DNA from: an uncultured delta proteobacterium
GTDB taxonomy: Bacteria > Myxococcota_A > Polyangia > Fen-1088
Reading direction: 5' to 3'
Assembly: GCA_963767925.1 (NCBI GenBank)
Contig: CAVYGB010000002.1
Location: 352,001-416,000, forward strand
DNA: 64,000 bases
Shown here piece after piece: positions 1 through 64,000 of this stretch. A model generated the notes under the pieces. The model searched no databases, was not told where the DNA came from, and worked only from the letters and a program-made list of their open reading frames with translations. Each line of letters opens with the position of its first letter. Within the stretch, counting starts at the first letter, position 1. The translations under genes were made by a program, and so were the position numbers.

Positions 1-1988
1 ACGCCATCGAGCGCAACCTCAACCAGCTCGGGCAGCTCCAGGCGGGCGCCTGCGGCAAGAGCACGGTGGGCGAGACCCTCGAATCGAGCGAGCTGCTGGC
101 CGCGGTCAAGGGCTCCTGGGCGGAGCTGGCCCGGCGGGCCCCCGAATACCCGGTCGACCAGTACCGCCGCTTCCTGGCCGACATCGCCGATCTGCTGCGC
201 CAGGTGGGCCTGGCCTCGAACCTCCTGCGCGACTCGGGGCTGGAGAGGTTTTACGTCGTCGAGGCCACCATGGAAGGCCTGCCGGCGGCGGCCCGGGACA
301 TCGAGAAGCTGGCCACCGACGTGGCCGCCGAGGAGGCCCGCCCGGGCGAGACCGAGCTGATGCTGCGCGGGCGCGAGCTGGTGGCCAACCTCGACGAGAT
401 GGGGCGCAACCTGCAGCTCGCCTACCGGGCGGCGGCGGCGGGGAGCGAGCGGGGCGACTCCCGGCTGTCCGAGATGCTCGACCCCCCCTTCCAGACGCTC
501 GGCATGAGCACCCGGCAGCTCCTCGATCAGGTGCGGCAGGGGGCCGGCGGGCCAGGCCGCTCGCCCGAGCTGGTGGGGCGGCTGCTCGATCAGGCGGGGG
601 TGACGCTCAGCGCCCTGGTCAAGACCCAGGAGGCCGGCCACCTCTGGATCGCCGGCACGCTCAAGAGCCGGATCGAGCGCTCCCAGTGGCAAAAGGGGCG
701 CAGCATCGCGGTGGTGCTCGTGTTCTTCGTGCTGGCCGCCGGGCTGGTCCTGATCATCGTTCGCAGCATCACCGTGCCGCTGACCCGGGCGGTGGCCTGC
801 GCCAACGCCCTGGCCGCCCAGGACCTCACCATCGAGATCCCGGTCGGGGCGGAGGACGAGCCCGGGCAGCTCCTGGCGGCCATGCGCAAGATGGCCACCA
901 ACCTGCGCTCGACCATCTCGTCGATCGTCTCCTCCTCGCGCACGGTGGCCTCGGCCAGCGAGCGCATCTCCTCGTCGGCCTCCCAGCTCGCCAAGGGGGC
1001 CGAGACCCAGTCGACCGCCACCGAGGAGACGTCGTCGAGCATGGCGGAGATCGCGGTGCAGATCCAGCAGCTCGCCAAGACGGCGGTCTCGCTGGCGGCC
1101 AGCGTGGAGCAGACCACCGCCGCGATCCAGAAGATGGACCAGACCCTGGGGCGCACGGCCAGCAACGGCGACTCGCTGACCGCCGCCTCGGGCGAGACAG
1201 CGACGACCTTGAACCAGCTCGCGGCCAGCGTGGCCCACATGGCCACCCGGGCCCGCGAGGCGGACTCGCTGTCAAAGAGCTCGCTCACCGGGGTCAAGAG
1301 CGGCGGCGAGATGCTGCAGAAGTCGATCAACGGGATCGGCGACCGGGCCCAGGAGGTCAGCAAGATCGTGCGGGTGATCGAGGAGATCGCCGATCAGACC
1401 AACCTGCTGGCCCTCAACGCCGCCATCGAGGCGGCGCGGGCGGGCGACGCCGGGCGGGGGTTCGCGGTGGTGGCGGACGAGGTGCGGCGGCTGGCCGAGC
1501 GCTCGGCCGGCGCCACCCAGGAGATCAGCGACATCATCGACCGCGTGCAAAAGGACGTGGGCGGCTCGGTCAAGCTGACCGAGGAGGTGCTGGTCAAGAT
1601 GGTGGCCTCCCTGGACAACACCTCGAAGGTCATCGAGGACAGCGCCCAGACCGCCGACGAGCAGACCCGCGCGACAAAGACCATGCTCGACACGGCCGAG
1701 CGCATGTCCCAGCTCGCCCGCCAGATCGCCCTGGCCTCCAAGGAGAACGCGGGCAGCGGCAACGAGATCGCCCGGGCCGCCCAGGAGATGACCGAGCTGA
1801 CCAACGTCATGCTCGATGCCACAATCGAGCAGAAGAAGGGCGGCGAGATGGTGGTCAAGGCCACCGACTCGATCGCCGCGGTGGCCCGCCAGAACCTGGC
1901 CGCGGTCGAGCAGATCACGGTCGCCGCCCGCAACCTGGCCCAGGAGGCGGAGGTGCTGCGCGGCCGGGTGGAAGAGTTCGACGTCTGA
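1..1988 (+). CDS. Methyl-accepting chemotaxis protein (5' end outside window)
   Basis: Frame open from the window edge; TM helix ([19 protein letters not shown]), HAMP (ITVPL...DEPGQL) and the MCP signature [40 protein letters not shown]. Confidence 0.95.
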
Positions 1989-2052
1989 GCCGCGGTCGGG
2001 CCCGGGGGAGCCGACCGCTGGGTGCGCAATACGGCTGCCCCTGTAGCGCGGG

Positions 2053-2180
2053 TCAGGGTAGCGGTTCTACCCAGATGTTGCGGAAGCGGACGGGGTGGGC
2101 GTGCTCCTGCAGGCGGAGGGCGCCGGGGGCGTCGCGCGCGAAGCTGCCGCTCGCCGGGAACATCTGCTTGTTCATGGTGC
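2053..2180 (-). pseudogene. C-terminal remnant of a DUF1080 (3-keto-disaccharide hydrolase-like) gene
   Basis: Ends in GALRLQEHAHPVRFRNIWVEPL*, matching the DUF1080 terminal motif G.I.LQ.H...V.FRNI.I..L; rest of the domain absent. Confidence 0.65.
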
Positions 2181-2574
2181 GCAGGCGGTTGACCAGTCCC
2201 GCGAGGCCGGCTGCTTCGAGGAGATCAGCGTCGACGACGATCCTGACGGCGTTGGCGTCCGGCTCGTGAAACCCCGCTCGCTCGAGCACTGGAAGCCGGT
2301 GAGCGACCTGTCTCCCCTCTCCGAGGTCGCCCTCGGTCCGGCGGTGATCACCGAGCTGCGGAAGCAGGAAGGCTGCGACCCCCTCGCCGATCGCGCCGAG
2401 ACGCTCTCGGTCGGCGTCGCCCCCCGCCTCTGGCTCCGCACCGAGATCGCCGGCTGCACCAGCGCCGCCATGGCCGACCTGCGCGCGGCCGCCCGCGCCC
2501 TCGTCGACCGTCTGGCCGCCGGCCCCGCGCCCGACGCCGGCGACAGCCGCGAGCCCCCCGACGGCCGCTGGTAA
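2180..2574 (+). pseudogene. Possible 3' remnant of an unknown gene
   Basis: The + frame (ORF 2095..2574) has coding-like codon usage from ~2200 but no credible start or RBS. Confidence 0.3.
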
Positions 2575-2826
2575 CGGCGTCGTGCACGCCCGACGGGCGA
2601 AAACAGGCGTGCGCAGCCTCGCGCCCCGCGTCTATGTAAGAGCGTCCCCGATGTCTGCGTCGTTTCGGCGCGGACGTCCCACCGAGGAGCACCGGAAAAC
2701 CGTGGTTTTTCAGGACCCGAATCGACGCACTGGTAGGTCGGGATGTGAGAATCAGCGGTTGGGCCTGGTCCAATTGGGCCTGACCACCTAACCTACCGGG
2801 GTCTGTCCCGGAGGTTTGATCGCGTC

Positions 2827-3630
2827 ATGAACCAGCCATCGTTCCCGTCCCTACTGCTCGGTGTCGCGCTGCTCGGAGGGATGGTGCTCGCGCCCGCTGC
2901 TGCATCCGGAAAAGATGCAAAGCCGCCGGCCGCCCCGGCGTCGAACGACTCGGAGGCGCGCAGCAAGGAGCTGCTCAAGAAGCACTTCCCGCTCGAGGAG
3001 GACATCGGCCCCATACCGGTGGTGCGCGTGCCGAAGGCCGACGAGGCCAAGGCCGCCGCGGCGAAGGTCGAGAAGGAGAAGGCCGAGAAGGCCCGCATCG
3101 AGCGGGCCCGCCAGCAGGCGCGCGCCGCCGCCGTCCCCGCGGCGAAGGAGCCCCCTCCACCCGCCGTCGCCACGCCCGGCACCAGCTCGGTGCCGCCCAC
3201 TCCGATCGCCGCCGAGCCGAAGAAGAAGGAGGCGGTCCGGCCCGAGCCCTCGCAGGGGCCCGCGCTGAAGACCGAGGACAGCCAGCAGATCGACGACATG
3301 CTGGCCCGCGCGCTCACCGAGGTCGAGGTGCCGGCCGAAAGCGCGGCGGAGCAGCCGGTGGCGGCGGCCCTGCCCCCGCTCGGGATGGCGGCCATCCGCC
3401 AGACCATGCAGACGGTTCAGCCCGAGGTGAAGCGGGACTGCCCGCTCGGTCGCCTCGGCGTCGTGCTCGTGCGGGTGGAGGTCACCCCGAGTGGCCAGGT
3501 GGCCAGCGTGATCCCCGAGGGCAAGCTGGCCAAGTCGCCGCCCGCCCCCTGCGTGGCCGAGCGGGTCCGCCGCGCGCGTTTCCCGCGCTCGGCCGGCGGC
3601 ACCTTCAGCTACGGCCTGACCGTCCGCTGA
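2827..3630 (+). CDS. Exported protein with Pro/Ala/Lys linker and C-terminal TonB-C/AgmX-PglI-like domain
   Basis: Signal-like N-terminus, GGAGG RBS upstream; C-terminal VKRDC...VLVRVEVTPSGQVASV......CVAERVRRARFP pattern typical of myxobacterial TonB-C-like domains. Confidence 0.7.
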   Translation: MNQPSFPSLLLGVALLGGMVLAPAAASGKDAKPPAAPASNDSEARSKELLKKHFPLEEDIGPIPVVRVPKADEAKAAAAKVEKEKAEKARIERARQQARAAAVPAAKEPPPPAVATPGTSSVPPTPIAAEPKKKEAVRPEPSQGPALKTEDSQQIDDMLARALTEVEVPAESAAEQPVAAALPPLGMAAIRQTMQTVQPEVKRDCPLGRLGVVLVRVEVTPSGQVASVIPEGKLAKSPPAPCVAERVRRARFPRSAGGTFSYGLTVR

Positions 3631-3653
3631 TCCGCGCCGCGCGCATTCACCAA

Positions 3654-3681
3654 CCGGGACCCTCAGGCGGGCGGGTCCCGG
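3654..3681 (+). terminator. GC-rich hairpin downstream of 2827..3630
   Basis: CCGGGACCC-N10-GGGTCCCGG; no U-tract. Confidence 0.35.
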
Positions 3682-3931
3682 ATCGATCGTGGGCAATTCC
3701 CTTCCCACTCACACCGTCGCCACATCGCCTTGGCGATCGATCCGGGCCCCGCCCGGAATGCACCGGTGACTCTCCCCTGTCGACACTCCCCCCGCACCCC
3801 GGTCTCCCCATCTCCCCGCGCCGCTGCGACCTCACCCAACCAACCCACCGCCCCGTCGAGCCGCGCGCCCCATACCCCGGAAACCGTCAGCATTCCATTC
3901 GCCTGGGCTATTCAGTTGTGAACCAGAGAAC

Positions 3932-3947
3932 TTCAAGGGTCGTGCCA
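3932..3947 (-). promoter_or_regulatory. Putative sigma54 (-24/-12) promoter
   Basis: Minus strand TGGCACG-ACCC-TTGAA; matches TGGCACG-N4-TTGC with A replacing C at -12. Confidence 0.45.
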
Positions 3948-4088
3948 GCCCCGCCCGGCCGCTGAAACCGGGGCCGGGAGGCGAAAAGCCGGGAGAGAGC
4001 GTTTCAGCGCGGTAGCGATTCCTGCCCGGGAGGCACTTCTCGCGGACATTCCGTCAGAGGGGCGCGAACGGGGCGCCGCAGGAGGCTT

Positions 4089-4409
4089 TCAGGGTTGCTC
4101 TGCCAGCGGCTCCGTCGGGGCGTTGCAGGTCACCTGCAGGCCCTTGATGACGGCGTTGGCGCAGTCGAGCGGCCAGATGCCGAACGCGCCTCGCCGCTCC
4201 TGCATCATCCCGTCGGTCGGACACGCGAAGGGGTTCTCGACCTCCACCGCGGGCGGCCAGCTCCACCCGGGCGTGACCCGCAGGGCGTAGCGGTGCGGGC
4301 GGACCGAGCGATCTTCGCGCACCTCGAGCCGGCCGCAGCGAACCCCGAGGGCGTCGATCCCGAGCCATAGTTGCCGGTGAACCCCACCACCGCCTGCCCC
4401 CCCGAACAC
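4089..4409 (-). CDS. Short hypothetical protein or gene remnant
   Basis: 106-aa ORF with coding-like 3' half directly after the C25 gene; no recognisable domain. Confidence 0.3.
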   Translation of the reverse strand: MFGGAGGGGVHRQLWLGIDALGVRCGRLEVREDRSVRPHRYALRVTPGWSWPPAVEVENPFACPTDGMMQERRGAFGIWPLDCANAVIKGLQVTCNAPTEPLAEQP

Positions 4410-4436
4410 TAGTCTAGACCGGGCGCTCCGGTGCGG

Positions 4437-7400
4437 TCAGCCCGGCGGTGGGGGTGGGCTGGCGGGGGCGGCGGGGGCGGCGGGCTCGCGCCGGGGCGCG
4501 CGGGCCCGGCGGGTGAGGCGGTGGGCGGTGGTCGCCAGCAACACGAGGCCGAGGCCGATCCACAGGCCGGCCGGGCGGGCGGCGAGGGCCTGGCTCGCGA
4601 TCGCGCCGCAGCCGCTGGCCCCGGGATTGGCCGGGGAGGCGGACGGTGGCGGGGCGGCGGAGGCGGGGGTGCCGAACAGCGAGGGGTCGCCGAGCAGGAC
4701 GAAGCTGCGGCGTACGTCGCGGTCGGCGACCGCGAGCATGGCGGCGCGCACCGCCTCGCCCAGCGACGATCGGGCCAGCGCGCGCACGAACGCGAGGTTG
4801 GCCACCGCCTGCGTCCGGGCGTCGGGGGACGCGCTCGACGCCAACACCGCGATGGCCCCGCCTTTGGGGGCGGCCAGCAAGGCCTGGCCCAGGCTCTCCT
4901 GGCGGGGGTCCTGGAACAGCCCGCCGAGGCAGGTCATCGCCGCGACGACCGGCAGCCGCTCGCCGTTGCCGAGGGCGTGGGCCTGCCGGGTGTCGAGGGT
5001 GCCGGCCCACTCGGCCACTGACCCGTGCCCCTGGTAGTTGACCAGGCCGGCCCCGGCCTCGAGCGCGGCCAGGAGGGCGACGCCGGGCTCCGGCGAGGCG
5101 CTGTTGTCGAGCGCCACCGCGGCCATCCCGGCGGGCAGGGCCGCGCCCACCTCGCGGGAGGTGGCGGCGAAGTCCCAGCCGTCCTCGCGATCGGACACCA
5201 GCAGGGCGCGGCCGCGCCAGCCCTCGCCGCCCAGGCGGCCGCGGTAGGTGACCAGCTTGTCGACCAGGATGCGGGCCTCCTCCGCGCTGGCGGCGGGCAG
5301 GCGGCCGATGGCGATCTCGGGGACGTCGTCGCCGTCCAGGTCGCCGAACCAGCCGTCCGAGGCGGTCTCGATGGTCCTCGTGTCGAGCAGCCTGGTCGGC
5401 AGCAGGTCGCGCTCGCCGAGGCCGAGGTGGTCCTGGGGGTCGAAGCTGGCCGCCCCGACCAGCAGGGCGAAGCGCCCGGCCCCGCCGCCGGACTGGTGGA
5501 CGGTGCGCAGGAAGTCGCGGAGGGCGTGGGGGCTCTTGTCTCCGCAGCCGTAGCCGTCGTAGATGTCCTCGGCCGCGACGGCGTCGGCGCGCCAGCCGTC
5601 GGCTGCCCGTCGCACCAGCAGGGGCTCGACCGCGGGGAGGAAGGCCGCCGGAGTGATGATCAGCAGCTCGGCGCGCCGGGCGGCGGCCAGGGCGGCGGAG
5701 GGACGATGGGGGACGATGGCGGTCGGGCTGGCGGCGTCCGAGTCGCGGAAGGCAAACAGCTTGCGCAGGCCCTCGCCGGCGGTCACCACCCGGGCGGCGA
5801 AGCCCACGCTGCGGGGCGAGGTGATCACCGGCAGCTCGAAGACGTCGTCGGGGTCGGTCACGTCGACGACCCGCACGTCGTCCCCCGCGAACCCGGTCAA
5901 CATGGCCACCTGGCCCCCGAGGACCTGGAAGGCGAGCCGGCCGCGGTCGGCGGTGAGCTTGCGGGCGTAGGACAGGCGCAGCGACTCGACCAGGCTGACG
6001 TCGGTGTCGCCGGCCTCGGCGGTCAGGGTGATGGTGTTGTCGCCCTCGGCGAGGGCCCGCGCCGGCAGGGGGAAGCGGCCGTGGCCGGGGGCCTGGCCCT
6101 CGAACGAGACGGTCCCGAGTGGCTGCCCGGCGAACGCGACGCGCACCCGGTGGGGGCCCAGGCTGGCCCCGCGCAGGTCGACCTCGAGCACGGGCGGCTC
6201 GGCGGCCTGCGGGTCGAGGGCGCTCGCGAGGAGGCTCTGGTCCAGCGGGCGGGTGGTGACGACCGCGCCGAAGAAGTTGTCGGCGTCGCCGTTCTTGATC
6301 GCGGCGACGTAGACCGAGCGGTCGGCGCGCTCCGCCACGACGCGGGCGCTGTGCACCTCGCCGCCGGTCGGCGCGGAGGCGCGGGTGGGGACGCGGAGGG
6401 GGGATTCGCCGTCGGGGGTCTCGGCCAGCCAGTAGGTGCGGGTCGGGCTCGCGGAGGTGGCCGGGGCGCTGGCGAAGAAGCCGAGGGTGTCGTCGGGATC
6501 GAGGCGGCCGTCGGCGTCGCCGGTGATCTGCAGCGGGACGGGGCGGCCGTCGCGGTAGAGAGCGAGGCGGCGAGGGTCGAGGGAGCGATCGACGGCGGCG
6601 TCGGTGAGGGCGTCGATCAGTGCCTGGCCGGTGATGCGGGTCCAGCCGTCGGCGGGGATGCGGAGCTTGATGCCGGGGCGGGTGCCGAGGGTGGGGCAGG
6701 TGGGGGCTGGGAATGAGGGTGGAGTGGAGAAGGGGGTTTGCGACGCTTGCGGGGAGGACGCTGGGGAGCGCGGGAAGGTAATCGCCTCGGGGCGGGAGCG
6801 CACGGGGGGGCGGAGGTCCTGGAGGAGGGCGGCGGGGCGTGGGGGGGCGGCGGAGGGTGTCGGGGACGGGGACGCATACGGGGACGGGGTTGGGGGTGGG
6901 GACGGAGTTGGGGGTGAGGACGGAGTTGGGGGTGCGAGGGCGAGGGGGCCGTAGAAGGTGCTGCGGGTGTCGAGGTCGATCTCCTCGATCCAGTAGCGGG
7001 CGTTCGGGACGGGGGTGGGGTCGGTCCACAGGTACGCGGCCTGGCCCATGCCCTGGGGGCTGGCGGCGGCGGTGATGGCGTTGCCGGCGAGCAGGCCGCT
7101 CAGAGGGGCGCGGCGGCCGTCGAGCTCGCGGTGGATGCGGTAGCCGAGGTTCCAGCCGCCGTCGGCGGCCTGCCAGCGGAGGTCGACACCGGGGCCGCGG
7201 GGGGCGGCGCTGGCGTCGTGGAGGCGGATGGAGGTCGGGGTGATCGCTGGCGGCACCGCTACGGTCACCAGGGTCCAGGCCACGCCCGGCGTGTAGCCCT
7301 CCGAGAAGGTCGTGGTGGCGCTGGCGCCACCGCCAACCGCCACGCCGGAGGGGGCCGTGAGCCCGAGCATCCCGCCGTTGGCGCCGATGGTGCAGCCGGA

Positions 7401-8075
7401 CTGGTCCCAGCGCACGGTCTCGATTCCGCTGGGGCTGCAGGTGCCCGACACGGTCGAGCCCGCTCCTCCCAGCGACAGGTTGGCCAGCACCAGCCGCCGC
7501 GCGCCTCCCGGGTCGACGGTGATCGCAGGGCTGCTATTGGTGTTCCCGGAACTGGCGCTCGGGGGCCTGATGACGTTTGTCGGGTCGCTGTTCCGGAGGG
7601 ACATCGCCGCTGCGGCCAGCGAGCCGGCATTGGTCATGGTCACCGCGCCGTTGGTCACGGTCACCGTGATGGTGTAAGTGCCGGCGGCGATCGGCCCCTC
7701 CACGTAGTGGATGGCCGAACCCCAGACACGCGCGCCGATGAAATCGGGCCGGTAAACGAAGTTGCCCGAGACGGTCAGCCCTCCGCTGAGGGTGATGGTT
7801 CGCGTGTTCGGATTTGCGTCGCAGCTATTGGCCGAGATGGCGATCAGGAGCAACGACGCTCCCCCGGAGCCGACGGTGTGGTCCCAGGACGTGGACATGC
7901 GGTTCAAGGTGAAGGTCGGGTTCGCGATCAGCCCCGAGGTCGACACGGCGTCGATCACGATGTCGTTGGGGTCGGCGGCGGCCAGGCCCGGCACCGCCGC
8001 GACGCTCAGCACCACCGCTCGGGCTAGCTGGACATGAGACCGCACCTTCCCCGGCACGCTGCTGCGACTCGACAT
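4437..8075 (-). CDS. Secreted C25 (gingipain-like) cysteine peptidase with N-terminal passenger domain and MYXO-CTERM-like anchor
   Basis: Signal peptide (LSVAAVPGLAAA); C25 motifs LLIITP, FALLVGAASFD, SDGWFGDLDGDDVPEIAIGRLP, catalytic NYQGHGS and AMTC, FVLLGDP; C-terminal SGC + hydrophobic helix + RR. Start approximate. Confidence 0.85.
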   Translation of the reverse strand: MSSRSSVPGKVRSHVQLARAVVLSVAAVPGLAAADPNDIVIDAVSTSGLIANPTFTLNRMSTSWDHTVGSGGASLLLIAISANSCDANPNTRTITLSGGLTVSGNFVYRPDFIGARVWGSAIHYVEGPIAAGTYTITVTVTNGAVTMTNAGSLAAAAMSLRNSDPTNVIRPPSASSGNTNSSPAITVDPGGARRLVLANLSLGGAGSTVSGTCSPSGIETVRWDQSGCTIGANGGMLGLTAPSGVAVGGGASATTTFSEGYTPGVAWTLVTVAVPPAITPTSIRLHDASAAPRGPGVDLRWQAADGGWNLGYRIHRELDGRRAPLSGLLAGNAITAAASPQGMGQAAYLWTDPTPVPNARYWIEEIDLDTRSTFYGPLALAPPTPSSPPTPSPPPTPSPYASPSPTPSAAPPRPAALLQDLRPPVRSRPEAITFPRSPASSPQASQTPFSTPPSFPAPTCPTLGTRPGIKLRIPADGWTRITGQALIDALTDAAVDRSLDPRRLALYRDGRPVPLQITGDADGRLDPDDTLGFFASAPATSASPTRTYWLAETPDGESPLRVPTRASAPTGGEVHSARVVAERADRSVYVAAIKNGDADNFFGAVVTTRPLDQSLLASALDPQAAEPPVLEVDLRGASLGPHRVRVAFAGQPLGTVSFEGQAPGHGRFPLPARALAEGDNTITLTAEAGDTDVSLVESLRLSYARKLTADRGRLAFQVLGGQVAMLTGFAGDDVRVVDVTDPDDVFELPVITSPRSVGFAARVVTAGEGLRKLFAFRDSDAASPTAIVPHRPSAALAAARRAELLIITPAAFLPAVEPLLVRRAADGWRADAVAAEDIYDGYGCGDKSPHALRDFLRTVHQSGGGAGRFALLVGAASFDPQDHLGLGERDLLPTRLLDTRTIETASDGWFGDLDGDDVPEIAIGRLPAASAEEARILVDKLVTYRGRLGGEGWRGRALLVSDREDGWDFAATSREVGAALPAGMAAVALDNSASPEPGVALLAALEAGAGLVNYQGHGSVAEWAGTLDTRQAHALGNGERLPVVAAMTCLGGLFQDPRQESLGQALLAAPKGGAIAVLASSASPDARTQAVANLAFVRALARSSLGEAVRAAMLAVADRDVRRSFVLLGDPSLFGTPASAAPPPSASPANPGASGCGAIASQALAARPAGLWIGLGLVLLATTAHRLTRRARAPRREPAAPAAPASPPPPPG

Positions 8076-8519
8076 GCCTCCTCCTCCCCCGATCACCAGC
8101 GACATTCCCCAACTCGATCGCGGATGCGACCAGCCGTGCGGCAAGGAGCAGCCCGCGGCCAGCTCCTGGTGTTCGCAACGGTTCGACAACTATATCAGCC
8201 GCCGATCACCGGCCAAAGCACATCCCAGCGCGGTCACCGTCGGCGAGCGCGCGCCCGCCCACCTTGCGGGAGATGACCGTGCTTCGCAGAGCTTTCCCTA
8301 CCCGCGATGATCCCGTTGTTCCTGATCCCCACCCATCCGGAAGGCTCCGGCGGGCAGCAGCGACCCGGCGCCGCTCCCATCGCGATCGGGCCCCGAGGTT
8401 CCATCCGCCCAATCGGGACGGCGATCGGGCAAGGTGACGGCATGACGAGGTCATCGCTCGCGATCGGCACCACGGTGGTGGCGATCGACGCCTGCACCCC
8501 CCGACGAGGAGGTTCCCCC

Positions 8520-8927
8520 ATGCCCACCCCACTCTGGCCGGTCCGTCACATCTCGATCTCGATCGACCGCCCTCCCGCCGACGTCTACCAGCTCGCCGCC
8601 AACCCCGAGAACCTGCCTCGCTGGGCCCGCGGCCTCGCCGGCTCGGTCAAGCTCACCCAGGACGGCACCCTCATCGCCGCCTCCCCGATGGGCGAGGTCA
8701 AGGTCCGCTTCGCCGAGCGCAACCGCCAGGGCATCCTCGACCACGACGTCACCCTCCCCTCCGGCGAAACCGTCCACAACCCCCTGCGCGTCGTCCCCAA
8801 CGCCACCGGCAGCGAAGTCATCTTCACCATCTTCCGCCGCCCCGGCGCCACCGAAGACCAGTTCGCCGCCGACGCCCACGCCGTCGAACGCGACCTGGCC
8901 ACCCTCAAGTCCCTCCTGGAAGAGTGA
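8520..8927 (+). CDS. SRPBCC/polyketide cyclase-like protein
   Basis: GAGGAGG RBS before ATG 8520; HISISIDRPPADVY...PENLPRWA...LDHDV.LPSG..V.NPLRVVPN. Confidence 0.85.
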   Translation: MPTPLWPVRHISISIDRPPADVYQLAANPENLPRWARGLAGSVKLTQDGTLIAASPMGEVKVRFAERNRQGILDHDVTLPSGETVHNPLRVVPNATGSEVIFTIFRRPGATEDQFAADAHAVERDLATLKSLLEE

Positions 8928-9079
8928 AGCCCCCCGGCGCTCCCGTCGTCCACGTCGCCGGAGGGTCCGCCAGCCATAGCTCACTCCGGCCCGTCGATGA
9001 CCGGCGAGGTCCGTCTGGGCGGCCGCAGATGCTGCAGCTCTTCCTGGCGTTATGTCATATCTGACATGTACTGACGCTC

Positions 9080-9355
9080 GTGTCGCCGGGAGACAAGCCG
9101 TTGGTCTGGCTACACGGCGAGGTAAAAAGGCCGCCGTTTTCGAGAGAGGCCAGGATAGAGACTGGCTTTTTGCTGCGGCGGCTTCAGGCGGGTCACACGT
9201 TGTCGATCCCCCATTCCCGTCCCATGCCCCACATCGGGGCCAATTGCCACGAGCTTCGGATTGGCGACAGAGGAAAGGCCTGGCGTACGTCCTGCGCCCT
9301 GACCTGCGGAGACTCGCCACCGCCGCCCGGGTTTTTCTCCGGGGGACCACTCTAA
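9080..9355 (+). pseudogene. Truncated RelE/ParE (HigB/Gp49-like) toxin, no antitoxin
   Basis: KPLVWLHGEVKRPPFSREARIETGFLLRRLQAG..LSIPHSRPMPHIGANCHELRI.D....WR; similarity is lost after WR; locally lower GC. Confidence 0.7.
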
Positions 9356-9507
9356 CAGGCAGCGCCAAGCGCTCGACCCCATGACTCCGCCCGTTCGCGT
9401 GCTGCAAAGCGCGACGTTGCAAGCGAAACGGCGCACCGGTCGCTACACTTCCGCCGGGGCTTGCCGCGGACCGCGCCGTAGCGCCGGACCGACCTGGGGA
9501 ACCATAG

Positions 9508-10392
9508 ATGCTGGAACACGTGGTGGGCTCGATCCTCGGAGGCGCCATCGGCGACGGTTGGGGTGGGCCGTTCGAGGGCAGCGCGCTCGCCGGCCCGGCC
9601 ATGGTACCCGACGAGCTCCTGGTATCGGACGACACCCAGCTCACCCTCGCGACCTGCGAGGCGGTCATCGCGTGCGGCCGGGTCGACCCGGCGCAGATCG
9701 CCGCCCGGTTCGCGGCCTGGTTTCGTTCGGGGCGCCTTCGTGGTCTGGGCGCGAGCACCTTGAAGGCGCTGCGCGATCTGGACGCCGGGGCGCGCTGGGC
9801 CCTGGCGGGGGCGAAAGGGGAGCGGTCCGCGGGGAACGGCGCCGCCATGCGCATCGCCCCGCTGGCGTTCCTCCTGGATCCGGCAGACGAAGCCCAGCGC
9901 AGGACCTTGCGGGACGTCTGCCGGATCACGCACCACCACGATGAGGCCTATGTGGGCGCCCTCGCCGTCGCGCTCGCGATCCGTTTCGCGATCGCACCCG
10001 GCTACGACCTCTCGAACCTGCTGACCGATCTGGCGGACCTCTTGCCAGATTCTCGGGTCAGAGATCGCATCGCGCAGCTCGCGGCCATCACCGATGACGT
10101 CTCTCCCCATCAGGCTGCCGGGGCCTGCGGCAACTCGGGCTTCGTCGCAGAGTCGGTTCCCCTGGCCATCTTCGCCGCCCGCGCGATCCGGAGCCGCCCA
10201 TTTTCCGAGGTCGTGCAGCGCGCGATCGAGGCTGGCGGCGACACCGACACGATCGGCTCGATGGCCGGCCAGATCGCCGGCGCTGCCGTGGGAGCCTCCA
10301 GTCTCCCCGGAGCGCTCATCGCGCGGCTGCGCGACCGCACGGAGATCGTGGCGACCGCCGAGAGGTTCGCACAGGTCGTTTTCGCGGGTTGA
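9508..10392 (+). CDS. ADP-ribosylglycohydrolase (DraG/ARH family)
   Basis: GGAIGDGWG, SDDTQLT, GNGAAMRIAP, ITHH, GGDTDTIGSMAG motifs. Confidence 0.93.
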   Translation: MLEHVVGSILGGAIGDGWGGPFEGSALAGPAMVPDELLVSDDTQLTLATCEAVIACGRVDPAQIAARFAAWFRSGRLRGLGASTLKALRDLDAGARWALAGAKGERSAGNGAAMRIAPLAFLLDPADEAQRRTLRDVCRITHHHDEAYVGALAVALAIRFAIAPGYDLSNLLTDLADLLPDSRVRDRIAQLAAITDDVSPHQAAGACGNSGFVAESVPLAIFAARAIRSRPFSEVVQRAIEAGGDTDTIGSMAGQIAGAAVGASSLPGALIARLRDRTEIVATAERFAQVVFAG

Positions 10393-10633
10393 CCCGGAGC
10401 TGCCGCCGGCGCGGCCCCCCCGCCCATCGCCCGGCAGCTTTTCCTCTGGCCCCTCCCTGCGCCGGGGTAGTTCCACCCTCTCCGCCGTCGCCACTGAACG
10501 CCACCTCCCTGGCAGTCGGGCGACCCCCCGGTCGCCTGGCCTCCTCGCGTCATGGTCGCGAAACGGGGTTCGTCCTCGCCCCGCGACCACCTAGAACCCC
10601 GGGGGGCCCGTCGGGCCACTACTGGTCCACATC

Positions 10634-11782
10634 ATGGCGAACAGAGCGCTCCCGAACGTGGTTTTTCTCTTGACGGCCCTGGCCGGCGGGTGGGGGTGCG
10701 GGGACAGCGAAAGCGCGGGGGATCCCGGGGCCATGGGGGGATCACCGGGAACCTCCCCGGGCACCCCGAACCCGAACCCGAGCCCGAGCCCTCCGCCCAG
10801 CACCCCCGCGGGCACCGGCGGGGCGGGCGGCAACCCGGTCCCCGTGGGCGGGGCGGGAGCGGGAGGAACCGGTGGGCAGAGCGGCGCCGGCGGACAGGGC
10901 GGCAGCGGGGGCCGGGACGCGGCGAGCAGGCCCGACGCCGCCTCACGACCCGATGGCCCCGGTCGCGCCGACGCTCCCCGCGCGGACGGCGGGGCAGCGG
11001 CCCCGGTGTCGGGCGTCCAGATCAACATCGGCGGCAAGATGGTCGCCCGGGAGAAGGCGGTGGTCTTCCTCCACATCGGCCACTCCGACATGCTCGGGCG
11101 GGCCGACGGACCGGGCTCGCTCCGGTCCTTCTTCTTCGACACCCACCCCCAGCTCTGGACCTACCGGCGGGGCGGGACCTTCGCCGCCGCCCGGGAGCCG
11201 ACCGCGGGCGACACGTCCTCCGCCGGTCCGGGGATGGCGTTGCTGCGGACGGGGCTGACGCTGGCGTCGGACGCCTATTTCATCTCCATCGGCCACGGCC
11301 ACAGCGGCGCCGACGGCGGGCACTGCGCGAACTTTCGCAAGGGCCGCACGCTCTGGAACACCTTCATGCCGGCCGCCATCGAGCTCAAGGGCAAGGTCAC
11401 CTTCGGCGGCGTCTTCACAATGTTCGGCATCACCGAGTACCGCAACGGCTCGGCCGGGCTCAACGGCCTGGGCAACTGCCTGGTCGGGCTGGCGCAGGAG
11501 ATCCGCGCCGAGCTCGGCGATCCGGAGATCCCGCTCATGGTGGGTGACTGGAACGCCGGCGGCACCGGCATCTACTCGCCCACCGGCGGCAACGGCACCG
11601 CGGTCCGCCCGCAGATCCAGGCCATCCCCGGCCGCGACCCCCGCGCGGCGGTCATCCCCACCAACGGCCTGCCCATGGAGGACGACCGGCACCTCAACAT
11701 GGCCGGCCACAAGACCTGGGCCGAACGCGGCCTGAAGATCCTGTCCGACAAGGGCTGGGCCCCCTGGGCTCGCCCGATGTGA
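10634..11782 (+). CDS. Lipoprotein with SGNH/SASA (sialate O-acetylesterase/CE6-like) domain
   Basis: Lipobox GWGC, Gly/Pro linker, GHSDMLG (cf. GQSNM.G), GPGM, C-terminal DDRH (DxxH). Confidence 0.7.
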   Translation: MANRALPNVVFLLTALAGGWGCGDSESAGDPGAMGGSPGTSPGTPNPNPSPSPPPSTPAGTGGAGGNPVPVGGAGAGGTGGQSGAGGQGGSGGRDAASRPDAASRPDGPGRADAPRADGGAAAPVSGVQINIGGKMVAREKAVVFLHIGHSDMLGRADGPGSLRSFFFDTHPQLWTYRRGGTFAAAREPTAGDTSSAGPGMALLRTGLTLASDAYFISIGHGHSGADGGHCANFRKGRTLWNTFMPAAIELKGKVTFGGVFTMFGITEYRNGSAGLNGLGNCLVGLAQEIRAELGDPEIPLMVGDWNAGGTGIYSPTGGNGTAVRPQIQAIPGRDPRAAVIPTNGLPMEDDRHLNMAGHKTWAERGLKILSDKGWAPWARPM

Positions 11783-11819
11783 CCCCCCGGCCCGACACCC
11801 TCACAACGGCGACGGCTCC

Positions 11820-12131
11820 GCAACACCGGAGAGCCTGCCCGAGGTCAAGCTTCCCCAGGTCTGGTACGAGTTCAGCGGCGTCGACTTCGACCGCCAGCCG
11901 GTAGATCAGCAGAGCGCCGGCGTCGTTGAACAGGTCCAGCAACACCGGCGCCACGAACAGCGTGAGGGCGACCTGCGGGTCGAGCGTCACCGCCGGCAGA
12001 TCCGGCAGCAACCCCAGCGCCACCCCCGCCAGCGCCAGCAACGCCGGATAGGGCACCTTGAACCGCCGGGCCACCACCGACAGCACGGCCCGCGCAAACA
12101 ACAACAGGATCGCACTCTCGAACAACGCCAT
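11820..12131 (-). pseudogene. Remnant of a CPA1/NhaP-type Na+/H+ antiporter
   Basis: ARRFKVPYPALLALAGVALG...LFVAPVLLD joined directly to LFNDAGALLIYRLAV, then no further similarity. Confidence 0.75.
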
Positions 12132-12176
12132 GAATTGCCTCGGTCGCGAGTCTGGACCACGCCTGGTCGGTCCGCA

Positions 12177-12349
12177 GACCCCTCACCCCTCCCTCTCCCC
12201 GCTGCCGCGGGGCGAGGGCGAACAGGCAACGGGAAGGCAGAGATCTCGCGCAAATCCGCCATGGACCGCCCCTCGTGAGACGATCGGTTCACCCGGCCAG
12301 TTGTTCGCCCTCGCCCCGCGGCAGCGGGGAGAGGGAGGGGTGAGGGGTC
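12177..12349. repeat. REPIN-like element: two inverted 48-bp REP palindromes around a 77-nt spacer
   Basis: GACCCCTCACCCCTCCCTCTCCCCGCTGCCGCGGGGCGAGGGCGAACA at 12177-12224 and its exact reverse complement at 12302-12349. Confidence 0.9.
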
Positions 12350-12431
12350 CGCTGATTCGGAACTCCGAGTGCAGACGCGCGCTCGCGCCTCGTTCGGCGG
12401 GCGGGCCGCCGATGAACCGGGGGGGTCGGGC

Positions 12432-13436
<1,005 letters not shown>

Positions 13437-13541
13437 GGATGGGCCCCCCAAGTAGGCCAGTTGCATACACCGCGGAACTGGACGGATCGAGGCCTAATGC
13501 AGCCGGACCGATGAAAAGCGGCGGCTCGTGGCCGGTTTCCG

Positions 13542-13795
13542 TCACATCCGCGCCCGACCACGGGGTGTGCGTCGCCGAGGCTCGCGCTCGTCACACCCCG
13601 CGCCCGACCACGCGGTGTGCGTCGCCGAGTCTCGCGCTCCTCACACCCCGCGCCCGACCACGCGGTGTGTGTCGCCGAGTCTCGCGCTCGTCACACCCCG
13701 CGCCCGACCACGCGGTGTGTATCGCCGAGGCTCGCGCTCGTCACACCCCGCGCCCGACCACGCGGTGTGTATCGCCGAGGCTCGCGCTCGTCACA
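13542..13795. repeat. Tandem repeat, 50-bp unit x5 (first unit 49 bp), no spacers
   Basis: TCACACCCCGCGCCCGACCACGCGGTGTGYRTCGCCGAGKCTCGCGCTCG with units at 13542, 13591, 13641, 13691, 13741. Confidence 0.95.
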
Positions 13796-14219
13796 TTCGG
13801 GCAAGGCCGCGCGGGGTCATGACCACCCCTTCGCCCGGACGGAACGGACAGTAGTCCGGCCACATGAACATCTGATGGCCGCCGTCCTGGTAGCGCACGA
13901 AGACCTCGTAGCTGCGGCTCTCCGCGCCACCCTGGCTGGCGGCGGCGCCGACTGCCGCGCCGCCCACCGCGCCGACCACCGCCGCCGGGCCGCGCCCGCC
14001 GATCAACCCGCCGATGATCGCGCCAGCGACGGCACCCCCGACCGGGTTGCCTTGCTGCCGGTGAACGACCTCGCGCACCCATTCGACGCGGCCTGGCCGG
14101 GCCCATTCCTGGGCCGGCGCATCCGCCGACCAGGTGGTCGAGGTGGTGGAGGTCGTCACGCAGCCCACGCCGGTGACTGTGAAAGCGAGCATCACTGTGA
14201 ACAACGAAGTGGTTTTCAT
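13791..14219 (-). CDS. Glycine-zipper 2TM outer-membrane lipoprotein (SlyB-like)
   Basis: MKTT...GVGC lipobox; GGAVAGAIIGGLIG...GAVGGAAVG zipper; YEVFVRYQDG...FRPGEGV. Confidence 0.85.
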   Translation of the reverse strand: MKTTSLFTVMLAFTVTGVGCVTTSTTSTTWSADAPAQEWARPGRVEWVREVVHRQQGNPVGGAVAGAIIGGLIGGRGPAAVVGAVGGAAVGAAASQGGAESRSYEVFVRYQDGGHQMFMWPDYCPFRPGEGVVMTPRGLARM

Positions 14220-14557
14220 GCGGCTTCCTGAGGGCTCGGCGCGCCCCGCGCGCGCCGTTTTCCCGAGATGATTGCAGGGGACGGGCCAGCTTGGGCCCAT
14301 GCGCACCCGCCCACCCCGTCTCGCGCGAGCACCGACGACGCGCCCGGCCCATCGCCGGCAAGCGACGACGTCCACCTCTGTCGCGGGGCGCTCGAGTCCG
14401 GACACCACCTCCCGCCCGACCCGCTCACCACCGCCTGCCGCCCTCTGGATCATCCACATCTGAGCCTCTTGCGAATCGGGGTTCATGCGTTCCGGCTCCC
14501 GGCGGGGCGGGCTGCGCGTGGCGGCGGGGGGCGTGGATCGGGGAGGCGGGCGGTTCT

Positions 14558-15688
14558 ATGATGCGGGCGATGACACCGCTTGCGGCTTCGGTCGGAGTTT
14601 CTCTGGTGCTCGCGCTGGCCAGCGGATCGGCGGCCGGCCAGGCCCCGGCCCTGCGGCTCGAGGGCGCCGGCGTGCGGGCGGGCAGCTTCCGGGTGGCGGA
14701 CCTCGAGGCGATGAAGCCGGTGGAGGTGAGCTGGACCGGGGCGAAGGGGGCGCGTCCCGTGCTCGGCGTGCCGCTCGACAAGTTGCTCGAGCGGCAGGGC
14801 CTCGTCGCGGGCAAGATGGGCGACGACGGCAGCGAACACGGCAGGGGCTGGCGCCGGGTGGTCATCGCTTCGGCCCCCGACGGTTTCCAGGCGGTGTTCA
14901 CCGTGGCCGAGCTGACCGCCCACATGGGCAACACCCGCGCCCTCGTCGCCTGGAAGATCGACGGCAAACCCCTGCCCTCCGATCGCGGGCCCCTGCGCCT
15001 GGTGGTCCTCACCGACAAGATCGCCTCCCGCTCGGTCCACTCCCTGAGCCGCCTGGAGGTGGTCGAGCTGGGAAAACCCTCGCCCCCCGGCCACGGCCAT
15101 CCCCCCGGAAAAGCCTCCGCCGTCCCGGCGCCACCCGCCAACGGTTCCGCGCCCCACGCAGCGCCACCCGCCCACGGCTCCGCCGCTGCCCACGCAGCGC
15201 CACCCGCCCACGGCTCCGCCGCTGCCCACGCAGCGCCACCCGCCCACGGTTCCGCGCCCCACGGCGCTCCGCCTGCCGCAACCGACGGATTGGCCCAGGT
15301 CAGCGCCATCCACGGGGCGGCCGGGCCCTTCGCGGTGGCTGGCTACCGGATGGGCCAGCGGGCCATGCGCGAGCTCGGTGTGACCTCCGGATCGTTCGAC
15401 CTCGAGGTGCGCCACCAGTCGCCGGCCGAGGTCCAGTGGACCTGCATCGCCGACGGCGCCCAGGCTGCGACCGGGGCCAGCTCGGGCAAGCTCAACCTCT
15501 CGCTCGAGCGCGCCGCCCGGGAGAAGACCCGCACCATCTTCCGCCGCAAGTCGACCGGCAAGGCCGTGGCCTTCACCCTCGAGCCCACCTTCGTCAAACG
15601 TTTCCTCGACCTCCCCCGCGATCAGCTCGAGCGGGCCGGCGGCGAGGTGATGGCGCTCCCCGACGACCGCATCTTCGACGTCGATTGA
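14558..15688 (+). CDS. Exported fusion: molybdopterin-oxidoreductase-like domain + His-repeat linker + FmdE-like domain
   Basis: Signal peptide; GVPL..LL...A.DGF...F..EL...A..IDGKPL...GPLRLVV; HAAPPAHGSAAA repeats; IHG..GP...GYRMG..A, CIADG.Q..TGAS.GK.NL. Confidence 0.75.
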   Translation: MMRAMTPLAASVGVSLVLALASGSAAGQAPALRLEGAGVRAGSFRVADLEAMKPVEVSWTGAKGARPVLGVPLDKLLERQGLVAGKMGDDGSEHGRGWRRVVIASAPDGFQAVFTVAELTAHMGNTRALVAWKIDGKPLPSDRGPLRLVVLTDKIASRSVHSLSRLEVVELGKPSPPGHGHPPGKASAVPAPPANGSAPHAAPPAHGSAAAHAAPPAHGSAAAHAAPPAHGSAPHGAPPAATDGLAQVSAIHGAAGPFAVAGYRMGQRAMRELGVTSGSFDLEVRHQSPAEVQWTCIADGAQAATGASSGKLNLSLERAAREKTRTIFRRKSTGKAVAFTLEPTFVKRFLDLPRDQLERAGGEVMALPDDRIFDVD

Positions 15689-15722
15689 GCCTGGCCCCCC
15701 GGCCCGCGCGCGCGGGCGGGTG

Positions 15723-15947
15723 TCAGCAGCACTTCTGGACGCGGGCGGACGGGGCGGGGGTCAAGCCGACGAGGTCGGCGATCTCGCGGGCGGTGAGGTC
15801 GTAGAGGCCGGCGAGGGCGGCGGCCGCCCGGCGCTTGGCCGCCTCCTGACCGTCACCCGCCGGCGTGGCGTGGGCCAGAGTGAGGGCGGCGCGGGCGCCG
15901 GGAGGCAGATCAGAATCTTGAGCGAGGACGGGCAGCAACGACGGCAT
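15723..15947 (-). CDS. Small hypothetical protein (74 aa) ending in KCC
   Basis: AAGGAG RBS 7 nt before ATG 15947; overlaps the 3' end of the ArsR gene. Confidence 0.6.
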   Translation of the reverse strand: MPSLLPVLAQDSDLPPGARAALTLAHATPAGDGQEAAKRRAAAALAGLYDLTAREIADLVGLTPAPSARVQKCC

Positions 15948-16278
15948 CGACGGTCTCCTTTGCACGGGGTGGATCGGCGGCGCGGGCAGCGGCCGCCACG
16001 GGCAGCCGCATGCGGCGCCCGAGCTCTTCGAGGTACGCGGTCATCACCTCCGGCCGGAACCGGAAGTAGGCGAACTGCCCCTCCTTGCGCCGCTCCAGCA
16101 AGCCAGCGGTCGCCAGCTCCTTGAGGTGGTGCGAGATGGTGGCCTGCGACACCGGGCAGGCTGCCACGATGTCCGAGCAGCACATCTCCCGCGCCGCCGT
16201 CCGCTCCAGGATCTCGCAGCGCTGCGGATCGGCGAGCGCCTTGGCAATGCGGCTGAAATCCTGGTCGCTGAGCTTCAT
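15910..16278 (-). CDS. ArsR/SmtB family transcriptional regulator
   Basis: KALADPQRCEIL...EMCCSDI...VSQATISHHLKEL..AGLL..RKEG. Confidence 0.93.
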   Translation of the reverse strand: MKLSDQDFSRIAKALADPQRCEILERTAAREMCCSDIVAACPVSQATISHHLKELATAGLLERRKEGQFAYFRFRPEVMTAYLEELGRRMRLPVAAAARAADPPRAKETVDAVVAARPRSRF

Positions 16279-16435
16279 GTTGATCACGGCAGGGGACTGG
16301 AAGGGACAGATATATAGATAACTGTCTATTCGTCGATGTCAAGGCGGCCCCCAGATCGCGGTGGCCTCTCGTCCGCCAGCTCGGCATACGCCGCCCCGGC
16401 CGCGCCCACACAACCCCCCGAAACCACGGGGGGAT

Positions 16436-16489
16436 CGCCGGCCAGCCGTCTAGCCGCCAGCCGCCTAGCCGCTCGCCTGCCTCTAGCCG
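16436..16489. repeat. Short degenerate ~15-bp repeats at the kinase stop codon
   Basis: CTAGCCG at 16450, 16465, 16483; GCCAGCCG at 16441, 16456. Confidence 0.5.
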
Positions 16490-17613
16490 GTGTGGCGCGG
16501 CACTTCGACCCGGAACATCGTCTCGGCCTCCTCGGGCCGGGCCAGCACCTGCACCCGCCCCCGGTGGGCCTGGACGATCTGCTGGACGATGTACAGCCCC
16601 AGGCCGAGCCCCTCGCCGCTGCCCCGCTGCCGCTGCCCCCGCCGGAACGGGTTGAACAGGTGGGGAAGCACGTCGGCGGCGATGACCCCCGCGCTCGCCA
16701 CCGACAGCGCCACCTGCTCGCGGGCCTGCCCGTCGAGCGCCACCCGGATCGCCGGGCCCTTGCCATGCTGGATGGCGTTTCCGATCAGGTTGGACGCCAC
16801 CTGCGCCATGCGGTCGACGTCCCAGACCCCCGCGAGATCCCCCTGCGCCTGCAGGTCGATCCGCCGATCGGGGTGGGCGGTCTGGAGCTCCTGGGCCACC
16901 CGCCCCACCAGCTCGCCGAGATCGGCCGGCGCCGGCCGCAGCGGGATGCCGCCCGCCAGCCGGGCCCGGGCCAGGTCGAGCGTGTCCTCGATCAGCCGGG
17001 CCATGCGCCGGCCGCTCGACTTGATCCGGGTGGCCGCCCGCACGGCCGCCGCCGGGTCGGGCCCTCGCTCCAGCAGCTCCGCCGTGGTGAGGATCGCCGC
17101 CAGGGGGCTGCGCAGATCGTGGCTCAGGACGGCGGTGAACATCTCGTTGAGGCGCAGGGTCTCCGTCAGCTCGTTGAGCTGATCGGAGAGCTGCTGCTTC
17201 TGGCGCTGGAGCTGGATGAAGACCTCCACCTTGCTGCGCAACACCTCCGCCTCGATCGGCTTGAACAGGAAGTCGACCGCCCCCGCGTCGTAACCCTTGA
17301 ACAGGCGGTGCTGATCCCGGCCCCCCGCCGTCACGAAGATGATGGGGACGTTGCGCGTGCGCTGGCTGCCGCGCATCAGCTCGGCCAGCTCGAACCCGTC
17401 CATGTCCGGCATCTGCACGTCGACCAGGGCCAGCGCGACGTCGTGGGCCAGCAGGATCTCAAGGGCCTCCGGGCCCGAGCGGGCCTGCAAGAGCTCGAGG
17501 TCGGGCCGCCGCAGCAGCACCGCCAGCGCCAGCAGGTTCTCGGGCAGGTCATCGACGAGCAGGCACTTGATGGGCGTCGACACGCGGGGCTCGAGCGTGG
17601 GCGGGTCCGTCAT
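16483..17613 (-). CDS. Hybrid response regulator/sensor histidine kinase (REC-HisKA-HATPase)
   Basis: LLVDDLPEN, DVQMPDMDG, FKP; SHDLRSPL; NLIGNA; GLGLGL. Confidence 0.93.
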   Translation of the reverse strand: MTDPPTLEPRVSTPIKCLLVDDLPENLLALAVLLRRPDLELLQARSGPEALEILLAHDVALALVDVQMPDMDGFELAELMRGSQRTRNVPIIFVTAGGRDQHRLFKGYDAGAVDFLFKPIEAEVLRSKVEVFIQLQRQKQQLSDQLNELTETLRLNEMFTAVLSHDLRSPLAAILTTAELLERGPDPAAAVRAATRIKSSGRRMARLIEDTLDLARARLAGGIPLRPAPADLGELVGRVAQELQTAHPDRRIDLQAQGDLAGVWDVDRMAQVASNLIGNAIQHGKGPAIRVALDGQAREQVALSVASAGVIAADVLPHLFNPFRRGQRQRGSGEGLGLGLYIVQQIVQAHRGRVQVLARPEEAETMFRVEVPRHTG

Positions 17614-18227
17614 CTTGAATCCCCCTCGGCGTTCAGAGTGCGGAAGAGCGCGGCGATCTCCGCCAGCCGCAGCACGCGCTGACCCAGCGGCCGTCGCAGG
17701 GCCGCCCTCGGCATCCGGTCGGAGATCGCCTCCTGCGGCTCCTGGACCACGGCCTGACCACCCGCCCGGCACACCGCCTCCAGGCCGGCCGCGCCGTCTT
17801 CGCTCGCGCCCGTGAGGATGACGCCGAGGAGCTGGCTGCGGTAGACGTCGGCCGCCGACTCGAACAGCACGTCGATCGAGGGGCGCGAGTGGTTGACCAG
17901 GTCGTCGACCGACAGCGCGATCTGCGGCCCGGGCGCCACCAGCAGGTGGTAGTCGGGCGGCGCGAAGTAGATGGTCCCGCCCTCCACCGGCTCCTTGTCC
18001 TCCGCCTCCCGCACCAGCGCCGCGCACCTGGGAGCGAAGATCTCGACCAGCAGGCTGTTCCGATCGCGGGGCAGGTGCTGCACCACGAACACGGCCGCCG
18101 CTCCCCGCGCCGGGAGCGCCGGCAGGATCGCCGCCAGGGCCTCCACCCCTCCGGCCGAAGCGCCGATCACGACCCCCCGGACGGCGGCCAGCGTCGCGCC
18201 GCCCAGCTCAGACCCGCTCGAGGCCAT
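17610..18227 (-). CDS. cheB: CheB-type methylesterase (catalytic domain only)
   Basis: IGASAGG, VVQHL, APPDYHL, RPSIDVLFESAA, LTGASEDGAAG. Confidence 0.93.
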   Translation of the reverse strand: MASSGSELGGATLAAVRGVVIGASAGGVEALAAILPALPARGAAAVFVVQHLPRDRNSLLVEIFAPRCAALVREAEDKEPVEGGTIYFAPPDYHLLVAPGPQIALSVDDLVNHSRPSIDVLFESAADVYRSQLLGVILTGASEDGAAGLEAVCRAGGQAVVQEPQEAISDRMPRAALRRPLGQRVLRLAEIAALFRTLNAEGDSR

Positions 18228-19058
18228 CGTCTCTTCTCTGGTAGATGCGATCCTGGCGGACGAACTCGGAGAAGGCGGCGGCGTGGGCCGAGAAGCGCAG
18301 CGACTCCTTGGACCCCAGACCGAGGAACCCCCGCCGGCACAGCGCATCGGCGAAGAGCCTTACCGCCCGGTCCTGCAGCTCGCGGTTGAAGTAGATGAGG
18401 ACGTTGCGACAGGAGACGAGCTGGACCTCGGCGAACACGCTGTCGGTCGCCAGGCTGTGGTCGGAGAACACGATGTTGCTTGCGCAGCGACTGATCGAAG
18501 ATCGCCTCGCCGTAGGCCGCCGTGTAGTAGTCCGACAGCGAGCAGCGGCGCCGCCCGACTTGCCGGTGGTTCTCGGTGAAGGCCGCCATCCGCTCCACGT
18601 CGTAAACCCCGGCCTGCGGCCCGCTCCAGCGCCGCGCCGTTGATGTCGGTGGCGTAGATGAGCGTCCGCTCGCACCAGCCCCTCTTCGCGCAGCAGGATG
18701 GCCAGCGAATAGACCTCCTCGCCGGTGCTGCAGCCGGCCACCCAGACCTGCAGCGAGGGATAGGTCCGCAGCAGCGGCACCACCTGCTCGCGCAGCGCCC
18801 GGAAGTAGGGCGGGTCGCGGAACATCTCGCTGACCTGCACGGTGAGGTAGTCCAGCAAGACGCGGCGAAGACCGACGGCGTCGTGCAAGCAGCCGGTCCT
18901 GGAGCTGCGAGAGTGATGCGCACCCGAAGCGGTCGAGCGCCGCGCGCAGGCGCCGCTTGAGCGAGGCGGTCGAGTAGGCCCGGAAGTCGTAGTGGTACTT
19001 GAGGTAGATCGGCGTCGACCAGCAGCCGCAGCTCGATGTCGAAGTCGGTCGTGGTCAT
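18208..19058 (-). CDS. cheR: CheR-type methyltransferase (frameshifted in this sequence)
   Basis: [50 protein letters not shown] spread over several frames; ATG overlaps the upstream kinase stop (ATGA). Confidence 0.88.
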
Positions 19059-22000
19059 GAGCCGTTGGCCGACCGCCTCGGCATCCAGACCCGCACGAGC
19101 GACAGCAGCTTCTCCACGTCGAGCGGCTTGGCGATGTAGTCGTTGGCCCCGGCGGCCAGGCACTTCTCCTGATCGTCCTTCATCGCCTTGGCGGTCAGCG
19201 CGATGATGGGCAGGCGCTTCCACTCGGCCCGCTTGCGGATCTCGCCGCATGGCGGTGAGGCCGTCCATCTCCGGCATCATGATGTCCATCAGCACGAGGT
19301 CGATGCCGTTGCCCGCCTGGCGGCGCCCGGCGTCCCAGCGCCTCCAGGGCCTCCCGGCCGTTGCGGGCGATCTCGAGCCGGGCGCCCTTGGGCTCGAGCA
19401 GGCTCGAGAGCGCGAAGATGTTGCGCACGTCGTCCTCGACCACCAGGATGCGGCGGCCCTCGAGCGCCGCCTCGCGGTCGCGGGCCTCCTTGAGCATGCG
19501 CTGGCGCTCGGGCGGCAGCTTGCGACTCCACCTGGTGCAGGAACAGCGTCACCTCGTCGAGCAGCCGCTCGGGCGAGCGGGCGTCCTTGATGATGATCGA
19601 CCGGGAGAAGCGCCGCAGCTCGCTGCTCCTCGTCGCGCGCTCAGCGAGCGGCCGGTGTAGACGATGACCGGCGGGAAGGAGACGCTCCTCCTGCCGGGCC
19701 ATCTCCTCGAGCAGCTCGTAGCCCGCTCATGTCGGGCAGGTTCAGATCCATGCACCATGCAGTCGAAGGTGCTCGCCTGCAGCTGCGCCAGGGCCTCGGC
19801 CGCCGTCGCCGACGCCGGTGATCTCGCACGTCGCCGTTGCTCGAGCAGCTGCCCGATGCTGTCGCGCTGCCGCTCGTCGTCCTCCACCACCAGGACCCGG
19901 CGCAGGCTCTGCGAGAGCTTGGCCTCGAGCTGCTGGAAGGCCTCCACCAGCTCCTCGCGCTTCACCGGCTTCAGGGCGTAGCCCACCGCGCCGAGCTCCA
20001 GCGCCTCCTGGCTGTAGTCGGCCACCGAGACGACGTGCACCGGGATGTGGCGGGTGTGCGGGGTTGCGCTTGAGCTGGTCGAGCACCGCCCAGCCCCGAG
20101 TGGTCGGGCAGGTTCATGTCGAGCAGGATGGCGTTCGGCCGGTAGGCGATGGCCGCCGCCAGGCCGTCGTCCGCGGTGTGGGTCACGACGCAGCTGAAAG
20201 CCCAGCTCGCGGGCCAGGTCGCGCAGGATGACGGCGAAGCGGACGTCGTCCTCGACCACCAGGATGGTGCGCGTGTCCGCGCTGAGGTTGTCGCGGTCGT
20301 CCTCCAGGCCCGGGACCGCCGGCTGGGCGGCGGGTCGGACCTTGCCGGGGGCCGGGGCGCGCTCGAGCGGGCCGCTCGCGTCCGGGCTGGCCGCGCGCAC
20401 GGGGGGCCGGGGCGCGCTCGCCCGGATCCCCGGCGCCGCCGGGCTGCGCGCGACGTAGACCTGCGGCAAGGTGAGGGTGAAGGTGCTGCCCCTGCCCGGC
20501 CTCGCTCTCGACCGCGATGTCACCGCCCAGCAGGCGGGCCAGGTCGCGCGAGATCGAGAGCCCCAGGCCGGTGCCCCCGTATTTGCGGTGGGTGCTGCCG
20601 TCGGCCTGCCGGAAGGCCTCGAAGATCACGTCCTGCTGCTCGGGCGGCATGCCGATGCCGGTGTCGCGCACGGCGAAGGCGACCCGATCGGCGCCGGCCG
20701 CGGAGACCCGCAGGGAGACCTCGCCCGTGCTCGGTGAACTTGCAGGCGTTCGAGAGCAGGTTGCTTCAGGATCTGCCCGAGCCGCTGGCGGATCGGTGTC
20801 GATGCGGGCGGGCGCGTCGGCCTCGATCTTCGCGTGAAAGGCCAGGCCCTTCTCCCGGGCCACCGGCTCGAGGGCCTTGGCCAGCGCCTCCACCGCGGGC
20901 GCCAGCAGCACCGGCTCGACCTCGACCTCGACCTTGCCCGCCTCGATCTTGGAGAGGTCGAGGATGTCGTTGATCAGGGTCAGCAGATCGTTGCCCGCGT
21001 CGGAGATGGTCCGGGCGAACTGCACCTGCTCCGGCGCTGAGGTTGCCGTCCTTGTTGTCGGCCAGCAGCTTGGCCAGGATCAGCGACGAGTTGAGCGGGC
21101 GTGCGCAGCTCGTGGCTCATGTTGGCGAGGAACTCGCTCTTGTACTGGTTGGATCGCTCCAGCTCGGCCGCCTTCTGCTCGAGGATGACCTGGGTCCGCC
21201 CGAGGTCGGCCTTCTGACGCTCGAGCAGCTCGGCCTGTTCTTCGAGCTGGGCGTTCGTCTGCTCGAGCTCGGCCTGCTGGTGCTCCAGGCGGGCCTGCGA
21301 CTCCTTCAGCAGCGCGTGCCTGCTCGTCGAGCTCCTCGTTGGAGACGCGCAGCTCCTCCTGCTGCGCCTGCAGCTCCTCGGCCTGGCGCTGCGTCTCGTC
21401 GAGCAGCTCCTCGAGCCGGGTGCGGTCCTTCGAGGTGCGCACGCTGATGCCGATCGACTCGGAGGCCCGGTCCAGCAGCTCTCGATCGATGGGCTGCACC
21501 GGCTGGAAGAACCCCAGCTCGATGATCCCCTGCACGATGCCGTCGATGCGCGCCGGCGCGATCAGCAACTCGCGGGGCTGGCTGCCGCCCAGGCTGGAGG
21601 CGACCGTGAGGTAGCCGGCGGGCACCTGGCGGACGTGCAAGGTCTGGCCCTCCTTGGCCGCTTGCCCGGCGAGGCCGTCGCCCGGACGCAGCACGGACTG
21701 CGGGCGCAGGCCGGGCGGGGCCTCGTGGTCCGGCTGCTGCGCCGGGGTGGGGGCCAGGGCGTAGCCGGCGAAGCGACGGAAGTTGCCGTCCGACTGGGCC
21801 AGGTAGATGGCCCCCACCTGGGCCCCCAGGTACTGCGCGAGAAAGGTGAGGGCGTTTTCGCCCAGCGTCTCCAGCCGCTGCTCCCCCTGCAGCTTGGCCG
21901 ACAGGGCCATCTGGCCGACCCGCATCCAGATCTGCCGCTCGCGGGCGCGGTGATCGTGCGAGGCCTTCACCGCGCCGGCGAAGATGAGCAGCACCAGGAC

Positions 22001-22612
22001 CAGCGAGCCGCCGGTCGTCACCAGCACCGACACCGTGGACGCCGCCTCCCACTCGGCCCGGCGCGCTTGCAGGGTCTCCTCCTCCTGCCCCTGCAGCTCC
22101 TCGAGCGACTCGCGGATGGTGTCCATGGCCACCCGACCCCGCTCGCTGCGCACGATGGCCAGCGCCTCGGCGGTCTTGCCCGCCCGCCGCAGGGCGATGG
22201 TCTGGGCCAGCTCCTCCATCTTGCTCGCGTTGAGGCGTTCGAAGGTGTTCAGGCGGCGAAGCCGTCGATCGTCGTCGCGCATGAGCACCCGTATGGCCGC
22301 GACCTCGCTGCTCATGACCGCTCGCGCACGCGTGTAGGGCTCGAGGTAGCTCTCGTCGCCGGTCAGCAGGAACCCGCGCTGGCCGGTCTCGGCGTCCTTC
22401 AACGACGAGAGCAACCCATCGAACTGGCCGACGACCCGGTAGGTCTGGGCGACCAGATCGGCGCTGCGGCCGCGCTCCTGCAGAGAGCGATACGAGAAGA
22501 CGCCGACGAGGAGCACGGCCAGGACGGCGAAGCCGAAGCCCAGCAAGCTCCCCGGCGGCAGCGGCGGCCCCGACTTGCTCCCCTGCCCGGCGATCTCAGG
22601 CTGCTCCGACAT
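19055..22612 (-). CDS. CHASE3-GAF-HisKA-HATPase-3xREC hybrid kinase (frameshifted in this sequence)
   Basis: CHASE3 [68 protein letters not shown]; three receiver domains in shifted frames. Confidence 0.88.
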
Positions 22613-22784
22613 CTGGGGCCCATGCTACCGCACCAGCGCCCCCATTCCGGGGGCGGTACGACCGGCGCCCGCCCGACAGGACCACGTCGGACGGCCCGCG
22701 GGCGCTACATACAGAGCAGTTCGGATGACCCGCGCCCTGCGGGAGAGGAGACCCGGAGAGCAGCGGGGATTGGCCGGGACGTGA

Positions 22785-25700
22785 TCAGGGCATGGCCGGC
22801 GCGCCGCCGGGCATCCCGCGGCCGCCGCCGGGCATCCCGCGGCCACCGCCGCCCATGCCGCCGCCGGGGGCGCCCATCCCGCCGCGACCGCCGCCTCGGC
22901 CGGGGCCAGCGCCCCCGTTGCCGCCGCCCATCATCATGCCGCCACCGCCGCGGCCAGGGCCACCGCCGCCCATCATGCCGCCGCGGCCGGGACCACCGCC
23001 GCCCATCATGCCGCCACGGCCGGGACCACCCATGCCGCCGCGGCCAGGACCACCACCGCCATTGCCACCACCACCATTTCCGCCACCACCGTTGCCACCA
23101 CCGCCATTGCCGCCACCACCGTTGCCACCGCCGCCGTTGCCACCACCACCGTTACCGCCGCCGCCGTTGCCACCACCACCGTTACCGCCGCCGCCACCAG
23201 CGGGCGGAGTGCTGCAGGTCGGGCCCCGGAAGCCACCGCGGCACTGGCAGCGGCCGTTCTGGCAGGTCCCGTTGTTCTCGCAGGTCACGTTCGCGCACGG
23301 GTTCATCGGCGGTGCCGGCGGTCGGACCATGCAGCGGGGGCCTCCGAAGCCGTTGCGGCACTCGCAGCGCCCGTTTTCGCAGGTGCCGTTCGCCCCGCAG
23401 TTCACGTTCGCGCACGGGTTCATCGGGGGCGCCGGGGGCGCCGGCGGCACGTTACACCGCGGGCCCCGGAAGCCGTCCCGGCACTGGCAGCGACCGCCCT
23501 CGCAGCCGCCGTGCTCGCCGCAGTCGACCCCCGCGCAGGCGTCGACCGGTGGCGGCGGGGTCATGCAGCGCGGACCGCGGAAGCCGTTGCGGCAGGCGCA
23601 GCGTCCTTCTTCGCAGGTGCCGTTCGCCCCGCAGTTGACCCCCGCGCAGGGGTTCATCATGGGCGGCGGCGCCGGCGGCGTCATGCAGCGGGGACCCCGG
23701 AAGCCGTTGCGGCACATGCAGCGCCCGCCGTCACAGGTGCCGTTGTCCCCGCAGTTCACGTTCTGGCAGGGATCGGCCGGCGGCATGGGCGGCGGCGGGA
23801 CCATGCAGCGGGCGCCCCGGAAGCCGTCCCGGCACTCGCAGCGGCCCATCGTGCAGCTCCCGTGCTCCCCGCAGTTCACGTTCTGGCAGGGATCGGCCGG
23901 CGGCATGGGCGGCGGCGGGTTCTGGCAGCGCGGACCCCGGAAGCCGTCCCGGCACTCGCAGCGGCCCATCGTGCAGCTCCCGTGATCGCCGCAGGCCACG
24001 TTGGCGCAGGGATCGGCCGGCGGCCCCAGCATGCAGCGCGGGCCGCGGAAGCCGTCCCGGCAGACGCAGCGACCCTGGGTGCAGTCCCCGTTCGCGCCGC
24101 AGTCGACGTTGGCGCACAGATCGACCGGAGGCGGCGGACGGTTGCACAGCGGGCCCCGGAACCCGTCCCGGCACTGGCAACGGCCCATGCCGCAGGTCCC
24201 GTGCTCGCCGCAGTCGACCCCCATGCAGGGATCAGCCGGCGGCGGGACCATGCAGCGGGCGCCCCGGAACCCGTCCCGGCACTGGCAGCGGCCCATGCCG
24301 CAGGTGCCATGCTCACCGCAGTCCACCTCGGCGCAGGGATCGACAGGCGGGGGCGGGTTCTGGCAGCGGTTGCCCCGGAACCCGTTGCGGCACTCGCAGG
24401 CGCCGCCCATGCACGTCCCGTTGGCGCCGCAGTCGACCCCCATGCAGGGATCGGCCGGCGGCGGGACCATGCAGCGCGGGCCCCGGAAGCCGTCGCGGCA
24501 CTGGCAGCGGCCCATGGTGCAGCTCCCGTTCGCGCCGCAGTCGATGTTGGCGCAGGGGTCGACGGGGGGCGGGTTCTGGCAGCGGTTGCCCCGGAACCCG
24601 TCCCGGCAGATGCAGTTGCCGCCGGCGCAGGAGCCGTGTTCGCCGCAGCTGATCTCCGCGCAGGGGTCCACCGGGGGCGGCGGGATGCTGCAGCGGGGAC
24701 CGCGGAAGCCGTCGCGGCACTCGCAAGTGCCGTTGTTGCAGCTCCCGTTCGCGCCGCAGTTGACCCCCGCGCAGGGGTTGGGCGGCGTCTGGCAGCGGTT
24801 GCCGGTGAAGCCGTCCCGGCAGCTACAATCGCCGTCGGCGCAGGTGCCGTTCGCGCCGCAGTTGACCCCCGCGCAGGGATCGACCGCCACGCACTGGCCG
24901 CCGGCGTTGCACACCCGGCCGTCGCCGCAGCGAGACCCGAAGGGCCGCGCCCGGCAGCCGTTGCCGTCGCCGTTGCAGCCGTCGTCGCAGGGCCCCCCGC
25001 AGGAGCTGTCGCAGCAGACCCCGTTGCTGGCGCAGGAGAGGCCGCCCCGGCACTCGGACGCGCGCACGCAGCGCTCGCCCGGGCCCTTGGGCTCGGGCGC
25101 CACGCAACCGTCGGCGGTGCAGACCGGCGTCCCGCCCGTACAGGCCTGGGTTCGGGGCTCGCAGGCCCCCGAGCCCGAGCAGACGTCGAAGCGGCGGGTG
25201 TTGCCGCCGCAGGTCGCCCGGCCACCACACAGCGACCCGGCCGGCTCGCGCCGGCAGCCGCCCGAGCCGTCGCAGCCATTGCCGCAGGCGTCGTTGCGGC
25301 ACTGGCCCGAGGGATCGGCCCCTCCGGCGGGGACGTCCGAGCAGGTGCCCTCACGCCCGCGCAGGGCGCAGGACCGGCAGGAGCCACCGCAGGCGCTGTT
25401 GCAGCAGCGCCCCTGGGCGCAGGTGCCACTCTCGCACTCGGTGCCCCGGCTGCAGATGGCGCCGTCGGGGCGCTTGCCGCAGTCGCCGGCCACGCAGACG
25501 TTGCCGTTGGCGCACTGGCCGTCGCTGCTGCAGCCGTTGCGGCAGCTATCGCCGCTGCAGCCCCGGTAAGGAGCGCAGGTGCGGGCCCCGGGCACGCGGC
25601 AGGAGCCGTCGTCGCAGGTGCCGGCCGGGGTCTCGGTGTTGTCTCCCGAGTCGCAGCTCGCCTCGCGGCAGACGGTGCCGTCGCGGTAGCGCTGGCAGCC

Positions 25701-26714
25701 CCCGCTGCCGTCGCAGCGGCCGTTGCTGCCGCAGCTCGCGGGCCCCTGGTCGACGCAGATCAGGCTGGGGTCGTCCTCGCCGCGGGCCGCCCGCTGGTCG
25801 ACGACGCCCGCGCGCACCGGCTGGCAGCTCCCCCGCGCATCGGGGTTCGCGCAGAAGGTGCACTTGCCGGCGCAGGCGTTCTCGCAGCAGACGCCGTCGA
25901 CGCAGAAGTTGGACTGGCACTGATCGTTGCGGGTGCAGTCCTGGCCGTTGCCCTTGGGACCGCAGCTCCCTTCGACACAGCTCGCGGGGGCCATGCACTG
26001 GTCGGTCGCGGTACAGCTGTTGCGGCAGGTGCCCCCCTCGCAGGTGGACGGCTGGCAGGAGATGGCCACGCCAGCGACGCAGACCCCCTCGCCGTCGCAC
26101 AGGCTGGCTGGCAGGAACTGGTCCTTGCCGATGCAGCTCGGGAGCTGGCAAGTGGTGCCGGTGGCGTATTTGGCGCAGCCGCCCTGGCCGTTGCAAAAAC
26201 CGCTCTGTCCGCAGCTCTCGGGCGGGTCGAGCCGGCACACGCCGTGGCGGTCCTCGGCTCCGGCCGGGATGGGGGCGCATTCGCCGGCCCGGTCGGCCTG
26301 ATCGCAGGCCACGCAGGCCCCGGTACAGGCGACGTTGCAGCAGACGCCGTCGGCGCAGAAGCCGCTCTGGCACTCGTTGTCGCCTTCACAGGCCCCGCCC
26401 AGGGGCCGCAGGCCCACGCAGGCTTCGCCCGAGCAACAGACGCCGCCCACGCAGTCGCCGGTCGCGCACTCGATCCCGCACAGGCAGCCGTCGCCGGGCG
26501 CCTTGAGGGTCTCGGGCGGAACGGTGGGACAGCGGCCGGGATCGACGACGCCCATGCCCGAAGGACCGACCACGCCGGGGTTGCGTCCCGGCGACGAGAC
26601 GCCGCCGTCGGCCCCGTACGAGATGGCGGTCGTGTTGGCCGGTCTGGTGCTGCAGCCGAGGGCGAAGCCCAGGCCCAGCGCAACCACGAACAACCGACGA
26701 CACACCTCGGACAT
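22785..26714 (-). CDS. Giant Cys-rich lipoprotein with 15 EGF-like repeats and a Gly/Arg/Met-rich tail
   Basis: Lipobox ALGC; C.SG.C.DGVCC..AC.G.C repeats; 15 units of DPCxxxxCGxxGxCxxGxCxCRxGFxGxxC separated by poly-Pro; alternative starts 26723/26735. Confidence 0.88.
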   Translation of the reverse strand: MSEVCRRLFVVALGLGFALGCSTRPANTTAISYGADGGVSSPGRNPGVVGPSGMGVVDPGRCPTVPPETLKAPGDGCLCGIECATGDCVGGVCCSGEACVGLRPLGGACEGDNECQSGFCADGVCCNVACTGACVACDQADRAGECAPIPAGAEDRHGVCRLDPPESCGQSGFCNGQGGCAKYATGTTCQLPSCIGKDQFLPASLCDGEGVCVAGVAISCQPSTCEGGTCRNSCTATDQCMAPASCVEGSCGPKGNGQDCTRNDQCQSNFCVDGVCCENACAGKCTFCANPDARGSCQPVRAGVVDQRAARGEDDPSLICVDQGPASCGSNGRCDGSGGCQRYRDGTVCREASCDSGDNTETPAGTCDDGSCRVPGARTCAPYRGCSGDSCRNGCSSDGQCANGNVCVAGDCGKRPDGAICSRGTECESGTCAQGRCCNSACGGSCRSCALRGREGTCSDVPAGGADPSGQCRNDACGNGCDGSGGCRREPAGSLCGGRATCGGNTRRFDVCSGSGACEPRTQACTGGTPVCTADGCVAPEPKGPGERCVRASECRGGLSCASNGVCCDSSCGGPCDDGCNGDGNGCRARPFGSRCGDGRVCNAGGQCVAVDPCAGVNCGANGTCADGDCSCRDGFTGNRCQTPPNPCAGVNCGANGSCNNGTCECRDGFRGPRCSIPPPPVDPCAEISCGEHGSCAGGNCICRDGFRGNRCQNPPPVDPCANIDCGANGSCTMGRCQCRDGFRGPRCMVPPPADPCMGVDCGANGTCMGGACECRNGFRGNRCQNPPPPVDPCAEVDCGEHGTCGMGRCQCRDGFRGARCMVPPPADPCMGVDCGEHGTCGMGRCQCRDGFRGPLCNRPPPPVDLCANVDCGANGDCTQGRCVCRDGFRGPRCMLGPPADPCANVACGDHGSCTMGRCECRDGFRGPRCQNPPPPMPPADPCQNVNCGEHGSCTMGRCECRDGFRGARCMVPPPPMPPADPCQNVNCGDNGTCDGGRCMCRNGFRGPRCMTPPAPPPMMNPCAGVNCGANGTCEEGRCACRNGFRGPRCMTPPPPVDACAGVDCGEHGGCEGGRCQCRDGFRGPRCNVPPAPPAPPMNPCANVNCGANGTCENGRCECRNGFGGPRCMVRPPAPPMNPCANVTCENNGTCQNGRCQCRGGFRGPTCSTPPAGGGGGNGGGGNGGGGNGGGGNGGGGNGGGGNGGGGNGGGGNGGGGNGGGGPGRGGMGGPGRGGMMGGGGPGRGGMMGGGGPGRGGGGMMMGGGNGGAGPGRGGGRGGMGAPGGGMGGGGRGMPGGGRGMPGGAPAMP
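23205..24885 (-). repeat. Intragenic array of 15 EGF-like units (~105-125 bp each)
   Basis: Counted from the translation; six-Cys spacing C-x4-C-x5-C-x4-C-x-C-x8-C. Confidence 0.9.
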
Positions 26715-26820
26715 CCCAGCCATCACGTTCGTCATTCGGCCCCTAGGCGCACGGGGGTGAATAAGAGGATGAGTGACCCGTGCGGTCTTAGAGCTAAACC
26801 CCGATGCGCCCTCCCTGTCC

Positions 26821-26871
26821 ACGGTCGTTTACGGTGTTCCCGGATTTCTCTCGCTATTTACAAACGACCGT
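26821..26871. promoter_or_regulatory. Inverted repeat upstream of the EGF-repeat gene
   Basis: ACGGTCGTTT-N31-AAACGACCGT in an AT-richer intergenic segment. Confidence 0.4.
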
Positions 26872-26957
26872 TGAGGCTCTCTGGCACGCCATAATAACCT
26901 GCAGCGTTGGCGGCTGGCGCCGATGCCGCGACCGGCTCGCTCGCCGCGCGGTCGCCC

Positions 26958-28661
26958 TCAGGGCGAAGACGGGCGCGGGCTATCCCGCAGGCACCAGGCG
27001 ATGGCGGCGTCGAACATCGACCAGGCGGTCTCGCCCATCACCTCGGCGGTGTAGTTGTGAAGAAACAGCCCCACCCGCCGCCCGGGCGCGGCCGGGAGCC
27101 CGGGCATGGGGGCGCCCCGCTCGTAGGCGAACACCATCGCCCGCCCCGGCATCCCCGGCCACACCGCCACCACCTGGGCCTGGGGGCCGGGCGCACCGAA
27201 GCTCATGCGCCGCTGGCTCACCTTCGAGGCGTCGACCGCAGGATCGAGGAGGGCGGTCGTGCCGTTGCGTCCGGCGGCCAGCGGGTGGGTGGGATCTTTG
27301 ATGAGGATCTCGCCGCTCGAGACGTCGAACCCCTGGTCCACCCGGGCCTCGGCGCCGGTCATGCCGAGGTCGTCGAATGAAAACGGTTCCCACACGACGA
27401 TGGGCGCCGCGACGTCGCGGTAATGGGCGCTCATGTCGCGCGCCGACGCGGTCGAGGAGATGACGATGATGCGGGCGCGCCGCAGATCTTCGCTCCGGGG
27501 CGGCCCGCTCCGCTGCACCTCCACCTCGAGCCCGTGCGCCTCGAGGCGTTTTTTCACCCGCTCGTCGGCCTGCGAGAGGTTGAGGGTGCCGGCCACCAGC
27601 AGGGCGGCGCCTCCACGCGACATCGGGGTGGCCAGGGTGTCGCCGCGCTCGCCGACCAGGGCGTATTGCGCGGGCCCCACAACGGTGGGGCCCCCTCCCC
27701 CCAGGCGGGCCAGCGAGGCGTGCCCCTGCTCGACGTCCAGCCTGGTGCTGGCGGCGTCGACGTAGACCGCCAGCTTGCCCCCCAGGGTGCTGACCTCGGC
27801 GTGAGGGGTGGTGATCAGCAGAGGCCGGCCGATCGGCTCGGGCGGCACCTCGGCCGACAGCCGCCCGCGCGACAGGAAGGCCGCCTTGGCCACCGGCCCC
27901 GGCGGCTCCGCGAGCTGGGCCAGGACGGTGTCCCCCTCCAGGGTCAGGCGGGTGCGGTCGGCGAAGGCCACCACCGCCCGGCTGCCCGGGCCCACCGTGA
28001 CCAGGCCGGCGCCCGCCGGCAGCGTGCTGCCCCGGGCCACCGGCGTCCGCCGCGCGTCCGACAGCAGATACGTGATCCCGCCGACCTCGACCAGGTGGGC
28101 GAGCCGCTCGGGCGCGACCGGAGGTGGCGCCGGCTGCAGCCGCGGCGAGGGGCTCTCGGCCGGCGGCGCGGGGGGCGACAGCGCCACTTCGGCGGCCGGC
28201 GGCCGGGCGCCGCTGCTGCGCCCCAGCCAGAACACCCCCGCCGCCGCCGCGGCCACCGCCACCGGCACCAGCACCAGGCGCAGGGCGCGCAGCAGGGCCG
28301 GGCGCTCGAGCGCGCCGGCCACCACCTCGGTGCGCATGCGCCGCTCGACCGAGGAGACGAAGGAAGCCCCGTCGCGCTCGGCCTCGACCCGCTGGGCGAA
28401 CTGCCGGGCGAAGGCCGCTCCATCGGCCGCCTGCCGCCCCAGCGCCGCCAGCGCGCCGTCGATGCGCTGGTCCTGCAGCAAGGTCTGGCGCAGCCCGGGC
28501 TCGCTGGCGAGCGCCTCGGCCAGCTCGGCCTCTTCGCGCCTGCTCAGCCCGCCCTCCTGCAGCCACCTCGCCCACAGCTCCTCGGGCCGCGACGCTTCCG
28601 GACTGTCCTCCTGCCCCTTCATGGTCCCCCGCTCCTCTCCCACGTCGTCCGATCGCTTCAT
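26958..28661 (-). CDS. FecR-domain anti-sigma factor with extra C-terminal periplasmic domain
   Basis: N-terminal helical anti-sigma region, single TM, FecR motifs (FADRTRLTL, LSRGRL.AEV, ITTPHAEVSTLG, TRLDVEQG); follows an ECF sigma gene. Confidence 0.85.
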   Translation of the reverse strand: MKRSDDVGEERGTMKGQEDSPEASRPEELWARWLQEGGLSRREEAELAEALASEPGLRQTLLQDQRIDGALAALGRQAADGAAFARQFAQRVEAERDGASFVSSVERRMRTEVVAGALERPALLRALRLVLVPVAVAAAAAGVFWLGRSSGARPPAAEVALSPPAPPAESPSPRLQPAPPPVAPERLAHLVEVGGITYLLSDARRTPVARGSTLPAGAGLVTVGPGSRAVVAFADRTRLTLEGDTVLAQLAEPPGPVAKAAFLSRGRLSAEVPPEPIGRPLLITTPHAEVSTLGGKLAVYVDAASTRLDVEQGHASLARLGGGGPTVVGPAQYALVGERGDTLATPMSRGGAALLVAGTLNLSQADERVKKRLEAHGLEVEVQRSGPPRSEDLRRARIIVISSTASARDMSAHYRDVAAPIVVWEPFSFDDLGMTGAEARVDQGFDVSSGEILIKDPTHPLAAGRNGTTALLDPAVDASKVSQRRMSFGAPGPQAQVVAVWPGMPGRAMVFAYERGAPMPGLPAAPGRRVGLFLHNYTAEVMGETAWSMFDAAIAWCLRDSPRPSSP

Positions 28662-28697
28662 TGGATGGCTTCAGCTTGTCTGGTCAGGATGTCTGGT

Positions 28698-28775
28698 CAG
28701 ATCACTTCGTTAGATGGCTTCGCTAGATGGCTTCGCTAGATGGCTTCGCCAGATCACTTCACTAGATTGCTTCGT
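28698..28775. repeat. 13-bp tandem repeat x6 between sigma and anti-sigma genes
   Basis: CAGATCACTTCGT, TAGATGGCTTCGC x3, CAGATCACTTCAC, TAGATTGCTTCGT; more degenerate units extend to ~28662. Confidence 0.85.
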
Positions 28776-29373
28776 CGCCCAGGCGCGACTCCACGCAGGC
28801 CCGCAAGGCCTGGCGCAGGCGGAACAGGGTCATGCGGATGGCCCCCTCGCGCTTGCCGAGCTCGCGGGCGATGTCGGGGATGCTGCGGGCCTTCCAGTAG
28901 CGGTCGGCCACCAGGCCGGCGCTGCCGGCCGGCAGGCTCTGCAAGCAGCGCTCGAGGGCGGCGATCTCCCGCTCGCGGCGGGGCAGATCCAGCTCGTCGG
29001 CCTCGAGCACCTTCAATCGAAATGGGGCCAGCACGCTCTCGACCGATCCGGTCTCGCGGATCAGGCGGCGCATCTCCCCCCGGACGTGCATCAGGGTCTT
29101 GTGGCGGGCGATGCCCAGCAGCCAGACCCCCAGGGGGGAGTCCCCCTTGTAGCTGTCGAGGCTGCGGAAGGCGGCCAGGAACACCTCCTGGGCCAGGTCG
29201 TCGACGACGTCGCCGCGGCTGATCGAGCCGCCGATGTAGGCCCGCACCCGCCCCTGGTGCCAGGCCACAAGCTGGGAAAACGCGCCCGCGTCGCCCCCCC
29301 GCGAGCGATCGATGAGACGCGCCTCCTCCTCGGCCGGGCTGCCCGTTCGGGCCGGGGAGAAGGCGGACGTCAT
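28762..29373 (-). CDS. ECF sigma-70 factor
   Basis: GDAGAFSQLV, DDLAQEVFLAAFRSL, WLLGIARH, CLQSLP, SIPDIARELG, TLFRLRQALR. Confidence 0.93.
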   Translation of the reverse strand: MTSAFSPARTGSPAEEEARLIDRSRGGDAGAFSQLVAWHQGRVRAYIGGSISRGDVVDDLAQEVFLAAFRSLDSYKGDSPLGVWLLGIARHKTLMHVRGEMRRLIRETGSVESVLAPFRLKVLEADELDLPRREREIAALERCLQSLPAGSAGLVADRYWKARSIPDIARELGKREGAIRMTLFRLRQALRACVESRLGDEAI

Positions 29374-29406
29374 CGATCGCCGGGGGGGGACCGCAGCGCG
29401 GCCGGA

Positions 29407-31122
29407 TCAGGGGCCGAACAGGGTCGGCACCGCCACCGGGAACGACTCGCCGTCGATCACGACGTCGGCGCGCACCGTGGTGCCCTCGAGCGGCAAGGTG
29501 ACGGCGAACTCGCGGGTCAGGTCGTCGGACATGAGGTTGATCGAGACCGGCGCGTTGACCACCCGCCCGTCGTCGAGCACCAGCCGGGCGTAGCGCTGGC
29601 TGTTCATGGCCGCGTCCGCCTCGACAAGCCGTTCGGCGACAACGCCCCAGTTGGGCCGCTCGCCCGGGCCCATGTAGCCCAGCAGCGAACGTTCGGCCAG
29701 GGCCGACGTCCCGGGCGGCTGCGCGCTCATGCCGCTCACCATGCGCACGCGCCCCTCGAACCGGCTCCACATGAAGTCGCTGATCCAGCGCGGCCGGCAG
29801 TAGCCCATCAGCTCCTTGAACATGGCCTTGCTCTTGAGGGCGTTCTCGCTGAGGCTCCAGCCGTCGGTGGCCAGAGCGCCCCCGGGCAGCGGGTACATCA
29901 CGCTCCCGCCACCGGCTCCGCAAGCGTCGACGTGGGGCTGACCGTGGTTGTGCCCCAGCTCGTGCGCCACCGTGTTGGTGTTGCCGTCGATGGCCCGGCC
30001 GCGCACCAGCGTCAGCGAGACCCGGCGCGATCCCGGGTCGTTGTTGTTGCCGCCGCCCCCGCCGGCCGTGCCGGCGAAGGTGAAGGTGGTGTCCTCGCGG
30101 GCCACCAGCAGGTGGTAATACTCCCAGGGACGGGCGCTGGCGCCGTCGGCGGTGCGGGCGTCGCGGATCAGGCCGAAGGCCGCTCCCCGCTCGGTGATCC
30201 GGGCGGTCACCGTGACCGGCTCGCGGATGCGCAGGTTCACCTTCTGCACCGGGTAGACGTCGTAGACGTCATTCTCCAGCTTGCGCAGGCGCTCCGGGGT
30301 GTTGACCAGCGGGCCCCCCGGACCGGTCACCGGAACGCCGACGATGTCGAGCACCATGCGGCCGGCCTTGACCGCCAGGTCGACGGCGCCCTCGGCGGGG
30401 AAGCGGGGTGGCGGCGACGGGTCGGCGCCGGTGGCCTGGCCGGCCTCGAACAGCGACACCGCCAGGCTGGCGCCCGGCTTCACCTCGGAGGCAGGGACGA
30501 GGATGTTGAAGGTGCTGGCGGCGCGGGCGGCCTCGGAGGCGCCGGTGATCATCTTCGCCTCCTCGAACTGCTTGCCCCCACCGGCGTAGGTGATGGCGGC
30601 GACGCCCCGGAGCTGCCGGGCGGTGTAGCCCATGCCGGGCCGCACGTGGATGCGGACCACCAGGGGTCGGCCCTCGATGATGGGCGCGTTGCGCATCCCC
30701 GGGGCCACCTGGCCCTCGCCGTCACCGAGCTTGATGAAGGTGGCCTGGGAGACCTCGACCAGGCTGACCTGGATGTTGCGGGCCCAGGGGCCGTCCGGGC
30801 CGGCGGGCGGCGATCCCGGGTTGGCCCCGGCGCCTCCCGAGGGCGGCGCGGGAGGCATGCCCGGCGGCCCGACCGTCGGCGGGACGGTGACCGGCGGCGG
30901 GGTCATGCCGGGCGGGACCGGCGGCGGGTTGGTGGGACCCTCGTTGTTGCCCGGCGGGTTGACCGGGGGCGGGGGGGTGGTGGTGGGCGGCGTGACGCTG
31001 GGGCCGGGGTTGCTGCCGCCGGGCGGCGGCTCGGCCGGCAACGGCTCGACGTCTCCACCGCACTGGGCTGCCAGAACCAGGACGAGTGCGCTCCAAGACG
31101 GGAATCGACGACGTGGATGCAT
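29407..31122 (-). CDS. Lipoprotein zinc metallopeptidase (metzincin, M66-like)
   Basis: Signal with Cys (LAAQC), Pro-rich linker, HELGHNHGQPH (HExxHxxGxxH), Met-turn ELMGY. Confidence 0.85.
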   Translation of the reverse strand: MHPRRRFPSWSALVLVLAAQCGGDVEPLPAEPPPGGSNPGPSVTPPTTTPPPPVNPPGNNEGPTNPPPVPPGMTPPPVTVPPTVGPPGMPPAPPSGGAGANPGSPPAGPDGPWARNIQVSLVEVSQATFIKLGDGEGQVAPGMRNAPIIEGRPLVVRIHVRPGMGYTARQLRGVAAITYAGGGKQFEEAKMITGASEAARAASTFNILVPASEVKPGASLAVSLFEAGQATGADPSPPPRFPAEGAVDLAVKAGRMVLDIVGVPVTGPGGPLVNTPERLRKLENDVYDVYPVQKVNLRIREPVTVTARITERGAAFGLIRDARTADGASARPWEYYHLLVAREDTTFTFAGTAGGGGGNNNDPGSRRVSLTLVRGRAIDGNTNTVAHELGHNHGQPHVDACGAGGGSVMYPLPGGALATDGWSLSENALKSKAMFKELMGYCRPRWISDFMWSRFEGRVRMVSGMSAQPPGTSALAERSLLGYMGPGERPNWGVVAERLVEADAAMNSQRYARLVLDDGRVVNAPVSINLMSDDLTREFAVTLPLEGTTVRADVVIDGESFPVAVPTLFGP

Positions 31123-31343
31123 GCTGTCTCCTTCCCCGCCGGTGGGTCGGCCGCGCGGCTGCGAGGTCCGGGGGCAATGCTGCGATGGGGCAGTCTCCGG
31201 ATGCGGGGATAACGTGAATTAGTGTTGCCGGCGAACCAGCATCGTTACCCCGACCCGTCGATTTTCCTGGCTCGATTTGTGACACCTGAACGGCGCCTGC
31301 GGTCACGCGCCCGGGACCCCGTCCGCGGGCGGCCCCGGCGGCG

Positions 31344-32639
31344 TCAATTCACGATCAGCGTCTTGCACCCGAAGCGGAGGTCGACCCGGGCGGTCTCGTC
31401 GCCCTCCAGCGCCTTGCACGACGCCTCGCAGACCTGCACCCGGGTGGGCGCCCCCCCGGTCGCCGGGTCTGCATCGTAATACCAGCCCCCGCGGGTCGGG
31501 TCGCAGCCGGCGGCGTCGCGCACGTAGGGGAGGTCCTCGTCGCGGGCGCTGGCCGTCACGTGGACGTTGACCTTGCCGTAGTCGAGCACCCCCGTGCGCG
31601 GCTGCGGGATGGTGAAGGCGCAGGGGACCGCCAGGGTGCGGATCTGGTTGAAGGCGTCCTGCAGCCGGCGGTTGAGGTCGTCGGTCGGGTTGATCACGAA
31701 CTCGGTCGTGCCCCCGGCGGTCGCCAGGCGGGCCACCACGTTGCCCGCGCCGCGGGCGATCTCCTCGGGCGTGAAGACGCCGATGATGAAGGTCGCGATG
31801 GGGGGGCTGGCCTGGCGGGCGGCGGCGACCGGGGCGGCGATGGCCTCGATGGCCACCGGGTCGCACAGGGTTGGCTCGCCGTCGGTGACGACCACCAGGG
31901 CGCCCTTGTTCCCGGCGCTGGCCGCCAGGCGGGCCGAGAGCTGGTCGAGGGCGCCCAGGACCGCCGGCCCGGTGGGGGTGCCCGACGTCCTCGCCGCCCT
32001 CGGATCCTGGGCCCCGAAGGCCGTCGTGAGCTGCGGCTCGCTCCCGGGCAGCGCCGCGAAGGAGACGGCCAGCTTGCGGTAGTCGGCGACGTCGCAGCTC
32101 GGCGGGTTGCCCGGGCAGGGCTGCGGGTTGTTCGGATCGAAGGGCATGCAGGTCAGGCCCGCCGGGCAGGGACAGGCCGGGGTGGGGCCGGGCGGGTTGA
32201 AGGGCCCGACGCAGACCCCGGCGAAGCAGCGCGCCCCCACCGGGAAAAACTGCAGCCCGATGTTCAGCCCGGCCGACCCCGGGTCGCGCAGAAACCCGAG
32301 CAGCCCCGCCCGCGCCAGGTCCCACTTCGATCCGGTGCCGCCCGCGACGGTCTTGGCCATCGAGGTGGAGACGTCGACGAGGAAGAGCAGGTCGACCGCG
32401 GCGCGCTGGGCGGCATGGGCCTCGCCCGCGCAGGCCTCCCCCACCGCCACCGGCATCGGCGGAGCCGGCGGCGGCAGCACGAAGCCGGGCCCCGAGCCGG
32501 GCCCGCCCGGGGGATCGCCGGCCCCACCTTGCCCGGCCGGCACCACCCCCGCCTTCTGGCAGGCGGCGGCGAGCAGGAGGAGGAGGGCCACGCCCGCCCG
32601 ACCGTCGCGGCGGGAGGTCCCGGCCCAGGAGCTGTTCAT
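31344..32639 (-). CDS. vWA-domain lipoprotein
   Basis: Lipobox AAAC; MIDAS DVSTS, GTPT, VVVTDG; Cys-rich C-terminal domain (GGWYYD...VCEASC...FGC). Confidence 0.88.
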   Translation of the reverse strand: MNSSWAGTSRRDGRAGVALLLLLAAACQKAGVVPAGQGGAGDPPGGPGSGPGFVLPPPAPPMPVAVGEACAGEAHAAQRAAVDLLFLVDVSTSMAKTVAGGTGSKWDLARAGLLGFLRDPGSAGLNIGLQFFPVGARCFAGVCVGPFNPPGPTPACPCPAGLTCMPFDPNNPQPCPGNPPSCDVADYRKLAVSFAALPGSEPQLTTAFGAQDPRAARTSGTPTGPAVLGALDQLSARLAASAGNKGALVVVTDGEPTLCDPVAIEAIAAPVAAARQASPPIATFIIGVFTPEEIARGAGNVVARLATAGGTTEFVINPTDDLNRRLQDAFNQIRTLAVPCAFTIPQPRTGVLDYGKVNVHVTASARDEDLPYVRDAAGCDPTRGGWYYDADPATGGAPTRVQVCEASCKALEGDETARVDLRFGCKTLIVN

Positions 32640-32807
32640 GGCGGCTACCTCGCTTTGCTTCTTCGGGGAGGTTGGCGGAAGGGGCCGGACGCCCGGGCAC
32701 GAAGGAGACGCCCCGGCCCTGCGAGCAGCTCACGGGGTGCGGCGGGAGCGGCCGATTCTTACGCCCGATGCGGCGAGCTGGGTGAGGGGCGCCCGGGCTG
32801 GCAACCG

Positions 32808-32864
32808 CCCCTCACCCTCACCCTCTCCCCACGGCCGCAGACGTCCGCGGGGAGAGGGCAAACA
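32808..32864. repeat. REP-like palindrome, same family as 12177
   Basis: CCCCTCACCCTCACCCTCTCCCC...GGGGAGAGGGCAAACA. Confidence 0.75.
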
Positions 32865-32895
32865 ATCTCCTGGCCCCATCCATTCATTGGGCAAA

Positions 32896-33098
32896 TACCG
32901 GGCAAGTCACTGGGTAATTACCGGTCAAGTCACTGGGTAATTACCTGGCAAGTCACTGGGTAATTACCTGGCCAAGTCACTGGGTGATTACCGGGCAAGT
33001 CACTGGGTGATTACCGGGCAAGTCACTGGGTGATTACCGGGCAAGTCACTGGGTGATTACCGGGCAAGTCACTGGGTGATTACCGGGCAAGTCACTGG
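32896..33098. repeat. 23-bp tandem repeat x9 (plus a degenerate tenth)
   Basis: GGCAAGTCACTGGGT(A/G)ATTACC(G/T); CAAGTCACTGG at 32903, 32926, 32949, 32973, 32996, 33019, 33042, 33065, 33088. Confidence 0.97.
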
Positions 33099-33127
33099 AA
33101 ATACTGGCAAGGCCACTCGTCTTGCGA

Positions 33128-33157
33128 ACAATTATCTTGTGCACAATTCAATTGTGC
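33128..33157. promoter_or_regulatory. OhrR operator
   Basis: Perfect palindrome GCACAATT-C-AATTGTGC (33141-33157) plus an adjacent weaker ACAATTATCTTGT; matches the ACAATT-N-AATTGT OhrR box. Confidence 0.85.
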
Positions 33158-33172
33158 GCTATCTATCTCCTC

Positions 33173-33702
33173 GTGAACGGCACTGACCTTCTCCGGCTGG
33201 ATGCTCAGCTCTGCTTTCTGCTCTACGCGACGACGCGGGCGGTCACGCAGGCTTACGCGCCGCTGCTGGCGCCGCTGGGGCTGACCTACCCGCAGTACCT
33301 GGTGATGCTGGTGCTCTGGGAGGAGGACGGGGTTGGCGGTAGCACGACGCTGGGGCACATCGGGGCGCGCCTCCGGCTCGACTCGGGGACCCTCACTCCG
33401 CTCATCAAGCGGATGGAGAGCGCCGGGCTGGTGGTCCGGGCCCGCAGGCGCGACGACGAGCGGGTGCTGACCGTCGGCCTCACCGAGGCGGGCCGCGGGC
33501 TGCGCGCCAAGGCCGAAGGGGTGCCGGTGCAGATGTTCTGCCAGGCCGGGCTGACCGCCTCCACCTTCGACCGCCTCGCCTCCGACCTGCGCCGGGTGCT
33601 CGAGGCCCTGCAGGGGCCGCGCGCGGACACCCCCACGGCCATCACCGCTTCTCGTCCCATCGACGACGACGACGACGACGACAACGGAAAGGAACCAACG
33701 AC

Positions 33703-33706
<4 letters not shown>
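33173..33706 (+). CDS. ohrR: Organic hydroperoxide resistance regulator (MarR family)
   Basis: LDAQLCFLLY (sensing Cys), LGLTYPQYLVMLVLWE, LDSGTLTPLIKRME; GTG start. Confidence 0.92.
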
Positions 33707-34152
<446 letters not shown>

Positions 34153-34167
34153 CCGCCGGGTCGGACG

Positions 34168-35200
34168 TCAGAACGGCCAGTAGCAGATCTGCTGCTGGCC
34201 GGCGCTGGCGTCGGTGGCGTAGGGGGAAAAGCCGTGGCGCCGGTTCTCGTGCGTAGACGGCGCGGGCCTTGCGCTGGTTGCGACAGCTCGCCCACGTAGT
34301 CCTCGACCCCGATGAAGAAAGGGCGCCCGCCCGGCTGCAGCTTCATGGCCTGCCAGGCGCGCAGCTCGCCCAGGGCCTGGTTGTCCCGCTCGGGCGCGAA
34401 GACCGACTCGTGGGCGATGCCGTCGAGGAGCTGGGGCAGCGGACCGGAGCTCGGTGACGCCCAGCCGGGTGATGTCGCTGGTGGCGTTTTGCATGACGAT
34501 GAGGTGATCGGGGTAGGCCTGCCGCAGGGCCGCCATCAGCTCGAGCCCACCCTGCCGGCAGCGATCACCGCAGGGGCCGTTGTTGGTCTTGTCCCCGTGC
34601 TCGACGATCTCCATGTTGTCGAGGAAGAAGCCGTCGACCCCGGCCCGCACCAGGCGCAGGGCCACGTGATCGACGATCAGCTTGGCGTAGTCGGTATTGG
34701 ACGGGTCCATCCAGATCTCGTCCGGGTAGCCGGCGTAGCGCCCGCGCTGGGCCCGCAGGTTCTGCTTGCAGGGCACGAAGCCGGGCGGCGACCTTCGTGA
34801 AATATTCGCGGAAGGCCTCGCACGAGCCGACGTTCAGGTAGCTGATCACCCGGTTGCGCCCGCCCGCCTTCAGCTCGGCGAGCTCGCCGGGCGTCCAGGC
34901 CGCCACCCCGGGGTCGGCGTCGATGTTGATGATGCGGAAGCGCTCGCGCCACCCGCCTGAGCGGCCGGACCTTCCGCGCCGGACCCGTAGATACGAGACC
35001 CAGGGCCCCGTCGCCGGAAACCCCCGCCCCGGCCCCTTCGGCCCCCGCCGCCGCCGATCGCGCCAGCTGCCGCCTCCTCCGCCTTGGCCTCCGGCTTGAT
35101 CTCCGTCTTCCCCTCCGACGTTGTCTCAGCCTTGGTCTCAGCCTTGTCCTCCGCCCTCCGCTCGCGCGCTTCCCCTCCGACGCCGCACCGGCGGATCATT
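34168..35200 (-). CDS. Stand-alone endo-alpha-1,4-polygalactosaminidase (GH114-like), frameshifted; start uncertain
   Basis: FRIINIDADP, VISYLNVGSCE, YAGYPDEIWMD, GVDGFFLDN, IVMQNA, DGIAHES, VEDY across frames. Confidence 0.78.
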
Positions 35201-35457
35201 CGTGGCCACTGCCTACCCCCGGCAGGCGCCCGCGCCAACGGCTCGACTCCCAGCTCGCTCAGAATGAACAGAAGGGCTTCAGCGAACGTCCGCACTCTCG
35301 GCTCCCCAGTTCTGCCACTTTCCAGGTTCGAAGGCGGGCTCCGCCTGCCGGAGAGACCCGCCGCCGAAGTCGACGCCAATTCGGACCTTACCTCGCCCTC
35401 TGTCCGGGGAGAGGGCCCGGGGGAGGGGGCGCGGTCCGCCGCGCCCTCTTGCCCCGC

Positions 35458-36836
35458 TCAGACTTGCTGCATGAATGTGTCGCACTCGAGGCCTTCGAGG
35501 CGACGGGAGATGATGTTGAGGCCGGAGACGCTGGTGATGGCGGTGGCCAGGGCGAACCCATAGCCGTAAAACGCCGGGCCCAGCGACTGGGTCATCAGGG
35601 TCAGCATGAGGTTGGACGTGGCGAACAGGATGCTCAGCCACAAGCACCGCGCCCCGCTGGTCCAGATAGAACAGCACGTTGAACACCGCCAGCATCAGCA
35701 CCTGGGTGCCGACGCCCGCCAGGTCGACGAAGAACAGCTGCCGGTAGAGCGGCGAGATCCCCATGACGTCGAGGATGCGGGGGCCGATGAGGAACAGCAG
35801 CAGCAGGGTCACCCCCTGCACCTTGAAGATGTCGCCCATGCCCTGGCGGGCGGCGCTCGACAGCGTCCCCTTGAGGCGCTGGATGTTGACCAGCGAATCG
35901 CCGCTGCGGACCGCGCTGATAAAAGGCGTCGTAGCTCTCGGCGAAGTCGGTCTCGACCCGCACCAGGAACACGGCCATCCCGGGCACGATCGACAGGTAG
36001 GCCAGGAAGATCGGGATGTCGTAGATGATCGAGGCGCGCAGCGGCCCGATCACCGGGTCGGAGACCAGCGGGTTGGCCCAGAAGGCGAACTTGTCGACCC
36101 AGACGCCCAGGTTGTAGAAAAACCCGGTGAAGCGCCAGGCTGAGGTAGCTCGCGCCGGCCGAGGAAGTCGAACGACACCAGGATGGCGCCCGCGCGGGTA
36201 GCGCCGGATCACCGCCAGGAACAGCAGGAACAGCAGCACGATCTGCCCGACCAGGAAGCCGGTCAGCAGGCCGGCCAGCCCCCGGCTGCGAGCGCACAGC
36301 GCCCCGCCCACCGAGGTGCCGTAGCCGATGAGGAAGCCGACCAGCACGCTCCGGTAGGCCTTGAGCCCCGACAGCAACACGACCACCACCCACAGGTCGC
36401 ACAGGGTGACGAAGCCGATGATCATGAGGGCCCGGTAGCTGAGCGGCCAGCCCCTCGAACCCGTACCAGACCACCGCGAAGGAGAAGGACCCCGCCACCA
36501 GCGTGGTCAGGGCCAGCGCCCCGAACAGGTTGGGCAGCACCTTCGACTCTTCCTTGGCGAACAGCCGGTCGGCGATGAACCGGGTGAACATGAGCTGCAG
36601 AAAGCCGGTCAGGATCAGCGACCCGGCCATCAGGTAGGTGATCGACACCAGGAACTGGCGCAGGGCCAGCGACTGCACCCGGGTCACGCTGAGGATGCCC
36701 GATCGCCCATGACGCCCAGGATCGACAGCACCCAGGGGCCCGAGCTGATCATCCCCGCATAGCCATACGCGCGCAGCAGCCCCCAGAAGCTGTTCGCGCG
36801 CATCAGCCTACGAAGCTCGAACCCGATTCCTGCCAC
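35458..36836 (-). CDS. pelG: Pel transporter PelG (frameshifted in this sequence)
   Basis: MAGIGFELR...YAGMISSGPW, QLMFTRFIADRLF, YNLGVWVDKF.FW, YDIPIFLAYLSIVPGMAVFLVRVETDF, VLFYLD. Confidence 0.9.
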
Positions 36837-38420
36837 CGGCAGCCTCCAGCGCGGTCCCGTAAACGCCACGGTAGGCGGCGAACATCTGATCGCGGGTGTA
36901 AAAACGCTGCACGCGCTCGAGCCCGGCGGCGCGGGCCCGGCCCCAGGTGACCGGGTCACGCAGCAGGGCCACGATGGCCGATGCGGTCTGCTCGGGCGCG
37001 GCGATCGGCACCACGCTGCCGGCGGGCCCCAGGGCCCGGTCCTCCGGCAGGCGCCCCTCGATCAGCTCGCGGCAGGAGCCCACGTCGGTGGCCACCACCG
37101 GCACGCCGCTGGCGAAGCTCTCGAGGATGACCAGGGGCAGGGCCTCGCTGATCGAGGTCAGCACGGTGAGGCCCAGCTTGGGGAAGATCTCGTCGGGCTT
37201 CTGGAAGCCGAGGAACTTCACCTTGCCCCCCAGGCCCAGCGCTGCCCACCAGCTCGTGGCACTCGCGGGCGTAGTCCCGGTCCTCGTCCTCCGGTCCCAC
37301 GATCCAGGCCTCCGCCTCGGGCATGGCCGCCACCACCGTGCGCATGGCCCGGATGAAGCCGCGCACGTCCTTGATCGGCACCACCCGCCCGATCAGGCCG
37401 ATCACCGGCGGCGGACCCGGTCGCCCTCCCGGCGGGGGGCCGGCGGAGAAGCGCTCGAGGTCGATGCCGTTGGGGATCACCCGGGTGCGGCCTCGGTCGG
37501 CGCCGTCGCTGATCTGGCGGTGCCCGGTTGCCCTCGTAGAGCGCGATGATGGGATCGGCGGCGGCGTAGGCCAGCCGGCCGATGCTCTCGAAGAAGCGGA
37601 GCCACAGCCGGCGCACGTAGGTGCGGTCCTCCTCGAGGCCGCTGCGCAGCTCCTCGGCGGCGTCCTTGATCCAGTCGGCGTGGGCCAGGTCGATCTTGCG
37701 TTCCTTGGTGTAGATGCCGTGTTCGGTGAGCACGTAGGGGCACTGGCGCCGGTGCTGCAGCAGCGAGCCCAGGAAGCCGGCGTACCCGGTCGAGACCGAG
37801 TGCAGCACCTTGAAGGGCGGCATCCGGGCGGCGATCTCGGCCATCTTGAACAGCGGGCCGTGCATCGTGCGCACGGTCCAGAAGTAGTCGACGAAGGAGG
37901 GTGAGGTGCAGAAGCGGTGGTAAGAGGCGCAGATCTGGTGCCAGGTCTCGTCGCTGTGCAGGAAGTCGCGCCAGCCGATGCCGTCGGGCGGTCTCGATCT
38001 CCGCCACCGCCGCCCGGATGCCGTCCGAGATGGCCCGCCCCCGGATCGCGGAGCTCGTCGTGCAGGCGGGCGAGCTGCTCGAAGCTCTGGACCTTGCTCT
38101 TGCGCGAGCTGCCCCTCCGGCGGGGCGAGGGCTGCTCGGCCAGGTAGTGGGTCTCGACGTGCACCAGGTTGGGGGGCAGCGTGTAGCGGATGGGCGAGTA
38201 GTCCTCGGGCGACGATCCGATGAACACGACGCCGAAGGTCAGCTCGGGCAGGCCGGAGATGATCTCGTGCACCCAGCTCGACACGCCGCCCGCTGACGAA
38301 GGGGTAGGTCCCCTCGAGCAGCAGGCCGACGTCGGCCCCCTCCCCGGCCGGCAGCCGGGGCAAGGTGGCGACCAGCTTCTTGCTGCCGGTTCTGGTGAGG
38401 CTCTTGATGGAAGGTTTCAC
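36808..38420 (-). CDS. pelF: GT4 glycosyltransferase PelF (frameshifted in this sequence)
   Basis: LLLEGTYPFVSG.VSSWVH, HSVSTGYAG, TEHGIYTKERKID, GRVVPIKDV, LTSISEALPLVILE. Confidence 0.92.
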
Positions 38421-39422
38421 GACCACTGCTCCACGATGGGGGCCAGGCCGGGCCGCAGGCGGGCCGACCGGGCGAACACGGCCACCTGCCGGCGGACCTC
38501 GAGCGGGCGCGCGCTCGAGGTAGTCGGCCTCGGCCAGGTAGGGGCCGACCACCTCGATGGGCAGGCCCCGGCGCACCGACTCCTCCAGCATGGCCCGCGC
38601 CTCCTCGGGCCGGCCCAGCATCAGCAGCGCCCGCCCGGCCAGCAGCGCCATGCGCGGGCTGCCGTTCTTGTTCCGCCGGACCTCCGAGGAGTGCCAGAGC
38701 ACCTGATCGAGCGAGAAGGCCAGCAGCTCGCCCTCGACGAGGCCGCCGTAGACCAGCTCCCAGTACAGCTCGGCCAGGCGGCCGTGGGTGGTCGGCGGCA
38801 GGCGCGGGCGCTGCTGCCCCTCGCCGCCCGCGGTGCCGAGCAGCTCCTGGATCTGGGTCTGGATGTCGCGCTCCTTGCGCTCGAGGACGGCGTAGGCCAG
38901 CAGGCGCACGTCGTCGACCGGGTCGCGCAGGGCCAGGCGCAGGAGGTGCATCGCCGACCGCTCGGGCAGGCTGCGGCAGGCCAGCACCACCCGCAGGCGG
39001 CTCTCCGGATCGGGGCTGTGGCGCAAGATCCCCTCGAGCGAGCCAGGGCCGTAGCGCCGGTCGAGCTCGGTGTTGAGGGGGTTGCCGGGCAGGCTGGGGG
39101 GCATCGGTCTCGCGCAGCCCCGCCCGCTTGCGCTCGATCGGGCTGCGGGCGCGCACGGCCAGCATGGCGGCCAGCCCGGGCAGCCCGAACACCGGGAAGA
39201 AGGTGGCGAACCCCCCGATCAAGCATGGCGTCGGGGAAACGCGGCCGCCGGCCCTGGGGAGTCACGGCGAAGACCAGGGCGGCGGCGCCGCCGAGGGCGC
39301 CCAGCAGGTACAGGCCCACCGCCGTGTTGGGCACCTCGACGGCCCCCACCCCGAGGATCACCGCCTCGAGCTGGACGACCGCCGCCGCCAGCACGACGAA
39401 CCCGACCAGGAAAGATCTCATG
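38417..39422 (-). CDS. pelE: PelE-like membrane/TPR protein (frameshifted in this sequence)
   Basis: N-terminal TMs; LRLALRDPVDDVRLLAY, LAELYWELVYGGLVEG, PYLAE; stop overlaps the pelF GTG. Confidence 0.85.
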
Positions 39423-40794
39423 CCGAGGGCGCGGGTCTGCTTGGGTTTGGCCAGCAGCTTGAGCTGGGTCAAGGCGGTGTCGCTGGCCGAGTCCTGGAGG
39501 TCGACCGCCTGCAAGAGCCGGATCCCCCGCTCGCTCAGCGAGACGCGCAGCTTGGTCTGCACCGCCTTGTCGAGCCGCTTGAGGTAGGACTCCGCCCCCT
39601 TGCCGTCGGTGAGGGGCAGCAGCACGAACAGCCGCAGGCCGCCGTCGGGGGCCAGGGCCAGGCAGGCCTCGTCGATCCCCCGCCGCTCCTCCAGCACCCG
39701 GGGCAGGAGCTCGCTGGCCCGGGCGGCGTTGCTGACCGAGAAGACAACCAGGCTGGCGGGCACGCCGTGGCGGCGGGCGTCCACCAGGCAGCGGCGCACC
39801 CGCTGCTCGAACCGCTGGGTCGAGCGCGGGTCGTAGCTCTTGACGGTGGCCCCGAACTCCAGCGTGTCGGCCAGGGCCCCGGCCATCAGGGCGAACAGGC
39901 TCAGGTTCTCCGGGGTGAAGGCGTAAAAGGGCAGCTCCTGGATGGCGAGGATGGCCCACACCCGGCCGTCGACGTCGACCAGGGGGACCGCCGCCGCCAG
40001 GCTGGTCGTCATCTCGCCGATGGCCTCGCTGCCGTCGCGGCCCATGTGGGCCAGGCTGGCCACCCGCCGCGACTTCAGGGCGGCGCCCACCAGCGGGTCG
40101 GAGGCGATGCGGTCGGAGACCCGCCCCAGGGTGGCGCAGGGGGGCTCGACGCCCCCGGCTGGTCACCGGCAGCAGGGCGGCGGTCTGCACCTGGCCGAAG
40201 GCCTGGAACACCTCGAGCACGAAGGGGGCCCGCGTCTGCAGGGCCGAGTCGGACCCCGGGCGCGCGCAGCAACTCCGCCCGCAGGGTCGAGATGGCCGTG
40301 CGCAGGTTGCCGCGGGCGGCGGCGCTGCGCTCCTCGAGCCCGTCGTGCGAGACCTTGAGGAGCTGGTAGTTGCGGGCGAACTCGTCGAAGCGTTGCCGCT
40401 GGTGGGTGTAAAGGCCGGCGATGCGCCGGGCCTGGGTGGCCCACAGGTGGGCGAACTGCCCGGCCAGCATGCCGGTCAGCAGGAGGGCGGCGATGAGCTG
40501 GGCGGGCGGGAAGGTGCCCGGCACCGGCAGCACCTGCGTGCGCCAGGCCCACAGCAGGGCGAAGGAGAGGGCGGCCGCGCAGCCGAACCCGGCCATGAAG
40601 CCGTGGCGCAGTCCCGCCAGCATCGGCGCCAGCAGCGACCAGGAGACCGAGGACTGAACGAAGAAGGGATCGACCGCGTTGGTCCAGCGGCCCAGCAACG
40701 GAACGGCGGCGCACAGGAGCAGCGACTCGAGCGCCATCACCCAGGGCTGGACCGGGCGTACGCGTTCGACGAGGTCGTCTTCGTTCCGTCTCAT
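39419..40794 (-). CDS. pelD: PelD-like c-di-GMP receptor (TM-GAF-degenerate GGDEF), frameshifted
   Basis: DPFF....W.LLAP.L.GLRHG, LKVSHD.LE, GAF, RGID (RxxD I-site), VLLPLTD..GAESYL.RL; ATG overlaps the pelB stop. Confidence 0.85.
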
Positions 40795-43700
40795 CTGAAC
40801 CACCTAAGCGTGTAATTGAGATTCGCGCCCGCGTAGCGCTCCCCGGCGGCACTGCGGAGGTCGGTGTAGTAGAAACCGGTGAGCGCGAGTTCCTGGTGTT
40901 GCGCAAAAACCAGACCGAGCCCGGCGTGCACGGCATACGAGGCCTTGCGAGCCGGCCACATGTGCCCGGCCCAGCCGTCGAGATAATACCTCAAGGACAC
41001 GTGTGGACCGCGGGCATCCCCGACATCTCCATGGGTCGACCCGATGGAGAGGCCGACGCCGACATTCGAATATTCGAGCGCGAGCAGGTCGTCCGGATCC
41101 TCCCGTTGCGTCAAATAGGGCATCAGATCGTTGGGGATGCCCGGGCCCACCGGCGGCACCGAGTTGACGAAGGCGTCGGCGCGCGGGCGGATGAAGGCGC
41201 TGCCCACCGGCAGCCGGAAGGCGACCGCGCCCCGGGTCGCCAGCTCCGAGGTCAGGAAGTTGCGTGAGCGGGTGGAGAAGCGGGCCCAGGTCCCACCGAC
41301 CTCCAGCTCGAAGCGGCGGCCCAGGCCCAGGGTCATGTCGAGGTCGAGGCCGTCGCGCACCCCCGCCACCCGCAGCAGCGGCGTGTGGTTGGGGATGTCG
41401 TTGAAGGCGGCCTGGCCGCGCAGCTCGAAGCGCCCGTCGCGCATGCTGATGAGCTGCTCGAGCTCGGCGTAGGGGCGGTAGCCGTCGGGCAGGAACTCGG
41501 CCCCCGCCCGCAAGGTTGTCTCGCCGATGCGCTCGCGCAGCTTGGCGCTGGCTCGCATCCGCTGCTCGCGGCGGCCCCGGCTCAGCAGCTTGTCGTCGGG
41601 GGGCAAGGCCCACAGCTCGGTGGCCCCCGCCTCGAACCCGAACAGCAGGGCACCCGCCCGCAGCTCCAGCCGGGCGCCGGCGGCGCGCACCTCGAGCGGC
41701 CCCATCTGATCGACGCCCCCCCAGAACCAGGCCCCTGACAGGTGCTGCTCGCGCAGGTCGCGCACGTCGCTCACCAGGGCGGCGGCGTCCTCGGAGGCGA
41801 TCAGGTTCTCGTCGCGGGTCAGGCCCGCCGACTCGAGCAGACGCCAGGCGTCCCAGTCTCGCCCCAGCTCGCGCAGGGCGGCCACCCGCATCGGCAGGGA
41901 GATGGCCCGGCCGTAGGCGGTGAGGCGGGCCTCGACCGCGGCCAGGTCCCGCCGCTCGATGGCCTCCTCGAGCTGCTCGTCGGGGGTCAGGGGGCGGCCG
42001 CTGGCGGCCCGCTCGCGGGCCCGGGCCTCGCGCATCAGGGCCCGGAAGCGCGCGGACTTGGGCGCGTCGCCGATCAGGGCGTAGGCGTCGGCCAGCAGCC
42101 ACCAGGTCTCCTCGTTGCGCTCGACCTCGGGGCCCCAGGCGTCGAGGGCCCGCTTGGCCATGCCCCGGTCCTGCACGTGCACCGACAGGGTCAGCCACTC
42201 GCTGAGCGCGTCTTCGGCCCGGGGGTCGACCCTCACCACCCGCATGAAGTCGCGCTCGGCGTCGGCGGCCCGGTTCTCGTGGGCGGCGAGCTGGGCCTTC
42301 TGGAACCAGAAGTTGCTCTCCTGGGCGAACGACTCTTCCTTGCCCTTGACCTTGTCGAACAGGGCCCGGGCCTTGGCCCGGTTGCCCGACTTGAGCGCCA
42401 GGTCGACCGCGACGACGAGGAAGTTGACCTGACCGGTGCGCTCGTAGGCCTCGGCCGCGATGTTGACCGCCTCGGCCCGGCGGTTGCTGCCGTCGAGCGA
42501 GCGGACCAGGCGCTCGCCGATGTCCTCGCGCTTCTGGGTCCGCCAGAGGGCGGTGTAGGCCTCGGCGGCCAGCACGTGCTCCTCCAGGCGCCAGGCCAGA
42601 TCGCCGAGCAGCAGGAAGTAGCCCCGGTCGGTCTCGCGGGCCTGCCCGCGCAGGGCCACCAGCCGGGTCAGGGCCGCCTCGGGGCGCTGCAGGCGCCACA
42701 GGAGCTGGGCCTGCCGGACGCTGTCGTCGAGGGTCATGGCCTTGAGGCGGCTGAGCTGCTCGTGGCAGGCCAGCGCCCGCTCGAGCTCGTTCGTGTTCTC
42801 GTACAGGCGGGCCAGGCGGCTCCAGTATTCGGGCCGCTCGGCGAAGTTGAAGCGCAGCGAATCGAGGGCCTGGATGGCCCGCTCGGGCAGGCCCTTGACC
42901 TCGAGGGCGTCGGCGAGGGCGACCAGCTCGACGAGCTGCTGGTCGGCGGCGGCCGAGGCGCGCGAGGACTGCACCTGGGCCAGGGCGCGGACCGGCCGCC
43001 GGCGCGGCAGGGGCGCGCCGAGCACCCCCGCGCTGGCGCGGGCGGCGCGCGCGGTGGCGCGGGCGTGGCGCAGCGGGGCCCGGCAGGCGCCCGGGGCGTG
43101 ACCCGGGTGGCGGGCGCAGGTGGCGGCGGTGCGCGGGAGGGCGGCGGCCGCGCGCGGCGGCCGGCGCACCCGCCCGAGATCGTCGGCCGGCCGGCGCCGG
43201 GAGGGGACCCCGCCGCCGGGCAGCGCGCGCGGGCGCAGGGGCGGGGCGCTCTCGATGCGCCGGGGGGGCGGCACGCCGTCCAGCGAGGGGGCGTTCATGG
43301 CAGGGGCGGACATGCGGCGGACCCGCCGCAGGCTCAGCTCCAGCATCTCGATCTCGCGGTTGCTGTCGGACAGCGCGCGCGACAGCTCGAGCGCCTTGAG
43401 CCGCGCGTCCTCGGCGCCCCGCTGGGCCAGCCAGGACCAATGTTTGAGCGACTCCTCCGGCTCGCCCGACCAGCGGGCGAGCTGGGCGGTCTGCCGGCGC
43501 AGGGCCGAGTCGTCGGGGTAGCGCTCGAGCAGGAGCTTGGCCATCCGCAGGGCGCCCTCGGGATCGCCAGCTTTGAGGAGGATGTCGGACTGCTGGCGCA
43601 GGGCCTCGTCGCTCGATCCAGCCGCCACAACCCGCTGCTCGCCCCAGCGGCGGGCGCTGCCGAGATCGCCGCCCGCCACCGCCATGCGGATCGCCAGCCC

Positions 43701-44636
43701 GAGCAGCTCGACGTCGTCGGGGAACCGCTCGATCAGGGGGCGGGCCACCGCCAGGCCCGACTTGCCTTCGTTGGCCGCGTTGAGGGCCCGGATCGCCAGG
43801 CGGGCCAGCCGCGGCCCGTCGGGGAGGTCGGCCTCCTTGGGGTCCTTGCTCGGTTCCTTGCCCGTGGCCGCGCCGGCCGCGGCGCCGGCCTGCAGGTTGG
43901 TGACGCCCTTGCCCGGGTCCTTGCCGGGATCGCTACCCGGATCCTTGGCGGGAGGGCCCGCTTCCTTGCCCTTGCCCTGCCCCTTGTCCGCCGCCAGGGT
44001 GGCCGCCTCGGCGTAGATGCGGGCCGCCGTGCCAGGTTTGCCGGCCGCCTCGCTCCAGCGCGCCGCCTTCTCCAGCCAGAACAGCCGGCGGGCCGGCTCG
44101 AGGGTGGCCAGGCGCCGGTAGGCCTGGGCCGCCTCGGCGGGATCCCCGATCGACAGGACGAAGTCGGCCAGCTCGGCCAGCTCGGCCGGCTTGCGGGTGC
44201 GGGGGATCAGGCGGCGCGCCGCCGCCTGGGTCTCGCGCATGAGGCCGGCGCGCTCGGGCTCGTCCTCTTGCATGGCCGCCAGCCGGGCCCGGTCGAGGCT
44301 GAGCGCCACCACCTCGGCGCGGGAGGCCATCTCCTCGTTGCCCGGGCGCAGCAGGGCCAGCGTCTCGTGGGCCTCTTCCAGCCGGCCGAGGGCCTTCTGC
44401 TGTTGCACGAGCAGCAGGCGCGCCTCCGCGTCCTCGGGGTGAGCCCGCAGCAGCATGCGCAGATAGGCCATGGACAGCTCGTCCGGACGGGCCAGGTGGA
44501 CCGGGTTCTCGAAGTCGCTTCCGGGGAACAGCAGCACCAGCAGGGCAGAGACGATGCTGGTCAGCACCAGGAGCTCCGGCCAGGAGAGGAAGGGCCCGCG
44601 GCGGCGGCCCAGATCGACGCCCGCGATCAACGGCAT
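40791..44636 (-). CDS. pelB: PelB-like TPR + outer-membrane beta-barrel protein
   Basis: PDELSMAYLRMLLRAHP N-terminus, long TPR region, alternating beta-strand C-terminus ending YTLRWFR; between pelA and pelD. Confidence 0.85.
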   Translation of the reverse strand: MPLIAGVDLGRRRGPFLSWPELLVLTSIVSALLVLLFPGSDFENPVHLARPDELSMAYLRMLLRAHPEDAEARLLLVQQQKALGRLEEAHETLALLRPGNEEMASRAEVVALSLDRARLAAMQEDEPERAGLMRETQAAARRLIPRTRKPAELAELADFVLSIGDPAEAAQAYRRLATLEPARRLFWLEKAARWSEAAGKPGTAARIYAEAATLAADKGQGKGKEAGPPAKDPGSDPGKDPGKGVTNLQAGAAAGAATGKEPSKDPKEADLPDGPRLARLAIRALNAANEGKSGLAVARPLIERFPDDVELLGLAIRMAVAGGDLGSARRWGEQRVVAAGSSDEALRQQSDILLKAGDPEGALRMAKLLLERYPDDSALRRQTAQLARWSGEPEESLKHWSWLAQRGAEDARLKALELSRALSDSNREIEMLELSLRRVRRMSAPAMNAPSLDGVPPPRRIESAPPLRPRALPGGGVPSRRRPADDLGRVRRPPRAAAALPRTAATCARHPGHAPGACRAPLRHARATARAARASAGVLGAPLPRRRPVRALAQVQSSRASAAADQQLVELVALADALEVKGLPERAIQALDSLRFNFAERPEYWSRLARLYENTNELERALACHEQLSRLKAMTLDDSVRQAQLLWRLQRPEAALTRLVALRGQARETDRGYFLLLGDLAWRLEEHVLAAEAYTALWRTQKREDIGERLVRSLDGSNRRAEAVNIAAEAYERTGQVNFLVVAVDLALKSGNRAKARALFDKVKGKEESFAQESNFWFQKAQLAAHENRAADAERDFMRVVRVDPRAEDALSEWLTLSVHVQDRGMAKRALDAWGPEVERNEETWWLLADAYALIGDAPKSARFRALMREARARERAASGRPLTPDEQLEEAIERRDLAAVEARLTAYGRAISLPMRVAALRELGRDWDAWRLLESAGLTRDENLIASEDAAALVSDVRDLREQHLSGAWFWGGVDQMGPLEVRAAGARLELRAGALLFGFEAGATELWALPPDDKLLSRGRREQRMRASAKLRERIGETTLRAGAEFLPDGYRPYAELEQLISMRDGRFELRGQAAFNDIPNHTPLLRVAGVRDGLDLDMTLGLGRRFELEVGGTWARFSTRSRNFLTSELATRGAVAFRLPVGSAFIRPRADAFVNSVPPVGPGIPNDLMPYLTQREDPDDLLALEYSNVGVGLSIGSTHGDVGDARGPHVSLRYYLDGWAGHMWPARKASYAVHAGLGLVFAQHQELALTGFYYTDLRSAAGERYAGANLNYTLRWFR

Positions 44637-47293
44637 GGCAGCGATACCTCACGCGTGTCGTTGGAAGGGAAAGACAGACGAACCGTACGGCGGGCCACGT
44701 CCACCCGCACGCGGCTGGCGCCAGCTACCCCCTCACCGGAGGGGCAACCCCCGATGGTGGCGTTGACCGGCATGTGGCCCTTCAATCGGAAGGTGACCTT
44801 GGATCTGTCGCGCGTCCAGGAGACGACGGCGGCGTTGGCCGACACGAGGTGGGGCAAGGTCGGCTTCTGCGAGGTCAGGGCCAGGGTGACCTCGGGCTCG
44901 CCCCCGAAGGCGACGTAGCGGCCCGGGCCGGTGTCGGTCACACCCGCCACGCCGACCGAGTTGTTGAAATCGGGCCAGCCCAGCCGCCGGTCGAGGCGCA
45001 CGGTCCGCAGCGATCCCAGGCCGCGCAGCTCCCAGGCGCCATCGATGCGCCGGGCGAACGTCACCCGGTGGTAGTCCTCGACCTTGGCAACCATTTCACT
45101 GACAACGATCGGCAGGGCCTCCTGCTCGAGCGCGTACTTGTAAACCTCGTGCAGCGCGGTTATTCCCGCCGGTTTGGTGCCCGAATAGAAGTGGTAGTAG
45201 ATGTTGATCGGCTTGAGCCGCCGGGGGGCCTCGCTGAAGCGGAACCCGTCGACCACGTCGCGGAAACCGTAAAAGCGGGTGGTCCACTCCGAGGTGTACA
45301 CGTTGTCGTTGTGGGCCTGGGCGTAGACGTGCAGCATGCCATCGACGTAGCGGCCCAGCGAGGGGACCTGCGAGAGGGTGGGGATCTCCCGGGGGTTCTC
45401 GGCGTTGAAGCCGTTCATGTTGGCGAGCCTGAGGTTGGTGACCTCGCGCATGGCGTCCGCGGCCGGCATGGCGTCGCCGCTCCAGAGGAAGACCGCGGCC
45501 GGCTTTTCCTTGGGGGCCAGCCGATCGTTGATGTAGGCGATCGAGCCGGCCACCTCCCGCTGGGCGGAGTAGCGGTAGCCGGGGATGTCCATGTTGACCG
45601 AGTCGGCCGACTCGGCGGCGCGCGTGCGCTCGCCCTTGGAGGCGCGGCCCCAGTCGAAGGGGTGGCTGTACGAGTGGCTGGCCACCTCGACGTTGGGCAG
45701 CTTGAAGATGGCCCGGGCGATCTGCTCGAGCTTGGGGGACTCGTCCTTGTATTTTCCGGCCGGACCGATCTCCCCCTCGATGATCGAGACGGTGTGGGGG
45801 AGATCGTAGCGCTGCAGGAACTCGCGCAAGATGACCTCGCCGGCGTAGGCCCGCCCGGGCATCTCCGCCCGGCTGACGAAGCTGTCCCCGTCGATGTGGA
45901 TGAACAGGAGGCGCCGGCCGCTCTCGGTGGTGGCGTCGGGGGCGGGGATGGGCTCGAGGTCGAGGGCCCGGGTCAGGAAGGCGAAGGGATCGAGGATCCA
46001 GCGGATGCGGTTCTCGAGCCCGTTGTCGAGGACGTAGGGCTCGAGGGCCAGGCCGCCCCAGCTCCCGGTGATCACGGGGGTGAGGCGCTGGCCCCGGCTG
46101 TCGCGCAGCTCGATGTGGACCTCGCCCTCGCGGGCCTGCCAGTTGGGCAGGTCGCGGGCCAGCGGCGAGGGGGTGGCCTCGAAGCCCATCACCACGCTCG
46201 TGCCGGCGATCGAGACCGGGGGGACGATCGGCTTGTTCGACTCGACCAGGCCCATGCGGGCCAGCATGGTCGAGGAGGGGGGCAGGCCGGGCTTGCCGAA
46301 CATGGCGACGCGCAGGCCGCTGTTGATCTGGGCCAGCAGCCAGGACTCGTAGGCCCGGGGCTGGGGCATGTCGTCGTCGCTGTACCAGCTCGCGATGCCG
46401 GCGTAGCGGGCGCTGAGATCCCCCTGCGGCAGCTTGCTGTTGCGCACGTCGAGGTAGTCGGCGACGTAGCCGTGGTACTCGATGGGGACGGCCAGCAGCC
46501 GGTGGGCGACGGTCTCGGCCATGTTCGCCTCCTCCTGCCCGTCGTAGAGCACGAGGACCCGCCGGGGCACGAACTCGCGCAGGCCCACCCCGAGGCTGCG
46601 TCCGCCCACGGTGACCCAGGGGATGAAGCCCCGCTCGGCCAGGGTGCGGGCGATGCCCCGGGCCTGCTCGCGCTGTCCGCCGGGCATCCGCTCGAGCACG
46701 ATGAAAGGCAGCTTCGAGCTGCCGCGCACCCGCACCAGGTTGGCCAGCCGGCGCACCCCCTCGATGTCGTCGAGCACGCCAGGGGCAGCGGTGACCTCGC
46801 CGGGGCGGGGCAGCCGTTCGGTGAAGATGCCGTCGGTGACGAAGCCCGAGATCGAGCCCGCCACCGCGCCGAGCCGGTCGAGGTCGCCCCAGTAGTAGAT
46901 CTGGGCGGAGGGGTTGCGCCGGCGCGCTTCCTTGAGCAGGGCCTCGCTGGCCTCCACCCGGCGGGGGTCGCGGGCGTCGAACAGGAAGGCGGTGAAGCCG
47001 CGCTGCTGAAGCCTGGTCAACAGGGCCAGCGCGGCGGGGCCGCCGGCGGCGACGTCGGTGGAGCTGATGCGGGCGATGGACAGGGTGCCGCTGCGGCGGA
47101 GGGCGGTCAGCTCGGGATCGCTGACCCTGGCCGGGTCGAGCACCACCTCCTGGAACCAGCCCAGCGCCTCGAGGGGCAGGCGGTCGCCCGAATAGAAGGC
47201 GATCGATCGGGCCCAGGCGGCCGAGGGCCCGAGGAGCCCGCACAGCACCACCAGCAGCCCCGCCAGCGCGTGACCGGCGCGCAGGCTCGTCAC
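44627..47293 (-). CDS. pelA: PelA-like protein: degenerate N-terminal hydrolase domain + CE4-type deacetylase
   Basis: SIAFYSG, GFIPWV, VPRRVLVLYD, RWILDPFAFL, PAPDATTESGRR, HIDGD, ASHSYSHPF.W, PRRLKPINIYYHFYSGTK; start approximate. Confidence 0.9.
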   Translation of the reverse strand: MTSLRAGHALAGLLVVLCGLLGPSAAWARSIAFYSGDRLPLEALGWFQEVVLDPARVSDPELTALRRSGTLSIARISSTDVAAGGPAALALLTRLQQRGFTAFLFDARDPRRVEASEALLKEARRRNPSAQIYYWGDLDRLGAVAGSISGFVTDGIFTERLPRPGEVTAAPGVLDDIEGVRRLANLVRVRGSSKLPFIVLERMPGGQREQARGIARTLAERGFIPWVTVGGRSLGVGLREFVPRRVLVLYDGQEEANMAETVAHRLLAVPIEYHGYVADYLDVRNSKLPQGDLSARYAGIASWYSDDDMPQPRAYESWLLAQINSGLRVAMFGKPGLPPSSTMLARMGLVESNKPIVPPVSIAGTSVVMGFEATPSPLARDLPNWQAREGEVHIELRDSRGQRLTPVITGSWGGLALEPYVLDNGLENRIRWILDPFAFLTRALDLEPIPAPDATTESGRRLLFIHIDGDSFVSRAEMPGRAYAGEVILREFLQRYDLPHTVSIIEGEIGPAGKYKDESPKLEQIARAIFKLPNVEVASHSYSHPFDWGRASKGERTRAAESADSVNMDIPGYRYSAQREVAGSIAYINDRLAPKEKPAAVFLWSGDAMPAADAMREVTNLRLANMNGFNAENPREIPTLSQVPSLGRYVDGMLHVYAQAHNDNVYTSEWTTRFYGFRDVVDGFRFSEAPRRLKPINIYYHFYSGTKPAGITALHEVYKYALEQEALPIVVSEMVAKVEDYHRVTFARRIDGAWELRGLGSLRTVRLDRRLGWPDFNNSVGVAGVTDTGPGRYVAFGGEPEVTLALTSQKPTLPHLVSANAAVVSWTRDRSKVTFRLKGHMPVNATIGGCPSGEGVAGASRVRVDVARRTVRLSFPSNDTREVSLPCR

Positions 47294-47894
47294 CACCGCA
47301 CAGACCGGCGAGGAACACAAAACGGTCCTCGAGGAGAGAGAGCTTCGATCGTCACAGGTCGCCAAGGAGGGGGGTAAGCAAGTGCAAGACAGGGGTAAGC
47401 CGGAGGTGCACCAGGGTTCACAGAGCCGACATTTTGCCTTCATGCGGGTGGTTTGCAAAGCCGTTACAGGCCCCGGAGGCTGCCGGTTTTCCCCGCGAAA
47501 ATCCGGGAGGGACCACCTATACGCGCGCAAACGGATGTACCGACACTTACTTTACTTTCGGAGGATAGTTTCCGGTTTTTTTCGAAACGAAACACCAGGT
47601 CGTACGGACTTGCTGGTTAAACGGTCAGGCACGGGTGATACTTGGGCGGCACTTACCCGACGCATCGTGACAGGTGACGTGGGGTTTTCCGGGGCACGGC
47701 CGGCGAGTCCGGAGTCGTCCCGATATCGTGGGGCCGGGCGTGTGTTGCGGGACTGAAAGCAAATCGCGACCGCGAACCGCGGACGCTCGACCCACCAATC
47801 GCTTAAGCACCCCTCCCCTCTGGGTCTTCAAAGGCGCCGCTGGCGTCCGGATCCGGGAACTCCCTTTCCGCCCTTGCGCCCCGAAAGGTAAGAC

Positions 47895-49679
47895 GTGCGG
47901 CGACCTGCCGAAAACAACTCCATTTCCCTGTCCTTTCCCGGGTCCGCCACTCCCGCCGGGGGCCCGGCGCCCCCCGCCGAGCTCCCCCCCAGGTTTACGT
48001 GGTGGAGCGCCCGGCGGATCGGATTGGCCGTCTTCCTGGCCCTTTTGCCCGCGCAACTTTTGCTGGGCGGATGCATGGGCGAGATCCTCGGCGACCCCCA
48101 GCTCGGCGCGCTCGCCACCCCCACCGGGGGCCCCGAGGTCCAGGTCGGCGAGGGCGCGGTGGCGGTCGAGCCGGGGCGCACGGTGGCCCACCGGCTCAAC
48201 CGGGTGGAATACAACAACACGGTCCGCGATCTGTTCTTCGGGCTGGACCTTCGACCGGCCGACGCCTTCCCGGTCGACAACTTCGCCGAGGGCTTCGACA
48301 ACAATGCGCAAGAATTGCGGATGTCGAACCTGCTGCTCGAGAAGTACCTCGAGGCGGCCGACCGCATCGTCCCCGCCGCCTTCGCCAGCGGGCCGGTGCG
48401 CGAGCGGCTGATCGGCTGCGACCTCCAGCAGGCCGGGTGCACCCGGCGCGTGCTGGGCAGCTTCGCCGAGCGGGCCTTTCGCCGCCCGGTCGGAGGCGGG
48501 GACCTGGCTCCCTATCTCGCGCTGATCGAGCTGGCGCGGCGACAGGGCGACAGCGTCGAGGTGGGCCTGCAGCTCGCCATGAAGGCGATCCTCGTCTCGC
48601 CGACCTTCCTCTACCGGGTCGAGCCCGATCCGCCCCAGGGGACCACCCGCGGCCTCGACAGCTACGAGGTGGCCTCGCGGCTCTCCTATTTCCTCTGGAG
48701 CAGCATGCCCGACGAGGAGCTGGCCGCCCGGGCCCGCGCCGGGGCCCTGCGCCAGCCCGAGGAGATCGGGGCCCAGGTGCAGCGCATGCTGGCCGACCGC
48801 AAGGCGGGGGCCCTGGTCGACAACCTGGCGGGGCAGTGGCTGTACGCCCGGCAGATCCCCGAGCTGCAGCCCGACCCCACCCTGTTTCCCGAGGGCGCCT
48901 TCGACGCCAGCCTGCGCGAGGCCATGTACGCCGAGACGCACCTGTTCCTGCGGGAGATCCTGCTTGGCGACCACAGCGCGCTCGATCTGCTGAAGGCCCC
49001 CTTCACCTTCGCCAACCGGCGCCTGGCCGAGCACTACGGCCTGCCCGACGCGCGCGCCCTCGGCAGCGCGCTCACCCGGATCGACACCGGCGGGCAGCGG
49101 CGGGGCGGGCTGCTCAGCCAGGGCGGCTGGCTCACGGTGACCAGCCACCCCGACAGCACCTCGCCCACCAAGCGGGGCAAGTGGATCCTCTCGGACCTGC
49201 TCTGCCAGACGCCCCCGCCGCCCCCGCCGGGGGCCGACGCCCTGCCCGCCCGGGTCCAGGGGGTCAGCCTGCGCGAGCGGCTCGCCCAGCACGCCAGCGT
49301 CGAGCCCTGCCGGAGCTGCCACGCCACCTTCGATCCCCTCGGGCTGGCGCTCGAGAACTTCGATCCCATCGGGCGCTGGCGCGAGCAGGACGAGGGCCAG
49401 CCCATCGACGCCCGGGGGGTGTTGCCGGGGACCGACCTGGCCTTCGACGGGCCGGCCGGCCTGGCCGAGGCGCTGCAGAAGGACCCCCGCTTCGTCGGCT
49501 GCCTGACCCGCAAGCTGCTGACCTTCGCCCTGGGGCGAGGCATGGAGCCGGCCGACGGGCCGGCCCTCGAATACCTCACCGAGCGGTTCGCCCGAGGGGG
49601 TCACCGCTTCCGTGACCTCGTCGAGACCATCGCCCGGAGCCCACTCATGACCATGCGCGGAGGCAGGAGCGAGCCATGA
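47895..49679 (+). CDS. DUF1592/DUF1588-family protein with CxxCH (DUF1587-1595-1592-1588-1585 architecture)
   Basis: HRLNRVEYNNTVRDL, RAFRRP, SPTFLYR, EVASRLSYFLWSSMPD, TSPTKRGKWI, CRSCH, DPLGLALENFD; lipoprotein-like LLGGC; start uncertain. Confidence 0.9.
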   Translation: MRRPAENNSISLSFPGSATPAGGPAPPAELPPRFTWWSARRIGLAVFLALLPAQLLLGGCMGEILGDPQLGALATPTGGPEVQVGEGAVAVEPGRTVAHRLNRVEYNNTVRDLFFGLDLRPADAFPVDNFAEGFDNNAQELRMSNLLLEKYLEAADRIVPAAFASGPVRERLIGCDLQQAGCTRRVLGSFAERAFRRPVGGGDLAPYLALIELARRQGDSVEVGLQLAMKAILVSPTFLYRVEPDPPQGTTRGLDSYEVASRLSYFLWSSMPDEELAARARAGALRQPEEIGAQVQRMLADRKAGALVDNLAGQWLYARQIPELQPDPTLFPEGAFDASLREAMYAETHLFLREILLGDHSALDLLKAPFTFANRRLAEHYGLPDARALGSALTRIDTGGQRRGGLLSQGGWLTVTSHPDSTSPTKRGKWILSDLLCQTPPPPPPGADALPARVQGVSLRERLAQHASVEPCRSCHATFDPLGLALENFDPIGRWREQDEGQPIDARGVLPGTDLAFDGPAGLAEALQKDPRFVGCLTRKLLTFALGRGMEPADGPALEYLTERFARGGHRFRDLVETIARSPLMTMRGGRSEP

Positions 49680-51178
49680 CGTCGATTCGATTGACCACCG
49701 GCCTGCGCCGCAAGCTCTCCCTGTCGCGGCGGGCGGTGCTGCGCGGGCTGGGGGCCTCGCTGGCCCTGCCCTGGCTGGAAGCGATGCGGGCGCCACCTGC
49801 CCGGGCCGCGGGCAAGCCGCTGCGGTTCCTCACGGTGTTCGCCCCGCACGGGATGCACATGCCGGGCTGGACGCCGAAGCAGACCGGGGCCGACTACACC
49901 CTGCCGCCAATCTTGACCCCCCTGGCCGCCCTGCGGCCCCACTTCAACGTGGTCTCCGGGCTGGCCAACTATCCGGCCAGCATCACCACCAAGGAGTTCG
50001 CCGGCTCGCACGCCCGCGGCACGGGTGGCCTGCTGACCCAGTCGCCCCTGCGCTTCACCTCGAGCAAGGACATCCAGAACGGCATCTCGGTCGACCAGGT
50101 GGTGGCCAGCCACCTCAGGGCGCAGACCCGGCTGCCCTCGCTGGAGGTGGGGGTGGCCGCGGGCAGCGCCACCGGCAACTGCGAGGACGGCTATAGCTGC
50201 GCCTACCTGCACAACATCTCCTGGAGCGGTCCCACGACCTTCCTGCCCAAGGAGGTCAGCCCGCGGGCGCTGTGGAACCGGCTGTTCGCCGGGGCCGGGG
50301 CCATGCCGGCCGGGGCGCCGCCCCCCGCGCCGAGCAACCAGGTGGCGCCCGCGCCGACGGCGGGGGAGGCCAGCAGCGACCGGCAGCTCCTCTACCGCAA
50401 GAGCGTGCTCGACGTGGTCCACGGCGACGCCGCCCGCCTCAACGCTCGGCTGGGCCGGCGCGATCGGGCCAAGCTCGACGAATACTTGACCTCGGTGGGC
50501 GAGCTGCAGCGGCGGATCGTCGACTTCGAGAAGCCGGGCGCCTCGGGCCTGGGGGCCCGGCCGGCCGCCGCCGTGTGCGCGCCAGGGACGCCGCCGCCCG
50601 AGGGATCGGGGGGCAGCTACCAGAGACACCTCGAGCTGCTGTCGGACCTCATCGTCCTCGCCTTCCAGTGCGACGTGACCCGGGTGGCCACCTTCATGCA
50701 GGAGGACCCCTTCAACTCCCGCAGCTTTTCCTTCCTGGGGGTCTCGGGCAACCATCACAGCACCTCCCACCACGGGGGCGACTCGGCCAAGCAGGCCGCC
50801 CTGCAGAAGATCGACACCTTCGAGGTGGCCCAGCTCGCCTATCTGCTCGACAAGATGGCCCAGGCCACCGAGGGCGAGGGCGAGAGCCTCCTGCACAACT
50901 CGATCGTGCTATTCACCAGCGACTTCGGGGACGGCGACGACCACTACCACTGGGACCTGCCCATGCTCGTCGCGGGGCATGCCGGGGGCCGCTGGAAGCC
51001 CGGCCGGCACATCGCCTACCCGCACCGGGGCGGCGGGGGGCCCTCGAACCGGACCGACACGCCGATGGCGAACCTGTTCGTGTCGGTCCTGCAGGCCTTC
51101 GATATTCCCGCCACGACCTTCGGCAGCGACGGGCAGCAGCCGTACGGAACGCGGCCGCTGCCCGAGCTGGCGGGGTAG
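49676..51178 (+). CDS. DUF1552 (HXXSHH) protein with Tat-like signal
   Basis: LSRRAVLRGLGASLALPWLEAM, SVDQ, AFQCDVTRV, HHSTSHH; coupled to the upstream gene by ATGA. Confidence 0.92.
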   Translation: MTSIRLTTGLRRKLSLSRRAVLRGLGASLALPWLEAMRAPPARAAGKPLRFLTVFAPHGMHMPGWTPKQTGADYTLPPILTPLAALRPHFNVVSGLANYPASITTKEFAGSHARGTGGLLTQSPLRFTSSKDIQNGISVDQVVASHLRAQTRLPSLEVGVAAGSATGNCEDGYSCAYLHNISWSGPTTFLPKEVSPRALWNRLFAGAGAMPAGAPPPAPSNQVAPAPTAGEASSDRQLLYRKSVLDVVHGDAARLNARLGRRDRAKLDEYLTSVGELQRRIVDFEKPGASGLGARPAAAVCAPGTPPPEGSGGSYQRHLELLSDLIVLAFQCDVTRVATFMQEDPFNSRSFSFLGVSGNHHSTSHHGGDSAKQAALQKIDTFEVAQLAYLLDKMAQATEGEGESLLHNSIVLFTSDFGDGDDHYHWDLPMLVAGHAGGRWKPGRHIAYPHRGGGGPSNRTDTPMANLFVSVLQAFDIPATTFGSDGQQPYGTRPLPELAG

Positions 51179-51274
51179 CCCCTCCCCCTCCGGATGAGGG
51201 GGGGGCGACCAGGCCGCGCGCGCCCAGGGACTGTTTTCGAAGTAGTCGGGTCCCCTCGCTTCGCTCGGGCCCGA

Positions 51275-52879
51275 CTAGGGCGCCCACCAGTTGCCGGACA
51301 TCACGATCAGCGACAGCAGGCGGACCGTGTCGGCGTGTCCGTCGGCCGGGTTGACCGTGTTGCCGGCGCTGACCCGGTTCCAGATGGCGTCGAGCCAGGG
51401 CTGGTACTTGGCGTCGACGATGGCCGCCGCGCCCAGGGGCCCCTCGAACAGGAAGCTGCCGCTGCCGCCGAGCGCGCTCGAGTCGTCGAGGCGGTAGCCG
51501 TCGACGATCATGGCCGGGTTGCCCATGGTCTTGGGACCGCTGATCCAATCGCTGATCTTGCTGAGGACGGCCTTGGCCCGGGCCGCCGGCTCCCCCGAGC
51601 TGGTGAGGAAGTCGGAGGCGATGCGCAGGGGCACCCGGGCCGCAGTGTAGCTGTAGCGGCCGTCGTTGGCCCCGTTGCCGTTGGACCAGTTGGCCGGCGC
51701 GGGCGACGGGATGGTGGTGACGTTGACGATGAAGTCCGGCAGCAGGCCGGTCACCGGGCTGTTGTTGTCCTGGATCGACTTCAGCACCGAGTGGCTGGCG
51801 TCGATGGCCCCCATCCAGAAGGCGTCGGTGGTGACGGCGGAGAAGGCCCGGAAGTGCCCCGGCATGAGGTCCGAGCTGCGCAGGCCGATCGAGAACTTCG
51901 GATCGGGCGGCGCGCCGGCGTCGACGGCGGGCTGGCTGGTCGAGACCCAGTCCCCGAGCACCGGGAGCCCCATGGCGGTCATGTCGCTGACCTTGATGGC
52001 CCCGATCATGTCGCGGGCCAGGGCCAGGTAGTTGACCGGGCCGGCGCTGCCCCACTGCTTGTCGGCCATCAGCAACGACAGGGCGATGTCGAGGTCCCCG
52101 TCGGTCTGCGACTCGGCGTTGGCGATCATCGCCGGGCAGCCGCTCGGGATGTCGCGGGCCATCAGCTTGGGGTTCTTGGTGCTGCGGAACCGCTGCACGT
52201 ATTTGAGGAGGGCGTCGTAGCTTTGCTGGGCCCGCATATCGCCGGTCGCCATGACGACGGTGATCAACATGCCCATGCCCTGCAGCGACGACACCGCCTG
52301 CTGGCTGCCGAAATCCTCGGGGGCATCGACGTAGGCGAAGCCGTTGCAAGCGCCCGAGGTGATGGTCCGCAGGTAGGCGGTCCGCCACTTCTCGTAGAAC
52401 GACATGACCGCCTGGTCGAGGGTGGCCTGGGCGCAGCCGCCGGTGCCGGTCGCGCCGCCGTCGGCGCCCACCGGGGCGCAGTTGCTCGGCCGGATGGTGC
52501 CGGTCGGGTAGGCCATGGGGTGGCTGAAGAAGGGCCGCATCGCCGCCGCGGAGGGCCCACCGTCGCCGGTGGTGGCGTCGCCCGGACGGGCGTCGCCGCT
52601 GGCGCTGCCGCCCTCGGAGACCGAGCCGTCGCCGCTGGCGGCGTCGACCGCGGGCGCATCGACGGCCGTGCCGCCGCTGCCGCCACCGCCGGTGCCGGCC
52701 GTGCCCACGTTGCTGCCGCCGCGCCCGCCGCTGCCGCCGCGCCCACCGGCGCCCGCGCTGGGGGCGGGACCGCCGCCGGTGCCGCCGGGCGGCTCGGGGT
52801 CTTCACGACACCCGACAGGGACGATCACCAGCGCGCAAACGGCCACGCATACCAAACGCTGCGCAACGAAACTGGTCAT
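51275..52879 (-). CDS. Lipoprotein with glycoside hydrolase family 8 domain (catalytic Glu replaced)
   Basis: Lipobox PVGC, Gly-rich linker; VSSLQGMGML, TDGDLDIA..LLMA..QWG, RSSD, TGLLPDF, YSYTAARVPLR. Confidence 0.82.
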   Translation of the reverse strand: MTSFVAQRLVCVAVCALVIVPVGCREDPEPPGGTGGGPAPSAGAGGRGGSGGRGGSNVGTAGTGGGGSGGTAVDAPAVDAASGDGSVSEGGSASGDARPGDATTGDGGPSAAAMRPFFSHPMAYPTGTIRPSNCAPVGADGGATGTGGCAQATLDQAVMSFYEKWRTAYLRTITSGACNGFAYVDAPEDFGSQQAVSSLQGMGMLITVVMATGDMRAQQSYDALLKYVQRFRSTKNPKLMARDIPSGCPAMIANAESQTDGDLDIALSLLMADKQWGSAGPVNYLALARDMIGAIKVSDMTAMGLPVLGDWVSTSQPAVDAGAPPDPKFSIGLRSSDLMPGHFRAFSAVTTDAFWMGAIDASHSVLKSIQDNNSPVTGLLPDFIVNVTTIPSPAPANWSNGNGANDGRYSYTAARVPLRIASDFLTSSGEPAARAKAVLSKISDWISGPKTMGNPAMIVDGYRLDDSSALGGSGSFLFEGPLGAAAIVDAKYQPWLDAIWNRVSAGNTVNPADGHADTVRLLSLIVMSGNWWAP

Positions 52880-53308
52880 GACTAGGCTCCTTAACCTGAG
52901 AGAGGGGCCGAACCGACAGAACCGGCAGCGGCGCCTCATGGTAGGGCAGGGTCGTACAGCAGCGCAAGCAACTACCATCTTGCGCGCCTGGACCGACATG
53001 GTCGCGCGAGGCCGGATGTGCGCCGGGCTCTCACGCTTGTGTACATGAGCGGAGGAGCGGGAAAGCCCCCCGGTCTCGCCCGCGGGATCCCCACGCCCCC
53101 GTAACGAAAGCCGAAACCCGCGCGCCCGCGCCGCCACCCGCCGCCCGCGGGCGACAGCGTTGGGACCGCGGACACGCCCGTGGCGCCCGCCGCCGCGCGC
53201 CCCGACGGTGCGCGATCCGCGCGCCAGATCCGCGCAGGCCGCTGCGCGCCAGGCGGCCGATCCGCGTACCACCGGAGGCAGGGCCGCCCGCGCGCTTTCG
53301 ACCCCGGA

Positions 53309-53470
53309 GACCCCTCACCCCTTCCCTCTCCCCGCTCCGCGGGGTGAGGGCGAACGGACAACCGAGAGCGAAAATCTCGGACGAACCCGCCGTGAAACCC
53401 TCTCCTCGGGAGGGTGATCGGGGCACCTGGCGGATTGTTCGCCCTCGCCCCGCGGCAGGGGGGAGAGGGG
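53309..53470. repeat. REPIN-like inverted REP pair
   Basis: CCCCTCACCCCTTCCCTCTCCCCGCTCCGCGGGGTGAGGGCGAAC and GTTCGCCCTCGCCCCGCGGCAGGGGGGAGAGGGG. Confidence 0.8.
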
Positions 53471-53541
53471 CGTCCGGGGCGGGATCGAGACCGTTCGGTG
53501 CCTTCCCGGGCGCGGCCCCGTCTTTGCTGGGAAGGGCGGGC

Positions 53542-54312
53542 ATGACCACCGTCGATCTCGAGACGGCCCGGCAGGCGCGCGGGCTCCGCCTCGTCGTCCT
53601 CGCCTCGGTGCCGAGCGCCTGGGCCGAGGCGGCCAAGGCGATCCTCCACGTCAAGGGCCTGCCCGCGCTCGTGCACCGCTGCGAGCTTCGCGCCCCCGCC
53701 GTCCGGGCCTGGACCGGCGTGCACAACAACCCCGTGCTCATGCACGACGACGATCCCCCGCGCAGCCACTGGAGCGAGATCCTCGCCCTCGCCGAGCGCC
53801 TGGCCCCCGGTCCGGCCCTGCTGCCCGCCGACCGCGGACTGCGCCTGCGGGTCCTCGGCCTGGCCCACGAGATCGTCAGCGAGGGGGGCCTGCTGTGGGC
53901 GGGGCGCCTGCTGATGATCGATCTCTCGCTGACCTCCGAGGGCCAGCGCGGCTTCTCGGTCCCGGTCGCCCGCTACCTCGCCGGAAAATACGGCTACGCG
54001 CCCGAACGGGTGCCGGCCGCCCGCCGGCGGGTCGAGGAGGTGCTGGCCGCGCTGGCCGGAGATCTCCGCCGTAGCCGCGCCGCCGGCAGCGACTACGTGA
54101 TCGGGCCCACCCTCACCGCCGCCGACCTCTACGCCGCGACCGCGCTGTCCCCCTTCGCCCTGCTCCCCGACGACCTCTGCCCCCTCCCGCCCGGGATGCG
54201 CGAGGTGTTCAGCGCGCTATCTGACCACCTGCGCCCCCTGGTCCCGCCCGAGCTGATCGCGCACCGGGATCTGGTCTACCGCCGCCACCTGGAGCTCCCG
54301 ATGGTGCTGTGA
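53542..54312 (+). CDS. Glutathione S-transferase-like protein
   Basis: PSAW.EAAK.ILHVKGL, NNPVL, YVIGPTLTAADLY; ATG 53542. Confidence 0.75.
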   Translation: MTTVDLETARQARGLRLVVLASVPSAWAEAAKAILHVKGLPALVHRCELRAPAVRAWTGVHNNPVLMHDDDPPRSHWSEILALAERLAPGPALLPADRGLRLRVLGLAHEIVSEGGLLWAGRLLMIDLSLTSEGQRGFSVPVARYLAGKYGYAPERVPAARRRVEEVLAALAGDLRRSRAAGSDYVIGPTLTAADLYAATALSPFALLPDDLCPLPPGMREVFSALSDHLRPLVPPELIAHRDLVYRRHLELPMVL

Positions 54313-54393
54313 GCGCGCTCGGCAGGGGTCCAGATCGGGGGAGAGCCTCGGAGTGCCTGGCCCGGGATCCAGGGCGCGAAACACCGAGGCCGG

Positions 54394-55765
<1,372 letters not shown>

Positions 55766-55788
<23 letters not shown>

Positions 55789-57121
55789 GGACCTGGTCGG
55801 GGGCGATGGCCCCGCTGGTGGAGAGCACCTCGGGCAAGGTGACGGTGGCGGTGGTGCCGCCGTCGGGGACGCTGGCGAACTCCAGGCGCCCGCCGTGCTG
55901 GGTGATCACGGTGCGGGCCAGGACCACGCCGAGGCCGGTGCCCTCGGCCCGGGTGGTGAAGAAGGGGGTGCCGAGCTTCTCGAGCACAGCCGCGGTCATG
56001 CCCCGGCCGGTGTCGCGGATGCGCAGCACCCGCTGGGGGCCCTGGCGCGCGACCTCGAGCGAGACCTTGCCCCCGCGGGGGGTGGCCTCGAGGGCGTTGG
56101 CCGCCAGGTTGAGGACCGCTTCCTCGAGGCGGCGGCCGTCGCCGGCCAGCATGAGGGTGCCGCCGGTGCGCTCGAGCTTGACGCCGGTGGAGGCGGCCCG
56201 CCCCTCCAGCAGGGCCACCACGTTGTCGGCGACGGCGGCGAGGTCCACCGCGCCCACCCGCAGATCCTCGAGGGGGCGGGAGAAGCCGAGGTAGTCGCGC
56301 AAGATGGCCTCCATGCGGGCCACCTCCCGGGTCAACACCTCCAGGCGGCGGTGTGAGCGCTCTTCGGTGGCGGCCGACAGCTCGAGCTGCAGCAGGCTCT
56401 TGACCGCGGCCAGGGGGTTCTTGAGCTCGTGGGCGACCTTGGCTCCTACCTGCTCGAGCGAGCGGACCCGGCGGATGGCGGCCTCCAGGGCCTGCTCGCG
56501 CAGCGACTCGAGGGTGCGGCTCTGGGAGGCGAAGCCCTCGCTGAGCGCGAGCACCGAGTGGCAGCCGAAGGCCACGCAGGCCAGGAGGTTGAACACAACG
56601 AGGGCCTGGTAGTGGGGCGAGGGGACGGGGGGCCCGGTGAGCGAGGCGGGCAGGAACGCCAGCACGAAGGCGCTGGCGATGAAGGTGCTGGCGATCATCT
56701 TGGCGGGCAGGGTCCAGCGCAAGATGGCGACGGTGGTGATGACCGGGGCGACGAGGATCGGCAACATCGGGCTGCGCAGGGCGCCGGTGGTGGCCAGGGC
56801 GGAGGTGATGAACAGGCCGCCCATGACCAGCCACAGCCAGAGGGCGCCGGGGGTCAGGCGGCGGGTGCGGGGGTGGATGAAGCTGCCGACCGCGATCGCC
56901 ATCGGCAGGACGGCGATGGCCAGCAGCACCGCCAGGCGTCGGCCGGGATAGCCGGCCTGGGCAAGCACGGCGAGGTTGGTGCCGATGACGATGGCCATGA
57001 ACAGGGGCCGCTGCCGGACGAAGCGCTGCCCCTCGACGGTGGACAGCTCGCAGCCCCCGCACTCCTTGATCCAGGTCGACAGGCGTCCTTCGCCGGCGGT
57101 TGTCGTGGGCATCGCGTCCAT
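55766..57121 (-). CDS. Membrane sensor histidine kinase
   Basis: Multiple TMs; AHELKNPL, NLAANA, DTGRG, FFTTR..GTGLG. Confidence 0.93.
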
Positions 57122-57367
57122 CCCGTCTTCCCTCCAGTCTTACAGCAAGTCCGGCGCCAGCCCATCGCCGGGCGAACAGCGGTCCGATCCCGGCCGATCG
57201 CCCGGGGAAAGAGGCGATCCAGGGGGCCGGGTCGGCCGGCGGCACGGCGGGGTGCCGGAAAACCGGCGTCGGGGTGGATGGGCGATGTTCCCCTGCACTG
57301 TCCTACTCCTGAGCCCGCGTTGCGGGGCGCGTCCGTCGGGGGCCTCGGCGCCGCATCGATCGGCGCT

Positions 57368-58900
57368 TCAGCGGGCCTGGTCGAGCACGGCGAGGTCGCG
57401 GCCGAGGGCGTGGCGCAGGCGGGCGCCGGCGATGCGCTGGTCGACGCGGGTGGCGATGGCCTCGAGCTGGGCCCGCGACCGCTCGGTCTCGGCGTCGGTC
57501 AGCTCGACGCTGGTGGCGCGCCCGTTCTGGAAGAGCGCGCGCCGCACCCGGTACGACTCCTCGGCGGCGGCCAGGCCGCGGGCGGAGCTGGCGCTGGCGA
57601 CGCGGGCCTCCAGCAGGGCCTCGCGGGCCTGGATCACCTCGAGCTCGATGCCGTCGGCGAGGGCGGCGCGTTCGGCCTCGAGCTGGCGGGCGCGGGCCAG
57701 GGTGGCGGAGCGGCCGGCCTCGCTGCCGAGGAGATCGGTGGGCGACCAGGTGAGCTGCACGCTCGCGTCCCAGGTGCCCTTGTAGCGATCCTGCTGGGGG
57801 AAGATGCGGCCGTTGGGGTTGGCGTAGGTGGCGCTGGCCACCGCGTCCAGGCGGGGCAGGCCGGCGGCCCGCTGCGCGCCGGCCTGGGCCCGGGCGGCGC
57901 CGGCGCCCTCCAGCAGCGCGCGCGGCTCCAGCCGGCGGGCCAGGGCTTCGTCGAGCAGGGCGCGGGGGGTGGCGGCGGTGGCGTCCTGCAGGTCGGCGAG
58001 CTCGGCCGGCTCGCGCAGGTCCTCGCCGACGGCGTAGGTCTGGCCGCTGTCGTCGTGCATGAGGACGCGCAGGCGCTCCTCGGTGACGGTGGTGGCGGTT
58101 CGGGCGCGGGCGACCAGCACCTCGGCGGTGGCGACCTGCGACTCCACCCGCAACACGTCGGCCTTCGAGGCGGCGCCCGAGGCGTGGGCGGCGCCGACGT
58201 CGCGCAGGTGGGCCTCGGCCTGGGCGAGCGCCTGCCGGGCCACGTCGGCCTGCAGCCGGGCCCGCGTCCAGGCGTAATAGGCGACGCGGCCGTCGGCGGC
58301 GGCGCGCACGCGGGCGGCCTGCTCGAGCAGGGTGGCCGAGCGGGCGCTGGCCCGGGCGGCCTCGTGCAGGCGAGGCAAGCGGAGGAGGTAGTCGGACAGC
58401 GGGAGCTGCAGGGAGGCCTGGGTCGTGTATTGATCGAGGATCACCGGGAAGCTGAGGGGGAAGGCGAGCAGCGGGGTGCCGGCGGGCAGCGGACCGGGGG
58501 GCACGTCGCCCGGCACGCCCACCAGGTTGCCGAGGGCCGGCTGCTCGATCGACGACAGCCGCGTGTAGCGGGCCACGCCCGAGAGGCGGGGTACGAAGGC
58601 GGCGCGCGCCTGGTCGATGACGGCGTCGGCGGCGGCCTTCTCCTCGGCGCGGGCCCGCGCGTCCCGGCTGGTGGCGGCCGCCCGCTGCGCCACCTGCTCG
58701 GCGGTGAGGCCGCCGGGGGTGGGTGGGCCGAACAGCGCCGAGAGGCTCTCCCCGGCGGGCGCCGGCGATCCGGCAGGTGCCGCCGCGCCGGCCGGCGGGG
58801 AGGTCTGGGCGACCGCCGGCGCGGCGGCGGTGAGCACGACAGCGACGGCCGTTACAGCGACGGCGGCGAGCAGCGAGGACGACGGAGAGGGACGTTGCAC
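57368..58900 (-). CDS. TolC-family outer-membrane efflux protein
   Basis: AAGGAG RBS, GTG start, signal peptide; two OEP repeats (GAASKADVL; FQNGRATSVEL.DA). Confidence 0.9.
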   Translation of the reverse strand: MQRPSPSSSLLAAVAVTAVAVVLTAAAPAVAQTSPPAGAAAPAGSPAPAGESLSALFGPPTPGGLTAEQVAQRAAATSRDARARAEEKAAADAVIDQARAAFVPRLSGVARYTRLSSIEQPALGNLVGVPGDVPPGPLPAGTPLLAFPLSFPVILDQYTTQASLQLPLSDYLLRLPRLHEAARASARSATLLEQAARVRAAADGRVAYYAWTRARLQADVARQALAQAEAHLRDVGAAHASGAASKADVLRVESQVATAEVLVARARTATTVTEERLRVLMHDDSGQTYAVGEDLREPAELADLQDATAATPRALLDEALARRLEPRALLEGAGAARAQAGAQRAAGLPRLDAVASATYANPNGRIFPQQDRYKGTWDASVQLTWSPTDLLGSEAGRSATLARARQLEAERAALADGIELEVIQAREALLEARVASASSARGLAAAEESYRVRRALFQNGRATSVELTDAETERSRAQLEAIATRVDQRIAGARLRHALGRDLAVLDQAR

Positions 58901-58976
58901 GATCGGGCTCCTTGCGCGGGTTGCGTGAGAGCCCGGACTTCAAGCGCTGTGCCACCACGAGCGCAGGGCGCGGAGG

Positions 58977-59223
58977 CCCCTCACCCCTTCCCTCTCCCCG
59001 CTGCCGCGGGGCGAGGGCGAACACCCACTTCGGTGCCACCACATCATTCGAGCGAGGGCGGCGGATCTCCTTGCCGGGCGCCGCCGGCGGCGCACGCGCC
59101 CAGGGCGAGCGCGAGGCAGCAGGAGGACACGAGCGGCGTTCCTGCGGCTCCAACCCGTAATTTGGCTCCCCCTTGCCCGTTCGCCCTCGCCCCGCGGCAG
59201 CGGGGAGAGGGTGGGGTGAGGGG
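58977..59223. repeat. REPIN-like inverted REP pair enclosing a copy of part of the neighbouring gene
   Basis: Arms 58977-59022 and 59179-59223; spacer 59067-59140 matches 59430-59511. Confidence 0.85.
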
Positions 59224-59249
59224 TCTGCGATTCGACCCGTGCGGGTGCT

Positions 59250-59531
59250 CTAGGGCGCGGGTGGGCCGGCGTCGGCGTTTTCTTGCGGGGTGGAGACCAC
59301 CTTCACGATGGGCTTTTCCCCGTTGGGGCAGACGAACTCGACGGTGCGCTGGTCCTTGAGGCGGTCGGTGGGCTGGCCGCCGCCGGGGCAGGTGACGGTG
59401 GCGCGGGTGCCGGGATAGACGTTGATGACCTCCTTGCCGGTCGCCGCCGGCGGCGCGGTGGCACACGCGCCCAGGGCGAGCGCGAGGCAGCAGGACAACA
59501 CGAGCGGCGTTGGCGAGCGGACGGCGGTCAT
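59250..59531 (-). CDS. Small lipoprotein (93 aa)
   Basis: AAGGAGG RBS; lipobox LGAC; two CPxG motifs. Confidence 0.7.
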   Translation of the reverse strand: MTAVRSPTPLVLSCCLALALGACATAPPAATGKEVINVYPGTRATVTCPGGGQPTDRLKDQRTVEFVCPNGEKPIVKVVSTPQENADAGPPAP

Positions 59532-59758
59532 GACTGCCTCCTTCTGATGATGGAGCGGGTCGGGGAGCGCGCTCCCGCCGGCGATCTTAACGCCGAGCCG
59601 CCGCGGCGTCAGGTAGTCCCAGCGTGGGTGGGTGTACCCTGGCGGGGTGCCGGAGATCCGGCTGGCGCCGCCAATCCGGCCGGCAGGGGGGGCCGGGGGC
59701 GCTGCCGGAAAGGCGGCGGTGAGGAGGGGCACGGCGCGCCGCGTTGGAGCCCGCGCGG

Positions 59759-59799
59759 CTGTCCGCCGAGGCAGCGGACGGACAGGTGTCGGCGGACAG
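59759..59799. promoter_or_regulatory. Candidate enhancer (UAS) inverted repeat
   Basis: CTGTCCGCCGA-N19-TCGGCGGACAG, ~125-165 bp upstream of a sigma54-like promoter. Confidence 0.45.
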
Positions 59800-59923
59800 C
59801 GGACGGGAGCGGGGGCGGGCACGCCGAGCCGGGCGCCTCTCACCCGATGCGCAGACGCGCCGACTTCTCCCGCAGCGGGAGAGGTGATCGGGCTCCGGCT
59901 CGAGCGAACGCCGACAGGGGGCC

Positions 59924-59940
59924 TTGGCTTGCGGTGTGCA
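59924..59940 (+). promoter_or_regulatory. Putative sigma54 promoter of the RND operon
   Basis: TTGGCTTGCGGTGTGCA = GG-N10-GC, ~32 nt before ATG 59972; adjacent NtrC-type activator. Confidence 0.5.
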
Positions 59941-59971
59941 AAGGGCCGGGGGGCAACCTGGAGGAATGTTC

Positions 59972-61054
59972 ATGAACGCTTCGAAATGGTCCTTCGCCAT
60001 CGCCCTGCTGGCGCCGGTGCTCGCGGGATGCGGCGTGCGGGCCAAGGCAGCCGCGCCGGCCACATCGGCTGCGGCCGCGCCGGCGCTGGCGGTGAAGACG
60101 GCGGCGGTGGTGGCGCAGGCCCTGCCCCGCACGCTCACCTTGACCGGGACGTTGACCGCCAACCGGGAGTCGGGGGTGGCGGCCGACCTGGCGGGAAAGG
60201 TGGCGGAGATCTTCGTCGAGCGCGGCAGCCGCGTGCGCGCGGGGACGCCCCTGGCCAGCCTGGATCGCCGGCAGGCGGACCTTGTCGAGGACGAGGCCCG
60301 CTCGCAGGCCGCCGCCGTCGCCTCGCAGTCGGCGCTGGCCCAGTCCGAGTGCGCCCGGGCCGAGAAGCTGTTCGCCGAGGGGGCCATCAACCAGGCCGAG
60401 TTCGACCGGAGCAAGACCCAGTGCCAGGCCGCCGCCCTCAGCGCCCAGGCCGCCGAGGCCCGCAGCCAGCTCGCCGGCAAGACGGTCACCGACCTCGTCA
60501 TCCGCGCGCCTTTCGCCGGGGTGATCGCCGACCGCTTCATCAACCCCGGTGAATACGTGCGCCCCGACAGCAAGGTGGCGACGGTGGTGCAGCTCCACCC
60601 GCTGCGGCTGGAGCTGTCGGTGCCCGAGCACGCGCTGTCCGCCTTCGGGGTGGGGGCAGAGGTGGCCTTCTCGGTGGCGGCCTGGCCGGGTCAGAGCTTC
60701 ACCGGCAAGGTGCGCTTCATCGGCGCGACCGTGCGACGGGCGACCCGCGACCTGCTCGTCGAGGCGGTGGTCGACAACAAGGACGAGCGCCTGCGCCCCG
60801 GCATGTTCGCGGTGGCGGAGGTCAAGCTCGGCGAGGTGGTGCTGCCGGTGGTCCCCCGCACCGCCCTGCGCACCGACGCCCGCGCCGGCACCGACCGCCT
60901 CTACGTCGTGCAGAGCGGCCGGGTGGAGGAGCGCCTGGTGCACACCGGCGCCGCCGCCGGGGAGCTGATCGCCATCCAGGCCGGCGTCAAGGCCGGCGAG
61001 CAGGTGGTGCTCGCCCCCGCGACCAACCTGCGCGACGGCATGCCCGTCCGCTGA
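59972..61054 (+). CDS. RND efflux periplasmic adaptor (MFP)
   Basis: GGAGG RBS, lipobox LAGC, GKV..IFVERGSRV.AG, IRAPFAGVI, LRPGMF. Confidence 0.93.
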   Translation: MNASKWSFAIALLAPVLAGCGVRAKAAAPATSAAAAPALAVKTAAVVAQALPRTLTLTGTLTANRESGVAADLAGKVAEIFVERGSRVRAGTPLASLDRRQADLVEDEARSQAAAVASQSALAQSECARAEKLFAEGAINQAEFDRSKTQCQAAALSAQAAEARSQLAGKTVTDLVIRAPFAGVIADRFINPGEYVRPDSKVATVVQLHPLRLELSVPEHALSAFGVGAEVAFSVAAWPGQSFTGKVRFIGATVRRATRDLLVEAVVDNKDERLRPGMFAVAEVKLGEVVLPVVPRTALRTDARAGTDRLYVVQSGRVEERLVHTGAAAGELIAIQAGVKAGEQVVLAPATNLRDGMPVR

Positions 61055-61249
61055 GCCCAGCCAGGCACCCCCTCCCCTGCCCGTTTACCTCCGCTGCGGC
61101 CGTCTGCGGCCGGGCGCAGACGGGTAAGGGTGCAGGGCGGTTGCCCGGTCGGGCGCTCCCTCACCCGCCGCGTGCAGCCGCGCGCCTCCCTTCCTTCCAC
61201 ACGTAACCTCTCGCAACTCCCGCCTCCCGTCCTCGTCAGGAGACTCCCC

Positions 61250-64000
61250 ATGCAATGGCTCGCCAGCGTCAGCGTGCGCCGCCCCGTGTTCGCCACCGTG
61301 ATGGTCCTCGGCATCTGCGTCCTCGGCCTGGCCGGGTACAGCCAGCTCGGGGTCGATCGCTTCCCCCGCATCGATGCCCCCTTCATCACGGTCAACACCC
61401 GCCTGCCGGGCGCGGCCCCCGAGGAGGTCGAGACCGAGGTCACCGACAAGCTGGAAGAGACGCTGAACACCATCAGCGGCATCGACGAGCTGCGCTCGGT
61501 GTCGAGCGAGGGGATCTCCCTCGTCTTCCTGAGCTTCAAGCTCGACAAGGACGTCAACGTCGCCGCCCAGGAGGTGCGCGACAAGGTGAACCTGGCGCTG
61601 CCCCGCCTGCCCCGGGACATCGAGCAGCCGACGGTCATGCGCATCGACCCCTCCGCCACCCCCGCCCTGTTCATCGCGGTCAACGGCGCGCTGTCGATCC
61701 GGGAGATGACCGAGGTGGCCGACAAGATCGTCCGCCGTCAGATCGAGAACGTCAGCGGCGTCGGCGAGGTGGTCCTGCTGGGCGGACGCGACCGGCAGGT
61801 GAACGTCTGGATCGACCCCCTCAAGCTGCGGGCCTTCGGCCTGACCGCCTCCGACGTGCAGCGGGCCGTCGCCAGCCAGAACCTCAGCCTGCCCGCCGGC
61901 TCGCTGCAGGCGGGCCAGGGGCAGCAGACCCTGCGCCTGCGCGGCCGCGTCGCAGAGCCCGCAGGAGCTCGGGGAACCTGGTGCTGCGCAACCAGGACGG
62001 CCGGCTGGTGCGGGTGGCCGACGTGGCCCGCATCGAGGACGGGCAGGAGGAGGGCGCAGACCCTGGCCATGCGCAACGGCGAGCCGGCGGTGGTGCTGTC
62101 GGTCAAGCAAGCAGGCCGACGCCAACACGGTGTCGGTCGTCGACGCCGTCCGCGAGCGGATGGCCGACATGGTCCCCCTGCTGCCGGCGGGCGTGACCCT
62201 GGAGGTCGTCCGCGACAACTCCGAGACCATCCGCACCAGCATCAGCGCGGTCACCGAGCACCTGGTGCTGGGCGCCATCTTCGCCGCGCTCATCGTGCTG
62301 CTGTTCCTGGGCCACCTGCGCAGCACCATGATCGCCGCGCTGGCCATCCCCATCTCGCTCGTCGGCACCTTCGCCCTGATGTGGATCCAGGGCTTCACCC
62401 TCAACACCATCACGCTGCTGGCGCTGGCGCTGGCGGTCGGCATCGTCATCGACGACGCCATCGTCGTGCTGGAGAACATCTTCCGCTACGTGCACGACAA
62501 GAAGCTGGCCCCCCGCCAGGCGGCGGTCGTCGCCACCAAGGAGATCGGGCTGGCCGTGCTGGCGACCACCCTGTCGCTGCTGGCGGTGTTCCTGCCGGTC
62601 GCCTTCATGGGCGGCATCGTGGGGCGCTTCCTGCAGAGCTTCGGCCTCACGATGGCCTTCGCCATCGCCATCTCGCTGTTCGTCAGCTTCACGCTGACGC
62701 CCATGCTGGCCGCAAGTGGCTAAGGCCGCCCGCCCGGTGGCCGAGGGGGAGCGGGCCCGGCGCAAGCCGGTGCTCGAGCGCATGGTCGACGGCTTCTATC
62801 AGCCGCTCGAGCGGGCCTACATGACGCTGCTGGCCTGGGTGATGCGCCACCGCTGGGTGGTGGTGCTGGCCGCCGGTGCTGACCCTGGTCGCCACCGTGC
62901 CGCTGATGGGGGCGGTCAAGAAGGGCTTTCTTGCCCGAGAGCGACGAGGCCCACTTCGAGATCAACCTGCGCGCCCCCGAGGGGACCAACCTCGAGGCGA
63001 CCGGCATCATCGCCGAGCGCATCGCCCGCGAGGTGCAGCAAGATCCCCGGCGTGCAGTTCACCCTCACCACCATCGGCGACAACGCCCAGCGCTCGCCCA
63101 ACGTGGGCAACATCTACGTCAAGCTCAGCGACCCCACCGCGCGGGAGGAGTCGCAGGAGCGTGCTGATGGAGCGCGTGCGCCAGGAGGTGCTGACCCAGG
63201 AAGCCGGCCGACCTGAAGGCCGACGTCTCGCTGGTGCCCATCATGTCGGGCGGCCTGGCCCAGGCGATGATCATGTACGACCTGTCGGGGCCGGATCTGC
63301 AGGAGCTGGAGCGCTACTCCGAGCGGATCGTCGCCTCGATGAAGAAGATCCCCGGCGCGGTCGACGTCAGCAGCACGCTGGTGACCGGCAAGCCCGAGGT
63401 GGCGGTGCAGATCGACCGGGAGCGGGCCGCCGACCTCGGCGTGTCGGTGGCCGACGTGGCCTCGGCCCTGCAGCTGCTGGTGGGCGGCGATGAAGGTGTC
63501 GACCTACGAGGAGGCGGGGCAGCAGATCGAGGTGCGGGCCCGCGCCGAGCGGCAGTTCCGGGCCGACGCCGACGGCCTGCGCGTCCTCACCGTCCCCTCG
63601 ACCAGGCTGGGCACGGTGCCCCTGACCGACATCGTCACGCTGGAGACGGGCGACGGCCCCGCCCAGATCAACCGCCTCAACCGGCGCCGGCAGGTGACCT
63701 TCATGGCCAACGTCGTCGCCCGGCTTCTCCGAGGCGGCGGTGCTGGACGGGGTCAAGGCGGCCGTCGCCGCCGAGAAGATGCCCGCCGGCTACATCGCCA
63801 TGCCGATGGGCCGCTCCAAGGAGATGGCCAAGGCCGGGCAAGGCCTTCCTGCTCGCCTTCCTGCTGGCCATCGTCTTCATGTACCTGATCCTGGCGGCGC
63901 AGTTCGAGTCCTGGCTGCACCCGGTGACCATCCTGCTGGCCCTGCCGCTGACCCTGCCGTTCGCCATCCTGTCGCTCATCCTGCTCGGGCAGTCGCTCAA
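61250..64000 (+). CDS. RND efflux permease (AcrB/AcrD/AcrF family), frameshifted, runs off window
   Basis: [64 protein letters not shown]. Confidence 0.92.

Follow-up and report, generated by a model that had tools for sequence, protein, structure and literature searches.

In Pseudomonas aeruginosa, Pel polysaccharide production is encoded by pelABCDEFG, and work on this species, in the passages available to us, treats PelC as indispensable and as a hallmark of Pel systems in Gram-negative bacteria (PMC12141448). Gram-positive pel loci belong to cells with no outer membrane and have no PelB, and the pelDEA(DA)FG locus of Bacillus cereus is described, in parts of PMC7890745 and PMC7112168, as lacking PelC and as having a PelA deacetylase with no active hydrolase domain. 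Passages of the same two papers indicate that PelC served as the search query when pel loci were first surveyed, and such surveys would have been blind to loci such as the one described here.

We analysed a 64,000-nucleotide stretch of DNA, hereafter the window, which carries a pel locus. As in P. aeruginosa, it encodes a PelA deacetylase, a PelB with TPR and barrel regions, a PelD with an RxxD site, PelE, PelF (GT4) and PelG, all in the same relative order. It differs in that the window has no PelC, the GH166 domain of PelA is about 57 residues short, the column of Glu-218 does not hold Glu, and an extra GH114-family gene is present. The lack of PelC and of an active PelA hydrolase domain recalls the B. 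cereus locus, although the window locus, unlike Gram-positive loci, retains a complete PelB barrel. We consider it probable that this locus represents a distinct and conserved pel lineage, in which PelC is missing, the GH166 domain of PelA has decayed, a GH114-family gene stands at one end, and the frame breaks seen in our copy are assembly errors.

A pel gene cluster without a linked pelC

Family scans, together with comparisons to solved structures and orthologues, place pelA-pelB-pelD-pelE-pelF-pelG, followed by a GH114-family hydrolase gene, on the minus strand at 34168..47293 of the window. The pelB gene (40791..44636) encodes a TPR scaffold with a C-terminal outer-membrane beta-barrel, as judged from PF24604 (87.3 bits, cut-off 31) and from TPR families (TPR_15 at 82 bits), and the protein is 74.6% identical, in a single frame, to the C-terminal part of its orthologue in G001, a genome of the same genus. 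Searched against solved structures, the C-terminal 600 residues of this PelB gave no match, and those of the PelB encoded on contig C10 (see below) gave repeat-protein matches only. At its 5' end pelB overlaps pelA, and at its 3' end its stop shares an ATGA at 40791-40794 with the pelD start codon, read as ...TGGTTCAGATGAGACGG, with PelB ending in ...LRWFR* and PelD starting with MRRNEDD... at this junction. This overlap leaves no space for pelC between the two genes.

The Pel genes from pelD to pelG are interrupted by frame breaks, and their identification draws on pieces and on orthologues. The pelD gene (39419..40794, two breaks) encodes a GAF plus degenerate GGDEF c-di-GMP receptor and matches PF16963 (E 1.4e-18). 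An intact PelD orthologue matches the solved PelD structure 4dmz (E 7.5e-36) and carries the RxxD motif, which we take to be the c-di-GMP binding site of PelD, in the form RGID; the same RGID occurs in the window ORF at 38621-40090. The pelE gene (approximately 38417..39421, three breaks) would encode an inner-membrane TPR protein, an assignment based on the G001 PelE (80.4% identity when read through the breaks) and on weak TPR matches. The GT4 glycosyltransferase gene pelF (36808..38414, seven breaks) matches the equivalog model NF038011 in three pieces at 240, 205 and 178 bits (cut-off 100), and its read-through product is 86.4% identical to the G001 PelF. The pelG gene (35458..36836, seven breaks), for an inner-membrane exporter-like protein, matches PF16933 in three pieces at 68, 179 and 54 bits (cut-off 29), which span profile positions 57-128, 136-305 and 332-398, and reads through at 89.9% identity to the G001 PelG.

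The locus is a genuine Pel-type polysaccharide gene cluster without a linked pelC. The gene order given in the earlier note, pelA-B-D-E-F-G-GH114, is borne out, and the myxobacterial host that it proposed agrees with the closest relatives, which are titled as Myxococcota or Polyangia MAGs.

A degenerate PelA hydrolase domain and a stand-alone GH114-family gene

The pelA gene (44627..47293, minus strand) probably starts with the GTG at 47293, which is followed by a signal-peptide-like stretch. Neither Pfam nor NCBIfam gives a match for its 967-aa ORF, yet the product is a full-length PelA, of which residues 115-869 match the solved PelA structure 9cgy_A (E 6.7e-158). We describe it as a periplasmic deacetylase whose N-terminal GH166-like domain is degenerate. 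In the alignment with 9cgy_A, HIDGD, HSYSH and YYHFYSG fall on the stretches that hold the deacetylase residues (D528, D530, H600, H604 and H761 in P. aeruginosa PelA numbering; PMC12022489). The alignment supports the earlier claim of a degenerate hydrolase domain: the N-terminal barrel has lost about 57 residues, in one deletion of about 45 residues and another of about 12, and of the two catalytic columns, that of D160 holds D, but that of E218 holds D instead of Glu. The protein also has no match to the GH114 model PF03537 at E<=1.

Both barrel deletions are common to all PelC-less PelA proteins, and among these proteins the residue at the E218 column varies between D, G, T, S and E, being G, T or S in sister genera. 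The PelA proteins of PelC-bearing Polyangia loci retain FLDxLDS and VES motifs. The PelA encoded on C10 has a full-length barrel that scores 29.1 bits against PF03537, yet it has Gly at both catalytic columns. A tree of the C-terminal 640 residues of PelA groups the 13 proteins of the PelC-less type in a single clade (SH-aLRT 98), whose sister is the canonical C10/G018 pair. Comparison of the loci indicates that decay of the PelA hydrolase domain accompanied PelC loss.

The stand-alone GH114-family gene that the earlier note placed at the end of the operon (34168..35200, minus strand, six breaks) is a conserved member of the locus, and its identity rests on intact orthologues. In the window, the highest-scoring fragment of this gene reaches 19.1 bits against PF03537, short of the cut-off of 27 on account of the frame breaks, and 24.5 bits against GHL15; our genome-wide scan did not pick up this copy. 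Against PF03537, three orthologues with intact frames reach 46.5, 36.2 and 47.3 bits, and read through its breaks the window gene shares 79.2% identity with its G001 counterpart. A profile built on 10 orthologues matches the GH114 TIM-barrel structure 9ep5_A (E 4.7e-14) and TM1410 (about 2e-10). Across these 10 sequences, D140 of an LD motif is near-invariant and E210 of a DG..E motif is invariant, and both line up with the corresponding Asp and Glu in 9ep5 and TM1410; this Asp and Glu are presumably the catalytic pair of GH114. The orthologues resemble known GH114 TIM-barrel hydrolases (PDB 9ep5; TM1410, 2aam/9euz) in their fit to the Pfam model and in their conserved Asp and Glu columns, and the window gene encodes a putative hydrolase of this family. 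Its mature domain lies at 34171-35041, with an uncertain N-terminal limit.

Close relatives of the GH114-family gene (47-60% identity) are also found in Burkholderiales, Abditibacteriota and Armatimonadota, and there no pel gene was detected at a distance of up to 10 kb. The GH114-like locus L082 of Bdellovibrio has no pel genes in the 10 kb upstream. A separate GH114-family gene is also present in related PelC-bearing loci. Taken together, the PelA decay, the PelC loss and the GH114 gene point to how the PelC-less type has rearranged the trimming of its polymer.

Distribution of the PelC-less layout

In ten genomes, pelB and pelD lie 30-57 nt apart or overlap, with no PelC. The same gene order, with intact single-frame genes, is present in G001 (loci L016 and L035) and in G012, and in genera g9 and g2 the order is GH114-pelA-B-D-E-F-G. 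No extra conserved gene was found inside the locus, where the intergenic spaces are filled by pelD, pelE, pelF and pelG.

Because PelC has no Pfam or NCBIfam model (a true PelC gave 0 matches), we built our own profile from seven PelC sequences. Among 89 genomes of the family, this profile produced strong matches in three (G000, G014 and G006) and two marginal matches at about 18.7-18.8 bits. It found none in G009 (96% complete), G080 (94%) or G043 (91%), and neither a single sequence nor the profile detected PelC in the same-genus G001 or in other carriers of this locus type. Since these relatives are MAGs of 78-96% completeness, the absence of PelC is to be read within that limit. In a sample of the class, 7 of 22 PelG-bearing genomes were without PelC. 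Four PelG loci from other Myxococcota families were not counted as having the same layout, being much more divergent and with the PF24604 barrel in 0 of 24 scanned ORFs.

A related arrangement has already been tabulated. Row 547 of supplementary file 9 of Bundalovic-Torma et al. 2020 gives a predicted Pel operon of Stigmatella aurantiaca DW4/3-1 with six contiguous genes, PelA, B, D, E, F and G, a pelB-pelD spacing of 38 nt, and no PelC listed. This operon, known to us from the table row, belongs to another Myxococcota class than the window locus and is listed with no GH114, and in the passages of that paper available to us its missing PelC is tabulated without comment. The earlier note had regarded the gene order as atypical. 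Given the ten genomes, the class sample and the Stigmatella row, that view holds in part only, and the PelC-less layout is common to many myxobacteria. Every carrier of exactly this layout is an uncultured MAG.

A second, canonical pel locus in the same genome

Contig C10 carries a canonical pelABCDEFG at about 1038.9-1052.0 kb, with all frames intact and a 185-aa PelC encoded between pelB and pelD. This protein matches P. aeruginosa PelC in 9h80 (E 5.7e-42) and the structures 5t10/5t11 (about 1e-33), and it is the single match of our PelC profile in the whole genome, lying outside the window. Every window gene has a paralogue in the C10 locus, with identities of 39% for PelA, 38-45% for PelD, up to 67% for PelF and 47-59% for PelG, whereas the C10 locus differs in having PelC, intact frames and a PelA barrel of full length. 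The best explanation is that the window locus is the second of two pel loci in a Polyangia (Myxococcota) genome. The earlier note had proposed a myxobacterial Pel system that exports without a linked PelC; this is sustained by relatives that are PelC-less genome-wide, but the host genome has a true PelC of its own in the C10 locus, a finding that the note had named as counting against the proposal.

Given this second locus, the window machinery might borrow PelC in trans from C10, such that export would still depend on PelC. The tetranucleotide compositions of C2, the contig of the window, and of C10 correlate at 0.9985, consistent with one genome, and the C10 gene does encode a true PelC that would then be at hand. 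However, the same locus type occurs in G001 and in other carriers that have no detectable PelC to lend, and the PelB proteins of the window and of C10 share only 26-29% identity. We therefore regard a borrowed PelC as unlikely. Even so, it is only because relatives with the same locus type have no PelC anywhere that PelC-independent export is still tenable.

Frame breaks from pelD to the GH114-family gene

Frameshift-aware alignment to same-genus orthologues locates 25 frame breaks between 34252 and 40260, including those near 40260 and 40160 in pelD and near 39223, 39099 and 38510 in pelE. This maps the noisy stretch that had been described earlier, and the pelB/pelD junction at 40791-40794 indeed lies outside it. 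Compared with the G001 orthologues, pelA has no frameshift and pelB has one, at a fragment edge.

These breaks could be taken as real frameshifts in a decaying, non-functional duplicate whose work is done by the canonical C10 locus. Such a reading has in its favour the sheer run of 25 breaks across five consecutive genes and the intact paralogous locus in the same genome. Against it, 22 of the 25 breaks consist of a single added base, stop codons and large deletions are lacking, and the pelA and pelB genes of the same operon are unaffected. The breaks are absent from the same-genus orthologue, and the broken genes read through at 79-90% identity to G001, versus about 75-77% for pelA and pelB. 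Similar patches also break unrelated genes in the window, namely those for CheR, a response regulator and HisKA at 18.2-21.4 kb and for AcrB at 62-64 kb, in an assembly of 13 contigs that is 83.8% complete.

Independent sequences also speak against decay. A search of public runs found two soil metagenomes sharing 5-6% of sampled words, with contigs from near or related strains that cover the stretch in part and are not source reads. In these contigs, bases are missing within 6 nt of six breaks, and the pelE break at 38510 corresponds to a one-base deletion. Because the contigs are partial and are not source reads, some breaks might be real strain-specific frameshifts. On the whole, we judge a decaying duplicate to be improbable. 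Given one-base insertions without stops, an intact orthologue and like patches in unrelated genes, the 25 breaks are most likely local assembly errors, and the operon is therefore probably intact in the organism.

Proposed export without PelC and its implications

If the members of these families act as they do elsewhere, PelF would polymerise a GalNAc-rich chain under the control of the c-di-GMP receptor PelD, and PelD, PelE and PelG would move the chain over the inner membrane. The PelA deacetylase domain would render the chain cationic, the TPR scaffold and beta-barrel of PelB would export it without a PelC ring, and the separate GH114-family enzyme might replace the dead hydrolase domain of PelA in trimming or release. 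PelC-independent export is, we infer, the best reading of the locus. It has against it that the C-terminal halves of eight PelC-less and seven PelC-bearing PelB proteins align with no clean group-specific insertion or deletion and no clear feature that tells the two groups apart. A non-homologous partner standing in for the PelC ring, whether another lipoprotein with its gene elsewhere or some property of PelB, is very improbable: it has nothing direct in its favour, the PelB proteins of the two locus types being highly divergent, while these proteins are alike in length and the locus holds no additional conserved gene.

More broadly, we see about an even chance that many myxobacteria export a cationic Pel-type polymer via PelB alone, with neither a PelC ring nor a replacement for it, PelC being an accessory whose loss went along with loss of the PelA hydrolase and reliance on GH114. 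The practical value of the finding is modest, as the carriers of the exact layout are uncultured, although the related layout is tabulated, in the row cited above, for the culturable S. aurantiaca. A diderm clade with a full PelB barrel and no PelC raises the questions of what the PelC ring does and whether PelB can act alone. If our reading is true, PelC would be an accessory of some diderm Pel machines rather than a hallmark of all of them, and the presence of both machine types in one genome would offer a natural comparison.

A pel variant lacking pelC

The pel cluster at positions 34168-47293 (minus strand) of the window, which is C2:352001-416000 of a 9.34-Mb assembly of 13 contigs (83.8% complete, ~71% G+C), has the order pelA-pelB-pelD-pelE-pelF-pelG plus a terminal GH114-family gene. 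Family scanning identified PelB (TPR repeats and the PelB barrel PF24604, 87.3 bits with a cut-off of 31), PelD (PF16963), PelF (NF038011, pieces of 240, 205 and 178 bits with a cut-off of 100) and PelG (PF16933, three pieces). The 967-residue ORF upstream of pelB matches no Pfam or NCBIfam model; it is a full-length PelA that aligns with the solved PelA 9cgy_A over residues 115-869 (E 6.7e-158). A PelD orthologue aligns with solved PelD (E 7.5e-36) and keeps the RxxD site as RGID, which is also found in the window PelD.

The pelB-pelD junction (...TGGTTCAGATGAGACGG) bears out the claim of the earlier note that this locus lacks pelC. PelB ends in ...LRWFR*, and the pelB stop codon overlaps the pelD ATG, so there is no space for pelC. 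The proposed GH114-family identity of the terminal gene is supported by its intact orthologues, which exceed the PF03537 cut-off. A profile built from them aligns with TIM-barrel structures of GH114, and both the Asp and the Glu column are conserved. Relatives of this pel-linked protein with 50-57% identity occur in Pandoraea, Burkholderia, Janthinobacterium, Imbroritus, Abditibacteriota and Armatimonadota (loci L052, L053, L056, L057, L061, L063, L066, L072, L073, L075, L076, L078, L081, L084 and L090), and tblastn found no pel genes within 10 kb on either side of them.

Conservation among relatives

The same arrangement is present in relatives of the source genome. In the same-genus genome G001 the cluster is divided between two loci: L016 holds pelA and the first part of pelB, and L035 holds the remainder of pelB, then pelD, pelE, pelF, pelG and the GH114-like gene. 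Every gene is in a single frame, and pelB (ending ...LRWFR) overlaps with pelD as it does in the window. Genome G012 shares the window order (L017 and L036), and genera g9 (G009, G024, G042, G043) and g2 (G080, G083, G089) carry GH114-pelA-B-D-E-F-G. Scanning one genome per species with a GH114-like profile yielded 48 relevant loci (L045-L092), several of which are contigs of genomes already named by other handles. Eight have a visible pelB-pelD junction without PelC, five have PelC (including Labilithrix luteola DSM 27648), six have pel genes with the junction outside coverage, and 29 have the GH114-like gene only. In total, 10 distinct genomes, all Myxococcota or Polyangia MAGs, show the PelC-less junction. 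The gene order is conserved across relatives and is not unique to the source genome. The window locus is a real, conserved variant of the known Pel system.

Other layouts were also observed. After pelG, genus g9 has a gene for a 252-255-residue methyltransferase-like protein (L018:7052-7816, L019:7315-8070) with a weak N6_N4_Mtase match, and its GH114-like gene instead lies upstream of pelA. Two fully complete Polyangia genomes, G202 (L124) and G273 (L125), have further PelC-less layouts, one being pelD-E-F-G-pelA-pelB and the other having pelB convergent with pelD-E-F-G. Loci L051, L059 and L092 (Labilithrix) are split: one strand carries pelA together with a short TPR gene resembling pelB, and the opposite strand, read divergently, carries the GH114-like gene followed by pelB, pelC, pelD, pelE, pelF and pelG.

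Frame breaks in the window locus

Frameshift-aware alignment of the intact G001 orthologues to the window revealed no frame breaks in pelA (871 codons), one in pelB at a fragment edge, two in pelD, three in pelE, seven each in pelF and pelG, and six in the GH114-like gene. The 25 breaks from pelD to the GH114-like gene span 34252-40260, and each adds one base (22 of 25) or two bases (three of 25). These breaks could, less probably, represent real strain-specific decay. However, the same alignment shows no stop codons from pelD to the GH114-like gene, and read-through identity to G001 is 79-90% there, above that of pelA (76.5%) and pelB (74.6%). Contigs from two soil metagenomes, which contain only 5-6% of sampled words, omit bases within 6 nt of six breaks (35916/35919, 37245, 37413, 37447, 37521 and 38510/38511); the sole metagenome indel listed outside the noisy stretch is an in-frame 3-nt difference at 43048. 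Furthermore, scanning for codon-phase switches exposed two more noisy regions (18-22 kb and 62-64 kb). In them, genes unrelated to pel also fall into two or three different frames: CheR, HisKA, an AcrB-family transporter and a response-regulator receiver domain, the last of these in three pieces. Frame switches are frequent at 18200-21400 and 62000-64000, and the noise there looks to be of the type seen in the pel stretch. On this combined evidence, the breaks are most likely patchy assembly error of technical origin.

Distribution of PelC

The source genome also carries an intact canonical pelABCDEFG locus on contig C10 (~1038.9-1052.0 kb; L005, L026), comprising pelA, pelB, a 185-residue ORF, pelD, pelE/F and pelG, with a full-length PelF (NF038011, 750 bits). 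The 185-residue protein matches no Pfam or NCBIfam family; it is PelC by its alignment to 9h80_C (E 5.7e-42) and to 5t10 and 5t11 (~1e-33). It is the single PelC found in the whole genome by tblastn and a PelC profile, and the absence of PelC noted for the locus therefore does not extend to the genome, a finding that the earlier note named as counting against its reading. Tetranucleotide composition of C10 and the window contig C2 (correlation 0.9985) is consistent with, and weak evidence for, their origin in one genome. The PelC-less window locus accompanies a canonical PelC-bearing one. Beside the C10 locus lie a gene with an FHA domain and one encoding a fusion of a Ser/Thr kinase with a response-regulator domain.

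Searching with the C10 PelC alone gave matches in three of 89 family genomes (the source genome, G006 and G014). A seven-sequence PelC profile (E<=0.01) matched five of the 89, strongly in those three and marginally in G077 (18.7 bits, internal TGA) and G012 (18.8 bits over 42 residues). This profile detected none in G009 (96% complete), G080 (94%), G043 (91%) or G001 (86%). Among 301 genomes sampled from the class, PelG was matched in 37, of which 22 reach the level of true PelG and 15 have only a lower-scoring PelG-like protein. This lower PF16933 tier (~220-265 bits versus 340-510) suggests that Polyangia have a distinct family of PelG-like exporters. PelC accompanies true PelG in 15 of the 22 genomes and was not found in seven (G080, G009, G024, G273, G292, G202 and G154). 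Of 301 genomes sampled across the phylum, 24 have PelG at E<=1e-80; two of these have a strong PelC match, one has a weak match that lies on another contig than pelG, and 21 yielded none. Four of these PelG loci were inspected and set aside as examples of the PelC-less layout, being much more divergent and having no PelB barrel match.

Decay of the PelA hydrolase domain

Hydrolase activity of Pseudomonas aeruginosa PelA is reported to require D160 and E218, and the deacetylase residues are given as D528, D530, H600, H604 and H761 (PMC12022489). The window PelA keeps HIDGD, HSYSH and YYHFYSG. Aligning first 15 and later 23 PelA proteins (24 rows, with fragment L091 blank over the N-terminal region) revealed that every PelA of a PelC-less locus has lost ~45 residues that separate the second strand from the LD strand, plus ~12 residues beyond the latter. 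In PelC-less-type PelA, genera g1 and g12 have D in the E218 column, g9 has G, and g2 has T or S; two lone PelA paralogues have E. These deletions and substitutions confirm the earlier reading of a degenerate hydrolase domain. PelA proteins from PelC-bearing Polyangia loci retain a complete barrel including FLDxLDS and VES, also where a GH114-like gene is adjacent, except that the C10 PelA has Gly at both catalytic columns (D160, E218) in a complete barrel. PF03537 matches PelA of canonical loci (G014, 47.8 bits; C10, 29.1 bits) and gave no match at E<=1 to the five scanned PelA proteins that are lone or from PelC-less loci.

A tree of the C-terminal 640 residues (hydrolase domain excluded, 24 rows) places 10 PelC-less-locus PelA proteins and three lone paralogues in one clade (SH-aLRT 98), whose sister group, under midpoint rooting only, is the canonical C10/G018 pair (SH-aLRT 96). 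Given this single clade and the shared barrel deletions, PelC loss and hydrolase-domain decay coincide in one lineage.

The source genome has two more PelA paralogues of the PelC-less type. One (C8:36884-39535, L024) shares 77% identity with the window PelA and is a lone gene beside a ThuA-like one. The other (C9:70641-73301, L025) shares ~46%, and after it comes a C-terminal region resembling that of PelB; an orthologue of the C9 type is present in G001 (L023).

Implications for Pel export

Earlier pel surveys are described as using PelC as query (PMC7112168, PMC7890745). Bundalovic-Torma et al. 2020 (PMC7112194) mention duplication, the gain and loss of loci, and divergence of outer-membrane parts, with PelC appearing once in the main text; row 547 of their supplementary file 9 gives Stigmatella aurantiaca DW4/3-1 a six-locus operon, PelA-B-D-E-F-G, in which pelB and pelD are 38 nt apart. 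Full-text searching found no relevant paper on pel loci lacking pelC, and no discussion of this layout in pel papers on Myxococc* or Stigmatella. Therefore, as far as our searches reach, the layout has been tabulated, but neither described nor studied.

The window locus holds all the parts that would serve c-di-GMP-gated synthesis, inner-membrane passage, deacetylation and export through a TPR-barrel protein. From these comparative sequence data, we infer that export may proceed independently of PelC. Cellulose, PNAG and alginate systems are described as exporting through a TPR-plus-barrel module with no PelC-like ring (PMC12141448), and by this analogy it is plausible that PelB works alone as a self-sufficient exporter.
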